From NCBI RefSeq assembly GCF_004010195.1, contig NC_057756.1, positions 8,450,456-8,512,922 of the forward strand: 62,467 nucleotides of DNA, in the 5' to 3' direction. The notes below the pieces were generated by a model, which saw only the letters and a program-made list of their open reading frames with translations, was not told the DNA's origin and searched no databases. The stretch is from Chiloscyllium plagiosum (taxonomy: Eukaryota). Each line of letters opens with the position of its first letter. Positions within the stretch are counted from its first letter, which is position 1. Below are positions 1 through 62,467 of the stretch, one piece after another. The position numbers and the translations under genes are program-made.

Positions 1-134
1 GGAGTGGCATTTTTGATTCGGGATAGCATTATTTTTTTGCTTAGGGAAGATATTCCTGGGAGTATGCCCAGTGAAGTTATTTAGGTGGAACTGGGAAATA
101 AGAAAGGGATGATCACCGTGTTGGGGTTTTCTGC

Positions 135-590
135 ATGAATTTCGTCCGGGTGCTCTGGTTTCCTCCCACAGTCCAAAGATGTGCAGGTTGGGTGGATTGT
201 CCAGGCTGAATTGTCCACAGTGTTCAGGGATGTGCCGGCTGGGTGGATTATCTAGGCTGAATTGCACACAGTGTTGAGGGGATGTGCAGGTTGGGTGGAT
301 TATCCAGGCTGAATTGCTCATAGTGTCCAGGGATGTGCCGGCTGGATGGATTATCCAGGCTGAATTGCCCACAGTGTTGAGGGGATGTGCAGGTTGGGTG
401 GATTATCCAGGCTGAATTGTCCACAGTGTTGAGGGATGCGCAGGTTGGGTGGATTATCCAGGCTGAATTGCCCATAATGTTCAGGGACGTGTAGGTTGGC
501 TGGCCCTGGGAAATGCAATGTTATAGGGGGAGGTTAGGAGGCCTGGTCAGTATCAATGTGATGGGCTGAATGACCTGCTTCCACACTGTT
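135..590 (+). mobile_element. 5'-truncated HE1-type SINE with an internal ~52-bp tandem expansion, inside a CR1 endonuclease fragment (1-130, 600-710)
   Basis: tccgggtgctctggtttcctcccacagtccaaagatgtgcagg body; about 6 copies of gatgtgcaggttgggtggattatccaggctgaattg...; CR1-like tail. Confidence 0.85.
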
Positions 591-709
591 GGGAGTCTCT
601 GATAATTCTACAAGTTTTAAAATAGTTACAGAAAATAATATACCAGATCTAAAAGTTAAGGTTCTGAATTGGACAAAGGCCAATTTTGAAGGCACAAGGC
701 AAGAACTTT

Positions 710-2300
710 CATCTGACCCCTCAAGCCTGCTCTGCCATTCAATAAGATCAGGGCTGATCTTTTCATGGCCTCAGCTCCACTTTCCTGCTCTCTCACCATA
801 ACCCTTAATTCTTTTTTCTGTTCACAAATCTACCTTTTGCCTTGAAGGCATTCAAGTTGATAAAGTCAAATGCTGCACTCGGCAGGGAATTTCACAGATT
901 CACAACCCTTTAGCTGAAGAAGCGTCTCCTGAACTCAATCCTAAATCTGCTCCCCCTTATTTTGAGGTAATGCTCTGTAGATTGACCCGCCCCAGTGCAA
1001 ATAGCCTCCCTGCTTCTATCTTATCTACTCCCTTCATAATTTTATTTTTTTCCTCTCCAACTTCCCATTCTTCTAAATTACAATGACTATAGAACCAGTT
1101 TTCTCAATTTCTTCACATACACCAATCCTCTCAACTCCTGACTCAAACTAGTGAACCTCCTCTGTACTCCCTCCAGTGCCAGTACATCCTTCCTGAAGTA
1201 AGGAGACCAAACCTGTACACAGGACTCCAGGTCTGGCCTCCCCAGCACCCTGTACAGCTGCAGCATAACCACCCCTCTAGCAATGAAGGACAATATTCCC
1301 TTCACTGTCTTAATTACCTGCCGCACCTGAAAACCAACTTCCTGTGATTGATGCACAAGGACACCCAGCTCCCTCTGCACAGCAACATGGTGCACATTTT
1401 CACCATTTCATCATCCAGTTTGCTGTTAGTCCGACCAAAATGGATGGCCTCACATCCCAACATTGAACTCCATCTGCCAGATCCTTACCCACGCGCGTAA
1501 CTGATCTGTATTCCTGTGCAGACTTACAGTGGCCTCTGCAGACATTGTTCTACCTCATCTTCGTATCAAATGTGAACTCTGACACCGTACACTTCGTCCT
1601 CAACTCCAAAACATTTGTGTAAGTTGTAAACAGTTGTACTGCCAACACTAATCCAAACTCACATTTATCCCCATTCTTTACTTTTTGTTGGTTAACCGAT
1701 CCTGTATCAATGATAATACATTACCCATAATGCTATGAATCTTTACCTTATACAGCAGCCTTTTATGTGGCAACTTATCGAATGCCTTCTGGAAATCCAA
1801 GTACACCACATCCACCGAGTCCGCCTTGTCCAGCGCACTCGTCGTATCCTCAAGTAATTCCAGTAAATGCATTAAGCGTGACATGTCTTTCATGAATCCA
1901 TGCTTTGTCTGCTCAATGAGAGAGTTTCTACCCAGATATCTCACCACTACTTCCTTGAGGTTCAAGCATTTTCTCCACAACAGAAGTTAAACTAACGTTT
2001 TGTAAAATAGTGGCACCACATTTGAGCTTCCATTCTGTCAAAACCATCCTGGCACCACATTTGAGCTTCCATTCTGTCAAAACCATCCCAGAATCCAACA
2101 AATTTTAGTGAATTGTCACAAGATCTATTTGTTATTTACCACCCCCCCCCCTCTCCCCTTCCCTTCCCACCATCTCTTTTAGTCCCTGGGATGCATTCCA
2201 TCAGAGTCAGGAGACCCATCTACCTTTAGGGTGTTATCTTTCCCAACACTACCTCTTTACTGAGAATGATTGTTTCTGTATCCTCATCTGCCATTGCCTC
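710..2300 (-). mobile_element. Decayed CR1 LINE, RT to 3' end
   Basis: ORF pieces VDVVYLDFQKAFDKLPHKRLL and LESCVQVWSPYFRKDVLALEGVQRRFT. Confidence 0.92.
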
Positions 2301-2729
2301 CATAGGCCTGCGACAATGAGAGTACATAGACAGTATGTTCCTGTTGAGGCCAAGGCTCTTAGGTGTAAAGAATGCTGCCTGATGAAAGAAATTGTGGACC
2401 TGGTCAAGAAAATGAAGGAGGCATATGGCAGGTACAGAGAGCTGTGTTTGTGTGAATCCCTAGAGGAGTGTAGNNNNNNNNNNNNNNNNNNNNNNNNNNN
2501 NNNNNNNNNNNNNNNNNNNNNNNGTGCGCGCCGCCATCTTTATTCGGGGCAAGAATTCACTGGACACGTGGGGAGCCGCCAGCTTTGTAGGGGGCAAGGT
2601 GCAGCCAGGCGCATATGCAGTCTTTCTCTGGTACAGAGTCATTTGGCAGGATCTACACAGAGCACATTCAAACTCAGAGAAATGGACCTTTATATCTGGA
2701 TTTGTTTCGTCATTCATTTAAATTATTTG

Positions 2730-3615
2730 GTATCGTAAATGAGTTTGCAGGTCATACAAAATTGGAGGTATTGTGGATAATGAAGAAGGTTACCTCAGAT
2801 TGCAATAAGATATTGATCAGATGTGTTTTAATTTAGATAAATGAGGTGCTGCTTTTTGGAAAAGCAAATCATGGCAGGCCTTATACACTGAATGGCAAGG
2901 TCCTGGAGACGTTTGCAGAACAAAGAGACCTTGGACGGCAGGTTCATAGTCCTTGCAAGTCAAGTTGCAGGCAGATAGCATGATGAAGAAGGTGTTCAGT
3001 ATATTTTCCTTTATTGGTTAGAGCATTGAGTATAGGATGTGGGAGGTCATGTTGCTGTACAGGACATTTGTTAGGCCACTTTTGGAATAGTGTGCGCAGT
3101 TCTGGCCTGCCTCCTATCAGAAGGGTGCTGTAAAACTTGAAAGGTTTCAAAAAAGACTTACGAAGATGTTGTTCGGGTTGGAGGATTTGAGCTGTGGGGT
3201 GAGGCATAAAAGGCTGAGACTGTTTTCCCTGGAGTGCCAGAGGCTGAGTGGTGATGTTATGGAGGTTTATACAATCATGAGGGGCATGAATAGAGTAAAT
3301 GAACAAGGTGTTTTCCCTGGAATGGTGGTGTCCAGATGTAGAGGGCATTGCTTTAGGGTGAATGGATAAAATTTCAAAGGGACCTAAAGGACAACTCTTT
3401 CATGCAATGGATGGAATGAGCTGCCAGAGGAAGTGGTGGAGGCTAGTACAATTAAATCATGTTAAAGGAATCTAAATAGACACATGATATGATTAGGAAG
3501 CATTTACAGGGATATGGGCCAAGTGCTGGCAAATGGGAATAGATTAGGTTTGGTTACCTGGTTGGCGTGGATGAGTTAGACCGAAGGGTCTTTGTCGGTG
3601 CTGTTCATCTCTATG
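2730..3615 (+). mobile_element. CR1 LINE 3' part
   Basis: FA..TK; RLRLFSLECQRLSGDVMEVYTIMRG; tail gaccgaagggtct...tctctatg. Confidence 0.9.
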
Positions 3616-4959
3616 TGGGATCATAACAGCTTATACTGCTCTGATTCATCTCTGGGCTCCCTCATGACCACTTTGTCAATATCTAGCTTCCTCAATCTCG
3701 AACAATGGGTGCATATTTGGTCTGTTTGTTATTTTACTATTACTTTTACAGACATTTTTGTAAGTTAATGTACTATTACTTTTACAGACATTTTTGTAAG
3801 TTAATGTTTCACTGCCGCACAGCCCCTGACCATATGGTGCTTATTAATTTTTTTCTGGAAAATCTTTGACAGTCGAGAATTCTTTTTTTCCAATAAGCAA
3901 ATGCATTTTCCTTCCATTTCTGACTATCAAATTCTGCACCACTTTCATGACCTGTAATCCGTTTTGCACTCCCTGAAACATCGACTGTGTTTCTCCTTCC
4001 AGTGATTAATGCCAAATCCCTGTTGCCTGTGGAGAGGGTGATGTTTGACTTTCTTGTACAGCTGCAGTTTGTGTGGTGAAGGTGCTCTCACAGTGTGGTT
4101 GGGTAAGAGACATTACAGAGTATTCATGACAGCAACAGTGATGATTTGAAGGTAATGTCCAAATCAAGAACAGTTTGTAGTTTTATTATCCTGCTTATAA
4201 TTTCACAAAAATATTATTGGGAACTTTAGGCATAAGGTCAGAGACTGATGATGTTAAGTCAGGTGACCAAAAGCATTGCCAAATAAGCAGGCTTTGAGGA
4301 ATGTCTTAAAGGAGGAAAGCAGACCTGTGAGGTTTTGGCTGCGAATTTCAGAAAATGTTGCTTAGGCAACTGTAAAAGCAGCCATACAGGTGAAATAATG
4401 AATGAAAAGATCATGGGGTGTTTCGAACACAATGGGTTGTCGAGGTCTACAAGGATGTGTGATGCGGCGAGCTAGGGATGATCACAACCAGGAATTAAAT
4501 CAAGAATGAGAATTTTAAATTGAGGGATGTGGGCCAGATGCTGGCAGATGAGACTACATTGGGTTGGAATATCTGGTCGGCATGGACGGGTTGGATTGAA
4601 GGGTGTGTTTCCATGCTGTACATCTCTGTGGCTCTATGTTGTTGATTATGAATAGGAGCCTTTTGATGGATCAACATGTTTTGGTACGAGGGAGTACTTG
4701 GGCAGCAGAGATTTAGTTTTTCGTGAGATTACAGGGAGGTTGAATGTGGGAAGCTGGTAGGAGTGTGTTTGGATAATGAATTCTGGAGATAACACAAGGT
4801 GGATGAGAGTATATGAGCTGAGACAAGGGTAGAATCAGCTAGAAATAGTGGTCTTGGAGTGGGCCTGGGCTGTCACCCTCACCTTACCTCTGGAATTCAG
4901 TTGGTCGTCAGGTTGTGAATCAGGGCGGTAACACAATCGGGACCTGAGTTGCCATGGTG

Positions 4960-6330
4960 GAGCATAAAATGAGTGTCGCTCAGTTGCTGTTGCTGAGCAG
5001 CTGCTGCTTGGTAGCCCTGTTGATGACATCTTCCATCACTTTACTGCTGATCGAGTGTGGACTGATAGAGGGAAATTGCCTGGGTTGGATTGTCCTGTGT
5101 TGAACATGCCTGGGCAATGTTCTACATTGTTGGTAGATGCCAGTGCTGGAGCGGTACTTGGCTCGGTTGGTGGCAAGTTCTGGAGAACAAGCCATCAGTA
5201 TTATTGCCAGAATATTGACAGGGCCCGTAGCCTTTGCACGACTTAAGCATTTCTTGATGTTATTCAAACAGAATCAAACTGGCTTAAAACTCACATCTGT
5301 GATGTTGGAAACCACTGGAGAAGGCCGAGATGGATCATCTCACTTTACACTTCTGGCTGCAGATTGCTGTAAATGCTGTCATCTTATCTGGTGCATGGAT
5401 GTGTGAGGCCCTTCGGTCAGTAAAGGAGGGGATTTCTGTGATGTTTCCTCCAGTGAGTTGTTTAATTGTCCATCACCGTTCACAACTGGGTGTAGCAGAT
5501 CTGCAGAGCTCCGATCTGTTCCATTGATTGTGGGATCGTTTAGCTCTGTTGCTTGCTGCTGATGCTGTTTGAAAGGCAGATGGTCCTGTTTGGTAGCTTC
5601 ACCAGGTTGGCACTTCATATTTAGGTCTGCCTGGTGCTGCTCATGGCATGCCCTCCTTTACTATCCATTGTGATGGGCGAGTGCGGGACGTACAAACCCA
5701 TGAGATTTCAGATTGTGCTGGAGTACAGTTCTGATGCTGTTGATGTCCCACAGTGCCTCAGAGATACCCAGTTTGAGATCCTACATCTCTTCAAAGTCTG
5801 TCCCAATTAGAACGGTGATAGTGCCACTCAACACAATGGAGGTTTTTCTGAACTTTAAGCCAAGACTTGTGTCTCCAAAAGGAATGTGTGATGGTCACTC
5901 TTACTGATACTGTCATGCACAGATGTATCTGTAGCTGGTCAATTCATAACAATGAGATCAAGTATGTTTTTCTCTATTGTTGGTTCCCTCACCACCCGCT
6001 GCAGACTTAGATGAACAGTTATGTCCTTTAGGACCTGACCAGTTCAGTCAGTAATTCTGTTGCAGAGGTAGTCTCGATTGTGGACATTGAATTCCTGCAC
6101 CCAGAGTACGTTTGACACCATTTTACTTCCTCAGTGCTTCCTTCAAATGTTGTTCAACATGAAGGAGAACTGATCCATCAGCCAAGGGAGGAGGGGATGT
6201 GGTAATCAGCAGGAGCCATGAGATTTCCTGGTGTCTGGAGTCAATGCTGAGTAATCCCAGGGCAAATCCTCCCTGTTTGTGCCACGACCTCAGCCTGGTC
6301 TGTCCTGCTGGTGGGGCAGGACATATCCTG
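4960..6330 (-). mobile_element. Decayed CR1/L2-group LINE (endonuclease to RT N-terminus)
   Basis: KATGPVNILAIILMACSPELA...ISSKVME in ORF 4980-5267. Confidence 0.8.
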
Positions 6331-6990
6331 AGATTTCAGGAGAAAGTGAAGACTGCAGATGCTGGAGATCAGAGTCAAGAGTCTGGTGCTGAAAAAGCAC
6401 AGCAGGTCAGGCTGATGAAGGGCTGCTCCTCGGATGCTGCCTGACCTGTTGTGCTTTTCCATCACCACAATCTCAATATCTTGGGATGGTGATGGTGGTG
6501 TCTGGTCATTGTCTGTAAGGGTTGAGTATGACTATGTCAGCCTGTTCCTTGATTGGTCTGTGAGACAGCTCTGCACATTTTGGCACCAAAATCCAGATGT
6601 TAGTCTGGAGGACGTTGCACCATCGAGAGGGCTGATTCTGTGGTTGTATTAAATGGTGCCTTCTTAGATGCTGAGTGGTCCATCCAGTTTCATTCCTTTG
6701 TTGAGACTTTGCAGTGATTAATATAGTGAGTAGCTGGCTGGGCCACTGTCAGGTTGGCAGTTTTTTTTTCCGCCATTGACAATGATTACATGGAGATCAG
6801 GAGATTTTTTCCGCCATTGACAATGATTACATGGAGATCAGGAGATCACTAATTCCAGGTATTTTTTCTTGAATTCAGATTCCACATCTGCCAAGATGGG
6901 ATTCGAACCAGGATTTCAGTCGTTTGTTTTAATATTTTGGATAAAACTTAAACACATTAGGTTTGTTCACTCACTTTAAATATCACTTAC

Positions 6991-7140
6991 CCAGGTTTTG
7001 TTTCTTTGTGAAACATTGTTCATCATCCTGTCTCCTCCATCCTTCGCTCCAACAACAGGAGTTTGGAGTACATGGAGTTTCTCTGTCACTAAGACTGAGA
7101 TAATCCGATCTGCTGCTTCCCTCCCTCCTCCCTCCTCCCT
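6991..7140 (-). other. Orphan first-exon-like segment with a strong donor
   Basis: Minus strand ATG ATG AAC...TGG|gtaagt (MMNNVSQRNKTW) in non-repeat sequence, downstream of a purine-rich tract; no partner exon identified. Confidence 0.3.
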
Positions 7141-7419
7141 CCTCCCTCCCACGAGCCCACTGAGTCACACTGCCTCACGTGGTGTTCGTTTTTGTCCAAA
7201 CCTACATCTTTCTCCAATCTCATCTCATGTCAAGCCTTATCAGAGCTCATCTTGACCCTTTACCCTAATCTTACTAAACCATAGACTTTCCAACTCTCTT
7301 TTCTCCTCCTCTTCATCAGTCCCCCTCACCGATTCACAGACATTGTTCCTTGTTCTGTCTTTTCTGGTTATGTGCTTCTCTCCCATTCTGTGAAAAACTG
7401 ACATTTGACCTCATTTTTT

Positions 7420-7960
7420 TGGAAAATCCTGCTCCATCTCCACTCTCCCTTTCCTTTCTGAATTCCTTGCATTTGGTGTCCCTCATGGATCTATCCTTGC
7501 TCTCTCCTGTATCTCACCTACATACTGCCAGGAGGTGACATTGTGTAACAGCACCATGTTGGGTTTCACATGTACACTGACAATGCCCAGATCTCCCTCC
7601 GCATCATCCCTCTCCATTACTCCACTGTTACTCAGTTATCAAACTGCTTATCACGCTCCGACTACTCGATTAGGTGCGGTTTCCTCCAATGAAACATTGT
7701 AGTGGTTAAACCCGTTGCCTGACAAATTCCTTTCCCTTACTGCTGAGCCTCTCTCTCCCACTGGGAACTATGCAGCAGAACTACACTCTTCACAGTATTG
7801 CAGTTATATCTGACGCGAAGCTGACCTTCTGATCAGACATCTACACATCCCAAACACCAGGAATTCCAATCTCTTAAACGTTGATTGTCTCCTCCTCACC
7901 CCTGCTCCATTGCTACTGAAACCCCTTACCCGTGTCAGTGTTGCCTTAAACTTGACGAAT
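7420..7960 (+). mobile_element. L2 LINE RT fragment (paralogous to 11230-11770)
   Basis: GDIV...FHMYTDNAQ, a decayed FHMYADDTQLY motif. Confidence 0.75.
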
Positions 7961-8089
7961 CCGAAACAGAACCCTTGATTCTGTGACTGACTCAGAATCT
8001 GGTTTCAAACTCCCCCCCTCAGTATTTACACTCAGATACATCAGTATTTATTCTGTCAAACCCCTTAAGAATCTGGTGGTCCGGTCTGA

Positions 8090-8480
8090 TTGTAGCTAGT
8101 GGAAATGGCAGAGAATGATGTGTTGTATCTGGGTGGAAGGTAAGGACTTGGGGGGGTGTTCTATCCTTGTTGCAGTTGGAGGTGTGGGTTTCAAAGGCAG
8201 AGGTGCGGGAAGTGGAGGAGATATAGTGGATGGTAGTGACACATGGGAACGGAAATTGCAGTCCTTGAAATACGGGGCCATTTTGTATGTTCTGGCCTCA
8301 GTGGAACACGGCAGTAAGCATGAGACAGAGATGTTGGCCAGGGAACAGGCTTGTGTGTTAAAGTGGCAGGCAGCTGGAAGCTCGGGGTCTGTTTTTGCAG
8401 CAGAACGTAGATCATCAGTCGCCATTTCCACCACCTCCACGGAGATGCTGCCAGACACAGGTTCCTGTCCCCTCCATTAA
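8090..8480 (-). mobile_element. Penelope-like GIY-YIG endonuclease fragment
   Basis: PELPAACHFNTQACSLANISVSCLLPCSTEAR. Confidence 0.7.
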
Positions 8481-8784
8481 CAGCTATGCACCCTCCCAGC
8501 CAGATCATAATCCAATCCTTTGTCTTTCCAAATTTTCCGATCTGTCTTTGGGTTCTGTCCCTGCCGATGATTTCCTCTTTAACCTCTGTCTCCTGCAGTA
8601 CAAAGATCTGCAGGTTAGTTGAATTGGGGGTTAGGTACAGTGAGGCGCATGTGCATGTCCCCTTCCGAGGATTGGGGGGTGGGGTAGCGGTGTGCGATTT
8701 GAAGAGAGGCATTTACACATCAAGCACATACTTAGAAAAAATTATGTCTTTATATTCTTCCTGGACTGACTGTGAGTTTTGTTA

Positions 8785-8955
8785 ATGGAGTCATCAGGAT
8801 CTGAATATCATTGGCATTTAACTGTGGAAGGAGAAAGGTTTGTCTGTTCTGTTTGTGGGAAGATATCTCCAATATTTTTGTTAAGCAGAAAGATGTACAA
8901 TTTCATGGTTGGATCACCCTTTGGGTGTGTGCTCTGTTCTGGGCCCTGCAGCTGA
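8785..8955 (+). pseudogene. C2H2 zinc-finger gene remnant
   Basis: 56-aa ORF MESSGSEYHWHLTVEGERFVCSVCGKI...; F-x-C-x2-C-G-K finger start, His pair absent. Confidence 0.4.
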
Positions 8956-11229
8956 GAAAGGAGATATTGGCCTCTGAGGGAGCACAGATTTATCCAAATT
9001 ACACCTCGTCTCTTTGTAAGTACTCTCAGATTTAGACCCAATCACCCACTTCATGATGTTAACCTGTAAATTTCAATTACCTGCAAACTTCCCATTAAAA
9101 ATCCTTTTGGACTCAAATTCCAGTACCTTTTCAGGTGGAATGTGGGGTTCCACAGTGATTTCGATCTGGTGCAGATTTGGTTCCAAGGTCTTGAATTTGC
9201 AGAGAGAGAGAGGAATTGTTAACACTGTCACAATTTTTAGTAACTACTTTCAAGTAATTGGCAAATAATACAAGGTGGAAATGTATGCACTATTTTACTC
9301 AGTAAGTTCTGAGCATCTGGAACAGTCTGAACGACACAGATTCAGCAGGTATTCTGAAACAGACTTGGAATTTACTTTTTAAGGAAAGATTTGGGGGGCT
9401 GTGGGCACATGGGAGGGGACTTGGGACAGACTTGCAGAATCTCCAGAGGGAGAGAGTACAGCCCCAATGGGTTGAATAGCCCCCAGCCCCTGTGCTTTGT
9501 GACACTGCCCCATTCACTGTGAATTATGAAGCTCATCCCAGGGCAGAGAGAGGGATGAGCCTCCACTCTCATCACAATGGGGCCCGGCTGATTGACGGCA
9601 GCTCCAGACCAATGGGACGAGAGTCTGTGTGGTCCTGCAGCCAATGGGATTGAATGAGGGGTGTGGCCAGCAAGACAACACCTGTCCATGAGCTGTGCAA
9701 GTGCAGTGTCACTGTTTGGGGTTGGGAGAGACTGGGGCAGATGCTGTTGGACTTGAATTACAAACTCCCAGTAAATTAAAACCAAAAGAACTGCGGAAGA
9801 TGTAAATCAGAAACGACAACCAGGAGGTTCTGGAAAAGCTCAGCAGGTCTGGCAGCATCTGTGAAGAGAAATCAGAGTTAAAGTTTAAGATCCGGTGTCC
9901 CTTCCACAGAACAGATGTTACTGAGAAAAAAAGTCAGTTTATGTGCAACTAGTTGTTAATGGAGACTGTTAATGGCTAACCATAGGTAGTGTGTAATGGC
10001 AGGCTGTGAGAATAAGGCCTGGTGTGTGTGGTAGGGGACTACGACATGACGTTGTTAACCTATGGTTAGCCACTGTCTCCATTGTAAGCTGTTGCCCACC
10101 TATATCACTCCATGATTGAAGCTGCCAAGGACACAAACCTTTGGAATATCCTCCCGAACCCCCTCTGTCCGCCTTAAAGATGTATCGAAAAATCGTTCTC
10201 TTTAATCAACGTTTCCATCATTCATGAAGCATTTTTGGAGATTTGTCAATGTGAAAGGCTCCATACAATGCAGGTAGTTGTTGTTATTGTCTGACATCAG
10301 GAGAAACAGGGATGAGCCCTCTCTTTCTTCCACCTGATGAACAGCAGCAAAAGTAGGAAGCACTGAGCATGCTCCATTCCACAATGGGCCTCGGATTATT
10401 GATGTCAGCGCAGGATCAATAAGAGTGGGGGAACGGGGGCTAGAGGTGCTAGTTGGGCCTTCAACCAATCGGAGTGAATGAGGGGCGGGACAATACTCAA
10501 CCACGTGATAAACTTCACTGATAGCACAGTGTTGTTGTGACCAATGCATTGGCAATGTGTGAAGGTGCAGGGCAGGGGAAAGGAAAGACATATTGACCAG
10601 GAAGAGGAGGAAATTTCCATAGTTTGAGATGAGAGGTTTTACAGCACATTCTAAAACGCAAATTTGAAAATCCGAAATTCTGCACCATTTTCCCTCCCTA
10701 TAATGCATTTTGCACTCCCTGAAATATCAACTGTATGTTTCTCCCTCCAAAGATACCAATGATCAGTGCCAAAGCCCCATTGCCTGTGGAGAAGGTGATG
10801 TTTGACTTCCTTGTACAGCTGCAGTTCGTGTGGTGAAGGTGCTCCCACAATGTGTTTGGTAAGAGCTGTTATAGATTATTCACTCAGTAACATTGAAGAG
10901 TTGACAATGTATGTGCAAATCAACAACAGTTTGTTTTTTTATCATGTTTATAAATCCACAGAAATACTATTGAGAACTTCTGACGTAAGGCCACAGATGG
11001 GGATATTAGGTCAGGTGATCAAAAGAATTGCCAAATAAGCAGGTTTTCAGGAATACCTTAAAGGAGGAAAGCAGGTCTGAGAGGGTTAGGGTGGGAATTC
11101 TAGACCGTGTTGTCTTGGTAACAGTAGAAACAGCCAGACAGGTGAAGCAATGAATAAACACATCGTTGGGAGTCTGAAAGAAAATGAGTTGTCGGGGTCT
11201 CACAGGTTGTGTGGTGCAGGGAGACAGGG

Positions 11230-11770
11230 AAAAACCTGCTCCATCCCAACTCTCCCTTTCCTTTCTTAATTCCTTATATTTGGTGTCCCTTAAGGATCTC
11301 TCATCGGTCCCTCCTGTTTTTCACCTACATACTGCCAGGAGGTGACATTGTCGAAAAGCACCGTGTTAGGTTTCACATGTACACTGACAATGCCCAGCTC
11401 TCCCTCACCATCATCGCTCTCCATTACTCAGTTATCAAACTGCTCATCACATCCCACTACGCGATTGGCTGCAATTTCCTGCAACGGAACGTTGCAATGG
11501 TTAAACCCATTGCCTTCAGTTGCTATTACAAATTACTTTCCCTTATTGCTGAGCCCCTCCCTCTCCCTGGGAACTATCTGAGACAGAACCGCACTCTTCA
11601 CAATATTGCACTCATATCTGACCCCAAGATGGCCTTCCGATCAGACATCTACACAATCACAAACACCAGGAATTCCAATCTCTTAAAATGTTGCTGATCT
11701 CCACCTTATTCCAGCTCTATTGCTTCTTAAACCCCTGACCTGTGTCAGTGTTGCCTTAAGCTTGACGAAT
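11230..11770 (+). mobile_element. L2 LINE RT fragment
   Basis: ORF 11209-11697 contains YILPGGDIVEKHRVRFHMYTDNAQLSL. Confidence 0.8.
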
Positions 11771-11779
11771 CCAAAACAG

Positions 11780-14610
11780 AACCCATGATTCCGTGAGTGA
11801 CCCAGAATCTGTTTCCAGACTCCCTTATGATGGGAAACATCCGCTCAGTATTTACCCTGTCAAACTCCTTAAGAATCCTACATGTTACAATGCGATCACC
11901 TCTCATTCTTCCCAAATCCAGTAAGTAGAGACCCAATTTCTTCAGCCTTTTCTTAAAAGATAATCCCTGCAATCCAGGGTTCATCCCAGTCAATTTTCTG
12001 TGAAATGCCCCTGATGAAATGACACATTTCCTTAAATAAAGGGACCAAAACTTCTGTTATTACTCCAGATGTGGCCTGACTCGCACTTTATAAAGTTACT
12101 CTCAGGTATATACTCCAAACAACTCCGTTTAAACTTGCACAGATGTTGTTGGAAATGCTCAGCAGGTCATGCAACATCTGTGAAGAAAAATCAGTTAAAG
12201 TTTAGGGTCTGGTCACCCTTCCTCAGATACGTTAACTCTAATTTCTTTTCACAGATGCTGCTAGACCTGCTGAGCTTTTCCAGAAACTTCTGTTTCTCAT
12301 CCTGGTTGACAGCATCTTCAGTTGTTTCAGTTTTAATATCCTTTAAACTTGCCATCTCTCCTATAGAATTTGTCATTTCCACCTTGGAAAAAAGATTCAT
12401 ATTTGTTTGGTCTCCCCTACCTGTGAAAAAGGAAACCAAGACTAGTCACCCTATCATTGCTCCTCATAATTTTATAAAGTTCGATAAAGCCACCGAAAGT
12501 GTCCAGTGCTGCAGGGAAATGGCCTCAGCCTATTCAGCCTCTCCCGATGGTTCAAATGTTCCAATACTGGCAACACCCAAGTAAAACCTTTCTGAACTCT
12601 TGCAAGTTTCCCAACATCTTTCCTATAGCAGGGAGACTGGAATTGAAAGCAGTCTGGGGATTCCAAAAGTGGCCGAGCCAATAAACTGTACAACTGAAAC
12701 ATGATCTCCCAACTCCTATCCTCACTGCACTGCCCAAAAACAGCTAGCAGACCGCACACCACCTTCACTGACCTGTCTACCTTCAACCACACTTTCAAGG
12801 AACTATCCACCCACACTGCATGGTCTGTTTGTCTGTCAACACTTCCCAGGAACTTATCATTAAGAGGTTGGGTCCTATTCTGGTAACATCTTTCTGAAAT
12901 CAGGGAGACCACAATTGAATGCAGTATTCTAAAACTGGCCTCAACAATGCCCTACTCAGCCACAACGTGACCTCCTAATCCCTATACTCAGTGACAGAAT
13001 CCCTACAGTGTGGAAGCAGGCCTTTCGGCCCATGAGACCATACCAACCATCGGAGCAGTATTCCACCCTAACTCTGTAACCTACCATTACCCAAAGCTAA
13101 ACCAGCTAACCTGCATGTCTTTGGAATTGTGGGAGGAAATTATGAGCACCCAGAGGAAGCCCATGCAGACACACAGGGAGAATGTGCAAACACCACACAG
13201 ACAGTGGAATCGAATCGAATCAGCAGATTCCATTCAATGTTCGTGTCCCAAATGCCACGTTCAGAACCTGATCTCCCTGAAACTCTACTTTCCAAGAACT
13301 ATACAGTTGTTCTGAGCCCTCCAGAGGGAATTAAGGTGAGGAGGAGAAAACAGGAACAGGGTTGAGTTTTAGATCTATAAAATAACTCTCCATCTTCCCC
13401 CTCTGTTCCCCCCGTCTCTCTCGCTCTGTCTGCTTCCCCCCTCCGTCTCCCCCCACTCTGTCCGTCGCTCCCCTCTGTCGGCCTGTTCTATCACCCCACC
13501 CCCGCCGGCCTGTTCCCCTTTTCTGTCAGCCTCCCCCCGTTTCCCCTGTCTGTTCCCCTCCTCTCTAATCCCACTTTCTGTCCCCACCCGTCTCTGTGCC
13601 GCCCTCTCTGTCACCCCGCCTCTTTCCCCAGCCATTTCTGTCTCACCCCTCTCGATCCACTCACCCCCTGTCTGCCTACCCTCCCTCCCAGTCCCCTAGT
13701 TCTGTACTCCCCCACTGCAGGGCAAATATCTTGTCTATTTACCGTATCCATGCCCAACCTGATTTTAAAAATCTCTTTCATGTTACCATTCAGCCTCTGA
13801 CGCTCCAGGGAAAACAGCCTATCCAATCCTGGCAACATGCTATAATTCTTTTCTGATCTCTTTAAAGTTTAAGAACATCCATCCGATAGGAAGGAGAACA
13901 GAATTATACGGAATATTGATTCAGCAACTTTTGCAATGTCCTGTACAGCCGCAATATGACCTCCCAACCCCTATACTCAATGCTCTGACCAATAAAGACA
14001 AGCAGACCAACTGCTGCCTTCACTATCCTATCTACTTGCTACTCTACTGTCAAGGAAATATGAACCTGCACTCCAAGGACTCTTTGTTTAGCAGCACTCC
14101 CCAGGAACTTACTATTAACTGTATAAGTCCTGCTAAAGTTTGCTTTTCCAAAATGCATCAGCTTGCATTTTTCTATGAACTCCTCAGCCCATCACCCATC
14201 TGATCCAGATCCTCTTGTACTCTGAGGTAATCTTTTGCACTGTCTACTACACCTCCCATTTTGGTGTCATCTGCAAACTTACTTAAAATACCTCTTATGT
14301 TCACATCCAAATCATGGATAGAAATAGCGAAAAGTAGTGGATCTAGCACCGATCCTTGTGACACCCCACTGGTCACAGGCCTTCAGCCTGAAAAGCACAC
14401 TCTGCCTTCTACCTTCGGGCCAGTTCTGCACTCCATGCGCTCTAACTTTGCTGACCAGTCTCCCATGAGGAACCTTGTCAAACACGTTACTGAAGTCCAT
14501 GTAGATCATGTCCATGCTCTGACCTCAGCAATCCTCTTTGTTACTTCTTCAAAAAAATTAAGTCAAATTCATGAGAAATTATTTCCCATGCACAAAGCTG
14601 TTCTTAGTAT
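11780..14610 (-). mobile_element. Cluster of CR1 fragments, with a Penelope-type hairpin (12135-12330), an HE1 SINE (12996-13215) and a pyrimidine-rich tract (13380-13690)
   Basis: SGVSQGSVLDPLLF..SKFADDTK; YMDFSNVFDKVPHGRLV; RLKKLGLYLL. Confidence 0.88.
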
Positions 14611-14671
14611 CCAGGATTTAACTCTGTACATTGGGGTCTGCGTTGCCCAATTATAGGTGTTAATATTCTGG

Positions 14672-14740
14672 ATGAAGTTCAAATACGCCAGCATTTTGTC
14701 AGTGACTCTGTATTGAGTCTTGTTAATGTCACCAACACAG
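14672..14740 (+). pseudogene. Broken signal-peptide-like exon
   Basis: ATG..MKFKYASILSVTLY*VLLMSPTQ ending at a strong CAG|gtgagt donor. Restoring one base gives MKFKYASILSVTxVLSLVNVTNT(G) with a phase-1 end typical of leader exons. Confidence 0.3.
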
Positions 14741-15117
14741 GTGAGTTCCTTTTGAAAGGCAGTCCCTGTATCTCCTGCCCACCAGGAAATAATTTAAGTG
14801 TCCTTACCTCTGGACTAGGAGGATCAGGCTCAGAGTTGTGTAAAAGCATCTTTGAAGAGGCTGATTAGTAAACCTGCCCAAGCCACCAGGCCATACTGTT
14901 TCCCAGCTGTCCCTGCCTGAGCCTCCAAACAGAACCTTCCTGTAGTTTCTCTCCTGTCAGACTCTCCCATTGCTCAGTTTGTCCAGGATTCCCTCCTGCT
15001 GCTGCACTGCTCCTGTCCCTCACTGACCTGTCCATCCCCCAGTGTCCTCCACATTCATTCATTGTTCACAATCCCATTGACCCAGTCCTCCAGTCATGCC
15101 CCCTCCAATCTATAGAG

Positions 15118-15388
15118 ACGACTCAGTGGTTAGCACTGCTGCCTCACAGCACCAGGTACCCGGGTTCGATTCCGGCCACGGGCATATGTCTGTGTGGAGT
15201 TTGCACATTCTCCCTGTGTCTGAGCGGGTTTCCTCCCACAATCCAACGATGTGCGGTACAGGTGAATTGGCCATTCTGAATTGTCCATAGTATTAGTTAG
15301 GGGGAATGGTCTGTGTGCGTTACTGTTTGGAGGGTCAATATGGACTTAATTGGCCGAAGGGCCTGTTTCCATACTGTAGGGATTCTGA
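15118..15388 (+). mobile_element. HE1-type SINE
   Basis: ctcagtggttagcactgctgcctcacagc head, B box ggttcgattcc, tail ggccgaagggcctgtttcc. Confidence 0.85.
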
Positions 15389-16423
15389 TATATTGGGCAG
15401 CAGCTGCTGTCAATCACCCGGACTCCTGTATGATCGGGAGCACGTGCCGTAGGAGGGGAGACAAATGCACGGGCGCAGTGCTGGCCAATTGTGGGACTAT
15501 GTGCAGCATAGGTCAGTGCCTGGGAAGGAGGCTGTGGGTGAGGGATTAATCTATCATTAGCAGCTTCATCCCTCTGGGAGCAGGACCCAGGGGAATGGCA
15601 CCTTTCTTGCTAACCTGACATGTGATCAGACTACAGTGGTGCAGCGTTTTGCAGAACGTTATCAGAACTCTTTTGTGAAGATTCAGGGTTGTTATGGAAA
15701 GGGACAAGGATGGGCCTGCAATTAGAATTCTAATTTGGGTCATTTTAGTAAGATGGGTCTTGGCCAGAGTGTGCAGGAAGCAGTGTATGCAGGATGGTTC
15801 TCATCAGGAGTTAGGAAACTGAATTCGAAGAGAGAGTGTGTGAGAACTGGGTGTGGAGGAAAGGAGTGGGGGCGATTTGTTTGGATTTCAGTTCACAGAA
15901 GAGAGAAATTGTGAGACTGAGGTNNNNNNNNNNNNNNNNNNNNNNNNNNNNNNNNNNNNNNNNNNNNNNNNNNNNNNNNNNNNNNNNNNNNNNNNNNNNN
16001 NNNNNNNNNNNNNNNNNNNNNNNNNNNNNNNNNNNNNNNNNNNNNNNNNNNNNNNNNNNNNNNNNNNNNNNNNNNNNNNNNNNNNNNNNNNNNNNNNNNN
16101 NNNNNNNNNNNNNNNNNNNNNNNNNNNNNNNNNNNNNNNNNNNNNNNNNNNNNNNNNNNNNNNNNNNNNNNNNNNNNNNNNNNNNNNNNNNNNNNNNNNN
16201 NNNNNNNNNNNNNNNNNNNNNNNNNNNNNNNNNNNNNNNNNNNNNNNNNNNNNNNNNNNNNNNNNNNNNNNNNNNNNNNNNNNNNNNNNNNNNNNNNNNN
16301 NNNNNNNNNNNNNNNNNNNNNNNNNNNNNNNNNNNNNNNNNNNNNNNNNNNNNNNNNNNNNNNNNNNNNNNNNNNNNNNNNNNNNNNNNNNNNNNNNNNN
16401 NNNNNNNNNNNNNNNNNNNNNNN

Positions 16424-16895
16424 AAAGGTTTCAGAAAAGATTTACAAGGATGTTGCCAGGATTGGAAGATTTGAGCGAAAGGGAGAGGTTGAATGGGTTG
16501 GGGCTACTTGAGGCTGAGGGGTGACCATATAGAGATTTATACAATCATGAGAGACATGGATAGGTTTAACAGACAAGGTTTTTTCCCTGAGGTAGTGGAG
16601 TCCAGAACCGGACGGCCTAGGTTCAGGGTGAGAGGCGAATGATATAAAAGGAACCTAAGTGGCAACGTTTTCAGGTAGAGGGTGATGCGTGAATGCAATG
16701 AACTGCTGGAGGAAGTGGTGGAGGCTGGTACAATTACTGCATCTTAAAGGCATCTGGATGCGTATACAAACAGGAAGGATTGAGCGGGATTTGGGCCAAG
16801 TCCTGGCATATGAGACAAAATTATGTTAGCGCATGTGGGTGGCGTGAATACATTGGACTGAAGGGTCTGTTTCTGTGCTGTACATCTCTATAACT
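16424..16895 (+). mobile_element. CR1 LINE 3' end
   Basis: RFQKRFTRMLPGLEDLS; tail gactgaagggtctgtttctgtgctgtacatctctat. Confidence 0.9.
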
Positions 16896-19352
16896 AAATG
16901 TTTTCAACTATCCATAACCAGCCATACACATCACTGCTTCCCCTGTTTATCTTGGTCAGTTCTCCTCTCAAACACATGTAAATGGCTTTGATTGTGATTG
17001 TAGGGTGTGATTTAGGGTCACTTTAAAAATCCATCATCTCACAGAATTCCACTACACTACAATTTCCCAGAGGATATCTCAGTGTGACATTGCTCCTTCA
17101 CTCAGCTTCTTCACCCAAAGGTCAATCTGAGACAGTCACGTCCCTGGCCATTTGCACAATGTGTTATTCAAAGAAACACTGACACAAACATTCAAAGAGG
17201 AGTTTGGAGCATGTGCCAATGTGACTGTCTCAGCTTATACAAAGATTACAGAATCCCAAAGCGATCACAGTGCCTTTTCATTACACAGGAATTCATTGGA
17301 ATGTGTAACAGGGTTGAGCAATGAAATGCTGTCAGTCAGCCTAAAATCTGTTCTCCTGCTTGTGTTTTTGACATGTGTTACCCAGAATTTGCATTCAGGC
17401 TGATTCAGCTTCATCATCTGAGGCCAAATGCTTTCTCTGCAATCCCTTTGTTACCCATTACTGTCAGGGTTACCCATCCTGCACTCCCATTCTGCCTGAG
17501 ACGCCTCAAGGATGTGTACAATTGAATATTTATGTTCTGCCTTTTTTCTCCTCTAGCCGCATTTTTCTGGTGACTATATCTTATTTGTCTCTGTGTCACA
17601 AGTCCATCTACCTTATTGCAGATTCTTGTCCATTCCAAAAAAATAACATTGTAATTGACTTTTTCCCAGAATGTCCTGTCACAGCATAATTCGCTGATGT
17701 ACAGTTTTCGTTAAACTCTGTCCCTTCCTGTTTCTTCCTTCTTGTCTCCAGCCACATTCCCATGCTGTTCCGATGCGTCACCTTTTCTCTTTGGATTTGG
17801 AAAGCTCCATTCACCTAAACCCTGTCCCTGCATCCTCTCTGTCAGTTTAAAGCCCTGTCCATAAACCCACTGACATAATTTGCCAGTACACTGTTCCCAG
17901 CAGTGTTGTTTTTAATTCATTCATGAAATATTGCTGTTTCTGGCTGGCCAGCATTTCATGCCCACCCCCGAGCTGCCCTTGAACTGAGTGCCTTACGAGA
18001 CAATTAGAGAATGCAGTTCAGAGTCAACCCCATTGCTCTGGGTCTGGATTCATATGTAGGTCAGACCAGCTGCCTATCGCAGAGTTCCTCCCTGAAAGGA
18101 TATTGGAGCATATTACACGCTCCCTATGTGTAATATGCTCCAAACTCGGTAACATGCCCAATCCCAGTAACCTCATCCTGCATTCAGAACAATAATCTCT
18201 ATTTCTGTAGTTTTCCGCAATAACTACAGTCCACCCTGTCTCTGTAAAATCCCTGCCACCGGCATTAAATTCTGGATGAACAGTCTAGTGAGAGTAACAG
18301 TAGGCCATCGCCTGGCCCACTGCTAGCTCCCTCATCTCTGAGTAATGATCCCAGTGCACCATGAATCAAACGCCTTCATCTTGATAGTGGTTTGATCCTG
18401 ATACCTTCCCGCACTCTGGTTCTATCACACAGTCTCTCTCCATGTGGTATCTGTCACTGTGAGGGTCTAATTGCTGCTGGTGACTGCACCTTTTGCAGCT
18501 ACTCCAGATCCTGAGCCACCAGAATTCTCCACTCCAGGGAGACGAGGCAACACAGACCAGCGATGGAGACTGGGGTTTTCCAGATCTCTGTGGTACTCAG
18601 TGCCATTCTCCTTGTGTAACCCTCATTGCATCAATCTAATGTCCCATTCTGTCTATTTCTCCATCTCCTGCATGTATTTAGGATGTTCCTGACCCAATAA
18701 ACATCCCAACTGTTGGGTGTTTCATTCATCATCTCATTGAATGCAATTGGTCAGCCAGAGGGCAGGGAGATCTGGTTTCTTCAATAAATCTTGCAGCGAG
18801 GTAAGATCACTCACAGTGAACAGAGCAGAGCGAATTTAAGAGATCGAAGTTTTGTCCGGAAGAAATGACACAGATACAGTGCTGAAGGGTGAACACAGAG
18901 CATGATGGTCCCAGGCCCAAATCCCACTCTCTTGTTTGCTTTCATCTCTGCTGTACTGAGCCTTCCTCTGACCATATAGGAAGTTGACAGTTATCAATCC
19001 AGGCCTGTGCTGTCTTTGTGAGGATCAGGACAACAGAGGGGAAAGCAGGCCTCCCTTAAGAAGGTGGTATTGAAACCTGGGATCTTTCTGTTCTATATTC
19101 TCCCTCTCACACTGTCTTGTCGTGTGATAGAGTCATACAGCAAGGAGACATGCCTTTCCGTCCAACCCATCTGCGCCAGTGACATGAATGTTTGTAATTC
19201 CCAGAAAAGTTCCTTTTGCTGTAACCTCCACCCCTCCCATAATCCTGCTGTTTGTTTGAAACCTACTCCAATGCTGACGACACTCCCTATGTGTAATATG
19301 CTCCAAACTCGGTAACATGCCCAATCTCAGTAACCTCATCCTGCATTCAGTC

Positions 19353-20472
19353 CAATAATCTCTATTTCTGTAGTTTTCCGCAATAACTACAGTCGACCCT
19401 GTCTCTGTAAAATCCTCCAGCCTGGACCAAAATACCCACCTGTGTACTTTCCCCAAGCCCCAAGAGAACATGGTATCACTGTAACCTTCTGCAGGCCAGA
19501 TCACATTCCTGCCTCCTGGCCTATAGCACCACATGACCTCTGTAACCATCCCCCATCCTGACCGGACTCCTTATCTGTGTAAACACCTCCAGACCCTTTT
19601 CCAACTGCAACAACACTTCCCATCTATGTGTGCTCCTCCCTGTACCTCAAACACCCTCTCTTTGTGTAACTCAGCAGTTTAGGGTGGTTCACTGGTGGAC
19701 ACTGCTGCCTCACAGCACCAGAGACCCAGGTTCAATTCTAGCCTTGGGTGACTGTCTGTATGGAGTTGGCACATTGTCTCCGTGTCTGCATGGGTTTCCT
19801 GCCACAGTCCAAAGATGTGCAGGTCAGATAAATTGGCCATTCTAAACTGACCGAGCGTTAGGTGCATCATTCAGAGGGAANNNNNNNNNNNNNNNNNNNN
19901 NNNNNNNNNNNNNNNNNNNNNNNNNNNNNNNNNNNNNNNNNTACAATAATCTCTATTTCTGTAGTTTTCCGCAATAACTGCAGTCCACCCTGTCTCTGTA
20001 AAATCCTCCAGCCTGGACCAAAATTCCCACCTGTGTACTTTCCCCAAGCCCCAAGAGAACGTGGTATCACTGTAACCTTCTGCAGGCCAGATCACATTCC
20101 TGCCTCCTGGCCTATAGCACCACATGACCTCTGTAACCATCTCCCATCCTGACCGGACTCCTTATCTGTGTAAACACCTCCAGACCCTTTTCCAACTGCA
20201 ACAACACTTCCCAGCTATGTGTGCTCCTCCCTGTACCTCAAACACCCTCTCTTTGTGTAACTCAGCAGTTTAGGGTGATTCACTGGTGGACACTGCTGCC
20301 TCACAGAACCAGAAACCCAGGTTCAATTCTAGCCTTGGGTGACTGTCTGTATGGAGTTGGCACATTCTCTCCGTGTTTGCATGGGTTTCCTCCCACAGTC
20401 CAAAGATGTGCAGGTCCGGTGAATTGGCCATTCTAAACTGGCCAGAGTGTTAGGTGCATCATTCAGAGGGAA
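19353..20472. repeat. ~530-bp direct duplication either side of gap 19881-19941; each copy ends in an HE1 SINE
   Basis: 19353-19880 aligns to 19944-20472 with scattered substitutions; a partial third copy lies at about 18114-18252. Confidence 0.9.
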
Positions 20473-22779
20473 ATGGGTCTGGGTGGATAACTCTTTGGAG
20501 AGTTGGTGTGGAGTGTTGGGCCGAAGTGCTGTTTCCATACTGTAGGGAATCTAATAAAATCTAAACTCTCCCTCTACGTTACATATTAGTGGCCCTAAAA
20601 ATATCCCTCTAACAAGTAAACAACTCCAAATCTCCCAGTGTCTGTAAACTCCGACAGTTCCAACATCCCTCCTTATCGGTGTAACCTGAAACCCTCTCAA
20701 AATGTGGAGAGCCCACAATCCTCCCTTTCTGTGTAATCCTCTCAGGTCCCTGCATTACTCTCAATCTGTAGTACCCAGTCCATTGCCTGTGACTCTCCCG
20801 ATTCAGTTCCTGCAAGACTCACTATCTATGTAACAGTCTCCCATCGCTCTCACCCACCCTGTCAATGTAAGCTCCTCTAGTATCTCCATCCATCTAATCA
20901 TCTCCATAACCTTCTCCAGCGCTTGTAGCCCTTTCTGAGTAAATGTCACCCTCATCTATAACCCTCCCTATGGCAGTTCCACAGATTCATCACCCTCTGG
21001 CTGAATACATTCCTCCAGATCTCCATTCTAAAGGGTCGTTCCTTCACTCTGAAGCCGTGCCCTTGGCCCCTAGTCTCTCTGCCTAGTGAAAGCATCTTGC
21101 CCCCTCCCCCTCCCATCCAATCCATCTAGGCCCCTCAGTATTCTGTAAGTTTGAATGAGATCCTGCCACCGCCGCCTCTGAAACTTCATCAAGTACAGGC
21201 CCAGTTACTTCACCTGCATTTCATCTTGGGCTCTTTCTTGTAAAACTAGTTCTTGTACCCACTCGCATCCTTTGTCCAGACTGTTAATGTATAACAGGTA
21301 CAGCGTGGTCCCAACACTGACCCCTGCGGAGTTCCCCTCATCACCAGTTCCCATCGTGATAACGACCCCTTTATACCTACTCTGTCTTCTGCTAATCAAC
21401 CAATCCTCTATCCACACCAAACATGTTGTTCTGAAACTGAAATTTCATTTCACAAACCCTGCTGGATTTGTTTTCCATCTGGCTTTGAACAAGTAGATAA
21501 AAGGGAGGAATGGTTTGTCAGGATTTTCAGAAACCTTTCAACAAGGTCCCACCGAATAGGTGGATAAGCAATATTAGCAAATGTGGAATTGGAGGGAATG
21601 TACTGGCATGGATTGGGAATTCTTTAACAGAAAACTAAGAAGGAATAAATGGATTATTGCTTGACCCCTAACTAATCACAAATGGATTCGAGGCATTTGA
21701 TGGATGTACATCGTCTGCTTCCATGTTTGTTGCTGACACAGAACGAGATGGGAATGTGGCTTGTGTGGAGGAATCAAAGGAGACATTAACAGTCCATGAG
21801 TTTCCCTTGTACAAATACATTGATGGGATGTGGCCATCACTTGCTTGGCCATCATTACCTTCCAATCTGTAATTACCTGGAGAAAGTGGTGGTGAGCTGC
21901 CTTCCTCACCCATTGCGGTCGTTTGTGTGTAGGGACAGACACAGTGCTGGCAGGATGGAGCATGCTTTTGAGGGCACCTTGGAAATGCTGGTGTTCCCGT
22001 GCAGCTAGAATTCATGTCCTTCCAGGGTATAGTTGCTCTGGGTTTATGAAGTGGTGCTGAAATGGCCTTCCTGAGTGACCTCAGTGCTGCTTGTAGATCT
22101 TTTATTTATTTATTTATTCGTGGTCATGAGCATTGCTGTATGTATTGTTGATTTGGAGTTGTCCCTGAGAAGGTATTGGTGATCTGCCTTCCTGAGCCAC
22201 TGCACCAGACATTGGAACTGTTGTTATCTGTGTACCCTCCAGCAGGCGCTACAACACGCCTCACGTCTGCAAATGCATACAGAAAAAGCAGCTCTCCGTG
22301 GATATGTGACATCCTCCTCTGCCGACAGCTCTTATTGTTCATCAGAATGTCTCACCACTTCCATTCCCATATGTGCTCGTGATCTCTCACATTTCTTTAT
22401 TCTTGTTTAAACTTCTGATCACCTATTACCTCTTCCTTTCTAAATTTGTAACCCCTCAATATCGGTAACTCTCCATATAACTGTATTCAATGACAGCACA
22501 GGTTCCCTTCCTTAAATCTCTCTGAATTACAGCGGCTGGTTGTGCGAAATTGGTACTTTTCATCCTCCATATCCATCTTAGCTCTTCCAGCCCCTGCAAT
22601 CGCACTATTTGGAATGCTCCCATTCTCTGTATCTCCTTATGTCCTGAGGGTCCTTGAACACCACGAGTGCTTCAAACATCGTTAATCCCCCCCACCCCAG
22701 TTACTGCGAGTCTTCTAACTCTGTAACATCCAACAGTCTCCAGTACCTTACAACACTTCCTAACTATCATTACACGTCC

Positions 22780-22950
22780 CTGGGATTACATGTCCCTGGG
22801 AGTCAGAGAAACGGTGAGCCTGTGAGGGAGCAGAGTGGATGGGAGTTGAAGGATTACACGTACCTGGGAGTCACAGAGACGGTGACCCTGTGAGTGCTCA
22901 GAATGGAGTGGGAGCTGGGGGATTACATGTACCTGGGAGTCACAGAGACA
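22780..22950. repeat. Short degenerate tandem repeat
   Basis: Recurrent gattaca(c/t)gt(a)cctgggagtca(c)aga units. Confidence 0.65.
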
Positions 22951-23209
22951 CTTCTCTTTGACGGCGGCCTACCTGCACTGAGATTGAAAGAAGTGCATGA
23001 GACATCACAGAAAAAAGCTGGAGGTCCATTGTTCAATAATAAACTGTTATTAGCAACTGTCTGTAATTACTGTAAGTTAGCAAATTTACTTTTTTAACTG
23101 CTGAAAGAAGGATTGAACACAGAAAAAAAAGTAAAAACGAAGGAAAAGCAATAGTCACAGGGGAGTCAGGAAAGTGAAGATGGTGTCAGCCTGTCTGTAC
23201 TTCCAGGAT

Positions 23210-24780
23210 AGTGGGGTTAAGAATGTCACTGTATCTGCAGGACATTCGTCTGGGGGACAGTGAGGAGTCAAAGGTCATGTCCATGTTGGTAGGAATGACC
23301 TGGGTAGGAAGGGTGAAGTGGTCTGGGAATCAGAATTTATGTAGCTAGGGGAATAGTTAGCAAGCAGGATCTCAGATTTAGAAATCCCTGGAATACGCCC
23401 AGTGCCATGTACAAGTGAGAACAGAACTCGGAGTTTTAGACAGATGAGAGTTTGACTGGAACGATGATGCAGCAGGAAGGGCTTCAGATTCCTGGGACAT
23501 TGGGGCTGGTTCTGGGGAAGGCAGCAACTGTACAAGCTGGATGGGCTAACGTGACAGAGCTGGGACTGAATTTCTCACAGGGTTTTTTAGAGACGGATTG
23601 AAAATAACCTGGTGTGTGCTCAGGATCCAAAAAGGAATAGTAGAGGAGACTACCAGGATTCTCAAAATAATGGGAGATACAGTTGGTACTAAGTTACAAG
23701 AACACGTTTATCAGTGGAAGATGGAGTAAGAAAGAAAGCCTTAATCTGAGGTACTCTGCATGGACATGAATACTCGGAGTGTGGGGAATTCCAGATGCAG
23801 ATTGCTGTGTGGAAATCTGATGTACTGATCACCGAGAGCTGGTTTAACGAATGGCAGGACTTGGTGTTAAATATTGCTGTGTATAAAGGATTCCAAAATG
23901 ATAGAAGGGAAATGAAAGGATGATGGTAGAAGTACTGGTTGAGATTAGCGTTAGTTAAGGAGTCCAAGAGAAAGAGGATCCATCCAAGGACAGAATGAGT
24001 TTGGTGGAGCTACAGAACAAAAAGTATACAGTTACACTGTGAGGTACAGTCTGTCGGCCATCAACCATTGGAAAAAATGGAGAGAATAAATATGCAGGGT
24101 CATTTGAGAGCGATGAAAATACTACAGATTAGTTATATTGAGAAACTTAATTTATCCAGATATTGACTGGGTTGTCGGTGTTGCAGGGTCACGAGGGTGA
24201 CTATCCCTGGATTACATGGAGGAGAGCTCACTGAAGGAGTATGTGTCCAGCCCAAGAGAGCATGTACTGTTGGACCTGATCCTTGGGAAAAGGAGAGGCA
24301 AGTGGATCCTTTGTCAGAAGGGGAAGATTTTGGGTCAGAGTGATCATTTTATTGTGAAGTTCAGGATGATGGTAGAGAATGATATACCAATAATTGAGAG
24401 TGAGAAACATTAGTTGACTGGGAGCAGCCTGCAATGGGGCAAGAATGAAGCTGGGAATTTTTGACTGCAACACCAATTTGGTCAGAAAATGACAAACTGA
24501 ACCATGAGCTCCCTGCAAAGAGGAGATGGTTTGGGTCCAGTCGAGGAATGGTCACTCAAATAGGAAAGGCAGGATTAACAAATCCAATGCTCTCTCGGTG
24601 ACAGTGAAGAACAATAGAATTTGTGTCAGATAGAGGATCGAATTGGGAACCAGGAGGAATATTGGAGGTCCATAGGGAGATGATAGGACAGAAGGGAATT
24701 ATGGGAAAACTGAGAACCACCATGGAGCTGTCTCAGAATCCTCCTGTGGACCCCTCATAATGAACGTGTTAAAAGATTGA
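23210..24780 (+). mobile_element. Old CR1 5' region (ORF1 esterase-like part and endonuclease)
   Basis: gtccatgttggtaggaatgac (VHVG.ND), EGFRFLGHW-like segment, ITESW, LLDLILG, LGQSDH. Confidence 0.8.
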
Positions 24781-27294
24781 GTAAAGCTGCATCGAAATTA
24801 GAAAGAGGATTTCTTCATGGAAAAAGATATTCGCAAGTAGTTAAGATGCACTAAAATGCATTGTAGCTGCATGTTTGACTAAAACATTCAGGAGGCGTTT
24901 GGATGATTTTTGATACAAAAAGAAATGTGAGGATTTGAGTGAAGGACGAGATCATGACTCAGCAAAGAGTTCAGTTGAAGAGCTGGTGTAACCATGATTG
25001 GCCAAATAACACCCTTCTTTGCCATAAGGCGTCTGTGTCATTAAGTGTAGCGTCTTGAGAGTTCTCCAAATCCATAAATACACCGATTTTGTAACTTTGC
25101 TGATCCTGTATGATACATTCTAATCTCTGCAACCTCCATCAACCATTGTAGCCCTCCTTATCTCTGTTACTCATACAAGCCATATATACCTTATTTCCCT
25201 CGAATCTCCTCCAGTCCCGATAACCTTTTCTCTCTGTAAAATATTTCTCAAGTCTTTCCGGATCTCCCCTTCTCTGAAACTACTCTGATCCATAGAAACC
25301 TAATATTTGCAATCTCCTCCAGACCATACAACAATCAGCGTTACCAACCCCCTCCTGCCGTGACAGATCCCAGTATCTCCATAAACTCCAGCCGATAGAG
25401 TGTTCATTATGTCTCCAACTTTCTCCAGCATCGCCAACCCTGCCCAACTCTTTTTTTTACTCCAGTCCCGACAATTTTCCCTGTTGTGTAACCTACTCCA
25501 ATGCCTAACCAGCTGTGTAACATCCTCTAGTCCCGACCATGCTCCCGATTCTGTAACCATCTTCTGCCCTGACACAGATCACTGTCTCTCCCACCTCCAG
25601 ATTCTAAATCCATCCCGATCTGGAGAAACACCTCCAGCCCTCCCTCTCTCTGTAATATCTACAAGATGTTAAAACTGAAATAACTCCATAGAGGCTGGTA
25701 ACCTATTACCAAATCCATTTTTATTTCTATTTGCACGATACATGGCACTGACCCACGCTCGATCAGAGCCGGCTCCTAAAGTGAACAGAGCCCCTGATGC
25801 TTCTGCTTATTTCTGAGCCACGATTCCCTGATTGGAGCAGGTTAACAGTCCCAAATGGGAACTTGCATTTATGAGGTTTACCTGACTGACCCCATTCCAA
25901 TCACTATAAAAACCTTCCACGTATCTCTAACGTTCATTAACACCTACAAATCTTTTCGGCTCTGAAAACTCCTCCAGCTTCGCCAATGCTGTCTCCGTAA
26001 AATTCTCCAAGGAAATTCTCCTGTACCTTTCAGTAGATCCTCCTGTTATCAAGCTCCTGCAGGACCAATGCCAGCTTTTTTTTTCTGTTTTCTGCAAAAA
26101 CGCTCGACCTCAACGTCCTCCACCCAGAACGTCGCTTACTAATCTCTCACCGCTTCCAAAAACTCGATCGCCATTTGTGTGTGACCTTCTCTATAAGGAG
26201 GAAGGGGGTTTTGAAGCAGGGAGCTTCATAGGGCATGGGGACCTTTACACAAATAGGAATTTTTGTAGAAACTAGTGGGTTTACAGAAGTGAGAAGGGTC
26301 ATGGAACATGAAGGATGTTCCAGAGACTGGCAGTTTATAGGCACAGTGGACAGAATGTTTATTTCTGGTGCAGAGACACAGAGAGCTATATCATGTTATA
26401 AATTGTTCAGGTAACATTTTTAACAGGTTTCGGGGAGGTTTTCTCTCTACAAGGCTCTTGCAGCCAGAATATTGATCTGGCTGGTCCAGCTCCATTTTCA
26501 CTTCAACGAAAACCTAAAACTTTCCTTGTCTTTGTAATCTCTTTCCGCCTCTAGAACTACCCATATCCCTGTAATATCCCCCAGCCTTCACACACCTTCC
26601 TATCTCTGTAACCTCCTCTGGACCCTACAGCCATCCTGGGCTCTTCACTTGCTGCCATCCCTGAATTCCTTACGAATGTTTAAACAAGGCCAATGAAATG
26701 GTAGCTTCAAATAGTATGAACCAGCTCAGATGTAGCTGGAGTTATTGAGATGTGGCTGCAGTGTGACCATGAATGAGAACTGGATAATCAAAGGTTATCC
26801 CCATTTCTACATGAAGGACAAAAAGGTCAACACAGTGAAGTACACTGTGTAAAAAGGATGGGATCAGTATTATTGTGATGCTCATCAGTTTACACACTGC
26901 TCCTCCCTGCCCTCTCCCCTCATCCCTGCGTATTGATCCTGTCAGATATTGGTAACCTTTGAAAACTTCAGAAAATAGCACAGTATAGAGGAGATCACTG
27001 TCTGCATTGGACATGAAGTAACGTTTTGTAAAAGCCCTAGTTCTGTCTCCCGAAGACTACAGGCCTTCAGGTGCAGAACCAGGCACCTTTGTATAATGGT
27101 TTGAGAGTTTCTGCCTGTAATCTGCTTCCATGTGTGACTCCCAGATCCCTACCATTCTCTGAGAGAAATAGCAACTTGCTTCACCACTTCTCTGATATTT
27201 TAACCAATTATATTTATGCCTTTGTTCAATCTGGATGCAATAGTTTCAAGTTCCTTCTAACCGCTTGTCTGTCACTAAATAATTGCTCTTGAGG

Positions 27295-27330
<36 letters not shown>
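27295..27330. repeat. (GT)n(GA)n compound microsatellite
   Basis: Directly visible. Confidence 0.95.
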
Positions 27331-27332
<2 letters not shown>

Positions 27333-29174
27333 GGTCTGATTGATTGGGCTTTGCTTGTTCCTGTTTAACAGCTCGATGTACTGATCAGACCCCTCTTCTT
27401 CCTATGGAACAGGCAGGAGAATTGAATGGGCTGTCCCTCTTCTTGATCATTAGTTTCGATGGGCTGAATGTCTTCCACATATCCGTGTGTAACCAGCTTG
27501 AGATGCTGAATGAGCTCCTCTTTTAACTGTGCAAATGTGCAGTGTCTGGCCGTGTTGTTACATGAATGTTACTGACACTTTAACAGCCAACGCTGAATGC
27601 TATCAAGGTCTTGCTGCACATGGACACAGACTGGTTCAGGAGCTGAGGGGGAGCAAAATGTTCTGAACATTGTGTGATCTTCAGTCATCATCCCCACTTC
27701 AGATCTTATGATGGGGAAAGACATTGATGGAGTAGCCGAAGATGTTTGTGCTGAGGAGGCTAACCTGAGGATCTCCTGTGGAGATGTTCCAGAACTGAGA
27801 GGACTGTTGGCCACTGACCACAAGCATCTTTATTTGTGCTCTGAAAGACCCAGACCATTGGGAGGTTACACCTGATTCCCATTCAGCTCAAATAAGTAGG
27901 TGATCCTGATGCCATCCTCAGTCAAATACTGCCTTGACCTCAAAGCCATTCACCCTTTCCTGAGCCCCTGTGTTCACCGCTTGTTCATATCAATAGGTGA
28001 CGGTGTATGTGTAGGAAGTGTTTTCCTCAGAGGGGAATTGCTGTCAGGAATTATCTGGGCTAGAGAGTTGTGGGGGCTACATCACTGAAAGTATTTACGG
28101 AGGAGGTAAATGAATTTTGAACAGTCAGAGAGCTAAGGGGTGCGAAGAATTGGGCATTACCGAGGAGTGAATGTCAACAGTAAATCAGCCATAATGGTAT
28201 ACAATTGTTTGACGGTGCGAACTACCTGATCCTGTTATTTTTTGTTCTCATATTCTGTAATTACAAAGTTAATGGTTGTATTTTTCCGGGAAGTTATGTT
28301 ATTGAACTTTGTAATCAGAGAGAGAAATGTATTTTGTAAGTAATCTCTGGGTGAAGGATGGGGTCTGTATTCAAAGTGAATCTGGGACTATAATATGACC
28401 AACAAATGAAGCACAAGTTGCAGAGAGGAGACACTCTGTAAAGGGACAGGAGGTGTATTTCGAACCCAGCCTGGATTTCCATATAACATTTTCCAACCCA
28501 CACCAAACCATGTGAGACAGTCTGGAGGGACTGAATGAGATCCTGTGTTACTGTGGACCAGATATTTGGAGCGAGTGGCCTCCATCTGTTCCTTGCATGA
28601 GCTGTGAGGGGTTGAGTGGAACATAGGAACATAGCACTGAGCAGCAGGAGTGGACCATTAGACACTTTGTCACCGCCTCACCACGCACAAAGATCATGGA
28701 TGATGTTATTGAGGTCTCAGCAGCACCTTTCCGTCTGTATACCGTCTGTATACCATTTTACTACATTCACTTGTCTGTCAAATGTCAAGAAAAACAAATT
28801 TGAATAAATTCAAATATCCAGGGCCAATAAACTTCTGGGGAAGGGAATTCTCACTTGAACAGCCCTTTGAGAATTACCAATTTGTGTTCCAGCCAATGTT
28901 GGAAGGTCACTGTTTCTTTTTCCAGTCCCACTTCTCCACTGGTTACACCAGTCTTAAATGCAACCAATTTTGTGATGTGACCAATGATATAGGTCTCAGA
29001 GTAGGTCATTTTCAAGGAAAATGTGAGACACAGAAAGTTGAACTCATAACAAATGGTAAAATGATAGTCTCTCAAACGTTATTCTGCCTTTGATGTTATT
29101 CTGCTCGCATAAGCTTCTGATAGTGGGATTTCTTACTGGAACAGTTGGATTTGGCTGAATGTCCTTTGTTTCAG

Positions 29175-29237
29175 GCAGTGGAGAGATTCCAATGAATCCT
29201 CACCAGGAATCCTTCACAAGTGGTAAAGATAACTCAG
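29175..29237 (+). CDS. Candidate 63-nt exon xSGEIPMNPHQESFTSGKDNS
   Basis: gtcctttgtttcag|GCAGTG...AACTCAG|gtactt; only the phase 1->1 frame is open and it is compatible with 32395-32411. It overlaps an alternative decayed-TM reading starting at 29114. Confidence 0.35.
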
Positions 29238-29443
29238 GTACTTTATGTTATCACACTTTGCTATCGGGTGGAACAAAGTAAGAGAGAGGGATCAATCAGC
29301 TGCTGCTTCTCAGGCAGGGAACATTTTTCTCCCTCTCTGTGTTGGAACATACAATAATGTCAACTGAACACCAAACTGGGCCATGTGTGCTCTCTGGAGC
29401 AATCACTGAAAAACCTGATTATGGATTATATGCAGGGGCATCA

Positions 29444-29875
29444 TGGTCTGGGAATCAGAATTTATGTAGCTAGGGGAATAATTAGCAAGCGGGATCTCAG
29501 ATTTAGAAATCCCTGGAATACGCCCAGTGCCATGTACAAGTGAGAACAGAACTCGGAGTTTTAGACAGATGAGAGTTTGACTGGAACGATGATGCAGCAG
29601 GAAGGGCTTCAGATTCCTGGGACATTGGGGCTGGTTCTGGGGAAGGCAGCAACTGTACAAGCTGGATGGGCTAACGTGACAGAGCTGGGACTGAATTTCT
29701 CACAGGGTTTTTTAGAGACGGATTGAAAATAACCTGGTGTGTGCTCAGGATCCAAAAAGGAATAGTAGAGGAGACTACCAGGACTCTCAAAATAATGGGA
29801 GATACAGTTGGTACTAAGTTACAAGAACACGTTTATCAGTGGAAGATGGAGTAAGAAAGTAAGCCTTAATCTGAG
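29444..29875 (+). repeat. Near-identical copy of 23319-23750
   Basis: About 430 bp with only a handful of differences; ORFs 23275-23535 and 29403-29660 share most of their sequence. Confidence 0.95.
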
Positions 29876-30614
29876 AATTATATCATTTTATTTTAGTTTA
29901 GGGGATCAAAACTGGACATAGTGCGTCAGGTTTGGACTCAGCAATGCCCTGTACAGGTGCACTAAAACATTCCTGCCATTAAACCGATACCTTTTGCCAA
30001 AAACCGCATCATTCCACTTACCTTCGAAATCACTTGCTGCATCTGCAGATGGACTTCATATGATTCCTGTCACAAGAACATGGAAACCGCCTGTATCACA
30101 GAGTTCTGCAATCTCTCTGCACTTAAACCGATTTATCTTTCATGCCAAAAATAGACATCTTACCTTATGTTATTTCTGCTGAAGCTTAGCTCACTCACCT
30201 TCCCTGTCTATGACTTTGCAGACTCACAACGTCCATTTGACGAGACATTGAATGACCATCCAATTGAGCTCCAAGCCATTCCCTCCCCTTCTTCCAGATC
30301 ATTGAAAAAGATTATTGATCACTGATAACCTCTCAGTGTTCTCTGAGGCACTCCATCAGTTATATCTTTGCTACTTGAAAATAAACATTTGTCTCTACTC
30401 TCTATTTCCTGTTACCGGCAGCTTCCCTGTTCCTGTGTAGCCGTTCAGATGGGTTGAATGTCCTCCTCCTGGGCTGTGTAATGTACTCAACGAGCTGAAT
30501 TATTTCATTCTATATTCCTGTGTAATTCCTTAGGGGGCAGAATGGTCTCCTCCTGTCTCATTGTAATGATCTTGTCTGTCTAAATGGGGTGGTCCCCTAC
30601 CATGTAACTGCCTC

Positions 30615-30890
30615 AAGGGGTGGATTGAGGGAACAACACATTGGGGGAGGGACAGCAGTATATCTCCGTACCAGCATTGAGGGGTGGATTGAGGGAACAA
30701 CACATTGGGGTAGGGACAGCAGTATATTTCTGTCACAACATCGAGGGGTGGATTGAGGGAACAACACATTGGGGTAGGGACAGCTTTATATCTGTAACAA
30801 CATCGAGGGGTGGATTGAGGGAACAACACACGGGATAGGGGCAGCAGTATATCTCTGTAACAGCCTCGAGGGTGGATTGAGGGAACAACA
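30615..30890. repeat. Minisatellite, ~63-bp unit, about 4.5 copies
   Basis: gaggggtggattgagggaacaacacattggggtagggacagcagtatat... repeated. Confidence 0.9.
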
Positions 30891-32394
30891 TGCGTCGTAG
30901 GGTCAGCATTGGCCATTTGCCGGCACCGTTCAGAATGCTCATGGCTGATCCGTGTGTGTCTGTCCATCTGTCTCCCGTCTGTTTCCAATAACATTGATTC
31001 TCCAGTCCAGCAAAGACCGTCAAGCTCAGCCTTGGATATCTTCAATAACTGAGTCTTCACTGCTCCCTGAGGACGAGGACACTAAAGGTAGCACAACGCT
31101 AAAGGGAAAGGGGCGTCCTTCTTTCTTTCTGGGACCTGTTATTTTGAAACTGAACATCAAATCACTACCTCTTTTCAGACATAAGGACAGAATAATTAGG
31201 AATAAACGTAAACCATTCCGGACTCCAAACCTGTTCCACATTGCCACTGACCCTTTCAAATCAAATATGTATCCAACCCAGCATCTGCTGCTGTCTCAGG
31301 AAGAGAATACCTGATAGCATAACATCACATGAGTATGAAAAAAGGAGCAGATTGAGGTAATTCGGCCTATCGAGTCCTATAAGCCGTTCAATAATTTCCT
31401 ATATGTTCCTCAACCGCATTCTCCTTGCATTTCCCGGAGAATCCTTGATCCCCTTATAAATCAGTCTTATCTATTTGTATCTTAACGACACTAGTGTCTG
31501 TGCCTCTGTGTGTCTGTAGGTGTGTGTGTCCATCTTCTTGTCATCTGTGTATTTATGTTTCTTTGTCTTCCTTTCTGTGTATTAGCCGGTGTGTTTCTAT
31601 TTGTGTTTGTGTCTATTTGTGTGTGACTCTATATATCTCTGTGTGTTTCTACGTGTGTGTATGCCTATCCGCTTGTATGTATTGTGTTTGTTCGTATATT
31701 GGGGTGTTTACTAATAATTCTGTGTCTGCAAATCTGTGTAATGAGTTATCGTTTTTTTTGGGGGGAAGGGGGAGTGAAAGGACTGTCGTTGGAACTTCCA
31801 GTGGGTTTAAAGTGAGAATTGTCTTTCACTGAGCACTGGTCCTTGATCGGTCAGTGGGACATGGATGCTTCAGACACTCCACACGAGACATCACAGTTCG
31901 CTCCATCTCGTACTAGGGTCCTCCCCACATGGTGGGGGTAGGCGGGTGAGAGAATGGATATTGGGCACTCCACCATCCGGCTTGGCCGTTTCTGTCCTAT
32001 TCCAGGCTGTTTCTCTTGGAATGGGAAAAAGGGAGGGAGTTAGTGAGGGCAGGAATGGTTGGCCCTGTTTTTAGTGCTGGTGGAGGTGGGAGTGGGGGGA
32101 ATTGTGATGTGTCTGGAACGAGTCAGTCGACAGTCTTGAATCCATGTAGTATTATTAGTGTGGGGGGCATTGAGTAGGTGCCAGAGGAAGTGTGGGAAGG
32201 GAGTGGTTGAATTCAATAGTAAGAGTGGTAGTGCCAGACCCTTATTTAGAGATAGAGCATGAGGATTGTCTGGGGGTAGGTGCTATAATAGATATACATT
32301 GAGTGTAAGGGAGCAGAGAGAATACAGTGACCTTTATCCTGACACAGTGGGGAGGATATTGATGCTTGTCCTGTATTGATGGACATTACTTCAG

Positions 32395-32411
32395 ATCATC
32401 TCAGTGTCGAG
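32395..32411 (+). CDS. Candidate 17-nt cytoplasmic mini-exon (D)HLSVE upstream of the ITIM exon
   Basis: ttacttcag|ATCATCTCAGTGTCGAG|gtgaga; phase 1->0 fits the phase-0 ITIM exon, but a 500-N gap lies between them. Confidence 0.4.
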
Positions 32412-32979
32412 GTGAGACTCCCTGAATGTCTTGTGCACGTCTATCACTAATAATGACACAGAGCTGTCCGTTAGATTCCACAGAATCAGTTTAGGTAGAG
32501 CTTACAGATAGCAAGGAAAGGCAAATATTGTTGTGTTATATATCGAAACCAAAGTGGTTGCAGAAAATCTGAGCATCACAAGCTCTGGAAATTAGATATG
32601 CAAGTATCATGGATACTGCAGTTTTATTGGTTGATCTCAAGTTGCATCTAAACTGCATTAACTAAGTGACTGCTCACGCTGTGAGAAATAAATTCTGTAA
32701 GTGTTTCTGAGGTGGGTTGAAGAGTATTAGGTGAAGTAAAATAGAGAGCAGGTTATTTTGGATTTAGTGTTGAGTGATAAGAAGGATGAATTAATAACCT
32801 TGCTCTGAAGCAGCTTTTAAGGAATAGTGACATTAATAAGTTGCATTTTACACGGTGGCTGCATACAATATAGAATGCTTGAACATTCTGGTCAAATACC
32901 ATGGTAGCCTGGAGGGTCCAGTTCTCTCCAGTAAATTGGGAAAGTACAATATAACATTCAGTGGAATGCCACCAATGGT

Positions 32980-34650
32980 TGTTAGAGTCATAGAGTCCGA
33001 CAGCATGGTTACAGGCCCTTCAGCCCAAACTCGTCCATTCCGATCAAAATGTCCACCAACGCTAACCCCAATTCCCTGCCTTTGCCCTGTACATTTCTAA
33101 TTCTTTCCTGTCCTTGCATTTGTCCAAATGCATTTTTACATGTTGCGAATGTTCCCCCCTCAACCTCTTCCGCTGGCATATCATTCGATTTGTGTATCAC
33201 CCCTGTGTGAAAAGCAGTTGCTCCTCAGGTTCCCTCTTATTGTTTCCCCTCTGACCTTAAACTGATGCCCTCTAGTCCGAAATTGCCCAACCCCTGGGAA
33301 AAAAATGTGAGTGCATTCACTCTGTCCATCCCTCCCATGATCATATACACTTCTGTCAGATTCCCCCTCAGCCTCATACATCTTAAGTAAAAATTCCTAA
33401 CTTGCCCAACCTCTCCCTATAACGCAGACCATTGAGTCCTTTGCTACATCCTTGTAAGTTTCTTCTGCACTCTTTCCAATTTAATAACATCCTTCCTATA
33501 GCAAAGTGAACAAAACTGAACATAACGCTTCCAGTATGGCCTCACCAGCATCCTGTATAACTGCAACGTAACTCCCTAATTTCGATACTCAGTAATATAC
33601 ACTGATGAATGCCAGTGTGCCGAAAGCTTTCTTCACAGTCCCGTCTACCTCTAAATCAACTTTCAGAGAACCATACACCTGAATTCCAAGGTCCCTCTGT
33701 TCCACTACACTCCTTAGGAATCATGAAACTCCAACCTTGATTTGACTTTCTAAAATGCAAGAACTTACATTGATCGATATTAAAATCCATTTTCAATTTC
33801 TCAGCCACTTCTCCAGCTGATCAAGATACTGCTGTATTTTCTGAAAAAAACTGATAACCTTCCTCAGTCTCCATAATGCTGTTTATTTTCGTGTTATCTT
33901 CAAACTTACAAATCATGCCTGTACATTCTCATCTAAATCATAGATATATGTAATATGTAGTGGTCCCAGCACCAACTCATGAGGCATTCCACTAGTCAGA
34001 GGCCTCCAGTCTGACAAGCATCCTTCCACTATTACCCTCTGCTTCCTCCCATCAAGACAATTTTGTATCTAATTTGGCAGCTCCTCCTCAATTTCCTGCG
34101 ATCTAACCTTCCAGAGCAGCGTACCATGTGGAACCTTATTGAAGGCCTTACTGGAATCTATATAGACTACGTATACTACCCTGCCCTCCTCAACGTTGCT
34201 GGTCACATCATCAAAGAATTCAAACAAATTTGTGAACCATGATCTCCCAGGCACAACACCGTGCTGAGTTTGATGATGGGCTTTTACCTGGAACATTGAT
34301 TTTCCTGTTCCTCGGATGCTGCTTGATCTGCTGTGCTTTTCTAGCACCACTCTAATCTTACTCCTAATCACACCCTGTCTTTCCAAATGCATGTATATCT
34401 TATCTCTCAGAACCTCTTCCAGTAAGTTACCTACTACAGATTTTAGGTTTACTGGTCTATAGTTGCCAGGTTTACCTTTGTCGCCCTTCTTGAGTAAGGG
34501 CACAGTATTAGCTACCCTCCAGTCCACCGAGACCTTACCCATTGGTCAGACATGATGCAAAAATATCAGCCAGGGCTCTCGCACTTCCTTTTCTGTCCTC
34601 CTGCAGTGTTCCTGAATATATCTGGTCAGGACCAGGAGATTTGTAGAAAT
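32980..34650 (-). mobile_element. CR1 LINE (RT to 3' end) with a Penelope-terminus insertion at about 34270-34360
   Basis: DWRVANTVPLLKKGDKGKPGNYRPVNL; VVYIDSSKAFNKVPHG; the insert interrupts the QHG motif region. Confidence 0.92.
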
Positions 34651-34699
34651 ACAAAGTCTGAAAAATACGTCTATTTATTTAAAGTACAAATACCAAAGA

Positions 34700-37423
34700 A
34701 AGGGAAAGTGACACAATGATTTTTAACATAACAAATTCGAAAATGTATTAATCATAGCAAGTGGCTTCAGAAGAATTTATTTCATTGTGGAAACCTGAGA
34801 ATTTTCAGAAATTCCCGATCCAGAAACGAGGGCCATGAAACTGATACGGAAATCAGGAAGAGAACATGAATGCTAACAAACAGGAACAAAAACACTGCAT
34901 AAATCTACAATCTGTATTTCAAAGGAAACAAAATAAAAGCAAGGTCAAATATGGAAATTTGTAATCGGGAGAGGAGAGCTTATTGTGAAACACAGGGAAA
35001 TGGTCAAGAAAATAATCAGTTACTATGCATCTGCCTTCATGGAGGAAGATCCACAAAGTCACCTAGTAATACCAAGTGATCATGTATGGATTGTTCAACT
35101 AAAGACATAAAGTCAATTTATATCAGTAACAAGGTAGCATTTGAAAGTGTAACTGGATGGAGCATTGCTAAGTCTGACAAACCTGATGAACTTCATATTA
35201 AAATGTCAGACATAAACCACCAATAGAAGTATTGATTGCACTGTCGATGACTGCGTTTTATTTTCCTGTGCATTCGGCAGAGGCTGGAAGCCATAGCGGA
35301 TAAATGGAAGTTAGTGAACGTGGTCCAAGTACTTTAGATTAATGGAAGGGATCCAAGCGTCTAGAAAGGGAAGAAGACATAGTTTGGAGAACTTCCGACC
35401 AATTAACTTGACATCTGCAGGGAAACTGTTAGAATCTATTATGCAGCATGTGATATTGAATATTTAGAAATTAATAGGATCAATGGAGAGAATCCACATG
35501 TATTTCTGCCAGATGTCTAACTCGATGTGCTATTAGTTGTTAGACACCATCTACCACCCCCTGAGAAAAAGAACAGAAAGTTACTTCACCACAGGAAATA
35601 ACATCACCACAGGAAATGACATCATCAACCCAAACATATAAAAAGAAAGCAGGAATTTGTAGCTTCGCTTCGCCTGAGGTCCACTGTAGTTGTTACCTAG
35701 TAAGGTAACGGGAAATGAACCTTCCAGCTCAGCGAGCAAACCTGCATCCATTGTGTACAGATTTGGTGACCGAAACTCAGAAAGAATATACCGACCACAG
35801 AGGAAGTGCAATGAACATTCTCCAGATTAATCCCTCAGATGGTGAGATTGCCTTATGAGGAAACTCGGCCTGTGTTCTCCAGAGTTTCAAAGAATGAGAG
35901 GTGGGTCACAGTGAAATTTAGAAAATTCACAAAACATATGACAAGTTGGAAATTAACAGAACGCTTCCCTCGCTGTCTATTCCACATTCAAGGCAAATAA
36001 TGACAAGATAAGGAATTGGCCACTTAAGAACGTAATTTTGAGGAAATTCATCACTCGGTGAGAACTGCCTAAAACAGGGTCATAGAAACCTGCTGGCAGG
36101 ATAAGATTAGGGATAATCCCCAGACATTCTGCAAGTGTGTCAAGCAGAAATGAATAACAAGGGAACAGGTGGAGTCATTAGTGACTTGTCAAGTTGCATC
36201 CAAATCAACTTAATGTTTGGAGACAGAGGGTAATGGTTGAAGGCTGTTAGTGTGACTGGAAACCGGTGTCCAATGGTGTATCACAGGGATCAGTGTTGTG
36301 TCCCTTATTATTTGTGATTCGGAGGTGCTGGTGTTGCACTGGGGTGGACAAACCTAAAAATCACATAACACCAGGTTATAGTCCAGCAGGTTTATTCAGA
36401 GGCACGAGCTTTCAAAGCACACAACCACCTAATGAATAAGCAGTGCTTCGAAGTTAGTGCCTCCGAATAAACCTGTTAGACTATAACCTGGTGTTGTGTG
36501 ATCATTAACCTTATTATTTGTGGTAATCATAAATGATACAACTGTAAACATAGACGGGGGTGATGGGAGTGTGACAACTAAGTTTGTGTTTGATACAAAA
36601 ATTGGTCGGGTGGTTGGCAGTGAGGAGGAAGGCCTTATGTTACAGGAAGATACAGATGGAAGGTCAGATGGGCAGAGCAATGGCAGATGTAATGTCACCC
36701 TGATACACTTTGGATGAAGGAACTGGACAGGGAGTACTCAATGAATGGCAGCACACGAGGAAGCTCAGAGGGTGTTTCTCCAAACTTCCCTGAATGTGAC
36801 TAAATAGGTTAATACACAATTTGAGAAAGCATAGGGTACCGTAAACATAATCTTTATTCATCAATGCATCGATTATAAGAGCTATGCGGAACTTTGGTTT
36901 GGCCAAGATTGAATACTGTGTGTAGTTCTGGGAACCACATTACAGGAAGGATCTGATTGTAGTGTGTGCAGGCTGGGGTGGTGGTGGGGGGGGGGGGGGA
37001 GCTCAGAGGAGATTCACCAGGATGTTCCCTGGGATGGAGTATATCAGCTATAGAGAGAGGCTGGATAAGCTCGGGTTGTTTAGTTTGGAGCAGAGAGGCT
37101 GTGGGGGATGTGATTCAGAAGGATAGGATTCTGAGAGACATGGACATGGTGGACAGACAACACCTGTTCCTTTTAGTCAAAGGGCCAAGAACAATGGAGC
37201 ACATTTTAAAGTGAAGGGTTTGAGATTTGGAGGGAATTCAGGATTGATTTTCACCCAGAGGGTGTTGGGGTCAGGAATACACTTCCTGAGAAAGGAGTTG
37301 CCATGGTAACTTCACAACCATGAGAAAATACACGGCTGTGCACGTGAAATGCCATAAGATTCACGGCAACGGGTCTTGTGTCGGAAAATGGGACTAATGT
37401 AGACTGTGCTGTATTTCTGATGG
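34700..37423 (+). mobile_element. Nested decayed CR1 fragments, with a Penelope-like terminus (35540-35750) and a palindromic element (36325-36510)
   Basis: YASAFMEED-like, RPINLTS-like, GVSQGSVL and TKFVFDTKIG pieces; aacaccaggttatagtc...gactataacctggtgtt inverted repeat. Confidence 0.8.
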
Positions 37424-37923
37424 NNNNNNNNNNNNNNNNNNNNNNNNNNNNNNNNNNNNNNNNNNNNNNNNNNNNNNNNNNNNNNNNNNNNNNNNNNNNN
37501 NNNNNNNNNNNNNNNNNNNNNNNNNNNNNNNNNNNNNNNNNNNNNNNNNNNNNNNNNNNNNNNNNNNNNNNNNNNNNNNNNNNNNNNNNNNNNNNNNNNN
37601 NNNNNNNNNNNNNNNNNNNNNNNNNNNNNNNNNNNNNNNNNNNNNNNNNNNNNNNNNNNNNNNNNNNNNNNNNNNNNNNNNNNNNNNNNNNNNNNNNNNN
37701 NNNNNNNNNNNNNNNNNNNNNNNNNNNNNNNNNNNNNNNNNNNNNNNNNNNNNNNNNNNNNNNNNNNNNNNNNNNNNNNNNNNNNNNNNNNNNNNNNNNN
37801 NNNNNNNNNNNNNNNNNNNNNNNNNNNNNNNNNNNNNNNNNNNNNNNNNNNNNNNNNNNNNNNNNNNNNNNNNNNNNNNNNNNNNNNNNNNNNNNNNNNN
37901 NNNNNNNNNNNNNNNNNNNNNNN

Positions 37924-38270
37924 GCCCAGACCATTGCATAAGCCAATCTTCCGTCCATTGACTCTGTCTACACTTCCCACAATCTCAGGAAAGCAGCCTA
38001 CATCATCAAAGATCCCTCCCACCCCCGTTATAATCTCTTCCACCCTCTTCCATCAGGCAGAAAAGCTTAAACGCACGTAGCAACAGATTCAAGAACAGCT
38101 TCTTCCCTGTTGTTATCGGGATCTTGAATGGTACTTCTCAAATGTTCAATCTCATGTTGATCTCGCTCCTTGTGCACCTTCTCTATAGCCATGGCATTGT
38201 AGTCCTTGCTCTGTTCTATCACCCTAACACACTTTGGATGGTAGGATCTGCCTGTCCTGCACGCAAAACT
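37924..38270 (+). mobile_element. Rex1/Babar-like LINE 3' end
   Basis: LPSIDSVYTS..KAAYIIKDPSHP.YNLFHPLPSGR...RFKNSFFP motif. Confidence 0.75.
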
Positions 38271-38549
38271 CGATTTTTTGTTTGGTGTGGGGCTGCTAGT
38301 GCCATTTCCCCAGTCAATTCCTGCTGCTCAGTCACGTACAGTAACAGACCAACTGGCTCACCCTCATGAATTATCTGCTTCCTTCCGTACGCTGAGGATG
38401 TGACCATGTTGAGGAAGACACCAGCATCTGTTAAGGGACAGTCACTTGTTCGGAGTGAAAGACCATTTGTTGCAACTTTGCAGGGTATTGCCTGAGGCGT
38501 CACTCCCACTTGTCGAATGAGACATTCCAATTGTTCTTATTCTCATAAA

Positions 38550-39650
38550 TCTTAGAACCGTACACTGTAACGGAGGTCCTTTGACCCATCTAGCCTGTAC
38601 TGCCAAAACACACTAAGTGTAAGCTAGTCCTAATTTCCTGCACTTGGCCCATAGTGTTGAATGTTATGAAATTCCCATCCAAGTGTTTTTTTTAATGGTC
38701 GTGAGGTTTCTCAGCTCAACTACACCCCCAAACACTGTATTCCAGACCCCCACCCCCACCCCCACCATCACATACTTTCCTCAAACTCCCCTAAACCTCC
38801 TGCCTTTCACTTTGAAACGACGCCCCCTCCATCCCTCCCTTGTGATTGACCTTTCAACGAAGGGAACCAGCTGCTTCCTCACCACTCTGTCCATGCCCCT
38901 CATTTTTTTTTAATTCATTCACGGATGAGGGTCTCTCCTACTGGGCCATCATTTATTGCCCATACCTAAATGCCCGGGGGGCAGTCAAGAGTCAACCCAT
39001 GGCTGTGAGTCTGGAGTCACCTGTAGACACAGACCAAGTAAGGATGGTGATTTCCTTCCCTCAGGGACATTAGTGAACCGGGTGGGTTTTTCCAACAGTT
39101 AGCAATAGATTCCTGTTCATCATTAGACTCTTACTTCCACAGAGTTCATATTCCACCATCTACTGTTGTAGGATTTGAATGCAGGTCCCCAGACGATTTA
39201 CTGTGTTAACCGTTTGGCTGTAATAACACTAGTGTTATTACTTAGTGTTATTGCTAACACTTCTCCTTAGCCACCTCCATCAGGTCCCCCCCCCTCAACC
39301 TTCTCTGCTCCAGAGAAAATAACCCAAGCTTATCCAGTCTCTCTCTCCATTGCTGAACTGCTGCGTCCCAGGGGAACACTGTGGTGCATCTCCCTCTGTA
39401 CCCCCTTCCTCTACAATCACATCCTTCCTGTCGTGTGGGGGCCAGAACTGCACACAGTACTCCAGCAGTGGCCTCACCAAAGTTCAGTACAGCTCCAGCA
39501 TTACCTCCCTGCCGTTATAATCTATGCCATGACCAATGCTGAATGTCTTATTAACCACTTCTTAACCACGTGCAGGGATCTGTGGACAAGCACTCCAATA
39601 TCTCTCTGTACCCCTGAGCTACCTGTCCAATGAGCACTCCCTTGCCTTGC
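38550..39650 (-). mobile_element. CR1 3' part with an inserted SINE/LINE tail (about 38905-39230)
   Basis: VRPLLEYCVQFWPPHDRKDVI. Confidence 0.85.
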
Positions 39651-40257
39651 ACTGACATGTCTACATTTTACTAACTAGGTTAAAAATCACACAATACCAG
39701 GTTATAGCCCAATAGATTTATTTGGAAGCACTAGCTTTCAGAGCACTGCTCCTTCATCAGGTGGTTGTGGAGTACACGATTGTAAGACACAGAATTCATA
39801 GCAAAAGTTTACAGTGTGATATAACTGAAATTATACATTGAAAGGTACCTTGAATGTTTGTTCAGTCTCTCAGCTGTTAGAATGACCATGTTGGTTTCAG
39901 TTCTTTCATATTGCAACCTTTTTTTAAAAAGTTACATTCTCAAATGAACTTCAACAATTGGTGTCTGTCAGTCCAGATAATGTATTGAAGGTGTTAGCCC
40001 CCCTGTGTGCTGCTGTCTGTGCCATTATATGACTGTGACTGATTCTAATCTAAAAAAAATGAGTTAACAGAATCTTACATGGATTCATGCAGTTTTTTTG
40101 TGCAAAGTACAACGTAACTCTGCAAGTACAAATTCACCCCACAAACGTATATGTGTATGTGTGCATGTGGGTGTTAGCGAAGCTGGCATTTGAAAGGAAC
40201 AATGGCATGCGTTGATAAAATGTTTTCACCAAGATAAAACGTGTTATTTTTCAATAG

Positions 40258-40386
40258 TGCCCCACTGAGATCGTGTACACATCCGTGAATGTACAGCAGC
40301 AGAATGTAGGAACACCGAAGGGTTGGCACCATGAAGACAATGTCGATTCAGAAGAGATTGTCTATAGTGTTCTCAAACACAAGTAG
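40258..40386 (+). CDS. Terminal exon of an inhibitory receptor with two ITIMs: CPTEIVYTSVNVQQQNVGTPKGWHHEDNVDSEEIVYSVLKHK*
   Basis: gtgttatttttcaatag acceptor; only phase 0 is open; two I-V-Y-x-x-V/L motifs, each preceded by Glu; TAG at 40384-40386. Confidence 0.85.
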   Translation, partial: CPTEIVYTSVNVQQQNVGTPKGWHHEDNVDSEEIVYSVLKHK

Positions 40387-40844
40387 ATTTATTATGGATT
40401 GGTCAGAGATGTGTGGCTAAAATTGAGATTCCAGCTAAATAGTTTGATCACTGAGTGATCGACCCCCTCATTGACAGTGATAACACAATCGGAACTGTCC
40501 ATACTTTTTTCAAAGTACCTGTCAGAGAGGGGTGCAACAGGTGGGACTTGAAGCCGGCACTGCTGGCTCAGTGATAGGGACACTACCACCATCCCAGAAA
40601 GTTGCAAACCCATACTGAAGCCCGTGGACATTTGATACCCTGAGATCACGACATCAGCCAACAGACACTGCCACCACATCCCAGACTGGAAAGCATCATT
40701 AATAACCACAGCAGGAATGCCAAGAAGACCATCAGAAATAGGACAGGATTAGTTGGTCTGTTGTAACCTTTTTAGGTGGATGTCCAAGAGAATTTTTTTC
40801 TTTTCAATTGTGGTGTTGGGTTTTCCATTTGCCAAGATTTAAGG

Positions 40845-41380
40845 ATTTAGCCATTTGGCCACTTGAGCCTGCTCTGCCATTGGACAGGATCATGGGCTGA
40901 TCCGACATTCCTCATGTCCACTTTCCTGCCCTTTTCCTCGATCCCCTGACTGATCAGGAATTTCTCTATCACAGCCTTCAGTAGACACACGGACTCTGCC
41001 CCCACAGCTCTCTGTGGCAGGGAGCTCCAAAGGCCCACAACTCTCTGAGAGAAGAAACTCTTCCCCATCTCAGTCTGAATTTGGTGCCCTTTTATTCTGA
41101 GACAGTGCCCTCTGCCCCTAGACTCTCCCATGGGGGGGGACCCTCTCTCTCAGCATTGACCCTGTCCAGCCCCTTCAGAATCCGAAATGTTTCAGTGAGA
41201 TCGCCTCTCGTTCTAAACTCCAGTGAGGAGAGTCCCACCCAGTTTAAGCTTCGGTCAGGAGACAATCCCTCCATAGCAGGGGCCATCCTCGTGAACTGTC
41301 TCTGAATTGTTCTCAATGAAATGACCCCTTTCCTTCACAGCATTCCAGAGGTGGGGTCTCACTGGGACCTTGAATAGAAT
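40845..41380 (-). mobile_element. CR1 LINE 3' end
   Basis: RTRGDLTETFRILKGLDRV; SRGRGHCLRIKG..FFSQRVVGLWSSLPQ. Confidence 0.9.
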
Positions 41381-41491
41381 CATCACTTTTTGAAAGGTCA
41401 TGAACATGATGTAGATATTTCTGATGGAAGGAGATCCTTCGGTTCATCACGTATGAGCCTCTTGGTCAACAGCCATCTAGAATCATAGAAG

Positions 41492-41970
41492 CAGAATCCC
41501 TACAGTGTGGGCACAGGCCCTGCAGCCCAACAAGTCCACATCCACTCTCCGAAAGGTATCCCACCCTGACCTTATTACTCGACATTTTTCCCCTAACCTG
41601 CACATCCCTGGACACTATGGGACAATTTCGCATGACTAATCCACCCTAACCTGCACATCCCTGGACACTATGGGTAACTTAGCATGACTAATCCACCCTA
41701 ACCTGCTCATCCCTGGGCACTATGGGACAATTTCCCATGGCCAATCCACCATAACCTGCACATCCCTGGACACTATGGAACAATTTCCCATGGCCAATCC
41801 ACCCTAACCTGCACATCTTTGGACTGCGGTAGGAAACCGGAGCACCCGGAGGAAACCCACGCAGACACGGGAAGAATGTGCAAATTCCACACAGGCAGTC
41901 GCCCGAGGGTGGGATCGAACCCGGGTCCCTGGTGCCGTGAGGCAGCCGTGCTAACCACTGAGCCACCGTG
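41492..41970 (-). mobile_element. Full-length HE1-type SINE with an internal 53-bp tandem expansion
   Basis: Minus-strand head cacggtggctcagtggttagcac, B box ggttcgatccc, 4-5 internal units, CR1-like tail. Confidence 0.92.
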
Positions 41971-43736
41971 GTGATCCCGTTGTATTCCACCCACAGTTCG
42001 GAATGTTGTAACATTTCAGGTGAATATCCAAGAGATTATTTTTGTTCTAAATGGTGGTGTTAGGTCTTCCATTTGCCACGATTTAAGGCAATGCTTTTCA
42101 CATTCCTGTCACCCTCATGATGGTCCTCAAATTCACTTAAATCTTACTCAAAGACATTTTGTGCCTCATGGTTATTGAACTCTCTGCCATGGCCCATTGA
42201 TGTCATCATCAATCTGTTGTTGTGCTATCCTGTAAAATAACCACCTTCTCGGTCACATGTTGCCTGCCAGAACTAATTGCAAATAATGTATTAACACAGT
42301 TGTATAGTCCTTTGGATATATATTAAACCACAAACATTGCAGTGTCGTGATATTATTTCCTTATTGCCTATTCTGTTTGCATTCTGTCAGTTTTATTAAT
42401 GTCATGGTCTGGTCTACTTCTCCATTATACCACCCCTTGTTGTCCATTTAATTGGATGTGGTTCCTACTTGTAGACCTCTGGATCATCTTCACCTCCCCC
42501 TTTGAAAATGTGATGTCCGGAGTTCAACCAGCCTTCCAGAGTGGTCAAACAAATTGCTTACCAAGGGCTCCCGCGTTTGCCTATTCCATTGTCTCTATGG
42601 ACAACGCATTGTCACAAAGTTGGCATCTGAAAAATGGTAAAATTGTAAAATGAATTCAAAAGCAGTGCATGGTCCCTTTTAGAGATTGTGTTTTTGCAAG
42701 GTTTGTAGCTCAGGTTGAGGTTTAGGGTGTAGGTTTGCTCGCTGAGCTGTAGGTTTGATATCCAGACGTTTCATTACCTGGCTAGGTAACATCATCAGTG
42801 GCGACCTCCAAGTGAAGCGAAGCTGTTGTCTCCTGCTTTCTATTTATATGTTTGTCCTGGATGAGGTTCCTGGGGTTTGTGGTGATGTCATTTCCTGTTC
42901 GTTTTCTGAGGGGTTGATAGATGGTATCGAGATCTATGGGACAANNNNNNNNNNNNNNNNNNNNNNNNNNNNNNNNNNNNNNNNNNNNNNNNNNNNNNNN
43001 NNNNNNNNNNNNNNNNNNNNNNNNNNNNNNNNNNNNNNNNNNNNNNNNNNNNNNNNNNNNNNNNNNNNNNNNNNNNNNNNNNNNNNNNNNNNNNNNNNNN
43101 NNNNNNNNNNNNNNNNNNNNNNNNNNNNNNNNNNNNNNNNNNNNNNNNNNNNNNNNNNNNNNNNNNNNNNNNNNNNNNNNNNNNNNNNNNNNNNNNNNNN
43201 NNNNNNNNNNNNNNNNNNNNNNNNNNNNNNNNNNNNNNNNNNNNNNNNNNNNNNNNNNNNNNNNNNNNNNNNNNNNNNNNNNNNNNNNNNNNNNNNNNNN
43301 NNNNNNNNNNNNNNNNNNNNNNNNNNNNNNNNNNNNNNNNNNNNNNNNNNNNNNNNNNNNNNNNNNNNNNNNNNNNNNNNNNNNNNNNNNNNNNNNNNNN
43401 NNNNNNNNNNNNNNNNNNNNNNNNNNNNNNNNNNNNNNNNNNNNNNNNNNNNNNNNNNNNNNNNNNNNNNNNNNNNNNNNNNNNNNNNNNNNNNNNNNNN
43501 NNNNNNNNNNNNNNNNNNNNNNNNNNNNNNNNNNNNNNNNNNNNNNNNNNNNNNNNNNNNNNNNNNNNNNNNNNNNNNNNNNNNNNNNNNNNNNNNNNNN
43601 NNNNNNNNNNNNNNNNNNNNNNNNNNNNNNNNNNNNNNNNNNNNNNNNNNNNNNNNNNNNNNNNNNNNNNNNNNNNNNNNNNNNNNNNNNNNNNNNNNNN
43701 NNNNNNNNNNNNNNNNNNNNNNNNNNNNNNNNNNNN

Positions 43737-44222
43737 GAACACAGCAAGGCAGGCAGCATCAGGAGGGACAGGCAGGAGGCTGGAGGGACACAGCAAGGCA
43801 GGCAGCATCAGGAGGGACAGGCAGGAGGCTGGGAGAACACAGCAAGGCAGGCAGCGTCAGGAGGTGGAGAGGTCAACACTTCGGTTGGAACCCTTCTTCA
43901 GGACTGATGGTGGGGTGAGGGGATCTGCAGATAAAGGGGTGGGGGAAGTGGAGGCGGATTTTGTGTGGAGAGCCGGCTGCATGGTGAGGTCGGGATAGGT
44001 GGACACAGGTAGAGGGTACAGCCTGGTTGGTTGCTGGGTGGAATGAATCCGATTGGTAGCTGAAAGGATCAGTTGATGAGGGGTATGGAAGGGAGAGTAG
44101 GGGGCTGGGCAGGGACCTGGTGGATGGGAAGGGAGGTTATTTGAAATCGGAGAACTCAATGTTGAGTCCTCTGGGCTGTAGGCTGCCCAGGCGGAAGAGG
44201 AGGTGTTGTTCCTCCAATTTGT
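43737..44222 (-). mobile_element. Penelope-like GIY-YIG 3' end, with a 49-bp tandem repeat at 43737-43865
   Basis: Minus strand KLEEQHLLFRLGSLQPRGLNIEFSDFK*; repeated acacagcaaggcaggcagcatcaggagggacaggcaggaggctgg. Confidence 0.8.
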
Positions 44223-45299
44223 GGGCATTTGGAAATCAAGGGAAGGCAACTGTATCTGGAGAGTAATGATTGAGCTCTCACAGAAATCTTTAAGCCCTGA
44301 TTCAGCATCATCTAGAGGTGCATGGCACTCTTAATTAATATTCCTGACAGCAGAATTTAGCAAAGAAAGACTTGTGATGTGAGCTCAACAGAAGGTAAGA
44401 TCGGAGATAAAGTGGAAAAGACATCGATTGTGAGAATTTGGGAGGATTAAGTTTTATCGTTTTCTTCTTAATTGGGTTTATATAAATGGGAATTGTGATT
44501 ATCTGAACAACTTTCATCCCAGTAAAGTTTGTGCTTAGTTAGTGCTTCAGGGAGATTGTTCAGTTTGATAGTAATTTTGTTAATTTGCTCACTGCTGGAG
44601 TTTGGTGAATGAATTGCTGCTTGTAGAGGGGGTTAAAGGATTCCATTTCATTTCCCAACTCCGTTATAACAGATTGAGGGTAGGAGTTTGGCTATTCCCC
44701 CTTGTCACACTTCTTTATCAGATTAGGAGGTCGGTGTTTCGGTTTTAATTATCAGGGCGGGGGTCGACCTCCCCTTTGTAACAGTACAAAAGTGGTGTCC
44801 ATGAACTCAGTGTTCACGTTTCCAATTAGGCTGACGTAGTTGGCTTATTTTCGCTCAACTTTGTGAACTCAATTCCCACATCCATACAGGACTCTCCTTG
44901 TCAGACTCTCCCTTTGCCTGAGGTGTGGTGATCCTCCAGTTGAATCTGTTGCCCCTCTCTCAATGATCGGGCAGTCCCGGGGGGAGGGGGGGGCTCAGAG
45001 CTAACCTGTCCAGCTCTCTTGCAGATGCATCCTGTTCAATCTCGAATGCTTTCAGTTCTGCCTGTCTCAGTCTGCTTTCACACATTTCCGTTTCCTGCAA
45101 TTCACTGTGTATCTTGCACTCTCTCTTGCTAAACAGTGTGGAAATCCTTCTCCCTGTTTCCTATTCCTATGCTGAGCCTGGCCCTGCCCCCGCTGTTTCA
45201 GCCTCTCTGATTCAGTCCTTTTTTCTATAAACAAGACTTGGTCACAGAGAGATTACTCATTGCTTGTTTTTTTTTATTACCCCCACCCTACCGCCTAAC

Positions 45300-45550
45300 T
45301 GCAGTAGTGCTTTCCAATCCTCCCACTTTCTCCAAACAAAAGGAGTAGCCATGGGCACCCGCATGGGCCCCAGCTATGCCTGCCTCTTCGTAGGGTATGT
45401 GGAACAATCCATCTTCCGCAACTACACTGGCCCCACCCCCCATCTTTTCCTTCGCTACATTGATGACTGTATCGGCGCTACCTCGTGCTCCCACGAGGAA
45501 GTTGAACAGTTCATCCACTACACTAACACCTTCCACCCCGACCTCAAATT
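45300..45550 (+). mobile_element. Penelope-like reverse transcriptase fragment
   Basis: FLQTKGVAMGTRMGPSYACLFVGYVE...FLRYIDDCIG. Confidence 0.92.
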
Positions 45551-46228
45551 CGCGGTGATATCACTGTTACTGTATGCCTAGTGTTTGTCTTGATCTTGCA
45601 CATATCAAGAAAGGGAAACTTCATGCCTCAGAGATCACTAGATAGCAGAAAATCCCTTTAATACTTCAAAGTACTCTTTTGGTATGATCCTAGATATTGA
45701 ATATTGTTAGATATTATTACTGGAGCGAATCATAGATTTACATTTAAATAGTTCCCATTTCTGTCTTTGTTCACTCCTTTCCTCAGCAATATTTTGTGTT
45801 TGATTTTGTCTACTTTCTGTGGTTTTATTTACCCTAATGAAGAAGAGCATATCTTCTCAACATCACAACTATTGATCTCACCCTGCTTGGCTGTTGTATG
45901 GAACCCCCTACGTGTTAACCCCTTAAAGCCAAATACATAACAATATTGTCAAATTTGATGGAATTTTAATGCATTTACTTTAGGGGAAATTTGGCATGTT
46001 AATATGCTGCAGTTTTTCTTATCTGCGATGTTTTGTGTTATGTTGCTGAAAATATTACTGATGAAATACTTAGCAGTTGTAGTAAAATCATGCGTATACT
46101 TAGGATGAAGAAGATTATGAGTACCACATATGCTTGGTCCAGTTCTTGTTGGATTCATTTGGATATCAAAGTTGAAACTTTATTGCTGGAACAGCACAGC
46201 AGGTCAGGCAGCATCCAGGGAACAGGAG

Positions 46229-46264
46229 ATTCGACGTTTCGGGCACAGGCCCTTCTTCAGGAAT
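46229..46264 (-). ncRNA. Minimal type I hammerhead ribozyme motif in a Penelope-like terminus
   Basis: Minus strand AUUC-CUGAAGA-A-GGGC-CUGU-GCCC-GAAA-CGUC-GAAU: core boxes, 4-bp stems I and II, loopless stem III. Confidence 0.7.
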
Positions 46265-46479
46265 GAGCAGAGAGTGTTCAGCAGGAGAAGATAAAAGGTA
46301 GGGAGGAGGGACTTGGAGGAGGGGCGTTGGAAATGTGATAGGTGGAAAGAGGTCAAGGTGAGGGTGATAGGTGGGAGTAGGATGGAGGCGGAGAGGTCAA
46401 GAAGAAGACATTTCCAACTCCCCTCCTCCAAGTCCCTCCTCCCTACCTTTTATCTTCTCCTGCTGAACACTCTCTGCTC

Positions 46480-46515
46480 GTTCCTGAGGAAGGGCCTGTG
46501 CCCGAAACGTCGAAT
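46480..46515 (+). ncRNA. Minimal type I hammerhead ribozyme motif (second arm of the inverted repeat)
   Basis: GUUC-CUGAGGA-A-GGGC-CUGU-GCCC-GAAA-CGUC-GAAU. Confidence 0.7.
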
Positions 46516-46609
46516 CTCCTGTTCCCTGGATGCTGCCTGACCTGCTGTGCTGTTCCAGCAATAAAGTTTCAACTTTGATCTCCAGCATCTGCAGACCTCA
46601 CTTTCTCCT

Positions 46610-47065
46610 GCTTATTTATTCCCCCCAGCACCCATGGTGTGTATGTGTCGGTGTGAGACTTAGTGAGAGACACAAAGTGCACGAATCTTTATTCAATTTC
46701 CACCACCAGGAAGATAGGAAAATACCCAGGTGGCCAGTGACAAACACTGCCCTTCACATCAAAGGGCAGTGCTGTGTGATCAAAACAGTGAAGGGGAGGG
46801 TAGGGACTAAATCAAAATGGAGTTGGAGGGAGAAATGATGCACTCCACTCCCTGTGGCGCCCACCTCTCCCTGAACAACTCCAGGGTGTTGGTGGACACC
46901 GCGTGCTCCTTCTCCAAGGACACCCGGGCCCTAACGTAACCGCGGAAGAGGGGCAGGCAGTCGGCCCTAACGACCCCCTCCACGGCCCGCTGCCTGGACC
47001 TGTTGATGGCCAGCTTGGCCAGGCCCAGGGGCAGACCCACGAGGAGGTCTTCAGACCTGCCCTCC
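46610..47065 (-). mobile_element. Tx1-like (L1 group) LINE 3' end
   Basis: LGLAKLAINRSRQRAVEG...FRGYVRARVSLEKEH...FRERW C-terminus, then a 3'UTR with AATAAA. Confidence 0.75.
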
Positions 47066-47329
47066 CTCCTCCGTCATTGCCCGCTTTTTGAGTGAATAAC
47101 ACTACTTGCTCATCCAATTAAAACACAATTTACAAACAACGAGTCATTGCTGATGCTCTGGGAAGAGACCAGACTGCTCGGGACTCCACCTGGTGCTCAA
47201 AGTAACATGCTGCAGTCTCCGAATTCAGGAGAAAATGATACCCACCAAGCTGTATAAGTAGTCACCCACCTTCACATAAACCAAGGGTACTTCGGTACTG
47301 CCAGAGCTATAAGCTCACAAATAGAATAA

Positions 47330-50300
47330 TTAAAGAAATACCGATTTCATTAAGAAAATATAGATTTACATTAGAAAATATGCATTTAACTAAGAAAATG
47401 TAGATTTAGCTCAGAAAATATAAACTTGGCAAAGAAAATATAGATTAAGGAAAGAATGTATAGATTTAATAAAGAAAATGTAGATATAGCTCAGAAAATA
47501 TAGGCTTGGTAAAGAAAAGGTAGATTTAAAGAAAGAAAGTATGGATTTATTGAAGAAAATGTGGATTTAACAAAAAATTGAAATAAGACAATATAGATTG
47601 AACTAAGAAAATATAGATTTAACTAAGAAAATATAGATTTGAATGAGAATATGTAGATTTAACTAAGAAAATGTAGATTTAACTAAGAAAATGTGGATTA
47701 AATAAAAAAAGATTGAACTAAGAAACTATATTCAAAGTTTGAGAGAAGATTTGTGGGCGACACGGTAGCACAGCAGTTAGCACTGTTGCCTCACAGCGCC
47801 AGAGACCCGGGTTCAATTCCCGCCTCAGGCGACTGACTGTGTGGAGTTTGCATGTTCTCCCCGGGTCTGCGTGGGTTTCCTCCGGGTGCTCCGGTTTCCT
47901 CCCACAGTCCAAAGGTGTGCAGGTCAGGTGAATTGGCCATGCNNNNNNNNNNNNNNNNNNNNNNNNNNNNNNNNNNNNNNNNNNNNNNNNNNNNNNNNNN
48001 NNNNNNNNNNNNNNNNNNNNNNNNNNNNNNNNNNNNNNNNNNNNNNNNNNNNNNNNNNNNNNNNNNNNNNNNNNNNNNNNNNNNNNNNNNNNNNNNNNNN
48101 NNNNNNNNNNNNNNNNNNNNNNNNNNNNNNNNNNNNNNNNNNNNNNNNNNNNNNNNNNNNNNNNNNNNNNNNNNNNNNNNNNNNNNNNNNNNNNNNNNNN
48201 NNNNNNNNNNNNNNNNNNNNNNNNNNNNNNNNNNNNNNNNNNNNNNNNNNNNNNNNNNNNNNNNNNNNNNNNNNNNNNNNNNNNNNNNNNNNNNNNNNNN
48301 NNNNNNNNNNNNNNNNNNNNNNNNNNNNNNNNNNNNNNNNNNNNNNNNNNNNNNNNNNNNNNNNNNNNNNNNNNNNNNNNNNNNNNNNNNNNNNNNNNNN
48401 NNNNNNNNNNNNNNNNNNNNNNNNNNNNNNNNNNNNNNNNNNNNNNNNNNNNNNNNNNNNNNNNNNNNNNNNNNNNNNNNNNNNNNNNNNNNNNNNNNNN
48501 NNNNNNNNNNNNNNNNNNNNNNNNNNNNNNNNNNNNNNNNNNNNNNNNNNNNNNNNNNNNNNCACCCCTCAGCCTCCGACGCTCCAGGGAAAACAGCCCC
48601 AGCCTGTTCAGCCTCTCCCTGGAGCTCAGTTCCTCCAACCCTGGCAACATCCTTGTAAATCTTTTCTGAACCCTTTCAAGTTTCACAACATCTTTCCGAT
48701 AGGAAGGAGACAGGATTGCATATAATATTCCAAAAATGGCTTAACCAATGTCCTGTTCAGCCACAACATGACCTTCCAACTCCAACACTCTGACCAATAA
48801 AGGAAAGCATACCAAATGCCTTCTTCACTATCCTATCTACCTGCGACTCCACTTTCAAGGTCTCTTTGTTCAGCAAATCTCCCTAGGAAATTGCCATTAA
48901 GCGTATAAGTCCTGCTAAGATTTGCTTTCCCAAAATGTAGCACCTCGCATTTATCTGAATTAAACTCCATCTGCCACTTCTCATCCCATTGGCCCATCTG
49001 GTCAAGATCCCGTTGTAATCTGAGGTAATCTCCTTTGCTGTCCACTACATCTCCAATTTTGGTGTCATCTGCAAACTTACTAACTTTACGTGTTATTTCA
49101 CATCCAAATCATTTATGTAAATGACAAAAAGTAGAGGACCCAGCACCGATCCTTGTTGGCACACCAATGGTCAAAGGCCTCCAGTCTAAAAGAAAATATA
49201 GATTTAACTAAGAAAATACCAATTAAACTAAAGAAAATAGAGATTTAAATAAAAAAACTATACGTTTAACTAAAAAACTGTAGATTTAACTGAGAAAATG
49301 TAGGTTTCACAAAGAAAATGTAGGTTTAACTGAGAAAATGCAGATGTAATGAAAATATAGATTTAGCTATGAAAGTGTGGATTTATCGAAAAAATAGATT
49401 TAAATGAAAGAAAATGTAGACTTCACTAAGAAAATGTTGATTTACCTGAAGAAAATATGCATTTCAATAAGACAATATAGATTTAACTAAGAAAATGTAG
49501 ATTAAACTAAAGAAAATGCCCATTTAACGAACAAAAATATGGATTTAACCAAGAAAATGTATATTTGACTAAGGAAATATATGTTTAACTAAGAATGTAT
49601 GGATTTAACTAGGAAATGTTTAGTTTACACTGCAAAAATATAGATTTAGCTCAGAAAATATAGACTTCACGAAGGAAATATAGATTTAACAAAGAAAATG
49701 TCAATTAAACTGAAGAAAAATATAGATTTCACTGAAGAAAACATAGATTTACTAAAGAAAATATAAATTTGACTAAGAAAATGTAAATTAAACTAAAGAA
49801 AACGCTGATTTAATGAACAAAATATGGATTTAACTTAGAAAATGTCAATTTAATGAAAAAATATGGATTGAACTAAAAAAATGTATATATGACTCAGAAA
49901 ATACAGATTTAAGTAAGGAAATATAGAATTAACTAAGAAAATGTAGATTTATCTAAGAAAATGTAGGCCAGACTAAGAAATTCTAGATTTAACGAAATAA
50001 AATACAGATTTAACTAAAAAACTGTGAATTACTCTAAAGAAAATGCCAATTTATCTAAAGAAAATATAGGTTAAACTCAGAACACAGATTTATCTAAGGA
50101 AATGTTGGTTTTACTGAGAAAAAATAGGTTTAACTTTAAAATTGTGGATTTAATGGAAGAGAATATATATTTAACTAAGAAAATGTAAATTTAACTTAAA
50201 ATATCGATTGAACTATGAAAAATATATATGACTCAGAAAATATAGATTTAAGTGAGGAAATGTAGATTTAACTGGAGAAAATATAGACTGAACAAAAACA

Positions 50301-52335
50301 ATACAGATTTAACTAAGAAAATGTCGACTTGACTCAGAACTTCTAGATTTAGCTAAAGAAAATATAGATATAAATTTAAAAACTGTAGATTAAACTAAAG
50401 AAAATGCCGATTTAACTAAAGAACATATAAGTTTAACTAAGAACACAGATTTAACTGAGAAAATGTAGGTTTCACTAAGAAAACATTGGTTTAACTTAGA
50501 AATTGTCGATTTAATGGCAGAGAATATAGACTTAACTAAGAAAATGTAGATTTAACTTAGAAGATGTCAATTTAATGAAAAAATATAGATTGAACAAAGA
50601 ACATGTATATTTGACTAAGGAAATATAGATTTAACTTGGGAAATGAAGACTTGACTAAGGAACTGCAGATTTAAATAACAACAATATAGATTTAACTGAA
50701 GGAAATGTAGATTTAACAAAAACTATACAGATTTAACAAAGAAAATGTAGATTTGACTAAGAAATTCTTGATTTAACGAAAGAAAATACAGTTTTAACTA
50801 AAGAAATGTAGATTAAACTAAAGAGAATGCCAATTTAACTAAAAAAAATAGGTTTATCTAAGAACACAGATTTATCTAAGGAAATGTAGGTTTCACTGAG
50901 AAAACATAGGTTTAACTTAGAAATTGTAGATTTAATGGAAGAGAACATAGATTTAATTAAGAAAATATAGATTTAACGAAAAATATATAGATTTAATGAA
51001 AAAGGTTCAGGTGAAATGAAAGAAAAAGCAGATTTAACTAAGAAAACATAGATTTAAATAAGAAAATATAAATTTAACTAAAAACATGTAGATTAAACTG
51101 AAGAAAATGCTGATTTCATGAAAGAAAAGATGGATTTAACTAAGAAGACTTCAAATTAATGAAAAAATATAGATTTAATGAAGAAGCTGTAGATTTAACA
51201 AAAACAATACAGATTTAACTAATAAAATGTAGATTTAACTTAAAAATGATTTAACTAAGAAAATGCAGGTGAAACTAAAAGGAAAACAGATTTAACTAAA
51301 GAAAATATCAATTTAACTAAGAAAACAAGAATTAACTAGGTAAATATAAATATAACTAAGAAAATGTAGATTAAACTAAAGTAAATATTGATTTAAGGAA
51401 AGAAAATATGGATTTAATTTAGAAAATAGGGATTTAATTTAGAAAATATCAATTTAATGAAAAATATAGATTGAACTAAGAAAATGTACATATGACTCAG
51501 AAAATGTAGATTTAACTATAGGAAATGTAGATTTAACTAAGGAAATATAGATTTAACTATAGGAAATGTAGAGTAAGGAAATATAGATTTAAGTAAGAAA
51601 ATGTAGATTTAAGTAAGGAAATATAGATTTAAGTAAGAAAATGTAGATTTAACTAAGAAAATATAGATTTAACTATAGGAAATTTAGACTTAACAAAACC
51701 ATACAGATTTAACTAAGAAAATGTAGGTTTAACAAAAAATTAGATTTAACTAAGAAAATATAGATTTCACTGGGAAAATGTAGATTAAACTGAAGAAAAT
51801 GCAGATTTAACAGAAGAAAATACAGGTTTAATGAAGTAAACATAGTTTTGACTAAGACAATGAAGGTTTCACTGGGAACATATAGGTCGAATTTAAAAAT
51901 GTAGATTTAACTGAAGAAGATATAGGTATAATTAAGAAAATGCTGATGAAACTGAAGAAAATGTACATTTAAATAAGAAAATATGGATTTAACTCAGAAA
52001 ATACGGACTTAACTATTAACTTATGCAAGAAAATTGTTGGTTTAACTAAGAGAATGTAGATTTAACTAAGAGAATGTAGACTATACTAAAGGAAACATAG
52101 ATTTAACTAAAGATAATATAGGATTAATTAAGAAAATGCAGATTTAACTAAAGAAAATATAGGTGTAAGAAAATATATATCTAACTAAGAAGATGTAGGT
52201 TTCACTGAAGAAAATATAGGTTTAACTAAGAAGATGTAGATTAAACTGAAGAAAATTTAGATGCAACAAAATGTGGAGTTATCTAAGAAAAATGGATTAA
52301 ATGAAGAAAATGTAGATTTCACTATGAAAATATAG
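47330..52335. repeat. AT-rich degenerate satellite, 20-21-bp unit (TAGATTTAACTAAGAAAATA/G), interrupted by HE1 (47754-47942), a gap and CR1 (48563-49190, minus)
   Basis: Continuous units at 47330-47730 and 49190-52335. Confidence 0.95.
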
Positions 52336-52914
52336 CCGCGCCAACCCTCACGTTCTGCTCCTCTCTCTCTGACAGGATTTCCATTCTAATCTTTCAGCAC
52401 CTTTACCAACCTTTCCAAGCTCAAAGCTGAAGTGTCATCAGATGCGAAACTCTGCTCTCTCTCTATCTCTCTCCCCACAGAGGCTGCCAGACTCTGCTGG
52501 GTGCTCCCCACAGGTTTTGTTCCTGATTTCCACTGTCTGCAGTCCTTTGGTTTTAATATAGATCTTCCAAACATTATTCTGCAACTCTTTGAAGGGAGGC
52601 GCAATCTTTATTTATCAACTCTTGAGGGACTCTACTAAATCACAACCATTTTAAAATTTCTTCACAAAATTATATCAACTTACCATCCTGATAAGCAAGC
52701 CATTTATTAGAAAATCACACCATTATTGAAGCATTGAAAATACACTGACGTAGCTATGGACCAGACCAGGCCCTCTAAAAATATTTATTAAAAGTAGCCT
52801 AGACCCTAACTTTTTCTTGTTTTTAATGGCAAATTTGAAGTGTATGTTCCAGTTGGAATGCAACTAGTCAAACTATTAATCGTTAAACCAGACACAATTT
52901 ATTTAAACACAAGA

Positions 52915-53422
52915 AAGGCTGGATAGGGTGAGACTTTTTTCACTAGAGTGTAGGAGGTTGGGAGGTGACCTGATAGAAGTTTACGAATTAATGAGGGGTA
53001 TGGATTGAGTTGATAGTAGTTGTCTTTCCCCCAGATTGTGGGATTTCAAGACCCGGGGGCACATTTTTAAGGTGAGAGAAGAGAAATGTTAAAAAGACAT
53101 AGAGGCAATCTTTTCTTACACGTGTGGAATGAACCGCCTGAGGAGGTGGTGGGTAAGGGTACAGTTATAACATTTAAAAGACATTTATTTGGATACATGA
53201 ATAGGAAAGGTTTGGAGGGATATGGGCCAGGAGTAGGAACGTGGGATTGGCATGGCCAACCCACCCTAACCAGCACATCTTCTGACCATGGGAGGAAACC
53301 GGAGCACCCGGAGGAAACCCACGCAGACACGGGGAGAAGAATGTGCAAACTCCACACATACAGTCGCCCGAGGGTGGGATTGAACCCAGGTCCCATGCTA
53401 ACCACTGAGCCACAATGCCACC
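52915..53422. mobile_element. CR1 3' fragment (+, to about 53250) abutting an HE1 SINE (-, 53250-53422)
   Basis: VWNEPPEEVV..ITFKRHL..YMNRKGLEGYGP, then ggaggaaaccggagcacccggaggaaacccacgcagacac. Confidence 0.85.
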
Positions 53423-54314
53423 CTCTATACGATTTCACAGCCAGTGTAAAAGCATTAAGACCTGAAGGAAAGAAATGGGGAATTGTAAATATTCCTGTTT
53501 TGGGAGGTAACATTTAAAGATTGACACCAAGATATGGGAGTGACAAGCAAGTGTCGGGCAAGAAAGTGTATTGGCCCTGTGACATCATTGCCAAACCATG
53601 GATCCAGATACCGATGTTGTGTTCTGGGGAGTTGAGAGTGTGTTGCTGGGAAAACGCAGCAGGCCAGGCAGCATCAGGATACTGTCTGACCTGCTGCGCT
53701 TCTCCAGCACCACACTCTCGATTCTGATCTCCAGCATCTGCAGTCCTCACTTTCTCCTAGTGTTCTGGGGGGACCTGGTTCAAGTCCAGCCAGGGCAGAT
53801 GGCGGAATTTCGATTCAACGAAAATCTGGAATTAATGAGGCTTATAACCTGATTGTTGGGTCAAAACCCATCTGGTTCACTAATGTCCTTCAGGAAGGAA
53901 ACTGCCATGCTTCCTACATGTGACTCCAGACTCACAGCAATGTGGTTAACTCTGGGCAACAAATACTGGCTTTGTCATCAGATTGTCCGATTGAATTTCA
54001 ATTTGAAATTATCTAAATGTTGGGAAAGGTAGACATAAAGATATCTGAGTTCATTGGGTTCCCAAGTGGGACATATCCCAATACTCGACTTAAAGCACAG
54101 AAATATAGTGCAGTATTAAATAGTCAGAGATTTTAATATTGCCTTGTCTTTGAGGACGATGTTTCTTTCAGGACTCTCATGAAATTGAAATGAAAGATTC
54201 GGGCCAAATGGAGAGTGAAACACTGTTCAGATCCTGGCTGACTTCAGTTTGTTCTTGTTCAGGCTGTATGCTTCCGAACATCGCGACTGAAAAACAATGG
54301 CATTAAATGCAGGA

Positions 54315-54321
54315 TCAATAT
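54315..54321 (-). CDS. Probable terminal coding exon (R)Y-stop of the ITAM receptor
   Basis: tgattattttgcag|A TAT TGA; phase-2 entry matches the preceding AG|gt. Possible ATTAAA poly(A) signal near 54132-54137. Confidence 0.6.
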
Positions 54322-54434
54322 CTGCAAAATAATCAAACACCATGTGATAATCTGTCCAAATATGTGACGTGGGAATGAACAATTTCAAACAGCCTTCACA
54401 CAGAATTTATGGACAATTGGTCAGCTGCACTGAT

Positions 54435-54466
54435 AAATAGATAGATAGACAGACAGATAGACAGAC

Positions 54467-54497
<31 letters not shown>

Positions 54498-54500
54498 TAG
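54435..54500. repeat. (GATA)n/(GACA)n microsatellite in the last intron of the ITAM gene
   Basis: Directly visible. Confidence 0.95.
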
Positions 54501-54624
54501 AATGAAAGACTGTTGGCTATTAAACAGACATATGATGCATAAATTCAGAGATGCATGATAATGAGGTGGATGTTACCCAGATCAATTGATCACCTGACAA
54601 TTCAGGAAGCAGCGTGAATCTTAC

Positions 54625-54668
54625 CTTTGTATTTCATTGTACACTGACTGTTCCCCCAACTTCAAACT
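54625..54668 (-). CDS. Cytoplasmic exon (44 nt) SLKLGEQSVYNEIQ(R), completes the ITAM
   Basis: cacttcccacag|AGTTTG...ATACAAAG|gtaaga. Spliced to the previous exon it gives YTSL-x7-YNEI. Confidence 0.88.
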
Positions 54669-54766
54669 CTGTGGGAAGTGATCACAACAAGTCAGATTTA
54701 CTGCTTCCTGTGTAATGCTCAGTACAATTGATGTCGAACATGCATTAGCAGGTGGGTTCCACTCAC

Positions 54767-54796
54767 CGTGTAAGTAGCGTTGATCTCTGCGGAATC
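54767..54796 (-). CDS. Cytoplasmic exon (30 nt) DSAEINATYT, first ITAM tyrosine
   Basis: gttttctttacgtcccaag|GATTCC...TACACG|gtgagt, phase 0->0. An alternative internal CAG acceptor 10 nt in leaves the ITAM frame unchanged. Confidence 0.85.
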
Positions 54797-55464
54797 CTTG
54801 GGACGTAAAGAAAACAGTTTTCAGGTGTGGAATATTCTGGAATAGACCTCAACAGGAAGGGAAACAGAGGGGGCCAATGCAGATGTGGGAGTAACTGGAT
54901 TTAATGTGGATGATGAACAGGCTAAATAATATTTCAAATCTTTGCTGGGAATTAATTAATATCTGACAGTGGTGGCTGGAACCTTAAATCATACAGATTT
55001 CTCCACCTGAACATGTTCTTTGAAAGATCTCACTAAATATTTGCTGCCTCCCTCTCGGTTTTGCCCTAGAGTGCTCCCATTTATTCCCGTCGCAAGTTAT
55101 TTTCTCATCCCTCCCCCAGCTGTTTTGTATTCCTGTTGAATGAGTTGGCAGGCAGATCACAACAGCTCAGTGTATCAAAAAATAACTCCACCATTTTGTT
55201 ATTCCTTTAGCCAACTGACTTCAAACTGTGTCGCCCAGCCAATGAGAAAGGTTGCAATTTGGTTTTTTTGCTCTTGATTAGATTAGATTACTTACAGTGT
55301 GGAAACAGGCCCTTCGGCCCAAATCGCTTCAAAAGACCTACACAGAAACAGAATCTGAATGTATCCCTCAATGTTACTATCTTAACAATAATGTCTTAAT
55401 GAGGAAATAGAGACAATCACATACTCAGACAAATCAGAAATGGGCAAAAGTTCATTAAGTCATA

Positions 55465-55780
55465 TTAGATTAGATTAGATTACTTACAGTGTGGAAACAG
55501 GCCCTTCGGCCCAACAAGTCCACACCGCCCCGCCGAAGCGCAACCCACCCATACCCCTACATTTACCCCTTAACACTACGGGCAATTTAGCGTGGCCAAT
55601 TCATCTGACCCTGCACATCTTTGTGACTGTGGGAGTAAGCCGGAGCACCCGGAGGAAACCCACGCAGACACGGGGAGAACGTGCAAACTCCACACAGTCA
55701 GTCGCCTGAGGCGGGAATTGAACCCGGGTCTCTGGCGCTGTGAGGCAGCAGTGCTAGCCACTGTGCCACCGTGCCGCCCA
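55465..55780 (-). mobile_element. Full-length, well-preserved HE1-type SINE
   Basis: Head gggcggcacggtggcacagtgg, B box ggttcaattcc, tail with (TCTAA)n; a lone tail copy at 55277-55321. Confidence 0.93.
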
Positions 55781-56459
55781 CAAAGACCTCAAAGACCTCA
55801 AAGCAATTGGTGTGTTTCTGGGTAAAATTCAAGGCATCCCGGTAAAAACGATTCTTCCTCAGAAATCACACGACACCAGGTTATAGTGCGGCAGGTTTAT
55901 TTGCAATCACAAAGCTTTTGGAGCGCTGTGACTTGTGACTTCAAGTTCATCGATTGGACTGTATCCTGGTGTTGTGTGACTTCTGACTTTGCCCACCCGC
56001 GTCCAACACCATCACCTCCACATCAGAGATTCGTTGTGGCATTTTATATCGTTGCCTCCAGTGATATCGTCACCAAGGTCAAACCTGTTCACATTTGTTA
56101 AGCCTTGTTCCTCTTCTCTGATAATTAAAATACATTGTCACATGAAGGTAAATGTTTTATTCCCTGCTCTACACACTCTTAGGGAGCTGAAGGGAAAAAT
56201 TCAAATCGCAATTCCTTTCAAGTGATTCCGATCACACAGCACAAATGATTAGCCAAAAAAGGGATCAGACTGTCATCAGTCACAGGGATAAAGGAAAGTT
56301 ACTGCGGATGCTGGAATCTGAAAACAAAAGAGAAAATGCTGGAAAATCTCAGCAGGTCTGGCAGCATCTGTAAGGAGAGAAAAGAGCTGACATTTCGAGT
56401 CTAACTGACCCTTTTGTCAGCTTTGACAGTCAGTTAGACTTGAAACGTCAGCTCTTTTC

Positions 56460-57270
56460 CACCACCCTTTGTGTGAAAATCCTAGCCAGCACGTCTTTTT
56501 TAAACTTCCCCTCCTCCCACCCTCCCCCACGTCAAACAGCTCTTGAACCTGTATCCCCGAGTAACTGACCCCTCCACCCTGGGGAAAAGCCTCATACTTT
56601 CCACTCTATCCATGCCATTCCCAAGCTTTTACATTTCTATCAGGTCAGCCCTCAACCTCCTGCGTTCCAGTGAGAACAAACCCAGTCTAACCAACCTTCC
56701 TTCAGAGCTAAAGGCCCCATACCAGGCAACATCCTGATCAACCTTTTCTGCACCCCTCTCCAAAGCATCCACGTCCTTCTGGTTAGTGTGGTGACCAGAA
56801 CTGGATGCAATATTCCAAGTGTGGCCTCACTGAAGCTCTATAAAGCTGCAGCATAACGTGTTTATCCTTATACTCAATGCCCCGTCCCAATGAAGGTAAG
56901 CAGGCCATTGGTCTATTTACTAGGTAAAAACAATGACTGCAGACGCTGGAAACCAGATTCTGGATCAGTGGTGCTGGAAGAGCACAGCAATTCAGGCAGC
57001 ATCCGAGGACAGGCAAAATCATTTTGCCTGTCCTCGGATGCTGCCTGAATTGCTGTGCTCTTCCAGCACCACTGATCCAGAAATTGGTCTATTTACTGCC
57101 TTGTCTACCTGCACTGCCACCTTCAGTGATCTGGGGGCCTGCACACCCAGATCCCTCTACATCTCAATGCTCCTAAGGGTTCTGCCATTCACTGTATAAT
57201 TTCCACGACTACTTAACCTTCCTCACATTTATCTGGAATAAACTCTGTCTGCCATTCCATTCCACTCTGA
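56460..57270 (-). mobile_element. CR1 3' part carrying a hairpin insertion (56922-57082)
   Basis: RGIEYKDKHVMLQLYRASVRPHLEYCIQFWSPH; 15-bp target duplication around the insert. Confidence 0.88.
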
Positions 57271-57302
57271 TGTATCCAGAAGAGTTGAAAGGATTGACTT
57301 AC

Positions 57303-57349
57303 CTGTTGAAATTTCTTCCTTTGATTGGGAATGTTGATATAGTGCTCCT
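57303..57349 (-). CDS. Cytoplasmic exon (47 nt) of the ITAM receptor, xEHYINIPNQRKKFQQ
   Basis: gtattctttcag|AGGAGCAC...TTTCAACAG|gtaagt. All three frames are open; the phase 1->0 reading gives YINI and joins in frame to the next exon. Confidence 0.75.
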
Positions 57350-57594
57350 CTGAAAGAATACGTTAGGATGAATAAGACAGCTTGAATCATTCTCATGAAA
57401 CGTAATCTGTCATTCATTCTACACTCATCAGGACAGATGCAAGAATGCCATATTGAACAGGGAGCAACAACTTATGCTGCAGTCAGATTATGTTCTTGAT
57501 GTCCTGAATTTGATTTGATCTGAATTATTATTGTGACATGTCTCGAAGTACAGTGAAAAGTTTTGTTTTGTTTGCAGTACACACAGAATAGGAT

Positions 57595-57906
57595 GTCTAC
57601 AGTGCGGAAACAGGCCCTATGGTCAAACAAGTCCACACTGACCCTCTGAAGAGTGATCCACCCAGACCCATTCCCCCTATCTTATTACTATACATTTCCC
57701 TGACCTAAAACGCCGAACACACACGTCCCTGAACACTACGGGCAATTTAACACGGCAAATCCATCTTTGGACTGTGGGAGGAAACCGGAGCACCTGCAAG
57801 ACACAGGGCAAGTGTGCAAACTCTGCACAGACAGTCACCCAAGGTTGGAATTGAACTAGGGTCCCTGGCTCTGTGAGGCAGCAATGCTAACCACTGAGCC
57901 ACCGTG
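57595..57906 (-). mobile_element. HE1-type SINE
   Basis: Minus-strand cacggtggctcagtggttagcattgctgcctcacag head, plus tail. Confidence 0.85.
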
Positions 57907-58499
57907 CAGCATTAGGGTAATGGAACAGAGTGAGGAATGCAATGTTACCGCTGCAGAGAAGGTACGCTAAGAGCGAGATCAACACTGTATTTCACGTATG
58001 AGAGGTCCATTCAGAAATCTTACAAGAGCTGGGAAGAAACTGTTCCTGAGTCTGTCCAGTCTAATCTCTAATAGATATTAACAGACCCTTGCTGGTACAT
58101 TATTAGCAATTGTATAATTTCAAATCTACTTTCTTCCTTTCTGCATACATTAAGCTTTGTTATTGTTATCTTCTGCGGAAGTGTCACTGGACCTGAAACT
58201 TTAACTCCAATTTCTCTTCACAGAAGCTGCCAAACCTGCTGAGCTTTTCCAGCAATTTCTGTTGTTCTTTCTAATTTACAGCATCTGCGTTTTTTTGTTT
58301 TTTTACTTGTTGAATATTTTAAATTCGGTCTGTGCTGTACATGTATCTCACGTATATTAATCAGCATTTTCTGGTATCATTGCACATCCACCTCCATTGT
58401 TTCTACTCGATAAAAACCAGTGATACACTAATGTGAACCAACTCACCATTTCTGGACATCAGCAAACACACAGGATAAAGAGGTGGACGACCAGCGGAA

Positions 58500-59008
58500 G
58501 GCAGTGCAGTGGCTCAGGGGTTAGCACTGATGCCTCACAGCACCAGAGACGCGGGTTCGATCCCGCCCTCGGGTGACTGTCTGTGTGGAGTTTGCACACC
58601 CTCCCCGTGTCTGTGTGGGTTTCCTCCGGGTGCTCCGGTTTTCTCCCACAGTCCAAAGATGTGCAGGTTAGTGGGGATTGACCATGGGAAATTGTTCCAT
58701 AGTGCCCAGGGATGTGCAGGTTAGGGGGGATTGGCCATGGGAAATTGAGGTTAGGGTGGGTTGGCCATGGGAAATTGTCCCATAGTGTCCAGGGATGTGC
58801 AGGTTAGAGTGGATTAGCCATGGGGAATTGTCCCATAGTGCCCAGGGATGTGCAGGTTAGGGTGGATTGGCCATGGGAAATTGTCCCATAGTGCCCAGGG
58901 ATGTGCAGGTTAGAGTGGATTAGCCATGGGTAATTGTCCCATAGTGCCCAGGGATGTGCAGGTTAGGGTGGATTGGCCATGGGAATTTGCCCCAGAGTGT
59001 CCAAAGAT
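58500..59008 (+). mobile_element. HE1-type SINE with a 53-bp tandem expansion running into the gap
   Basis: A/B boxes, then repeated aggttagggtggattggccatgggaaattgtcccatagtgcccagggatgtgc. Confidence 0.92.
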
Positions 59009-59674
59009 NNNNNNNNNNNNNNNNNNNNNNNNNNNNNNNNNNNNNNNNNNNNNNNNNNNNNNNNNNNNNNNNNNNNNNNNNNNNNNNNNNNNNNNNNNNN
59101 NNNNNNNNNNNNNNNNNNNNNNNNNNNNNNNNNNNNNNNNNNNNNNNNNNNNNNNNNNNNNNNNNNNNNNNNNNNNNNNNNNNNNNNNNNNNNNNNNNNN
59201 NNNNNNNNNNNNNNNNNNNNNNNNNNNNNNNNNNNNNNNNNNNNNNNNNNNNNNNNNNNNNNNNNNNNNNNNNNNNNNNNNNNNNNNNNNNNNNNNNNNN
59301 NNNNNNNNNNNNNNNNNNNNNNNNNNNNNNNNNNNNNNNNNNNNNNNNNNNNNNNNNNNNNNNNNNNNNNNNNNNNNNNNNNNNNNNNNNNNNNNNNNNN
59401 NNNNNNNNNNNNNNNNNNNNNNNNNNNNNNNNNNNNNNNNNNNNNNNNNNNNNNNNNNNNNNNNNNNNNNNNNNNNNNNNNNNNNNNNNNNNNNNNNNNN
59501 NNNNNNNNNNNNNNNNNNNNNNNNNNNNNNNNNNNNNNNNNNNNNNNNNNNNNNNNNNNNNNNNNNNNNNNNNNNNNNNNNNNNNNNNNNNNNNNNNNNN
59601 NNNNNNNNNNNNNNNNNNNNNNNNNNNNNNNNNNNNNNNNNNNNNNNNNNNNNNNNNNNNNNNNNNNNNNNNNN

Positions 59675-59757
59675 TAGAGCAATGGTCAATGCTACCAGAG
59701 CGATCACCAGCACTCCCACTATCACCCATGGAATGATGAGCTTGCTATCGGTATGAC
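59675..59757 (-). CDS. Transmembrane exon of an ITAM-bearing type I receptor (3' end lost in gap 59009-59674)
   Basis: Minus strand: pyrimidine tract cccttctctttgtgttttcacag, then phase-1 entry xGT CAT ACC... = (G)HTDSKLIIPWVIVGVLVIALVALTIAL; about 22 uncharged hydrophobic residues running into the Ns. Confidence 0.85.
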
Positions 59758-59842
59758 CTGTGAAAACACAAAGAGAAGGGAATGGGGAGTGAACAAGGCA
59801 ATTGGATACCAACCAGCAAGAATCTCCTTTATACGGTTCCTC

Positions 59843-60092
59843 CATGGCCAATCCACCCTAACCTGCACATCGCTGGGCACTGTGGGACAATTTCCCATGG
59901 CCAATCCACCCTAATCTGCACATCCCTGGACACTATGGGACAATTTCCCATGGCCAATCCACATAACCTGCACATCCCAGGGCACTATGGGACAATTTCC
60001 CATGGCCAATCCACCCTAACCTGCACACCTTTGTACAGTGGGAGGAAACCAGAGCACCCAGTGAAATTCTACACAGACAGGGGCAGAACATG
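59843..60092 (-). mobile_element. HE1-type SINE fragment with a 53-bp tandem expansion; followed by a Penelope-like fragment (60093-60480)
   Basis: ccatggccaatccaccctaacctgcacatc units; ctcagacgtttcgtcaccatgctaggtgacatcatcagtg. Confidence 0.85.
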
Positions 60093-61509
60093 TTTGGAGA
60101 AGATTTGTCGCTCAGATTGTGAATCAGGTTGTAAGGTTGTTCACTGAGCTGGTAGATTCTTCTCAGACGTTTCGTCACCATGCTAGGTGACATCATCAGT
60201 GCGCCTCCGGTGATGTTTTGACCCACTTGCTGTTTATGTGTCTTGGTCTGTTGTAGTCGGTCATATCACTTCCCGTTCCTTTTTCTGAGAGTTTGCTAAA
60301 CGGAGTCCAAATCAATGTGTGTGTTGATGGAGGTTTAAATGCCAGGCCTCTAGGAATTCCTGTCCATGTATCTGTTTAGCCTGTCCTAAACTGGTGTCCC
60401 CCTCTATCTGTGTGTAAGGAGACTTATGTGTATGGATACCAGTGATAGTTGGTCATGTCTTTTGGTTACATGTGTGCCAACTAGCCATCGAAAGTCATGA
60501 CCAACTACCGAGCTGCAGTGTATGTTAAGGCTCATCATTAATTGTGATGGGTATGTGTTATATTAAACAGACTGGCTCACACAGACAGCACTATTCTCTC
60601 TGTAGATGCAGCAGAGGTGAGTATAACCAGCTAAGATCTATAATGGGGGGCAAATACCCAGAACATGACCCTCACAAGCGAGGCTAACGCCAATACCCCT
60701 CCCCCCCCCACCCCCCGCCACAAAATACTCCCGGCAAAGGTAAAGAATTAATTAATTCAAGCAATCCTTAATTGTGTGAATTTCCCAAAGTGTAAAGGTA
60801 TTGGATGGTCTGAATATTCCGTTCGCAAGATGATCCGAAACTGGATATACATTGAATTATCAAAAATATGTGCAGGAGTAGCCATTCGGCCCCTCCTGGC
60901 CTGTTCTGCCATTCAATATGATCATGGCTGATCGTCCAACTCAATAGCCCCTACTTTCTCCAATATCCTTCCATCCCCTTAGCCCAAAGAACTATTACTA
61001 ACTCTTATTGAAAACATTTAGTGTTTTGACCTCAATTGCAGAGAATCATCCAGGCTGAGTGAGCACATTTCTCCTCATCTCAGTCCTGAAAGGCACAGCC
61101 CTTATCTAGGCGTTTGTCATAATGAGTCTGAATCAAAACGATCTACATTCAGGAATGGTGCATTGTAGCTGTAAACTTGTGGCACAGTGGTAGTGTCCCT
61201 AACTCTGGGCCAGAAAGCTCACCTTCCCTGGAGGAGGTGTAGTATCACTGATGCACCCTGGTAATGGGGACCTGTCGAAGCTTCAATGGGATGAACCTCC
61301 CCCCCCCACCCCCCACCCTCTTCATTCTTCTAAAGTCCAGTGAATATTGTCCAAACGGATTCAGTCTCTCTCCATACGTCTCTCAGCAGTCCTGCCATTC
61401 CAGGCATCAGTCTGGGAAACCTTTGTGACACTCCCTCCATCACCAGAATGTCCTTCCTCCGAATACGGAGACAATTACTCACTACTCCAAAACTGCTACC
61501 ATCTCAAAT

Positions 61510-62085
61510 TGAAGAGTCATAGTGTCCCACAACATGGAGACAGGACCTTTGGCCCAGCTGGTCCATGCCGACCAAAATGTCCATCTACGCTCACCCCATT
61601 TCCCTACACTTGGTCCATATCCTTCTAATCCTTTCCTATCCATGTATTTGTCCTTTTAAATGTTGTTAATGTACCCGCCTCAACCCCTTCCACTGGCAGC
61701 TCATTCCATATGCGTACCACCCTCCGTGTAAAAAAGTTGCCCCTCAGGTTCCCTTTTATTCTTTCCCCCTCTAACCTTAAACTGATGCCCTCTAGTCCTC
61801 GATTCCCCAGCCCTGGGGAAAAGACTGAGTGTGATCACCCTGTCCATGTCCCTCATGATCTTATACACCTCTATAAGGTCACCCCTCAGTCTCCTACGCT
61901 CTAAGGAAAACACTCCGAGCTTGTCCAACCTCTCTCCCTGTAACTCAGACCATTGAGTCCTGGCATCATCCTAATAAATTTCTTCTGCACCCTTTCCAGT
62001 TTCATACCATCCTTCCTACAGCAAGGTGACCAAAACCAAACACAAAACTCCAAGTGCGGCCTCACCAATATCCTGTAGAACTGTA
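61510..62085 (-). mobile_element. CR1 LINE 3' end
   Basis: LVRPHLEFCVWFWSP; KLGVFSLERRRLRGDLIEVYKIMR. Confidence 0.92.
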
Positions 62086-62327
62086 GGTTTATAGATCTGT
62101 AGGTTTTAGTCTGAGGGAGCATTTGGATTGACAACTGGCAAGTAAATTGCACGCCGCACAAATGCCAGGCTATGACCATCACCGATAAAAGACACCTGAC
62201 CACCTTGACAGTCAGTGGCATTACCGTCACAGAATCCCACGCAATCAACATCCTGGGGAGTGTTATCACTGACCAGAAACTCAACTGGAAAAACACAGCA
62301 GGCCAGGCAGCATCCGAGGAGCAGGAG

Positions 62328-62363
62328 AATCGACGTTTCGGGCATAAGCCCTTCTTCAGGAAT
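62328..62363 (-). ncRNA. Minimal hammerhead motif in a Penelope-like terminus (62288-62467)
   Basis: Minus strand AUUC-CUGAAGA-A-GGGC-UUAU-GCCC-GAAA-CGUC-GAUU; stem I imperfect. Confidence 0.55.
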
Positions 62364-62467
62364 GAGGCTGGTGTGCCAGGCGGGATGAGATAAAAGGTAG
62401 GGGGGAGGGAATTTGGGGTACGGGCGCTGGGAATACGATAGGTGGAAGGAGGTGAGGGTGAGGGTGA

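Follow-up and report, generated by a model that had tools for sequence, protein, structure and literature searches.

The forward strand of the 62,467-nt stretch of Chiloscyllium plagiosum DNA analysed here (the window) appears to carry two unrelated features side by side. At 18.7-31.3 kb lie what would be the remains of a class I cytokine-receptor gene of the common-gamma-chain group (IL2RG/CRLF2/IL13RA type), a pseudogene that has kept introns and has long been dead, and at 40258-40386 the predicted last exon of a live nectin/PVR-family receptor gene with one V domain and two ITIM-consensus tyrosines. We consider it probable that the relic of a class I cytokine receptor is real, and that it is a decayed member of the gamma-c/CRLF2/IL13RA group lying beside the tail exon of an unrelated inhibitory receptor. 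Going by what is known of the family, the ancestor of the relic would have coded for a cytokine-binding module of two domains (D1 and D2), one transmembrane (TM) helix and a Box1 tail recruiting a JAK kinase. The pieces do not form a spliced open frame: each one past 18800 contains a stop or a frameshift, and because of these breaks the relic presumably yields no receptor now. A class I cytokine-receptor pseudogene had been proposed here by a sequence-only reading, which is probably right; PDB matches, exon shape and motif order now point to the gamma-c group, although no single search was significant. All peptides quoted in that reading were found on the forward strand where it had placed them.

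Table 1. Features of the relic, the ITIM exon and the assembly gaps (positions within the window).
Feature	Position	Strand	Remark
Assembly gap, exactly 500 N	15924-16423		Upstream of relic
Leader-like hydrophobic ORF, 18 codons, TAA end	18563-18619	+	Relic membership doubtful
Strongest relic piece: 119-nt open exon covering the first half of the membrane-distal cytokine-binding domain	18682-18800	+	C-x7-C-x-W
Candidate for the second D1 half; one frameshift puts two Cys 12 apart	22243-22370	+	3' end undefined; weak
D2-like piece, 4 stops	26946-27098	+	Ungapped 33-residue alignment to gamma-c D2
D2-like piece ending in WSxWS-like motif and phase-1 donor	28319-28603	+	5' limit uncertain: 28450 (sequence-only reading) or 28319
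TM-like piece with stop	29114-29237	+	Wrong phase unless frameshifted; weak
Box1-like piece, IPDS at 31215	31179-31268	+	Out of frame with phase-2 acceptor at 31179
Assembly gap, exactly 500 N	37424-37923		Between relic and ITIM exon
Terminal exon, two ITIM-consensus motifs (IVYTSV, IVYSVL)	40258-40386	+	Assigned to separate nectin-family TIGIT-like single-V receptor

The exon at 18682 has the length and the phase 2 end that had been claimed for it and is open for 39 codons, and its first cysteine pair stands with C-x-W in a D1-type exon. Splice sites were ranked among all 3419 GT and 3876 AG sites of the window, with textbook splice-site frequencies; on this scale the donor falls in the top 0.3% and the acceptor, which starts in phase 0, in the top 6.3%. 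The spacing between the first two cysteines is 2 residues below that of gamma-c. Among 12 loose C-x-W motifs in the six frames of the window, this piece alone is exon-shaped. Its sole matches in the PDB were to gamma-c residues 2-27, at E 1.4.

The neighbouring pieces of the first domain are less well defined. The piece at 22243 has the phase-2 acceptor proposed for it (tandem sites at 22243 and 22246, top 4-6%) and the quoted peptide is present, but a frameshift is required, the PDB gave no gamma-c match and Pfam no match, and no clear donor was visible by eye. The leader-like ORF at 18563 is present as quoted, yet it is closed by its stop, lies near chance level and has no Pfam match. An ORF at 17131-17403 was considered as an extra N-terminal domain and rejected, its PDB matches all being unrelated.

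Two pieces resemble the second domain. The piece at 26946 gave 13 PDB matches, all 13 to gamma-c, with a best E of 0.35; the match, at 26948, disappears in a longer query, and the alternative frame matched nothing in the PDB. Its acceptor ranks in the top 8.6% and its donor in the top 26%, and contigs over 26942-27273 pass through the 27098 donor unspliced. The segment pointed out earlier at 26990-27080 is present and resembles gamma-c, but in a register other than the one proposed, and its role overlaps that of the 28450 piece. With a gamma-c leader that we take to be 22 residues long, the 26948 alignment crosses the IL2RG exon 4/5 boundary (codons 198/199) where no intron interrupts it. The position of this boundary follows from the IL2RG c.594+5 variant in the available text of PMC7897653. 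The 28450 segment does contain, at 28567-28578, the WSEW that had been noted as one base from WSEWS (it is followed by Pro, giving WSEWP), together with the phase-1 donor (top 14%); its acceptor is poor, however (top 45%), and 28319-28603 has neither a PDB nor a Pfam match. C-x(2,6)-WS[EDN]W occurs at a single site in the six frames of the window, formed by this WSEW and the Cys upstream of it, although the strict WSEW motif also arose in 426 of 8104 shuffles and the site at 28567 is without a PDB match.

Towards the 3' end the signals approach background. The hydrophobic stretch at 29114-29185 is present, with a mean hydropathy of 1.84, but it contains a stop, is in phase 0 rather than 1 and is near chance level, values of at least 1.6 being found in 410 of 22944 windows (1.8%). 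The donor of the TM-like piece is in the top 3.9% and its acceptor in the top 18%. IPDSK was likewise found at 31215, but its frame does not agree with the 31179 acceptor and [IV]PD[PS] alone is at chance level, with 7 sites on the forward and 3 on the reverse strand in six frames. An order of TM helix and then Box1 would need frameshifts in both pieces. As for the suggested intron phases of 1-2-1-0-1, the intron in phase 2 and the final donor in phase 1 hold up, while the first acceptor is in phase 0 and the phase-0 intron is doubtful. Intron 1 of human IL2RG is in phase 1, as the c.116-1 acceptor variant indicates in the available text of PMC7897653.

The pieces might derive from two tandem copies, or from a partly processed copy, rather than from one gene, which would explain two D2-like pieces seemingly without the internal phase-0 intron. 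We regard this as unlikely, and it would be a special case within the pseudogene explanation that leaves pseudogene status untouched. The gamma-c alignment that runs through the exon 4/5 boundary and the poor 28450 acceptor speak for it, and one X1 contig is ~89% identical to 28880-29103 where two others of the run are ~100% identical, a hint of a second copy. Against this, the DNA likeness between the D2-like pieces is not significant and is equalled by 42-73 of 391 window tiles and by 74-183 of 1000 shuffles, and the gamma-c match in question is sub-significant and lost in the longer query.

A less probable reading, which we rate as doubtful, is that the ITIM exon belongs to a TIGIT-like gene while what looks like a relic is a run of motifs brought together by chance in intronic or intergenic DNA rich in repeats. 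Of 8104 shuffles, 3016 (37%) produced a loose chain of C-x7-11-C-x-W, then WSxW, then Box1; neither the TM nor the Box1 piece is far from chance, and phases and registers are inconsistent. No E-value reached significance: gamma-c was missing from 7 of 9 PDB queries with relic-related fragments (best E 0.35), and Pfam, queried with 5, 9 and 11 window pieces, assigned none of the relic pieces to a cytokine-receptor family. The intact paralogue or orthologue that the sequence-only reading had suggested looking for was not found by word-based protein or full HMMER searches; in the former the WSEW piece drew zero candidates and the 18682 exon 5, none reaching E 10, and the 2 matches of the latter were discarded as repetitive junk ORFs. 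In the ESM Atlas the best score for the 18682 exon was 0.87, to bacterial clusters, and was uninformative. No spliced product of the relic was found, and none of the joints listed for 2% of a raw single-cell run (X16) fell at a relic site; at 80% likeness repeats swamped the comparison.

Several observations weigh against a chance string. Two independent relic pieces match gamma-c alone among the 177635 sequences of the PDB, in collinear order and 8.3 kb apart; for a target chosen beforehand as gamma-c, the expected chance count over the whole window is 0.14 for the E 1.4 piece and 0.03 for the E 0.35 piece. The register of the second match is not one that the sequence-only reading had selected. 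A phase-2 donor within the top 0.3% stands where the family has one, and the C..WSEW site, unique in the window, is downstream of the 18682 piece. A strict chain arose in 3 of 8104 shuffles (0.04%), with a motif tuned after the data were seen, and an exon-shaped loose C-x-W with a downstream WSxW in 261 of 26680 (~1%).

The exon at 40258-40386 is, on sequence comparison, the predicted last exon of a single-V nectin-family (TIGIT-like) receptor and lies outside the relic. A protein search with its 42 aa yielded 3 matches among 5 candidates: two full proteins with V-set and TM, and one fragment with TM and tail whose cluster includes a 232-aa form. The exon is 95, 93 and 79% identical to the C-termini of V-set proteins from three carpet sharks, and in the three species it comes after a nectin-family TM exon. 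The proteins or genes concerned are LOC132833951 (H. ocellatum), XP_072409623.1 (C. punctatum) and XP_048476551.1 (R. typus). The homologues (P0006, P0008 and P0012) have one nectin-type V-set, a TM helix and ITIM-consensus tyrosines. The best PDB matches of the owner are nectin-2 and nectin-1 (E 4e-12 to 1e-11), with CD96, CD226 and TIGIT weaker (TIGIT at E 4e-4); NCBI names the whale-shark homologue TIGIT-like, an automatic name, whereas the PDB ranks nectins above TIGIT. Like TIGIT and PVRIG, the owner would most likely bind a ligand of nectin type and recruit SHP-type phosphatases. None of the sequenced bases of the window contain its leader, V and TM exons. These would lie either further upstream, which would place the relic within the last intron, or in unsequenced DNA that a 500-N gap stands for; 500 N is probably a placeholder length, and earlier exons of the TIGIT-like gene may be concealed by the gap at 37424-37923.

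Contigs point the same way. In a 2025-nt X10 contig (depth 34) the alignment begins at 40256, corresponding to contig base 662, with 1 mismatch, and in a contig of another organism, X7, it begins at 40256 as well, at contig base 532. The sequence before this point, at least 661 nt in X10 and at least 531 nt in X7, is absent from 26400-40255, the range covered by the comparison, among the joints and pieces listed; the records of the runs do not list them as RNA. An upstream stretch of 663 nt would have room for 190 codons (570 nt) and another 93 nt. X10 depth over four bins of the relic was 0.73, 1.39, 0.93 and 0, against 6-11 expected if the contig carried relic pieces. The ITIM exon, which had been tentatively attached to the relic, is part of a nectin-family gene in three sharks, and contigs of two organisms leave the genome at its acceptor. 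That a cytokine receptor, present or ancestral, splices onto this exon to give an inhibitory cytokine receptor is highly improbable. In its favour, strand and order agree, the ITIM exon begins in phase 0, which is what one would expect of a last exon behind Box1, the exons that usually precede it are missing from the sequenced window and the scope of the contig comparison formally leaves room for a minor isoform. Against it, the nectin-family TM exon precedes the ITIM exon in three species, the contigs join this exon to sequence other than the relic, X10 depth over the relic bins is far under expectation, upstream the relic itself is broken, the two are parted by 500 N, and ownership by a different, TIGIT-like receptor leaves such a hybrid unsupported.

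Returning to the decayed gamma-c-group gene, we suggest only tentatively that it represents an unrecognised extra gamma-c/CRLF2/IL13RA-group paralogue of cartilaginous fish, with a D2 that lacks the usual internal phase-0 intron, lying next to a TIGIT-like checkpoint gene or within it, and perhaps intact in other sharks or rays as an orphan chain. As it stands the locus matters little: it pairs a probable pseudogene of a known group with the last exon of a receptor for which three sharks already have NCBI models. An intact orthologue, should there be one elsewhere, would represent a further early branch in the history of the gamma-c, TSLPR and IL-13R chains and a candidate partner of shark type-2 cytokines. 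The owner of the ITIM exon is a useful pointer to a checkpoint-type receptor of the nectin family with two ITIMs in sharks; our literature search on it found no dedicated study. Our literature search on the locus (shark class I receptors or pseudogenes, TIGIT/PVRIG and family intron phases) also found no description; most subscription papers and supplements were outside its scope.

Among known systems, the relic is most like the group of IL2RG (CD132), CRLF2, IL13RA1/2, CSF2RA, IL3RA and IL5RA, with which its C-x-W exon ending in phase 2 agrees; a D2-like piece, a WSxW motif and then putative TM-like and Box1-like pieces would follow in the order of the family. Unlike these genes it has stops and frameshifts, the shorter cysteine spacing (by 2), WSEWP for WSEWS, a first acceptor in phase 0 and no evident phase-0 intron in D2. 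The available text of PMC7274943 reports Il2rg from elephant shark and two paralogues in some fishes, sometimes on one chromosome. An ITIM on a cytokine receptor, which the sequence-only reading had called very unusual, has a class I precedent in IL-4R alpha, which carries one at Y713 according to the available text of PMC2757875. There the tail is long and signals, with one ITIM at its end rather than ITIMs only, and it has no connection to this locus. The predicted owner of the ITIM exon resembles TIGIT, PVRIG, CD96, CD226 and the nectins in having one V-set, a TM helix and a tail with tyrosine motifs; compared with TIGIT, its V domain is nearer to those of nectin-1 and nectin-2, and two ITIM-consensus motifs stand in a single last exon.

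The plus-strand stretch from ~18.7 to 31.3 kb is probably a real class I cytokine receptor pseudogene of the gamma-c/CRLF2/IL13RA group. The sequence-only reading that proposed this relic appears right in that respect: two pieces match only gamma-c in the PDB, on the same strand and in collinear order, although no single E-value is significant. The peptides behind the proposal are all present at their given positions, but are of very unequal quality as gene pieces. The six frames hold 12 loose C-x(7-11)-C-x-W motifs, and just one, in the exon-like piece beginning at 18682, is bounded by splice sites of this quality: the donor ranks in the top 0.3% of 3419 GT sites and the acceptor is within the best 6.3% of 3876 AG sites (scored with textbook splice frequencies). 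When used to search the PDB, this piece returned two sequences with an E of at most 10; both are gamma-c and align at the start of the first cytokine-binding domain (D1), with E 1.4. Its intron phases bear out the earlier reading at the exon's end, but the start is phase 0, as against phase 1 for human IL2RG intron 1, judging from the c.116-1 variant in PMC7897653. Open frames were also observed upstream at 14608-14868, with a consensus-like donor near 14742, and at 17131-17403; PDB and Pfam searches gave no support for either as a leader or extra N-terminal domain.

The second piece, 26948-27100 (stops read as X), matched 13 PDB sequences, all gamma-c, through an ungapped 33-residue stretch of the second domain (D2), with a best E of 0.35 and in a register other than that first suggested. 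With gamma-c residues numbered using a 22-residue leader, the match spans human codons 198/199, the IL2RG exon 4/5 boundary, and the window has no intron there. That boundary follows from the c.594+5 variant in PMC7897653. The acceptor earlier placed at 28450 proved poor (top 45%); by eye, D2-like coding sequence seems to continue 5' of it as far as an AG that precedes 28319. A start at 28319 would give a single 285-nt phase 1-1 block, and PDB and Pfam searches with 28319-28603 gave no support. Since no intron crosses the 26948 match and the 28450 acceptor is poor, the relic may have a pair of D2-like pieces, or else a D2 that lacks its internal intron; the likeness of the two pieces as DNA was not significant, so duplication is not demonstrated. 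The WSEW at 28567, with its upstream Cys, is the sole strict site in the window, yet 426 of 8104 shuffles contain one. The leader (18563), the 22243 piece, the transmembrane (TM) stretch (29114) and the Box1-like IPDSK (31215) each require a frameshift or an absent splice site and lie near chance level, with 410 of 22944 windows roughly as hydrophobic as the TM stretch and ten Box1 motifs in the six frames.

The loose motif order is no more than chance, occurring in 3016 of 8104 shuffles. A strict chain, tuned after seeing the data, occurred in 3 of 8104, and loose motifs combined with splice sites and a downstream WSxW in 261 of 26680. For a pre-chosen gamma-c target, the chance counts expected in the whole window (domain E-values divided by library size) are 0.14 for the 18682 exon and 0.03 for the 26948 piece. 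Seven of nine relic-related PDB queries, including a longer version of the 26948 frame, gave no gamma-c match, and a Pfam search of the relic pieces gave nothing. Three protein searches turned up no intact homologue; queries this short and decayed have little power.

The window DNA is vertebrate and repeat-rich, with seven N gaps. Two of these, each exactly 500 N (15924-16423 and 37424-37923), flank the relic; their identical round size suggests scaffolding placeholders that need not reflect the true length, and the distance from relic to ITIM exon is consequently no more reliable than that join. A direct 529-nt duplicate of 96.6% identity (19353-19880 and 19944-20472, 61 N between the copies) looks like an assembly overlap. 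Another duplicate, of 432 nt and 99% identity, lies in the relic introns (23319-23750 and 29444-29875) and is either a recent repeat insertion or a local duplication. A 20-bp AT-rich satellite occupies 47343-47730 (~20 copies) and 49190-52335 (~158 copies), its copies being 68-70% alike.

As a protein query, the 42-residue ITIM exon matched three of five candidates, with identities of 95% (Hemiscyllium ocellatum, 232 aa), 93% (Chiloscyllium punctatum, an 87-aa fragment whose cluster has a 232-aa form) and 79% (Rhincodon typus, 227 aa). These identities point to a carpet shark of the bamboo or epaulette type as the source of the DNA. NCBI names them 'uncharacterized' or 'TIGIT-like', the latter applying to the whale-shark protein. 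In the gene models, full-length owners combine a single V-set domain and a TM helix with exactly this exon, an architecture found in three species. In the PDB the best matches of the V domain are nectin-2 and nectin-1 (E 4e-12 to 1e-10), followed by PVR, CD96, CD226 and TIGIT. The owner is a single-V receptor of the nectin family in sharks, bearing two ITIM-consensus motifs and a V domain nearer to nectins than to TIGIT. Its V and TM exons are absent from the sequenced bases of the window, which places them either in a gap or upstream; in the latter case the relic would be nested in a last intron exceeding 40 kb.

Because the owner proteins are gene models only, sequencing runs were aligned over 26400-41000 (4 of 24 runs; 18682-26399 lay outside the alignment), and what follows holds among the matches listed. 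A 2025-nt contig of run X10 aligned from 40256 at its own base 662, with one mismatch in 745 nt, and in run X7, which comes from another organism, a contig of 1462 nt aligned from 40256 at its own position 532. A break at the ITIM-exon acceptor, seen in two organisms, is the behaviour expected of a spliced transcript, the runs not being recorded as RNA. The exon is preceded by 663 nt, the length of 190 codons with 93 nt left over. X10 depth over the relic bins was 0.73, 1.39, 0.93 and 0, against 6-11 expected if the X10 contig (depth 34) held the relic pieces. No spliced relic product was seen, the contigs over the 26946 piece running unspliced through the 27098 donor: one from run X1 (27018-27273) is identical to the window and one from X7 (26942-27200) ~90% identical. 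These contigs are evidence for related DNA in two organisms and not for a spliced product. Over the intron stretch 28880-29103, one X1 contig matched at ~89% and two others of X1 at ~100%; a repeat or a further, related copy may be involved. X7 depth was flat at ~14 over three bins in 27861-29321, which hold the WSEW and TM pieces, but fell to ~1 at the bin with the Box1-like piece; the signal may come from unspliced RNA, from DNA or from repeats. An ITIM on a class I receptor has a precedent in IL-4R alpha (PMC2757875). The earlier suggestion that the relic may have been joined to the ITIM exon we reject as extremely improbable, the exon being owned by a V-set receptor in three sharks and the X10 and X7 contigs, aligned over 26400-41000, leaving the window at its acceptor.

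Further exons on the minus strand form the 3' part of another single-pass receptor directed towards the ITIM exon. None has a Pfam match, and they are possibly part of an immune-receptor cluster.

First exon-like piece of the probable relic, the separate ITIM exon, and exons of the minus-strand receptor
Feature	Position	Strand	Remarks
Exon-like relic piece	18682-18800	+	39 open codons; donor top 0.3%, acceptor top 6.3%; phase-2 end
ITIM exon	40258-40386	+	
TM exon	59757-59675	-	cut by the 59009-59674 gap
47-nt exon	57349-57303	-	YINI motif; consensus donor at end
30-nt exon	54796-54767	-	one tyrosine; consensus donor at end

The relic would formerly have encoded a JAK-recruiting cytokine-receptor chain and would be inert today; its reading frames are broken. 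It resembles the gamma-c/CRLF2/IL13RA group by descent, with no specific member assigned; functionally it would be comparable to nothing today. Il2rg is present in the elephant shark and duplicated in some fishes, according to PMC7274943. In the literature, mainly open-access main texts, there was no account of the relic locus and no study of shark TIGIT or PVRIG. TIGIT and PVRIG bind nectin-type ligands and damp lymphocytes through SHP-type phosphatases. By analogy, the V-set receptor may bind a nectin-type ligand and damp lymphocyte activation via such phosphatases. PMC13262535 classes TIGIT and CD96 as inhibitory nectin/PVR receptors.

What the first reader, a model, noticed from the sequence alone, without database searches (positions are those of the whole stretch)
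40258..59757. Convergent ITIM and ITAM genes: candidate paired-receptor locus in a cartilaginous fish
Seen: an ITIM tail on + and an ITAM tail on -, with stop codons about 14 kb apart and facing each other. Known: paired receptors (CEACAM1/CEACAM3, Siglec pairs, LILR, CD300) are neighbours with similar ectodomains and opposite signalling. Inference: this may be an undescribed chondrichthyan pair in which the activating member has an intrinsic ITAM. Caveats: ectodomain similarity cannot be tested here, and two gaps lie between the tails.
Basis: inference. Interest (0 to 1): 0.85.

Follow-up and report, generated by a model that had tools for sequence, protein, structure and literature searches.

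The report
Shark nectin-like activating/inhibitory receptor pair
A shark relative of the poliovirus receptor carries an activating signal motif and has an inhibitory twin with an almost identical outer part, likely a pathogen decoy pair; the inhibitory gene facing it in this window is a third, more distant relative.

Summary
Both tails are real. The + exon (40258-40386, two ITIMs) ends a single-V, TIGIT-like gene. The - exons (59757-54259) end a nectin/PVR-type V-C2-C2 gene. Its ITAM is split by a phase-0 intron, and contigs of two runs guessed to be RNA support the splice. The stops face each other 13.9 kb apart.

The two facing genes are not twins: their V domains are 25-32% identical and their architectures differ. 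The ITAM gene does have a true inhibitory twin (ITIM+ITSM), a third gene. The two ectodomains are 92% (epaulette shark) and 98% (zebra shark) identical within a species, but about 60% between shark families. Ectodomains group by species and tails by signal type (AU p 8e-107). In this genome the V-exon likeness stops 98 bases before and 26 bases after the exon, with 12 amino-acid-changing differences against 1 silent one, the pattern of gene conversion. The twin lies on unplaced contigs here.

This is a CEACAM1/CEACAM3-type pair built on a nectin/PVR scaffold; nine literature searches found no description. A pathogen-decoy role is inferred; ligand, cell type and signalling are untested.

The parts
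40258..40386 (+). Last coding exon of a single-V, TIGIT-like PVR-family gene; ITIMs IVYTSV (40270-40287) and IVYSVL (40357-40374), stop 40384-40386
   Evidence: 79-95% identical to the tails of P0001-P0003, 93% to P0011. Its TM and penultimate exons are on unplaced contig C101091 (1748-1614 and 837-799); its V exon was not found in G000
59675..59757 (-). Transmembrane exon of the ITAM gene (5' part; the rest lies in the N gap 59009-59674); no charged residue in the TM of the orthologues
   Evidence: 93% to P0004
57303..57349 (-). Cytoplasmic exon with the YxN motif YINI (57341-57330), a predicted Grb2-type site
   Evidence: matches the loose ends of contigs in X1 and X2; kept as YIN in P0004, P0006, P0014
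54767..54796 (-). Exon ending in the first ITAM tyrosine (..ATYT), followed by a phase-0 intron
   Evidence: joint 54668/54767 with GT-AG ends in X1
54625..54668 (-). Exon completing the ITAM (SLKLGEQSVYNEI): YTSL-x7-YNEI
   Evidence: single copy among 3 candidates in G000
54259..54286 (-). Last coding exon of the ITAM gene, stop TGA 54261-54259; AATAAA/ATTAAA signal at 54137 and further downstream
   Evidence: loose ends of X1 and X2 begin at this acceptor
37424..37923 (.). 500-N join upstream of the ITIM exon; probable place of the unplaced 44.9-kb contig C101091 that holds the upstream exons of the single-V gene (inferred; no end overlap found)
42945..48562 (.). Two sized gaps (792 N, 620 N) and intervening repeats between the two 3' ends; no further exon recognised there

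Best explanation
The minus-strand gene encodes a nectin/PVR-type receptor (V-C2-C2) with a YxN motif and an ITAM, and a separate gene encodes a near-identical ectodomain on an ITIM+ITSM tail; the two likely work as an inhibitory receptor and its activating decoy, kept alike by likely gene conversion. Steps shown: architecture, tails, splicing of the ITAM, within-species identity, discordant trees, exon-limited likeness. Steps inferred: a microbe (a virus is the obvious candidate, since nectins and PVR are entry receptors) binds the V domain of the inhibitory form, whose phosphorylated ITIM/ITSM would recruit SHP-1/SHP-2. The twin binds the same ligand, and its ITAM would recruit Syk/ZAP-70 and its YxN Grb2, triggering uptake or killing. 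Selection changes the V domain, and conversion re-matches the pair. The facing single-V, two-ITIM gene is a third family member, possibly a TIGIT-like counter-receptor of the pair. Odds: true pairing about 0.9; pathogen-decoy role about 0.6.
For: Orthologues and twins. Ectodomain identity 275/299 (Hemiscyllium) and 293/300 (Stegostoma) within species, 179-191 of 298-299 between families; TM+tail 26-33% within a species pair, 47-89% among ITAM forms, 49-65% among ITIM forms. Ectodomain tree groups by species, tail tree by motif; ITAM-only clade rejected on ectodomains (p 8e-107), species clade rejected on tails (p 9e-5). In G000 the second V exon (C92302) sits behind the twin-type leader (89% to P0024). 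It is 96.5% identical over 463 bases only, with flanks falling to 36-51%, and differs by 12 replacement and 1 silent change. Replacements are enriched in V over C2 (G000 p 0.015; Hemiscyllium 15/111 vs 9/188, p 0.014). The pair's V domains are 56-66% identical between carpet-shark families, whereas shark nectin-1 V matches human nectin-1 at 77 of 113 positions (counted by eye). The same signatures define CEACAM pairs (PMC5112662 passages; PMC13278318 passages).
Against: No ligand, pathogen, cell type or signalling was tested. pN>pS within the V exon is not significant on its own (Fisher p 0.31). The twin's position and orientation are unknown: its exons are on unplaced contigs with no end overlap to the region, and its TM exon was not found. 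The second C2 exon copy (C93547) lacks its splice acceptor as assembled and cannot be assigned. The link between ectodomain and ITIM tail rests on annotated models of other species. The second ITAM half (SVYNEI) also fits the loose ITIM consensus, the window's copy has N rather than D/E three residues before the first tyrosine, and the Stegostoma form has YxxV. No ITAM form was found for Rhincodon, and no relatives outside carpet sharks were found by word-seeded searches.
Confidence: 0.62

Rival explanations
1. The pair reads self nectins or the neighbouring single-V receptor, as in the TIGIT/CD226/CD96/CD112R network, and sets leukocyte activation thresholds without a pathogen driving it.
For: PVR-family signature motifs in both V types (AVYSPRFG/TFPQG; AVYSPQHG/TYPDG; motifs as defined in PMC4749091 passages). 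Complex prediction of the ITAM V (P0004) with the single V (P0001): weak support, score 0.49, best of 3 controls 0.00, runs agree in at least 97% of contacts, partner pLDDT at least 88. The mark was reached by 51 of 78 solved and 2 of 108 mismatched pairs, but at 0.60 or under by only 5 of 78 solved and by all 4 passing mismatches; like complexes (TIGIT-PVR, TIGIT-nectin-2) are solved, so the pass may be from memory.
Against: A conserved self ligand does not explain the fast V divergence or the repeated homogenisation. The two roles are not exclusive.
Confidence: 0.25
2. The likeness comes from repeated recent duplication of the ectodomain exons onto old tails (unequal crossing-over), not from conversion between two stable genes.
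For: Intron likeness runs about 500 bases downstream of the C2 copy, and C101537 shares 90-99% intron blocks with the ITAM gene.
Against: V-exon likeness stops 98 bases before and 26 bases after the exon; only two close V copies were found among 71 candidates; each gene keeps its own leader.
Confidence: 0.08
3. One reading: the two facing genes are themselves classical twins with similar ectodomains.
For: Opposite tails, convergent stops, same protein family; orthologues share a chromosome-sized record in Hemiscyllium and C. punctatum (equal record lengths).
Against: V identity 25-32%; one against three Ig domains; separate well-supported clades. The single-V gene's own V exon is not assembled in G000, so orthologues stood in.
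Confidence: 0.03
4. Assembly or annotation artefact: haplotigs and chimeric gene models create a false pair.
For: G000 is fragmented here (46 gaps in 462 kb); its own annotated model P0010 is truncated.
Against: Separate ITAM and ITIM models with their own leaders and isoform series in two other species; splice support.
Confidence: 0.02

Closest known systems
CEACAM1/CEACAM3 and Xenopus/reptile CEACAM pairs
   Same: ITIM/ITSM versus ITAM tails; YxxL split by a phase-0 intron; YxN motif beside the ITAM; N/V-exon-limited conversion with few silent and many replacement changes (PMC5112662 passages; PMC13278318 passages).
   Different: The ectodomain is nectin/PVR, not CEACAM (best PDB hits nectin-1 3e-53 and PVR 2e-45); the whole V-C2-C2 is homogenised; only two copies were found.
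PVR (CD155/Necl-5) and nectins 1-4
   Same: V-C2-C2 architecture and PVR motifs; like PVR the twin has an ITIM and no C-terminal afadin/PDZ motif (PMC7286890 passages).
   Different: No ITAM form appears in the passages read; that paper places PVR in placental mammals only; orthology to PVR was not tested against a full vertebrate tree.
TIGIT / CD112R (PVRIG) / CD96 / CD226
   Same: The facing gene has one PVR-type V domain and inhibitory motifs; one source names the whale-shark orthologue TIGIT-like.
   Different: Two ITIMs and no YxN/ITT-like motif; closer to nectin-1/-2 (1e-12) than to TIGIT (8e-6). The mammalian activating member CD226 uses an ITT motif, not an ITAM (PMC8390200 passages).
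Siglec-5/14, LILR, KIR, CD300 pairs (recalled, no call)
   Same: Homogenised ligand-binding domains with opposite signalling.
   Different: Their activating members mostly use a charged TM residue and DAP12/FcRgamma (recalled); here the TM is uncharged and the ITAM is intrinsic.

Membership tests
Paired receptors: the two facing genes | Highly similar ligand-binding ectodomains | tested here: not met
   25-32% V identity; 1 vs 3 Ig domains, using orthologues for the single-V gene
Paired receptors: the two facing genes | Opposite signalling motifs, linked genes | tested here: met
   same-length chromosome records in other species
Paired receptors: ITAM gene and twin | Highly similar ectodomains | tested here: met
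   275/299 and 293/300; 100/112 for V in G000
Paired receptors: ITAM gene and twin | Opposite cytoplasmic motifs | tested here: met
   ITAM+YxN vs ITIM+ITSM (two ITIM-type motifs in G000)
Paired receptors: ITAM gene and twin | Signs of gene conversion | tested here: met
   Discordant trees and AU tests; exon-limited likeness
Paired receptors: ITAM gene and twin | Close linkage and opposite orientation | tested here: inconclusive
   Same-length chromosome record in Hemiscyllium and Stegostoma; unplaced in G000; orientation unknown
Paired receptors: ITAM gene and twin | Shared ligand, opposite signalling, overlapping expression | not testable with these tools
   No assay; no row for these genes recognised in the searched marker tables of PMC11372145 (file cut when stored)
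ITAM | YxxL/I-x6-8-YxxL/I | tested here: met
   YTSL-x7-YNEI; YxxV in Stegostoma
ITAM | D/E three residues before the first tyrosine | tested here: inconclusive
   D in C. punctatum; N in this genome, Hemiscyllium and Stegostoma
ITAM | Phase-0 intron splitting the first YxxL | tested here: met
   feature as stated in PMC5112662
PVR/nectin family | V-domain motifs (V/I)(S/T)Q, AX6G, T(F/Y)PxG | tested here: met
   AX6G and TFPQG/TYPDG present in the G000 ITAM V and the single-V proteins; first motif degenerate (FTQ; VSV); T or A replaced in some orthologues
Nectins proper (nectin-1 to -4) | C-terminal afadin/PDZ-binding motif | tested here: not met
   Absent from all pair and single-V tails; present (..RAVYV*) in the nectin at C47:10.2 Mb
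TIGIT orthologue (facing gene) | Single IgV plus ITIM | tested here: met
TIGIT orthologue (facing gene) | ITT-like motif; TIGIT as best match | tested here: not met
   No YxN; TIGIT ranks below nectins, PVR, CD226 and CD96
TIGIT orthologue (facing gene) | Conserved synteny | tested here: inconclusive
   Neighbours are MAG/Siglec-like, IRG GTPase, B7-like V exons and a nectin; human map positions are recalled, not tested

The most novel reading that the evidence does not exclude
Carpet sharks hold, in a region resembling human 19q13 (MAG/Siglec, IRG, nectin neighbours), a three-gene PVR module: an inhibitory virus-entry receptor, its ITAM decoy kept matched by gene conversion for the whole age of the group, and a TIGIT-like counter-receptor that binds them. 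The PVR-TIGIT checkpoint and CEACAM-style decoy pairing would then meet in one ancient jawed-vertebrate locus, and an ITIM-bearing PVR-like molecule would long predate placental mammals.
Probability: 0.25. Interest if true: 0.82.

Novelty: new variant of a known kind. Interest (0 to 1): 0.66.

Why it matters
Paired receptors with converted ligand domains mark proteins that pathogens exploit. A pair built on the nectin/PVR scaffold extends that strategy to the family used by polioviruses, herpesviruses and morbilliviruses (the last two recalled) and points to an unknown shark pathogen ligand. It also supplies candidate activating and inhibitory leukocyte receptors in cartilaginous fish and bears on the origin of the TIGIT/CD226/PVR checkpoint. 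Databases label these genes only 'nectin-1-like', 'poliovirus receptor homolog' or 'uncharacterized', so the pairing is hidden. The conversion claim can be tested at once on existing long-read shark genomes.

Tried and rejected
ITIM motifs as evidence by themselves: rejected, not above shuffles. Upstream exons of the ITIM gene within the window or the 200 kb before it: none found. The idea that the ITIM exon is an inverted alternative end of the ITAM gene or belongs to the upstream MAG/Siglec-like gene: rejected, since orthologues join it to a single V domain. Candidate tail exons near 56036-56100 and a 5-base microexon near 58450, seen by eye: the first is skipped in the contigs, the second has no support. 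V exon of the single-V gene in G000: not found among 42 and 33 candidates. Placement of unplaced contigs by end overlap: none usable. Sequencing runs: no RNA holder listed on record; X3 and X19 laid nothing, which is no test. Only 54510-55250 was laid, so expression of the ITIM exon is unchecked. The profile search over cluster representatives was unavailable, so the range beyond four carpet-shark genera is open. ESM Atlas gave only generic nectin clusters. Earlier findings: none. Literature searches returned no paper describing these genes in the listings or passages seen; most subscription journals are not covered.
Full report
Observation. The window is G000:C47:8450456-8512922. The + exon 40258-40386 follows an AG acceptor and encodes two ITIMs (IVYTSV, IVYSVL) and a stop. 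On the - strand a TM exon (from 59757, cut by a gap) and four small exons give a tail with YINI and YTSL-x7-YNEI, stop at 54261-54259. The stops face each other 13.9 kb apart across gaps of 792 and 620 N. Motifs alone prove nothing: 'two ITIM-like motifs then stop' is found 2 times in the window and 1.6 times on average in 40 shuffles. Conservation and splicing carry the case. Of 4 runs laid on 54510-55250, X1 and X2 (RNA by the tool's guess, related organisms) hold contigs that cover only the two exons. X1 skips the 98-base GT-AG intron, and both run on into the flanking exons. X3 and X19 gave nothing.

The ITIM gene. The exon is 79-95% identical to the ends of three shark proteins (3 of 5 candidates). 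The full-length ones are 227-232 residues: one V domain, an uncharged TM and the tail. In G000 its TM and penultimate exons lie on unplaced contig C101091. Its V exon was not found, so orthologues stand in for it. A profile matches nectin-1/-2 best (about 1e-12), then PVR, CD226, CD96 and TIGIT (8e-6). It is built like TIGIT or CD112R, but lacks a YxN motif and is not shown to be a TIGIT orthologue.

The ITAM gene. Its Ig exons lie just beyond the window: V at C47:8529519-8529857, C2 near 8524231-8524525, and the first half of the third domain near 8521315-8521433. The leader and the second half of that domain are not on the stretch fetched; gaps lie there. Orthologues of 401-408 residues exist in Chiloscyllium punctatum, Hemiscyllium and Stegostoma (7 hits of 195 candidates). 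They match nectin-1 (3e-53) and PVR (2e-45), lack the afadin motif, have an uncharged TM and keep YxN and the ITAM. Their V domain is only 25-32% identical to the single-V protein of the same species and falls in a separate clade. The facing genes are therefore relatives, not twins.

The real twin. The same searches returned proteins with the same ectodomain on a different tail, (I/V)xYASL...TVYADI (ITIM plus ITSM): Stegostoma P0012, Rhincodon P0008, Hemiscyllium P0024 and a C. punctatum tail fragment P0022 ([2 of 36 candidates], 35, 36, 38). Within species the ectodomains are 275/299 and 293/300 identical; between the two shark lineages about 60%. TM plus tail is 26-33% identical within a species pair, but 47-89% among ITAM forms and 49-65% among ITIM forms. 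Ectodomains group by species and tails by motif; each alternative is rejected (AU p 8e-107 and 9e-5; six sequences, none dropped).

The twin in G000. It shows as a V exon on C92302 behind a twin-type leader, and a tail on C91666. The two V exons are 96.5% identical over 463 bases, and the flanks drop to 36-51%. They differ by 12 replacements and 1 silent change. That ratio is not significant alone (p 0.31), but replacements are enriched in V over C2 (p 0.015; Hemiscyllium p 0.014). F32L and T33A separate ITAM from twin in both G000 and Hemiscyllium, and position 58 differs in all three pairs. Against this tidy picture: the second C2 copy (C93547) lacks its acceptor as assembled, the twin's TM exon was not found, and no unplaced contig could be anchored.

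Linkage. Record lengths put all three genes on one chromosome-sized record in Hemiscyllium, the ITAM and single-V genes together in C. punctatum, the twin and single-V in Rhincodon, and the pair together in Stegostoma. Order and orientation there could not be read. In G000 the two tails are joined by sized gaps between two 500-N joins, which suggests one scaffold (inference). Neighbours are a MAG/Siglec-like gene 25 kb before the window, an IRG GTPase, B7-like V exons and, 1.7 Mb away, a nectin ending RAVYV. From memory this set resembles human 19q13, the home of PVR and nectin-2.

Mechanism. Shown: architecture, motifs, splicing, concerted evolution. Inferred from established ITAM/ITIM biochemistry: the twin would recruit SHP-1/2, and the ITAM form Syk/ZAP-70 and Grb2. 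The best model is receptor and decoy. The V domains diverge fast: 56-66% between carpet-shark families, against 77 of 113 positions between shark and human nectin-1 (counted by eye). They are re-matched within species, as described for CEACAM pairs, including the phase-0 split of the ITAM and the YxN motif (PMC5112662, 12 passages; PMC13278318, 12 passages). The main rival is tuning by self nectins or by the single-V neighbour. A complex prediction of the ITAM V with the single V gave weak support (0.49 against 0.00 for the best of 3 controls; runs agree in at least 97% of contacts; partner pLDDT at least 88). Such low passes are more often wrong than right in the calibration, and like complexes are solved.

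Prior knowledge. Nine full-text searches listed no paper on these genes. I read passages only of PMC7286890 (PVR has an ITIM, no PDZ motif, placental mammals only; no mention of ITAM), PMC4749091, PMC8390200, PMC10770119, PMC13262535 and PMC4079198. I searched only the supplements of PMC11372145, one file cut when stored, and recognised no row for these genes. Subscription journals are mostly not covered, so 'undescribed' is provisional. The range outside carpet sharks is untested by sensitive search.

Verdict. Observation confirmed; interpretation partly supported with the partner reassigned. New variant of a known kind: a CEACAM-style pair on a nectin/PVR scaffold, beside a TIGIT-like gene. 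Interest 0.66.

Noticed in passing
L024:4089-4523 and nearby (25 kb before the window, - strand): Two C2-type Ig exons of a MAG/Siglec/CD22-like gene; best PDB match MAG 1.8e-9.
   Followed up: partly
L007:3954-4664 (+): Interferon-inducible GTPase (IIGP/IRG) exon, Pfam PF05049 2.7e-40, about 37 kb upstream of the ITAM gene's V exon.
   Followed up: partly
L010:151-579 (+), L015:5949-6434 (-), and a fragment between them: B7-family V exons (best matches CD276 and VTCN1/B7-H4 for the first), in opposite orientations; a small B7-like cluster.
   Followed up: partly
G000:C47:10206182-10243000 (L057-L060): Nectin with two alternative TM/tail exons, one ending RAVYV; a true nectin on the same chromosome and a candidate ligand.
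   Followed up: partly
G000:C96452, C96261, C82352: Exons of a further nectin-like gene (V, C2, C2) on unplaced contigs; tail not seen.
   Followed up: no
G000:C93547:1261-1551 (L068): Second copy of the C2 exon, 99% identical, but its 5' end is replaced by unrelated sequence and the acceptor is missing: broken copy or misassembly.
   Followed up: partly
window 47343-47730 and 49190-52335: AT-rich 20-base satellite (about 158 copies in the long block) between the two 3' ends; gives spurious ITAM-like matches in translation.
   Followed up: yes
window 23275-23740 and 29403-29860; 18024-20436: Near-identical local duplications of non-coding or repeat sequence (seen).
   Followed up: no
about 154 kb and 170 kb before the window (+), and about 192 kb after its end (-): A 352-codon GPCR-like frame and two C1q-like frames seen in the ORF list; names by eye, not tested.
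   Followed up: no

What the first reader, a model, noticed from the sequence alone, without database searches (positions are those of the whole stretch)
40258..40386. Intact double-ITIM terminal exon missed by the ORF track
Seen: good acceptor, single open phase, EIVYTSV and EIVYSVL, stop three residues after the second motif. Known: a phase-0 last exon holding both tyrosine motifs is the layout of CEACAM1, and paired C-terminal motifs also occur in CD33-type Siglecs; such motifs recruit SHP-1/SHP-2. Inference: 3' end of an inhibitory receptor. Its upstream exons are uncertain and may be hidden in the 500-N gap at 37424-37923.
Basis: partly seen in the sequence, partly recalled or inferred. 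Interest (0 to 1): 0.8.

Follow-up and report, generated by a model that had tools for sequence, protein, structure and literature searches.

The report
Shark nectin-type double-ITIM inhibitory receptor
This short stretch is the spliced, conserved last exon of a shark cell-surface protein with one nectin-type outer domain and two tail tyrosine motifs that likely recruit SHP phosphatases, so it likely works as an immune brake like human TIGIT, though it is probably not the same gene.

Summary
The exon is real. The motif pattern alone is not beyond chance (83 of 200 shuffles). But the 42 residues end public shark gene models at 79-95% identity, and contigs of RNA-guessed runs splice into 40258 in phase 0 from the expected penultimate exon. 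The gene encodes one IgV domain, a membrane anchor and two tyrosine motifs. Orthologues from eight shark species form one clade. The IgV is nectin/PVR-type with lock and key motifs, not CEACAM or Siglec. TIGIT's YxN motif is absent; orthology to TIGIT is untested and, on unchecked notes, doubtful. No upstream exon lies in the window, and about 570 coding bases cannot fit a literal 500-base gap. The convergent ITAM-bearing nectin-like neighbour is only 34% identical in the IgV, so it is not this gene's twin. Likely a SHP-1/SHP-2 recruiting checkpoint receptor for nectin-family ligands (inferred). Ten paper searches found no description.

The parts
40236..40257 (+). Splice acceptor (T-rich tract, TAG)
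   Evidence: Sequence; contigs of X17, X18 and X19 begin to lay at 40256, the AG being shared with the end of the upstream exon
40258..40386 (+). Coding part of the last exon, phase 0, 42 codons plus stop
   Evidence: 95%, 93% and 79% identical to the last 42 residues of P0001, P0002 and P0003
40270..40287 (+). Membrane-proximal ITIM (IVYTSV)
   Evidence: ITIM consensus met in 8 of 8 tails aligned
40357..40374 (+). Distal ITIM (IVYSVL); ITSM or ITSM-like in some relatives
   Evidence: Tyrosine kept in 8 of 8 tails; strict ITIM in 5, strict ITSM in 1, TxYxxL in 2
40387..41550 (+). 3' untranslated region, at least this long in a relative; end not found (first ATTAAA at 42322)
   Evidence: X17 contig lays to 41176, X18 contig to the end of the stretch laid, 41550; signal scan
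37424..37923 (.). 500-N gap upstream; possible break that separates the exon from the rest of its gene
   Evidence: no leader, IgV, membrane or penultimate exon in any frame of the window
54625..59757 (-). Neighbouring separate gene, convergent: membrane exon 59757-59675 (runs into a gap) and cytoplasmic exons 57349-57303, 54796-54767, 54668-54625 of a three-Ig nectin-like receptor with a YxN motif and an ITAM split by a phase-0 intron
   Evidence: orthologues P0004 and P0005

Best explanation
The exon is the spliced last exon of a shark membrane protein with one nectin/PVR-type IgV domain and a two-tyrosine tail, which likely binds a nectin-family partner on another cell and likely recruits SHP-1/SHP-2 to damp activating signals. 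Shown: exon, splice junction, architecture in orthologous gene models, nectin-type IgV with the AX6G lock and T(F/Y)P key, conservation of both tyrosines. Inferred steps: (1) lock-and-key binding to a nectin-family IgV in trans clusters the receptor; (2) a Src-family kinase phosphorylates both tyrosines; (3) their 24-29 residue spacing suits the tandem SH2 domains of SHP-2 or SHP-1, as in PD-1 (25 apart); (4) the phosphatase opposes ITAM receptors, possibly including the ITAM-bearing nectin-like gene next door. It is likely a nectin-derived member of a shark nectin-like receptor cluster that works like TIGIT or CD112R rather than the TIGIT orthologue.
For: Last 42 residues of three shark models. 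In-frame splice from the penultimate exon: loose ends of X17 and X19 (one study) read by eye as 10 of 10 residues of P0006 181-190; X18 (second study) has 37 unlaid letters at the same point; the X15 depth (third study) fits a contig starting at 40256. One V-set domain. Best solved relatives nectin-1/2 at E 5e-14 to 3e-13, PVR 3e-9, CD96 3e-8, CD226 6e-8, TIGIT 4e-6; Foldseek ranks 1-11 are nectin-2 chains. Lock and key motifs in 8 of 8 orthologous IgV domains; both tyrosines in 8 of 8 tails while the spacer varies. Clade of 8 orthologues at 100/98. Lock-and-key definition: PMC9263721 and PMC10486284, passages. ITIM/ITSM definitions and PD-1 positions: PMC12151841, passages and section 11.
Against: No ligand, phosphatase binding or cell type was measured. 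The upstream exons are known only from relatives, not from this window. The runs are RNA by guess; the joined letters were seen in one study only; the DNA control X2 did not cover the exon, and X23 gave 0 reads. Two orthologous models (P0007, P0012 isoform X2) lack the membrane segment and one (P0008) stops after the IgV. The distal motif fits neither strict consensus in 2 of 8 tails. An ITIM in this family does not prove inhibition: a TIGIT tail in a cell-free test recruited no SHP-1 or SHP-2 (PMC9263721 Table 2). The tree holds no TIGIT row, and its deep branches are open. The case against TIGIT orthology leans on unchecked notes.
Confidence: 0.6

Rival explanations
1. It is the shark orthologue of TIGIT (or CD112R), with a tail that differs from the mammalian one.
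For: Same architecture (one IgV, membrane anchor, inhibitory tail). The whale-shark model is named TIGIT-like. The top Atlas feature hit of the whole protein is a TIGIT-like cluster. TIGIT chains are hit at 2e-7 to 6e-7.
Against: No YxN (ITT-like) motif in the tail (TIGIT definition). The IgV scores far better against nectins than TIGIT, though fast evolution of TIGIT could cause that. Unchecked notes point to another shark gene as TIGIT, put CD200/TIGIT-like genes on another piece of this genome and CEACAM-like genes 1.8-3.5 Mb away on this piece; human PVR and CEACAM1 lie at 19q13, TIGIT at 3q13 (PMC8674843, figure legend).
Confidence: 0.15
2. It is an adhesion molecule or ligand, like PVR or MPZL1/PZR, whose tyrosines recruit SHP-2 for adhesion and migration signalling in non-immune cells.
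For: The IgV is closest to ligand-type nectins. PVR itself has an ITIM (PMC7286890 and PMC8674843, passages). MPZL1 is the second Atlas feature hit. The tissues of the holding runs are unknown.
Against: It lacks the two constant domains of nectins and PVR and the C-terminal afadin-type motif (motif recalled). Myelin P0 scores well below nectins. It lies among ITIM- and ITAM-bearing relatives.
Confidence: 0.15
3. It is the inhibitory twin of the convergent ITAM gene, a classical paired receptor that shares one ligand with it.
For: Tail-to-tail position within 15 kb; both ectodomains nectin-type; same contig in two annotated species. The AU test does not reject one clade of both groups (p 0.116).
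Against: The IgV domains are 34% identical. The ITAM gene groups at 100/99 with other, two- or three-Ig ITIM genes of sharks that are 53-56% identical to it; those are the better twins.
Confidence: 0.06
4. In this genome the exon is an orphan left by partial duplication or loss of the 5' part of the gene.
For: No upstream exon in 40 kb of window.
Against: Intact acceptor, frame and motifs. Near-identical contigs of organism B (3 differences in about 400 letters) cover exon and UTR. Two gaps of exactly 500 N upstream suggest joins of unknown length (the meaning of such gaps is recalled).
Confidence: 0.03
5. It is the end of a CEACAM1- or CD33-type Siglec gene.
For: Similar tail layout. CEACAMs exist in cartilaginous fish (PMC5112662, passage).
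Against: No CEACAM or Siglec among 51 solved-structure hits at E up to 0.001. With the profile, CEACAM1 appears only at 1e-3 and no Siglec is among the best 60 of 153. Single IgV with both canonical cysteines.
Confidence: 0.01

Closest known systems
Human TIGIT (PMC9263721, passages read)
   Same: One IgV with lock-and-key motifs, membrane anchor, tyrosine-based inhibitory tail, similar size.
   Different: TIGIT has an ITT-like tyrosine (Y225) and an ITIM (Y231) six residues apart; the shark tail has two ITIM-type motifs 29 apart and no YxN. The shark IgV is closer to nectin-1/2 than to TIGIT.
CD112R / PVRIG (PMC9263721, passages read)
   Same: PVR-family receptor with an ITIM-like motif that associates with SHIP and SHP-1/2.
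   Different: Pfam Ig_PVRIG scores only 16 bits against a cut-off of 31.5; two motifs rather than one.
PVR (CD155) and nectin-2
   Same: Closest IgV by sequence and fold; PVR also carries an ITIM.
   Different: They have V-C-C ectodomains; the shark protein has the IgV alone and a tandem motif tail.
PD-1 and BTLA (PMC12151841, passages and section 11); CEACAM1 (PMC2832619, passages)
   Same: Tandem ITIM plus ITIM/ITSM tail with similar spacing, the layout that engages both SH2 domains of SHP-2.
   Different: Unrelated ectodomain family. CEACAM1's tail is coded by three cytoplasmic exons; the shark gene models imply two (inferred from models that skip the membrane exon).
Public shark gene models XP_060708626.1, XP_072409623.1, XP_048476551.1 and relatives
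   Same: Orthologues; the gene is already modelled in RefSeq.
   Different: They carry automatic, conflicting names (uncharacterized, TIGIT-like, nectin-1/2/3-like); no paper on them was found.

Membership tests
ITIM-bearing inhibitory Ig receptors | Cytoplasmic (S/I/V/L)xYxx(I/V/L) behind a membrane anchor | tested here: met
   consensus from PMC12151841 section 11
ITIM-bearing inhibitory Ig receptors | Phosphotyrosine-dependent SHP-1/SHP-2/SHIP recruitment and inhibition | not testable with these tools
   Needs experiment
PVR/nectin family | N-terminal IgV most similar to nectins | tested here: met
   (on orthologues; this exon is not in the window)
PVR/nectin family | AX6G lock and T(F/Y)P key | tested here: met
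   8 of 8 orthologous IgV domains; definition
PVR/nectin family | Binding to a nectin-family IgV | not tested
   No complex job sent; a pass would follow from likeness to solved nectin pairs
Nectins proper / PVR | V-C-C ectodomain; afadin-binding C-terminus in nectins (recalled) | tested here: not met
   One V-set domain; no such C-terminus
TIGIT | Single IgV with lock-and-key | tested here: met
TIGIT | ITT-like motif next to an ITIM | tested here: not met
   No YxN in the 8 aligned last-exon tails
TIGIT | Orthology by tree and synteny | not testable with these tools
   No recognisable TIGIT sequence among stored proteins; no genome held; only unchecked notes
CEACAM1 | CEACAM-type N domain, usually followed by IgC-like domains | tested here: not met
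   both canonical cysteines present, whereas the N domain lacks them (recalled)
CEACAM1 | Tail coded by three cytoplasmic exons (PMC2832619) | tested here: inconclusive
   Two implied by gene models; exon map of the upstream part not seen
CD33-type Siglecs | Sialic-acid-binding V-set with the F-strand arginine plus C2 domains (recalled) | tested here: not met
   No Siglec hit; no C2 domain; F strand has no such arginine in 7 of 8 orthologues
Classical paired receptors (with the ITAM neighbour) | Highly similar ligand-binding domains with opposite tails | tested here: not met
   34% IgV identity

The most novel reading that the evidence does not exclude
Sharks keep an old, undescribed nectin-derived checkpoint cluster, separate from the TIGIT locus and probably in the CEACAM/PVR chromosomal region. 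In it a single-IgV receptor with a PD-1-like tandem ITIM tail (this gene) works beside ITIM and ITAM nectin-like receptors. Nectin-sensing immune brakes and accelerators would then predate amniotes and have been built at least twice from nectin genes.
Probability: 0.35. Interest if true: 0.7.

Novelty: new variant of a known kind. Interest (0 to 1): 0.45.

Why it matters
A recent genome survey lists CD96, CD226 and TIGIT as first appearing in amniotes (PMC13262535, Table 1). A conserved shark receptor that joins a nectin lock-and-key IgV to a tandem ITIM tail suggests that nectin-sensing inhibitory receptors are much older, or arose in parallel. None of the mammalian PVR-family receptors in the passages read has this tail. 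It gives a named, testable candidate checkpoint in cartilaginous fish and corrects automatic names. The gene itself is already in public models, which limits the surprise.

Tried and rejected
Motif pattern as evidence by itself: rejected (83 of 200 shuffles). Upstream exons in the window: tblastn, 9-residue scans and ungapped peptide scans found none; the hydrophobic match at 39214-39268 is broken across two frames and lies in a short repeat-like stretch. Twelve + strand ORFs upstream of the exon gave no meaningful Pfam hit. No RNA holder on record was listed. X23 gave 0 reads, no test. DNA control X2 did not cover the exon, so a retrocopy as source of the joined form is not formally excluded. 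X16 covered only 40326-40744. Seven of the 24 listed runs were laid. No whole genome is held, so synteny and the gap could not be examined. AU tests were inconclusive: shark orthologues plus neighbours p 0.116; shark plus nine teleost single-IgV ITIM proteins p 0.343. The tree used 57 IgV domains from 54 chosen proteins of about 170 stored. Sequence look-ups of earlier findings with P0006 and P0012 found 0 windows. Paper searches listed no paper on this gene; most subscription journals are not in the library. Supplements of PMC13262535 (Table S2) and PMC5112662 were not read and may bear on dates and exon phases. No complex prediction was sent because nectin-type pairs tend to pass by likeness.

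Full report
Observation. The acceptor ends in TAG at 40257; 42 open codons follow, with IVYTSV at 40270-40287, IVYSVL at 40357-40374 and a stop at 40384-40386. The other two phases are closed. Because the acceptor's TAG is an in-frame stop, the frame is only 42 codons long, below ORF thresholds. The pattern is not rare: such pairs of motifs occur 4 times in the window against a mean of 3.4 in shuffles, and with a crude acceptor and a near stop in 83 of 200 shuffles. The case for the exon therefore rests on homology and transcripts.

Homology. The 42 residues match the last 42 residues of models from Hemiscyllium ocellatum (95%), Chiloscyllium punctatum (93%) and Rhincodon typus (79%); 3 of 5 candidates passed. 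The window is therefore likely from a bamboo or epaulette shark relative (inference). Wider searches added orthologues from Stegostoma, Carcharodon, Heterodontus, Heptranchias and Pristiophorus. Their IgV domains form one clade of 8 at 100/98 in a tree of 57 IgV domains that I chose from stored proteins. In 8 aligned last-exon tails (the window and 7 orthologues; the Carcharodon model has no tail) both tyrosines are kept while the spacer varies, and the spacing is 24-29. Seven tails end three residues after the second motif; the eighth is a fused model that I cut there. The second motif is a strict ITIM in 5 tails, a strict ITSM in 1 and TxYxxL in 2.

Splicing. No listed holder is on record as RNA; seven of 24 listed runs were laid. 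Contigs of X17 and X19 (one study) lay from 40256 onward with 546 and 531 letters upstream that fit nothing in the stretch. Their last 30 letters plus the shared AG read, by eye, as the ten residues that precede the last exon in P0006, in frame. X18 (second study) starts at the same base with 37 unlaid letters and runs to 41550. The depth of X15 (third study, near-identical to the window in the UTR) fits a contig starting at 40256. X16 covered only 40326-40744, X23 gave no reads, and the DNA control X2 did not cover the exon. The splice into 40258 is thus shown in a relative and likely in this species.

The protein. Full models are 227-232 residues: signal peptide, one V-set domain, one membrane segment, and a tail of about 55-60 residues. 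Two models lack the membrane segment and one ends after the IgV; these may be isoforms or model errors. The IgV is nectin/PVR-type. With one sequence, 51 solved chains match at E up to 0.001, led by nectin-2 (1e-13), with TIGIT at 2e-7 and no CEACAM or Siglec. With the profile the order is nectin-1/2, nectin-3, PVR, CD96, CD226, myelin P0, TIGIT, and CEACAM1 at 1e-3 (best 60 of 153). Foldseek on the model of P0006 (mean pLDDT 68, mostly 80-90 in the IgV) ranks nectin-2 chains 1-11, PVR 12 and TIGIT from 19. The AX6G lock and T(F/Y)P key that define PVR-family binding (PMC9263721 and PMC10486284, passages) are present in 8 of 8 orthologues.

Where the rest of the gene is. No leader, IgV, membrane or penultimate exon is in any frame of the window, although at about 90% identity they would be obvious, as the neighbour's 10- to 16-residue exons are. 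The missing part is 190 codons, 570 bases before introns, so it cannot sit in a literal 500-base hole. Two of the seven gaps are exactly 500 N while the rest have other lengths; such gaps usually mark joins of unknown length (recalled). The exons may be in a collapsed gap, on a misplaced contig or beyond the window start. No genome is held to decide.

Neighbourhood. A convergent minus-strand gene has a membrane exon at 59757-59675 and small exons at 57349-57303, 54796-54767 and 54668-54625. It is the orthologue of three-Ig 'nectin-1-like' models with a YxN motif and an ITAM split by a phase-0 intron, the split described for ITAM-bearing CEACAMs (PMC5112662, supplement legend in the main text). 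Nectin-like ITIM or ITAM genes do so in Heterodontus and Carcharodon too, and in Heptranchias one model fuses the ITIM gene to a three-Ig ITIM gene. The two window genes are not twins: their IgV domains are 34% identical, and the ITAM gene groups at 100/99 with two- and three-Ig ITIM genes. Teleosts also have single-IgV nectin-like proteins with two such motifs; whether they are orthologues is unresolved.

Mechanism. Most likely the IgV engages a nectin-family partner by lock and key, a Src-family kinase phosphorylates both tyrosines, and the pair binds the tandem SH2 domains of SHP-2 or SHP-1, which damp ITAM-driven activation. The spacing matches PD-1 (Y223 and Y248), whose two motifs are best seen as one combined SHP-2 site and whose pY-2 position varies among T, S and V in early vertebrates (PMC12151841, passages and section 11). 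All four steps are inferred. A caution: a TIGIT tail recruited no SHP-1 or SHP-2 in one cell-free test (PMC9263721 Table 2).

Comparison. It works like TIGIT or CD112R but fails one TIGIT feature, the ITT-like motif. Orthology could not be tested: no TIGIT sequence was among the stored proteins. Unchecked notes of this scan describe another shark gene as TIGIT, place CD200/TIGIT-like genes on another piece of this genome, and place CEACAM-like genes 1.8-3.5 Mb before this window. Human PVR and CEACAM1 lie at 19q13 and TIGIT at 3q13 (PMC8674843, figure legend). If those notes hold, this gene is a parallel, nectin-derived receptor. It is not a CEACAM or Siglec; that both CEACAM1 motifs lie in a phase-0 last exon is recalled, and the passages read say only that three cytoplasmic exons code its tail (PMC2832619).

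Novelty and verdict. The gene is in RefSeq under conflicting automatic names. Ten paper searches listed no study of it. One survey dates CD96, CD226 and TIGIT to amniotes (PMC13262535, first part of section 8); another lists only nectin-1, nectin-3, necl-1 and necl-2 as appearing in sharks (PMC7286890, passages). The combination of a lone nectin-type IgV with a tandem ITIM tail makes it a new variant of a known kind. Observation confirmed; interpretation partly supported; interest 0.45.

Noticed in passing
window 54625-59757, minus strand: Cytoplasmic and membrane exons of a three-Ig nectin-like receptor with YxN and a split ITAM. A possible tiny last exon starts at 54321 (one residue, then stop), while RefSeq orthologues end in a different 7-8 residue stretch.
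   Followed up: partly
P0009 (Heptranchias perlo model, 688 aa): Looks like two genes fused by annotation: the single-IgV ITIM orthologue (1-231) followed by a three-Ig nectin-like ITIM receptor, which implies the two are adjacent on one strand.
   Followed up: partly
P0126, P0160, P0162 (Carcharodon carcharias): Single-IgV versions of the ITAM receptor, on a contig of the same length as the orthologue P0008.
   Followed up: partly
P0059, P0159, P0125, P0055 (teleosts), P0044 (paddlefish), P0050 (turtle): Bony vertebrates also have unnamed nectin-like receptors with tandem ITIM-type tails, and a turtle nectin-2-like model has an ITAM; a wider undescribed family may exist.
   Followed up: partly
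P0007, P0012: Orthologous models join the IgV to the cytoplasmic exons without the membrane exon; a secreted isoform or a model error.
   Followed up: no
window 23319-23750 and 29444-29875; 19353-19880 and 19944-20472: Near-identical duplicated segments (99% and 97%), the second pair flanking a 61-N gap, possibly assembly artefacts.
   Followed up: no
window about 29177-29222, plus strand: Short stretch with a good acceptor and donor; no match to the ITIM gene's orthologues.
   Followed up: no
window 47320-47730 and 49189-52335: Long AT-rich satellite of short degenerate units (GC 0.23) between the two convergent genes.
   Followed up: no

What the first reader, a model, noticed from the sequence alone, without database searches (positions are those of the whole stretch)
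54315..59757. Hidden minus-strand receptor carrying its own ITAM plus a YxN motif
Seen: a TM exon and four short exons with canonical AG/GT sites that splice in phase to ...EHYINIPNQRKKFQQ|DSAEINATYT|SLKLGEQSVYNEIQR|Y*, giving YxxL-x7-YxxI. Known: a phase-0 intron splitting the first YxxL after Y-x is the ITAM exon layout of FCER1G, TYROBP and CEACAM3, and YxN is the GRB2 SH2 preference. The visible TM lacks the acidic residue of FcR-gamma/DAP12/CD3 adaptors and has no basic residue for adaptor pairing. Inference: a self-signalling activating immunoreceptor whose ectodomain exons lie beyond 62467; the phase-1 acceptor fits an Ig-superfamily gene.
Basis: partly seen in the sequence, partly recalled or inferred. 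Interest (0 to 1): 0.85.

Follow-up and report, generated by a model that had tools for sequence, protein, structure and literature searches.

The report
Shark nectin-like activating/inhibitory receptor pair
These small exons end a shark cell-surface protein that resembles the adhesion molecule nectin outside and carries a predicted 'switch-on' immune signal inside, and several sharks also have a near-identical twin with a predicted 'switch-off' tail, likely an old decoy system against microbes that hijack the twin.

Summary
The exons are real and in phase. With the transmembrane exon completed from an unplaced contig they read through without a stop and match gene models of related sharks without gaps (72 of 77 residues to Hemiscyllium). 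The ectodomain lies 8-17 kb beyond the window and is nectin/PVR-type (V-C2-C2). Public models call it 'nectin-1-like', but it has YxN plus YxxL-x7-YxxI where nectins end in a PDZ-binding motif.

Five other shark species have both an ITAM-type and an ITIM/ITSM-type copy. Ectodomains group by species (87-100% identical per domain in four pairs) while tails group by signal type (22-31% within pairs); AU tests back both conflicts. This is the concerted evolution known from CEACAM1/CEACAM3, here on a nectin scaffold and in both shark superorders. My searches found no paper describing it.

Caveats: splicing was not checked on RNA; the tiny last exon is doubtful; one ectodomain exon and the leader are missing from this scaffold; the acidic residue of the strict ITAM consensus is absent; ligand and signalling are inferred.

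The parts
59758..62467 (-). last part of the intron before the TM exon. The ectodomain exons lie beyond the window's right edge (numbering continued): IgV 79402-79064 (L010:6597-6935; 339 nt, phase 1 to 1; AX6G lock and TFP key present), second Ig 74070-73777 (294 nt, 1 to 1), first half of third Ig 70978-70861 (1 to 2). The second half of the third Ig (149 nt, 2 to 1) was found only on unplaced G000:C101537:37387-37535 and likely belongs in the gap at 62468-64083
   Evidence: V-set E 1.5e-12; nectin-1 D1 E 4.4e-17; placement in the gap is inferred
59647..59757 (-). transmembrane exon, 111 nt, phase 1 to 1, no charged TM residue; last 28 nt fall in the N gap and are read from G000:C7797
57303..57349 (-). 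cytoplasmic exon 1 with the YxN (predicted GRB2-binding) motif
   Evidence: YxN in 9 of 10 ITAM-type models
54767..54796 (-). cytoplasmic exon 2, ends after Y-x of the first ITAM half (phase-0 intron)
54625..54668 (-). cytoplasmic exon 3, rest of the ITAM; its donor doubles as an in-frame stop
54315..54321 (-). possible last coding exon (completes Arg, adds Tyr, stop); unproven; an ATTAAA lies at 54137

Best explanation
This is the transmembrane and signalling end of a shark nectin/PVR-type three-Ig protein with a YxN and an ITAM-spaced tyrosine pair, and it likely acts as the activating, decoy half of a receptor pair whose twin has a near-identical ectodomain and an ITIM/ITSM tail. Shown: gene structure, motifs, the twin in five other species, and ectodomains that group by species while tails group by signal type. 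Inferred: repeated gene conversion keeps the two ectodomains matched; on clustering, a Src-family kinase would phosphorylate the tail, SYK/ZAP70 would dock on the tyrosine pair and GRB2 on YxN with no adaptor chain needed, while the twin would recruit SHP-1/2. Most likely driver (inferred from CEACAM1/CEACAM3 and from nectins being virus receptors): a microbe binds the inhibitory twin for entry or immune dampening, and the ITAM copy turns the same binding into uptake or activation.
For: Nectin-type V domain. ITAM-type models in 8 other species of four orders and both shark superorders (taxonomy). Both types in one species: Hemiscyllium, Stegostoma, Cetorhinus, Pristiophorus, Carcharodon, and an ITIM-type last exon in this genome (G000:C91666). 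In 4 full-length conspecific pairs V is 87-96%, second Ig 97-100%, third Ig 89-98% identical, but TM 36-47% and tail 22-31%; between orders or families V is only 40-61%. Ectodomain tree pairs by species (98-100 bootstrap), TM+tail tree splits 6 ITAM rows from 10 others at 100/100; AU tests reject ITAM monophyly on ectodomains (p 9e-7) and species grouping on tails in 4 of 4 tests (p below 1e-4). A second V exon in this genome (C92302) shares a 463-bp tract at 96.5% that ends within about 100 bases of the exon, with 12 non-synonymous and 1 synonymous difference, like the exon-restricted conversion in Xenopus ceacam pairs (PMC5112662). V evolves faster than the linked nectin-2-like gene (45/102 to 58/102 against 80/113 across superorders). 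Neighbours are immune-type genes.
Against: No RNA, protein or ligand data. The acidic residue three before the first tyrosine of the strict consensus (PMC2832619) is absent here and in 10 of 11 models; Stegostoma has YxxV in the first half; Scyliorhinus torazame lacks YxN; one Mustelus copy (P0048) stops before the second tyrosine. The excess of non-synonymous changes is not significant (Fisher p 0.31) and within-pair differences are not enriched on the binding face (27 of 46, 53% expected, p 0.26). The FG-loop Phe/Tyr-Pro key is kept in 17 of 21 family models, which fits a self nectin ligand as well as a microbe. In this assembly the twin's exons lie on separate unplaced contigs, so C92302 cannot be tied to the ITIM tail (diagnostic residues are mixed), and linkage and orientation of the two genes are open. 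All orthologue evidence is from predicted gene models.
Confidence: 0.62

Rival explanations
1. The pair reads a self ligand, as CD226 and TIGIT/CD96 do: both copies bind a host nectin through the lock-and-key interface, and conversion keeps their ligand choice matched so that activation and inhibition stay balanced. No microbe is needed.
For: AX6G lock and TFP key are intact in the window's gene; the Phe/Tyr-Pro key is kept in 17 of 21 family models (motif definition PMC10486284). YxN recruiting GRB2 is how DNAM-1 signals (PMC8390200). A conserved nectin-2-like gene lies 1.7 Mb away on the same contig.
Against: A slowly changing self ligand does not explain why both ectodomains change fast and together (V 40-61% between lineages; nectin-2-like V 80/113). 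Between species the binding face is more variable than the rest (3.27 against 2.37 residues per column, p 0.002; no control for the general variability of Ig loops). Two Mustelus and two Carcharodon copies have lost the key.
Confidence: 0.22
2. The tail is an endocytic or damping tyrosine pair rather than an activating ITAM: it would clear bound ligand or recruit phosphatases.
For: No acidic residue at the -3 position in 10 of 11 models; the second half also fits the loose ITIM pattern in 5 of 6 ITAM rows; CEACAM papers class such tails as 'ITAM-like, endocytic'.
Against: The 7-residue spacing is fixed in 10 of 10 complete ITAM-type models, two or three acidic residues lie within eight positions upstream, and the first half is split by a phase-0 intron as in published ITAM exons. 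Human CEACAM3 triggers uptake and destruction through an ITAM-like motif (PMC2832619).
Confidence: 0.1
3. The family is real but this genome's copy is broken: the second half of the third Ig domain is deleted, which would shift the frame before the TM exon.
For: That exon and the leader exon were not found in the called sequence of the scaffold; the genome's own model lacks TM and tail.
Against: A 1.6-kb gap lies where the exon belongs and further gaps lie upstream; all visible exons are open with canonical borders; the two closest relatives have complete models; V-to-TM skipping would stay in frame, a form seen in Carcharodon models.
Confidence: 0.06

Closest known systems
CEACAM1/CEACAM3-type paired receptors of mammals, Xenopus and reptiles (PMC2832619, PMC2110893, PMC5112662, PMC13278318; passages read)
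   Same: ITIM/ITSM copy and ITAM copy with matched ligand-binding domains; exon-restricted conversion; YxN plus ITAM on short exons with the first YxxL split by a phase-0 intron; no adaptor needed.
   Different: The ectodomain is nectin-type with a two-cysteine V domain and lock-and-key motifs; here all three Ig domains are homogenised, not mainly the N domain; no ligand is known.
PVR/CD155 (Necl-5)
   Same: V-C2-C2 nectin-type ectodomain, no PDZ-binding end, ITIM tail, fast evolution (PMC7286890): the shark inhibitory twin is built like it.
   Different: PVR is reported only in placental mammals and derived from nectin-2; the shark family falls outside the nectin-2/PVR group in my tree (labels of unnamed rows recalled from their ends). 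No ITAM twin of PVR came up in my searches.
Nectin-1 to -4
   Same: Best sequence and fold matches (nectin-1 D1); three Ig domains; lock-and-key motifs.
   Different: No C-terminal PDZ/afadin motif; short tyrosine-motif tail; more typical nectin genes lie elsewhere in this genome.
CD226 (DNAM-1), TIGIT, CD96, PVRIG
   Same: PVR-family V domain; opposing activating and inhibitory members; YxN/ITT motif binding GRB2 (PMC8390200).
   Different: These are distant paralogues with unlike ectodomains and, in the passages read, no full ITAM; the shark V is much closer to nectins (E 4e-17) than to CD226 (5e-7), CD96 (1e-5) or TIGIT (2e-4).
RefSeq 'nectin-1-like' models of sharks (e.g. XP_072409826.1, XP_060708596.1, XP_059497373.1, XP_078389611.1)
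   Same: The same gene, with the same tail, already predicted automatically.
   Different: Named by similarity only; the ITAM, the twin and the concerted evolution are not part of the name.

Membership tests
Nectin/PVR superfamily | V-C2-C2 ectodomain, TM, tail | tested here: met
   one exon is unplaced in this assembly but present in orthologues
Nectin/PVR superfamily | AX6G lock and T(F/Y)P key in the V domain | tested here: met
   both in the window's gene; looser in relatives; definition PMC10486284
Classical nectins 1-4 | C-terminal PDZ/afadin-binding motif | tested here: not met
   ends of 21 family models, some partial; requirement from PMC7286890; the motif's letters are recalled
Classical nectins 1-4 | orthology to nectin-1, -2, -3 or -4 | tested here: not met
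   own clade of 15 rows at 100/100 in a 52-row tree, outside those groups; deep branching unresolved
ITAM receptors | YxxL/I-x6-8-YxxL/I | tested here: met
   first half YxxL in 9 of 10 models, YxxV in Stegostoma
ITAM receptors | D/E three residues before the first tyrosine (strict consensus) | tested here: not met
   Asn here; acidic in 1 of 11 models: 'ITAM-like' by the definition in PMC2832619
ITAM receptors | first YxxL split by a phase-0 intron | tested here: met
   published hallmark in PMC2110893; junction supported by orthologue models, not by reads
ITAM receptors | phosphorylation and SYK/ZAP70 binding | not testable with these tools
   needs experiment
Paired receptors | near-identical ectodomains with opposing tails in one species | tested here: met
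   4 full-length pairs plus single-V ITAM forms in Carcharodon
Paired receptors | similarity kept by gene conversion | tested here: met
   tree conflict and AU tests; exon-restricted tract; mechanism itself inferred
Paired receptors | close linkage, often opposite orientation | tested here: inconclusive
   both types share the same longest-contig length in 4 species; positions and orientation unknown; twin unplaced in this genome
Paired receptors | shared ligand and opposite signalling in leukocytes | not testable with these tools
   needs expression and binding data
CEACAM family | CEACAM-type N domain | tested here: not met
   no CEACAM among the 60 best of 64 structure matches shown; tail only weakly similar to a turtle CEACAM-type tail (score 33)
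Adaptor-coupled activating receptors (FcR-gamma, DAP12 partners) | charged TM residue | tested here: not met
   none here nor in 8 of 8 models

The most novel reading that the evidence does not exclude
Sharks carry an undescribed nectin-derived paired-receptor system: an ITIM/ITSM receptor exploited by a microbe and an ITAM decoy whose whole ectodomain has been re-copied from it in every lineage since before galeomorph and squalomorph sharks split. It would show that the nectin scaffold, like CEACAM, can be recruited into a decoy pair, with parallel recruitments hinted at by turtle and teleost gene models, and it offers a matched bait pair for finding a long-lived shark pathogen adhesin.
Probability: 0.5. 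Interest if true: 0.75.

Novelty: new variant of a known kind. Interest (0 to 1): 0.6.

Why it matters
Paired activating and inhibitory receptors kept alike by gene conversion are read as the footprint of a host-pathogen arms race. They are described for CEACAMs in mammals, reptiles and amphibians; here the same design appears in cartilaginous fish on a different scaffold. In mammals the nectin axis signals through TIGIT, CD96, CD226 and an ITIM in PVR; a nectin-type receptor with its own ITAM did not come up in my searches. The pair gives shark immunology a concrete candidate for adaptor-free innate activation, corrects a misleading 'nectin-1-like' label in at least nine species, and makes a direct test possible: put both tails on one reporter, and use the two ectodomains as bait.

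Tried and rejected
Motif-only chance test: the split-ITAM pattern occurs at chance level, so it was dropped as evidence. Single-IgV TIGIT-like reading: dropped when two further Ig exons were found; my first motif scan had missed them. One gene with alternative tails: rejected because paired models differ in leader and in 2-8% of ectodomain residues and carry separate accessions. C92302 as an allelic haplotig: rejected because likeness ends within about 100 bases of the exon. Positive selection between the two V copies: not significant (p 0.31). Enrichment of within-pair differences on the binding face: not found (p 0.26). Leader exon: not found in 61 kb upstream, four query leaders. Orthologue-like last exon: not found downstream in the window. 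Second half of the third Ig domain: not found between 54000 and 71000. Sequencing-run search: no RNA holder listed. ITAM-type copies in rays or chimaeras: none among the named hits (word-limited or cluster-level searches, most hits unnamed; weak). No complex prediction was run: a nectin-nectin pair would tend to pass by likeness to solved structures. Literature: searches (top 3-25 listings each) showed no paper on a shark or ITAM-bearing nectin-type receptor; most subscription journals are not in the library. Earlier-findings look-ups were empty. Scripts 31 (time limit) and 77 (error) were rerun.
Full report
Observation. The window lies at G000:C47:8450456-8512922. The TM exon runs into a gap, but contig C7797 holds it whole: 111 nt, phase 1 to 1. 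The five exons give 79 codons without an internal stop, one YxN, one YxxL-x7-YxxI and an uncharged TM. The splice pattern alone is at chance level: 3 hits (two on the real exon) in 301,062 called bases against a mean of 3.05 in 20 shuffles. Orthology settles it: 72/77 and 68/77 identical residues, without gaps across the junctions, to the Hemiscyllium ocellatum and Chiloscyllium punctatum models, and 30/72 to 47/77 for six further species. The donor after the ITAM exon also reads as a stop; 7 of 11 ITAM-type models end there, so the 7-nt last exon is unproven. Splicing was not checked on reads.

The ectodomain. In 200 kb fetched to the right lie a V exon at 79402-79064, a C2 exon at 74070-73777 and half of a third Ig at 70978-70861 (numbering continued). 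The V domain matches nectin-1 best by sequence (E 4.4e-17; CD226 5e-7, CD96 1e-5, TIGIT 2e-4) and by fold (model pLDDT 86; top match nectin-1 D1), and has the AX6G lock and TFP key defined in PMC10486284 (passages). The second half of the third Ig and the leader are not in the called scaffold sequence; a 1.6-kb gap lies where the former belongs, and the only close copy found is on unplaced C101537. The genome's own model (P0007, named 'poliovirus receptor homolog', Chiloscyllium plagiosum, 100% identical over the shared part of the V exon) stops without TM or tail.

The pair. Homologue searches returned two tail types on the same ectodomain. ITAM-type models: C. punctatum, H. ocellatum, Stegostoma, Cetorhinus, Carcharodon, Scyliorhinus torazame, Mustelus, Pristiophorus, spanning four orders and both superorders (for four species; the others recalled). 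In 10 complete models the spacing is 7 in 10, YxN is present in 9, the first half is YxxL in 9; these were picked as ITAM-type by their tails, and one further Mustelus model (P0048) ends before the second tyrosine. ITIM/ITSM-type models: H. ocellatum, Stegostoma, Rhincodon, Cetorhinus, Carcharodon, Heterodontus, Heptranchias, Pristiophorus, S. canicula, and a single last exon with two ITIM-like motifs on C91666 in this genome. In the four full-length conspecific pairs the three Ig domains are 87-96%, 97-100% and 89-98% identical, TM 36-47%, tail 22-31%; same-type V domains of different lineages are 40-61% identical, while ITAM tails keep 48-71% in those comparisons. A 16-row ectodomain tree pairs the copies by species; the TM+tail tree of the same rows splits the 6 ITAM rows from the rest at 100/100. 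AU tests reject one ITAM clade on ectodomains (p 9e-7) and species groups on tails in 4 of 4 tests (quick trees, groups named after the first trees were seen). Left out of these trees: partial, fused and single-V models (P0002, P0007, P0020, P0042, P0048, P0051, P0055, P0183, P0185) and shorter isoforms; Mustelus P0182 was added. At DNA level, a second V exon (C92302) shares 463 bp at 96.5%, ending about 100 bases upstream and 25 downstream of the exon, with 12 non-synonymous and 1 synonymous change (Fisher p 0.31); the second C2 exon (C93547) has 2 and 2. C92302 could not be tied to the ITIM tail.

Place in the family. In a 52-row ectodomain tree the 15 shark rows form one clade (100/100), sister (93/92) to a third paralogue with decayed motifs in rays, and outside the nectin-1, nectin-2/PVR and nectin-3/4 groups; the deep order is unresolved (labels of unnamed rows are recalled from their C-terminal motifs). 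A conserved nectin-2-like gene lies at C47:10.2 Mb; its V domain keeps 80/113 residues across superorders against 45/102 to 58/102 for the receptor. Within 140 kb lie a Siglec/MAG-like gene, an interferon-inducible GTPase and B7-like V exons (109 ORFs scanned, picked mostly by length from 776 candidates). That this resembles the human 19q13 region around PVR and CEACAM is recalled, not tested.

How it likely works. Shown: structure, motifs, twin, tree conflict. Inferred from established ITAM/ITIM biology: clustering leads to Src-family phosphorylation, SYK/ZAP70 docking on the tyrosine pair and GRB2 on YxN without an adaptor chain, while the twin recruits SHP phosphatases. Inferred by analogy: conversion keeps a decoy matched to a receptor that a microbe exploits, as argued for CEACAM pairs, which share the YxN-plus-ITAM tail on short exons with a phase-0 split (PMC5112662, PMC2110893, PMC2832619; passages only; supplements not opened, and their tail alignments might bear on the origin of this tail). 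Nectin-1 is solved bound to herpesvirus glycoprotein D (entries). Against: the strict ITAM acidic residue is missing, within-pair changes are not enriched on the binding face (27 of 46, p 0.26), and the key motif is mostly kept, which suits a self ligand. Between species the binding face is more variable (p 0.002), without a control for ordinary loop variability. I put the pair itself at about 0.9, activating signalling at about 0.8, and the full decoy reading at about 0.6.

Novelty. The proteins exist as automatic 'nectin-1-like' models. Seven searches aimed at this (listings and abstract starts only) showed no description; searches served to find the comparison papers. A nectin evolution paper has no occurrence of ITAM and treats PVR as the only ITIM member, confined to placental mammals (PMC7286890; passages and most of the discussion); a 2026 reptile CEACAM preprint has no occurrence of nectin or PVR (PMC13278318; passages); a review of fish immunity names no such receptor in the passages found (PMC6795676). 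Also seen as passages: PMC8390200, PMC12065747. Subscription journals are mostly missing from the library, so absence from print is likely, not shown. Interest 0.6.

Noticed in passing
P0175, P0192, P0219 (painted turtle models): Nectin-2-type ectodomain joined to a YxN and ITAM tail (with TM in two of the three) whose best matches (82-88%) are turtle CEACAM tails: a real nectin-CEACAM chimera or a gene-model fusion.
   Followed up: partly
P0098, P0181 (Metynnis hypsauchen): Teleost nectin-2-group proteins whose tails carry one or two YxxL-x8-YxxL repeats instead of a PDZ end: a possible parallel recruitment.
   Followed up: partly
P0020 (Heptranchias perlo): The model fuses a single-IgV receptor with TM and two ITIM-like motifs to the three-Ig inhibitory twin; the first half looks like a separate TIGIT-shaped inhibitory gene next door.
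   Followed up: no
G000:C96452, C96261, C82352; P0029, P0030, P0053, P0187: A third nectin-type paralogue whose ITIM tyrosines are partly or wholly replaced, present in rays and, apparently in pieces, in this genome.
   Followed up: partly
P0055, P0183, P0185 (Carcharodon), P0048, P0182 (Mustelus): Several ITAM-type copies per species, some with a single V domain joined to the TM and some that have lost the FG-loop key motif.
   Followed up: partly
L085:4089-6418 (-), about 24-26 kb left of the window: Three Ig exons of a Siglec/MAG/sialoadhesin-like gene.
   Followed up: partly
L014:3954-4664 (+), L017:151-579 (+), L022:5949-6434 (-), L028:1133-1669 (-), L090:5137-6153 (-): Interferon-inducible GTPase, two B7-like V exons (CD276/VTCN1-like) plus fragments, a C1q domain and a single-exon 7TM receptor around the gene.
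   Followed up: partly
G000:C47:10206245-10242733 (L043-L047): Nectin-2-like gene with two TM-like exons about 22 kb apart, suggesting two alternative tails.
   Followed up: no
window 42640-42584 (-): Last exon used by the genome's own truncated model P0007; it begins in phase 2, so it could also accept the donor at 54625.
   Followed up: no
G000:C101537:37791-39479 against 66230-69969 (window numbering continued to the right): Intron stretches 92-99% identical to the scaffold upstream of the missing exon, with no match downstream of it: either the twin gene with a long converted tract or a mis-join at a LINE in the scaffold.
   Followed up: partly
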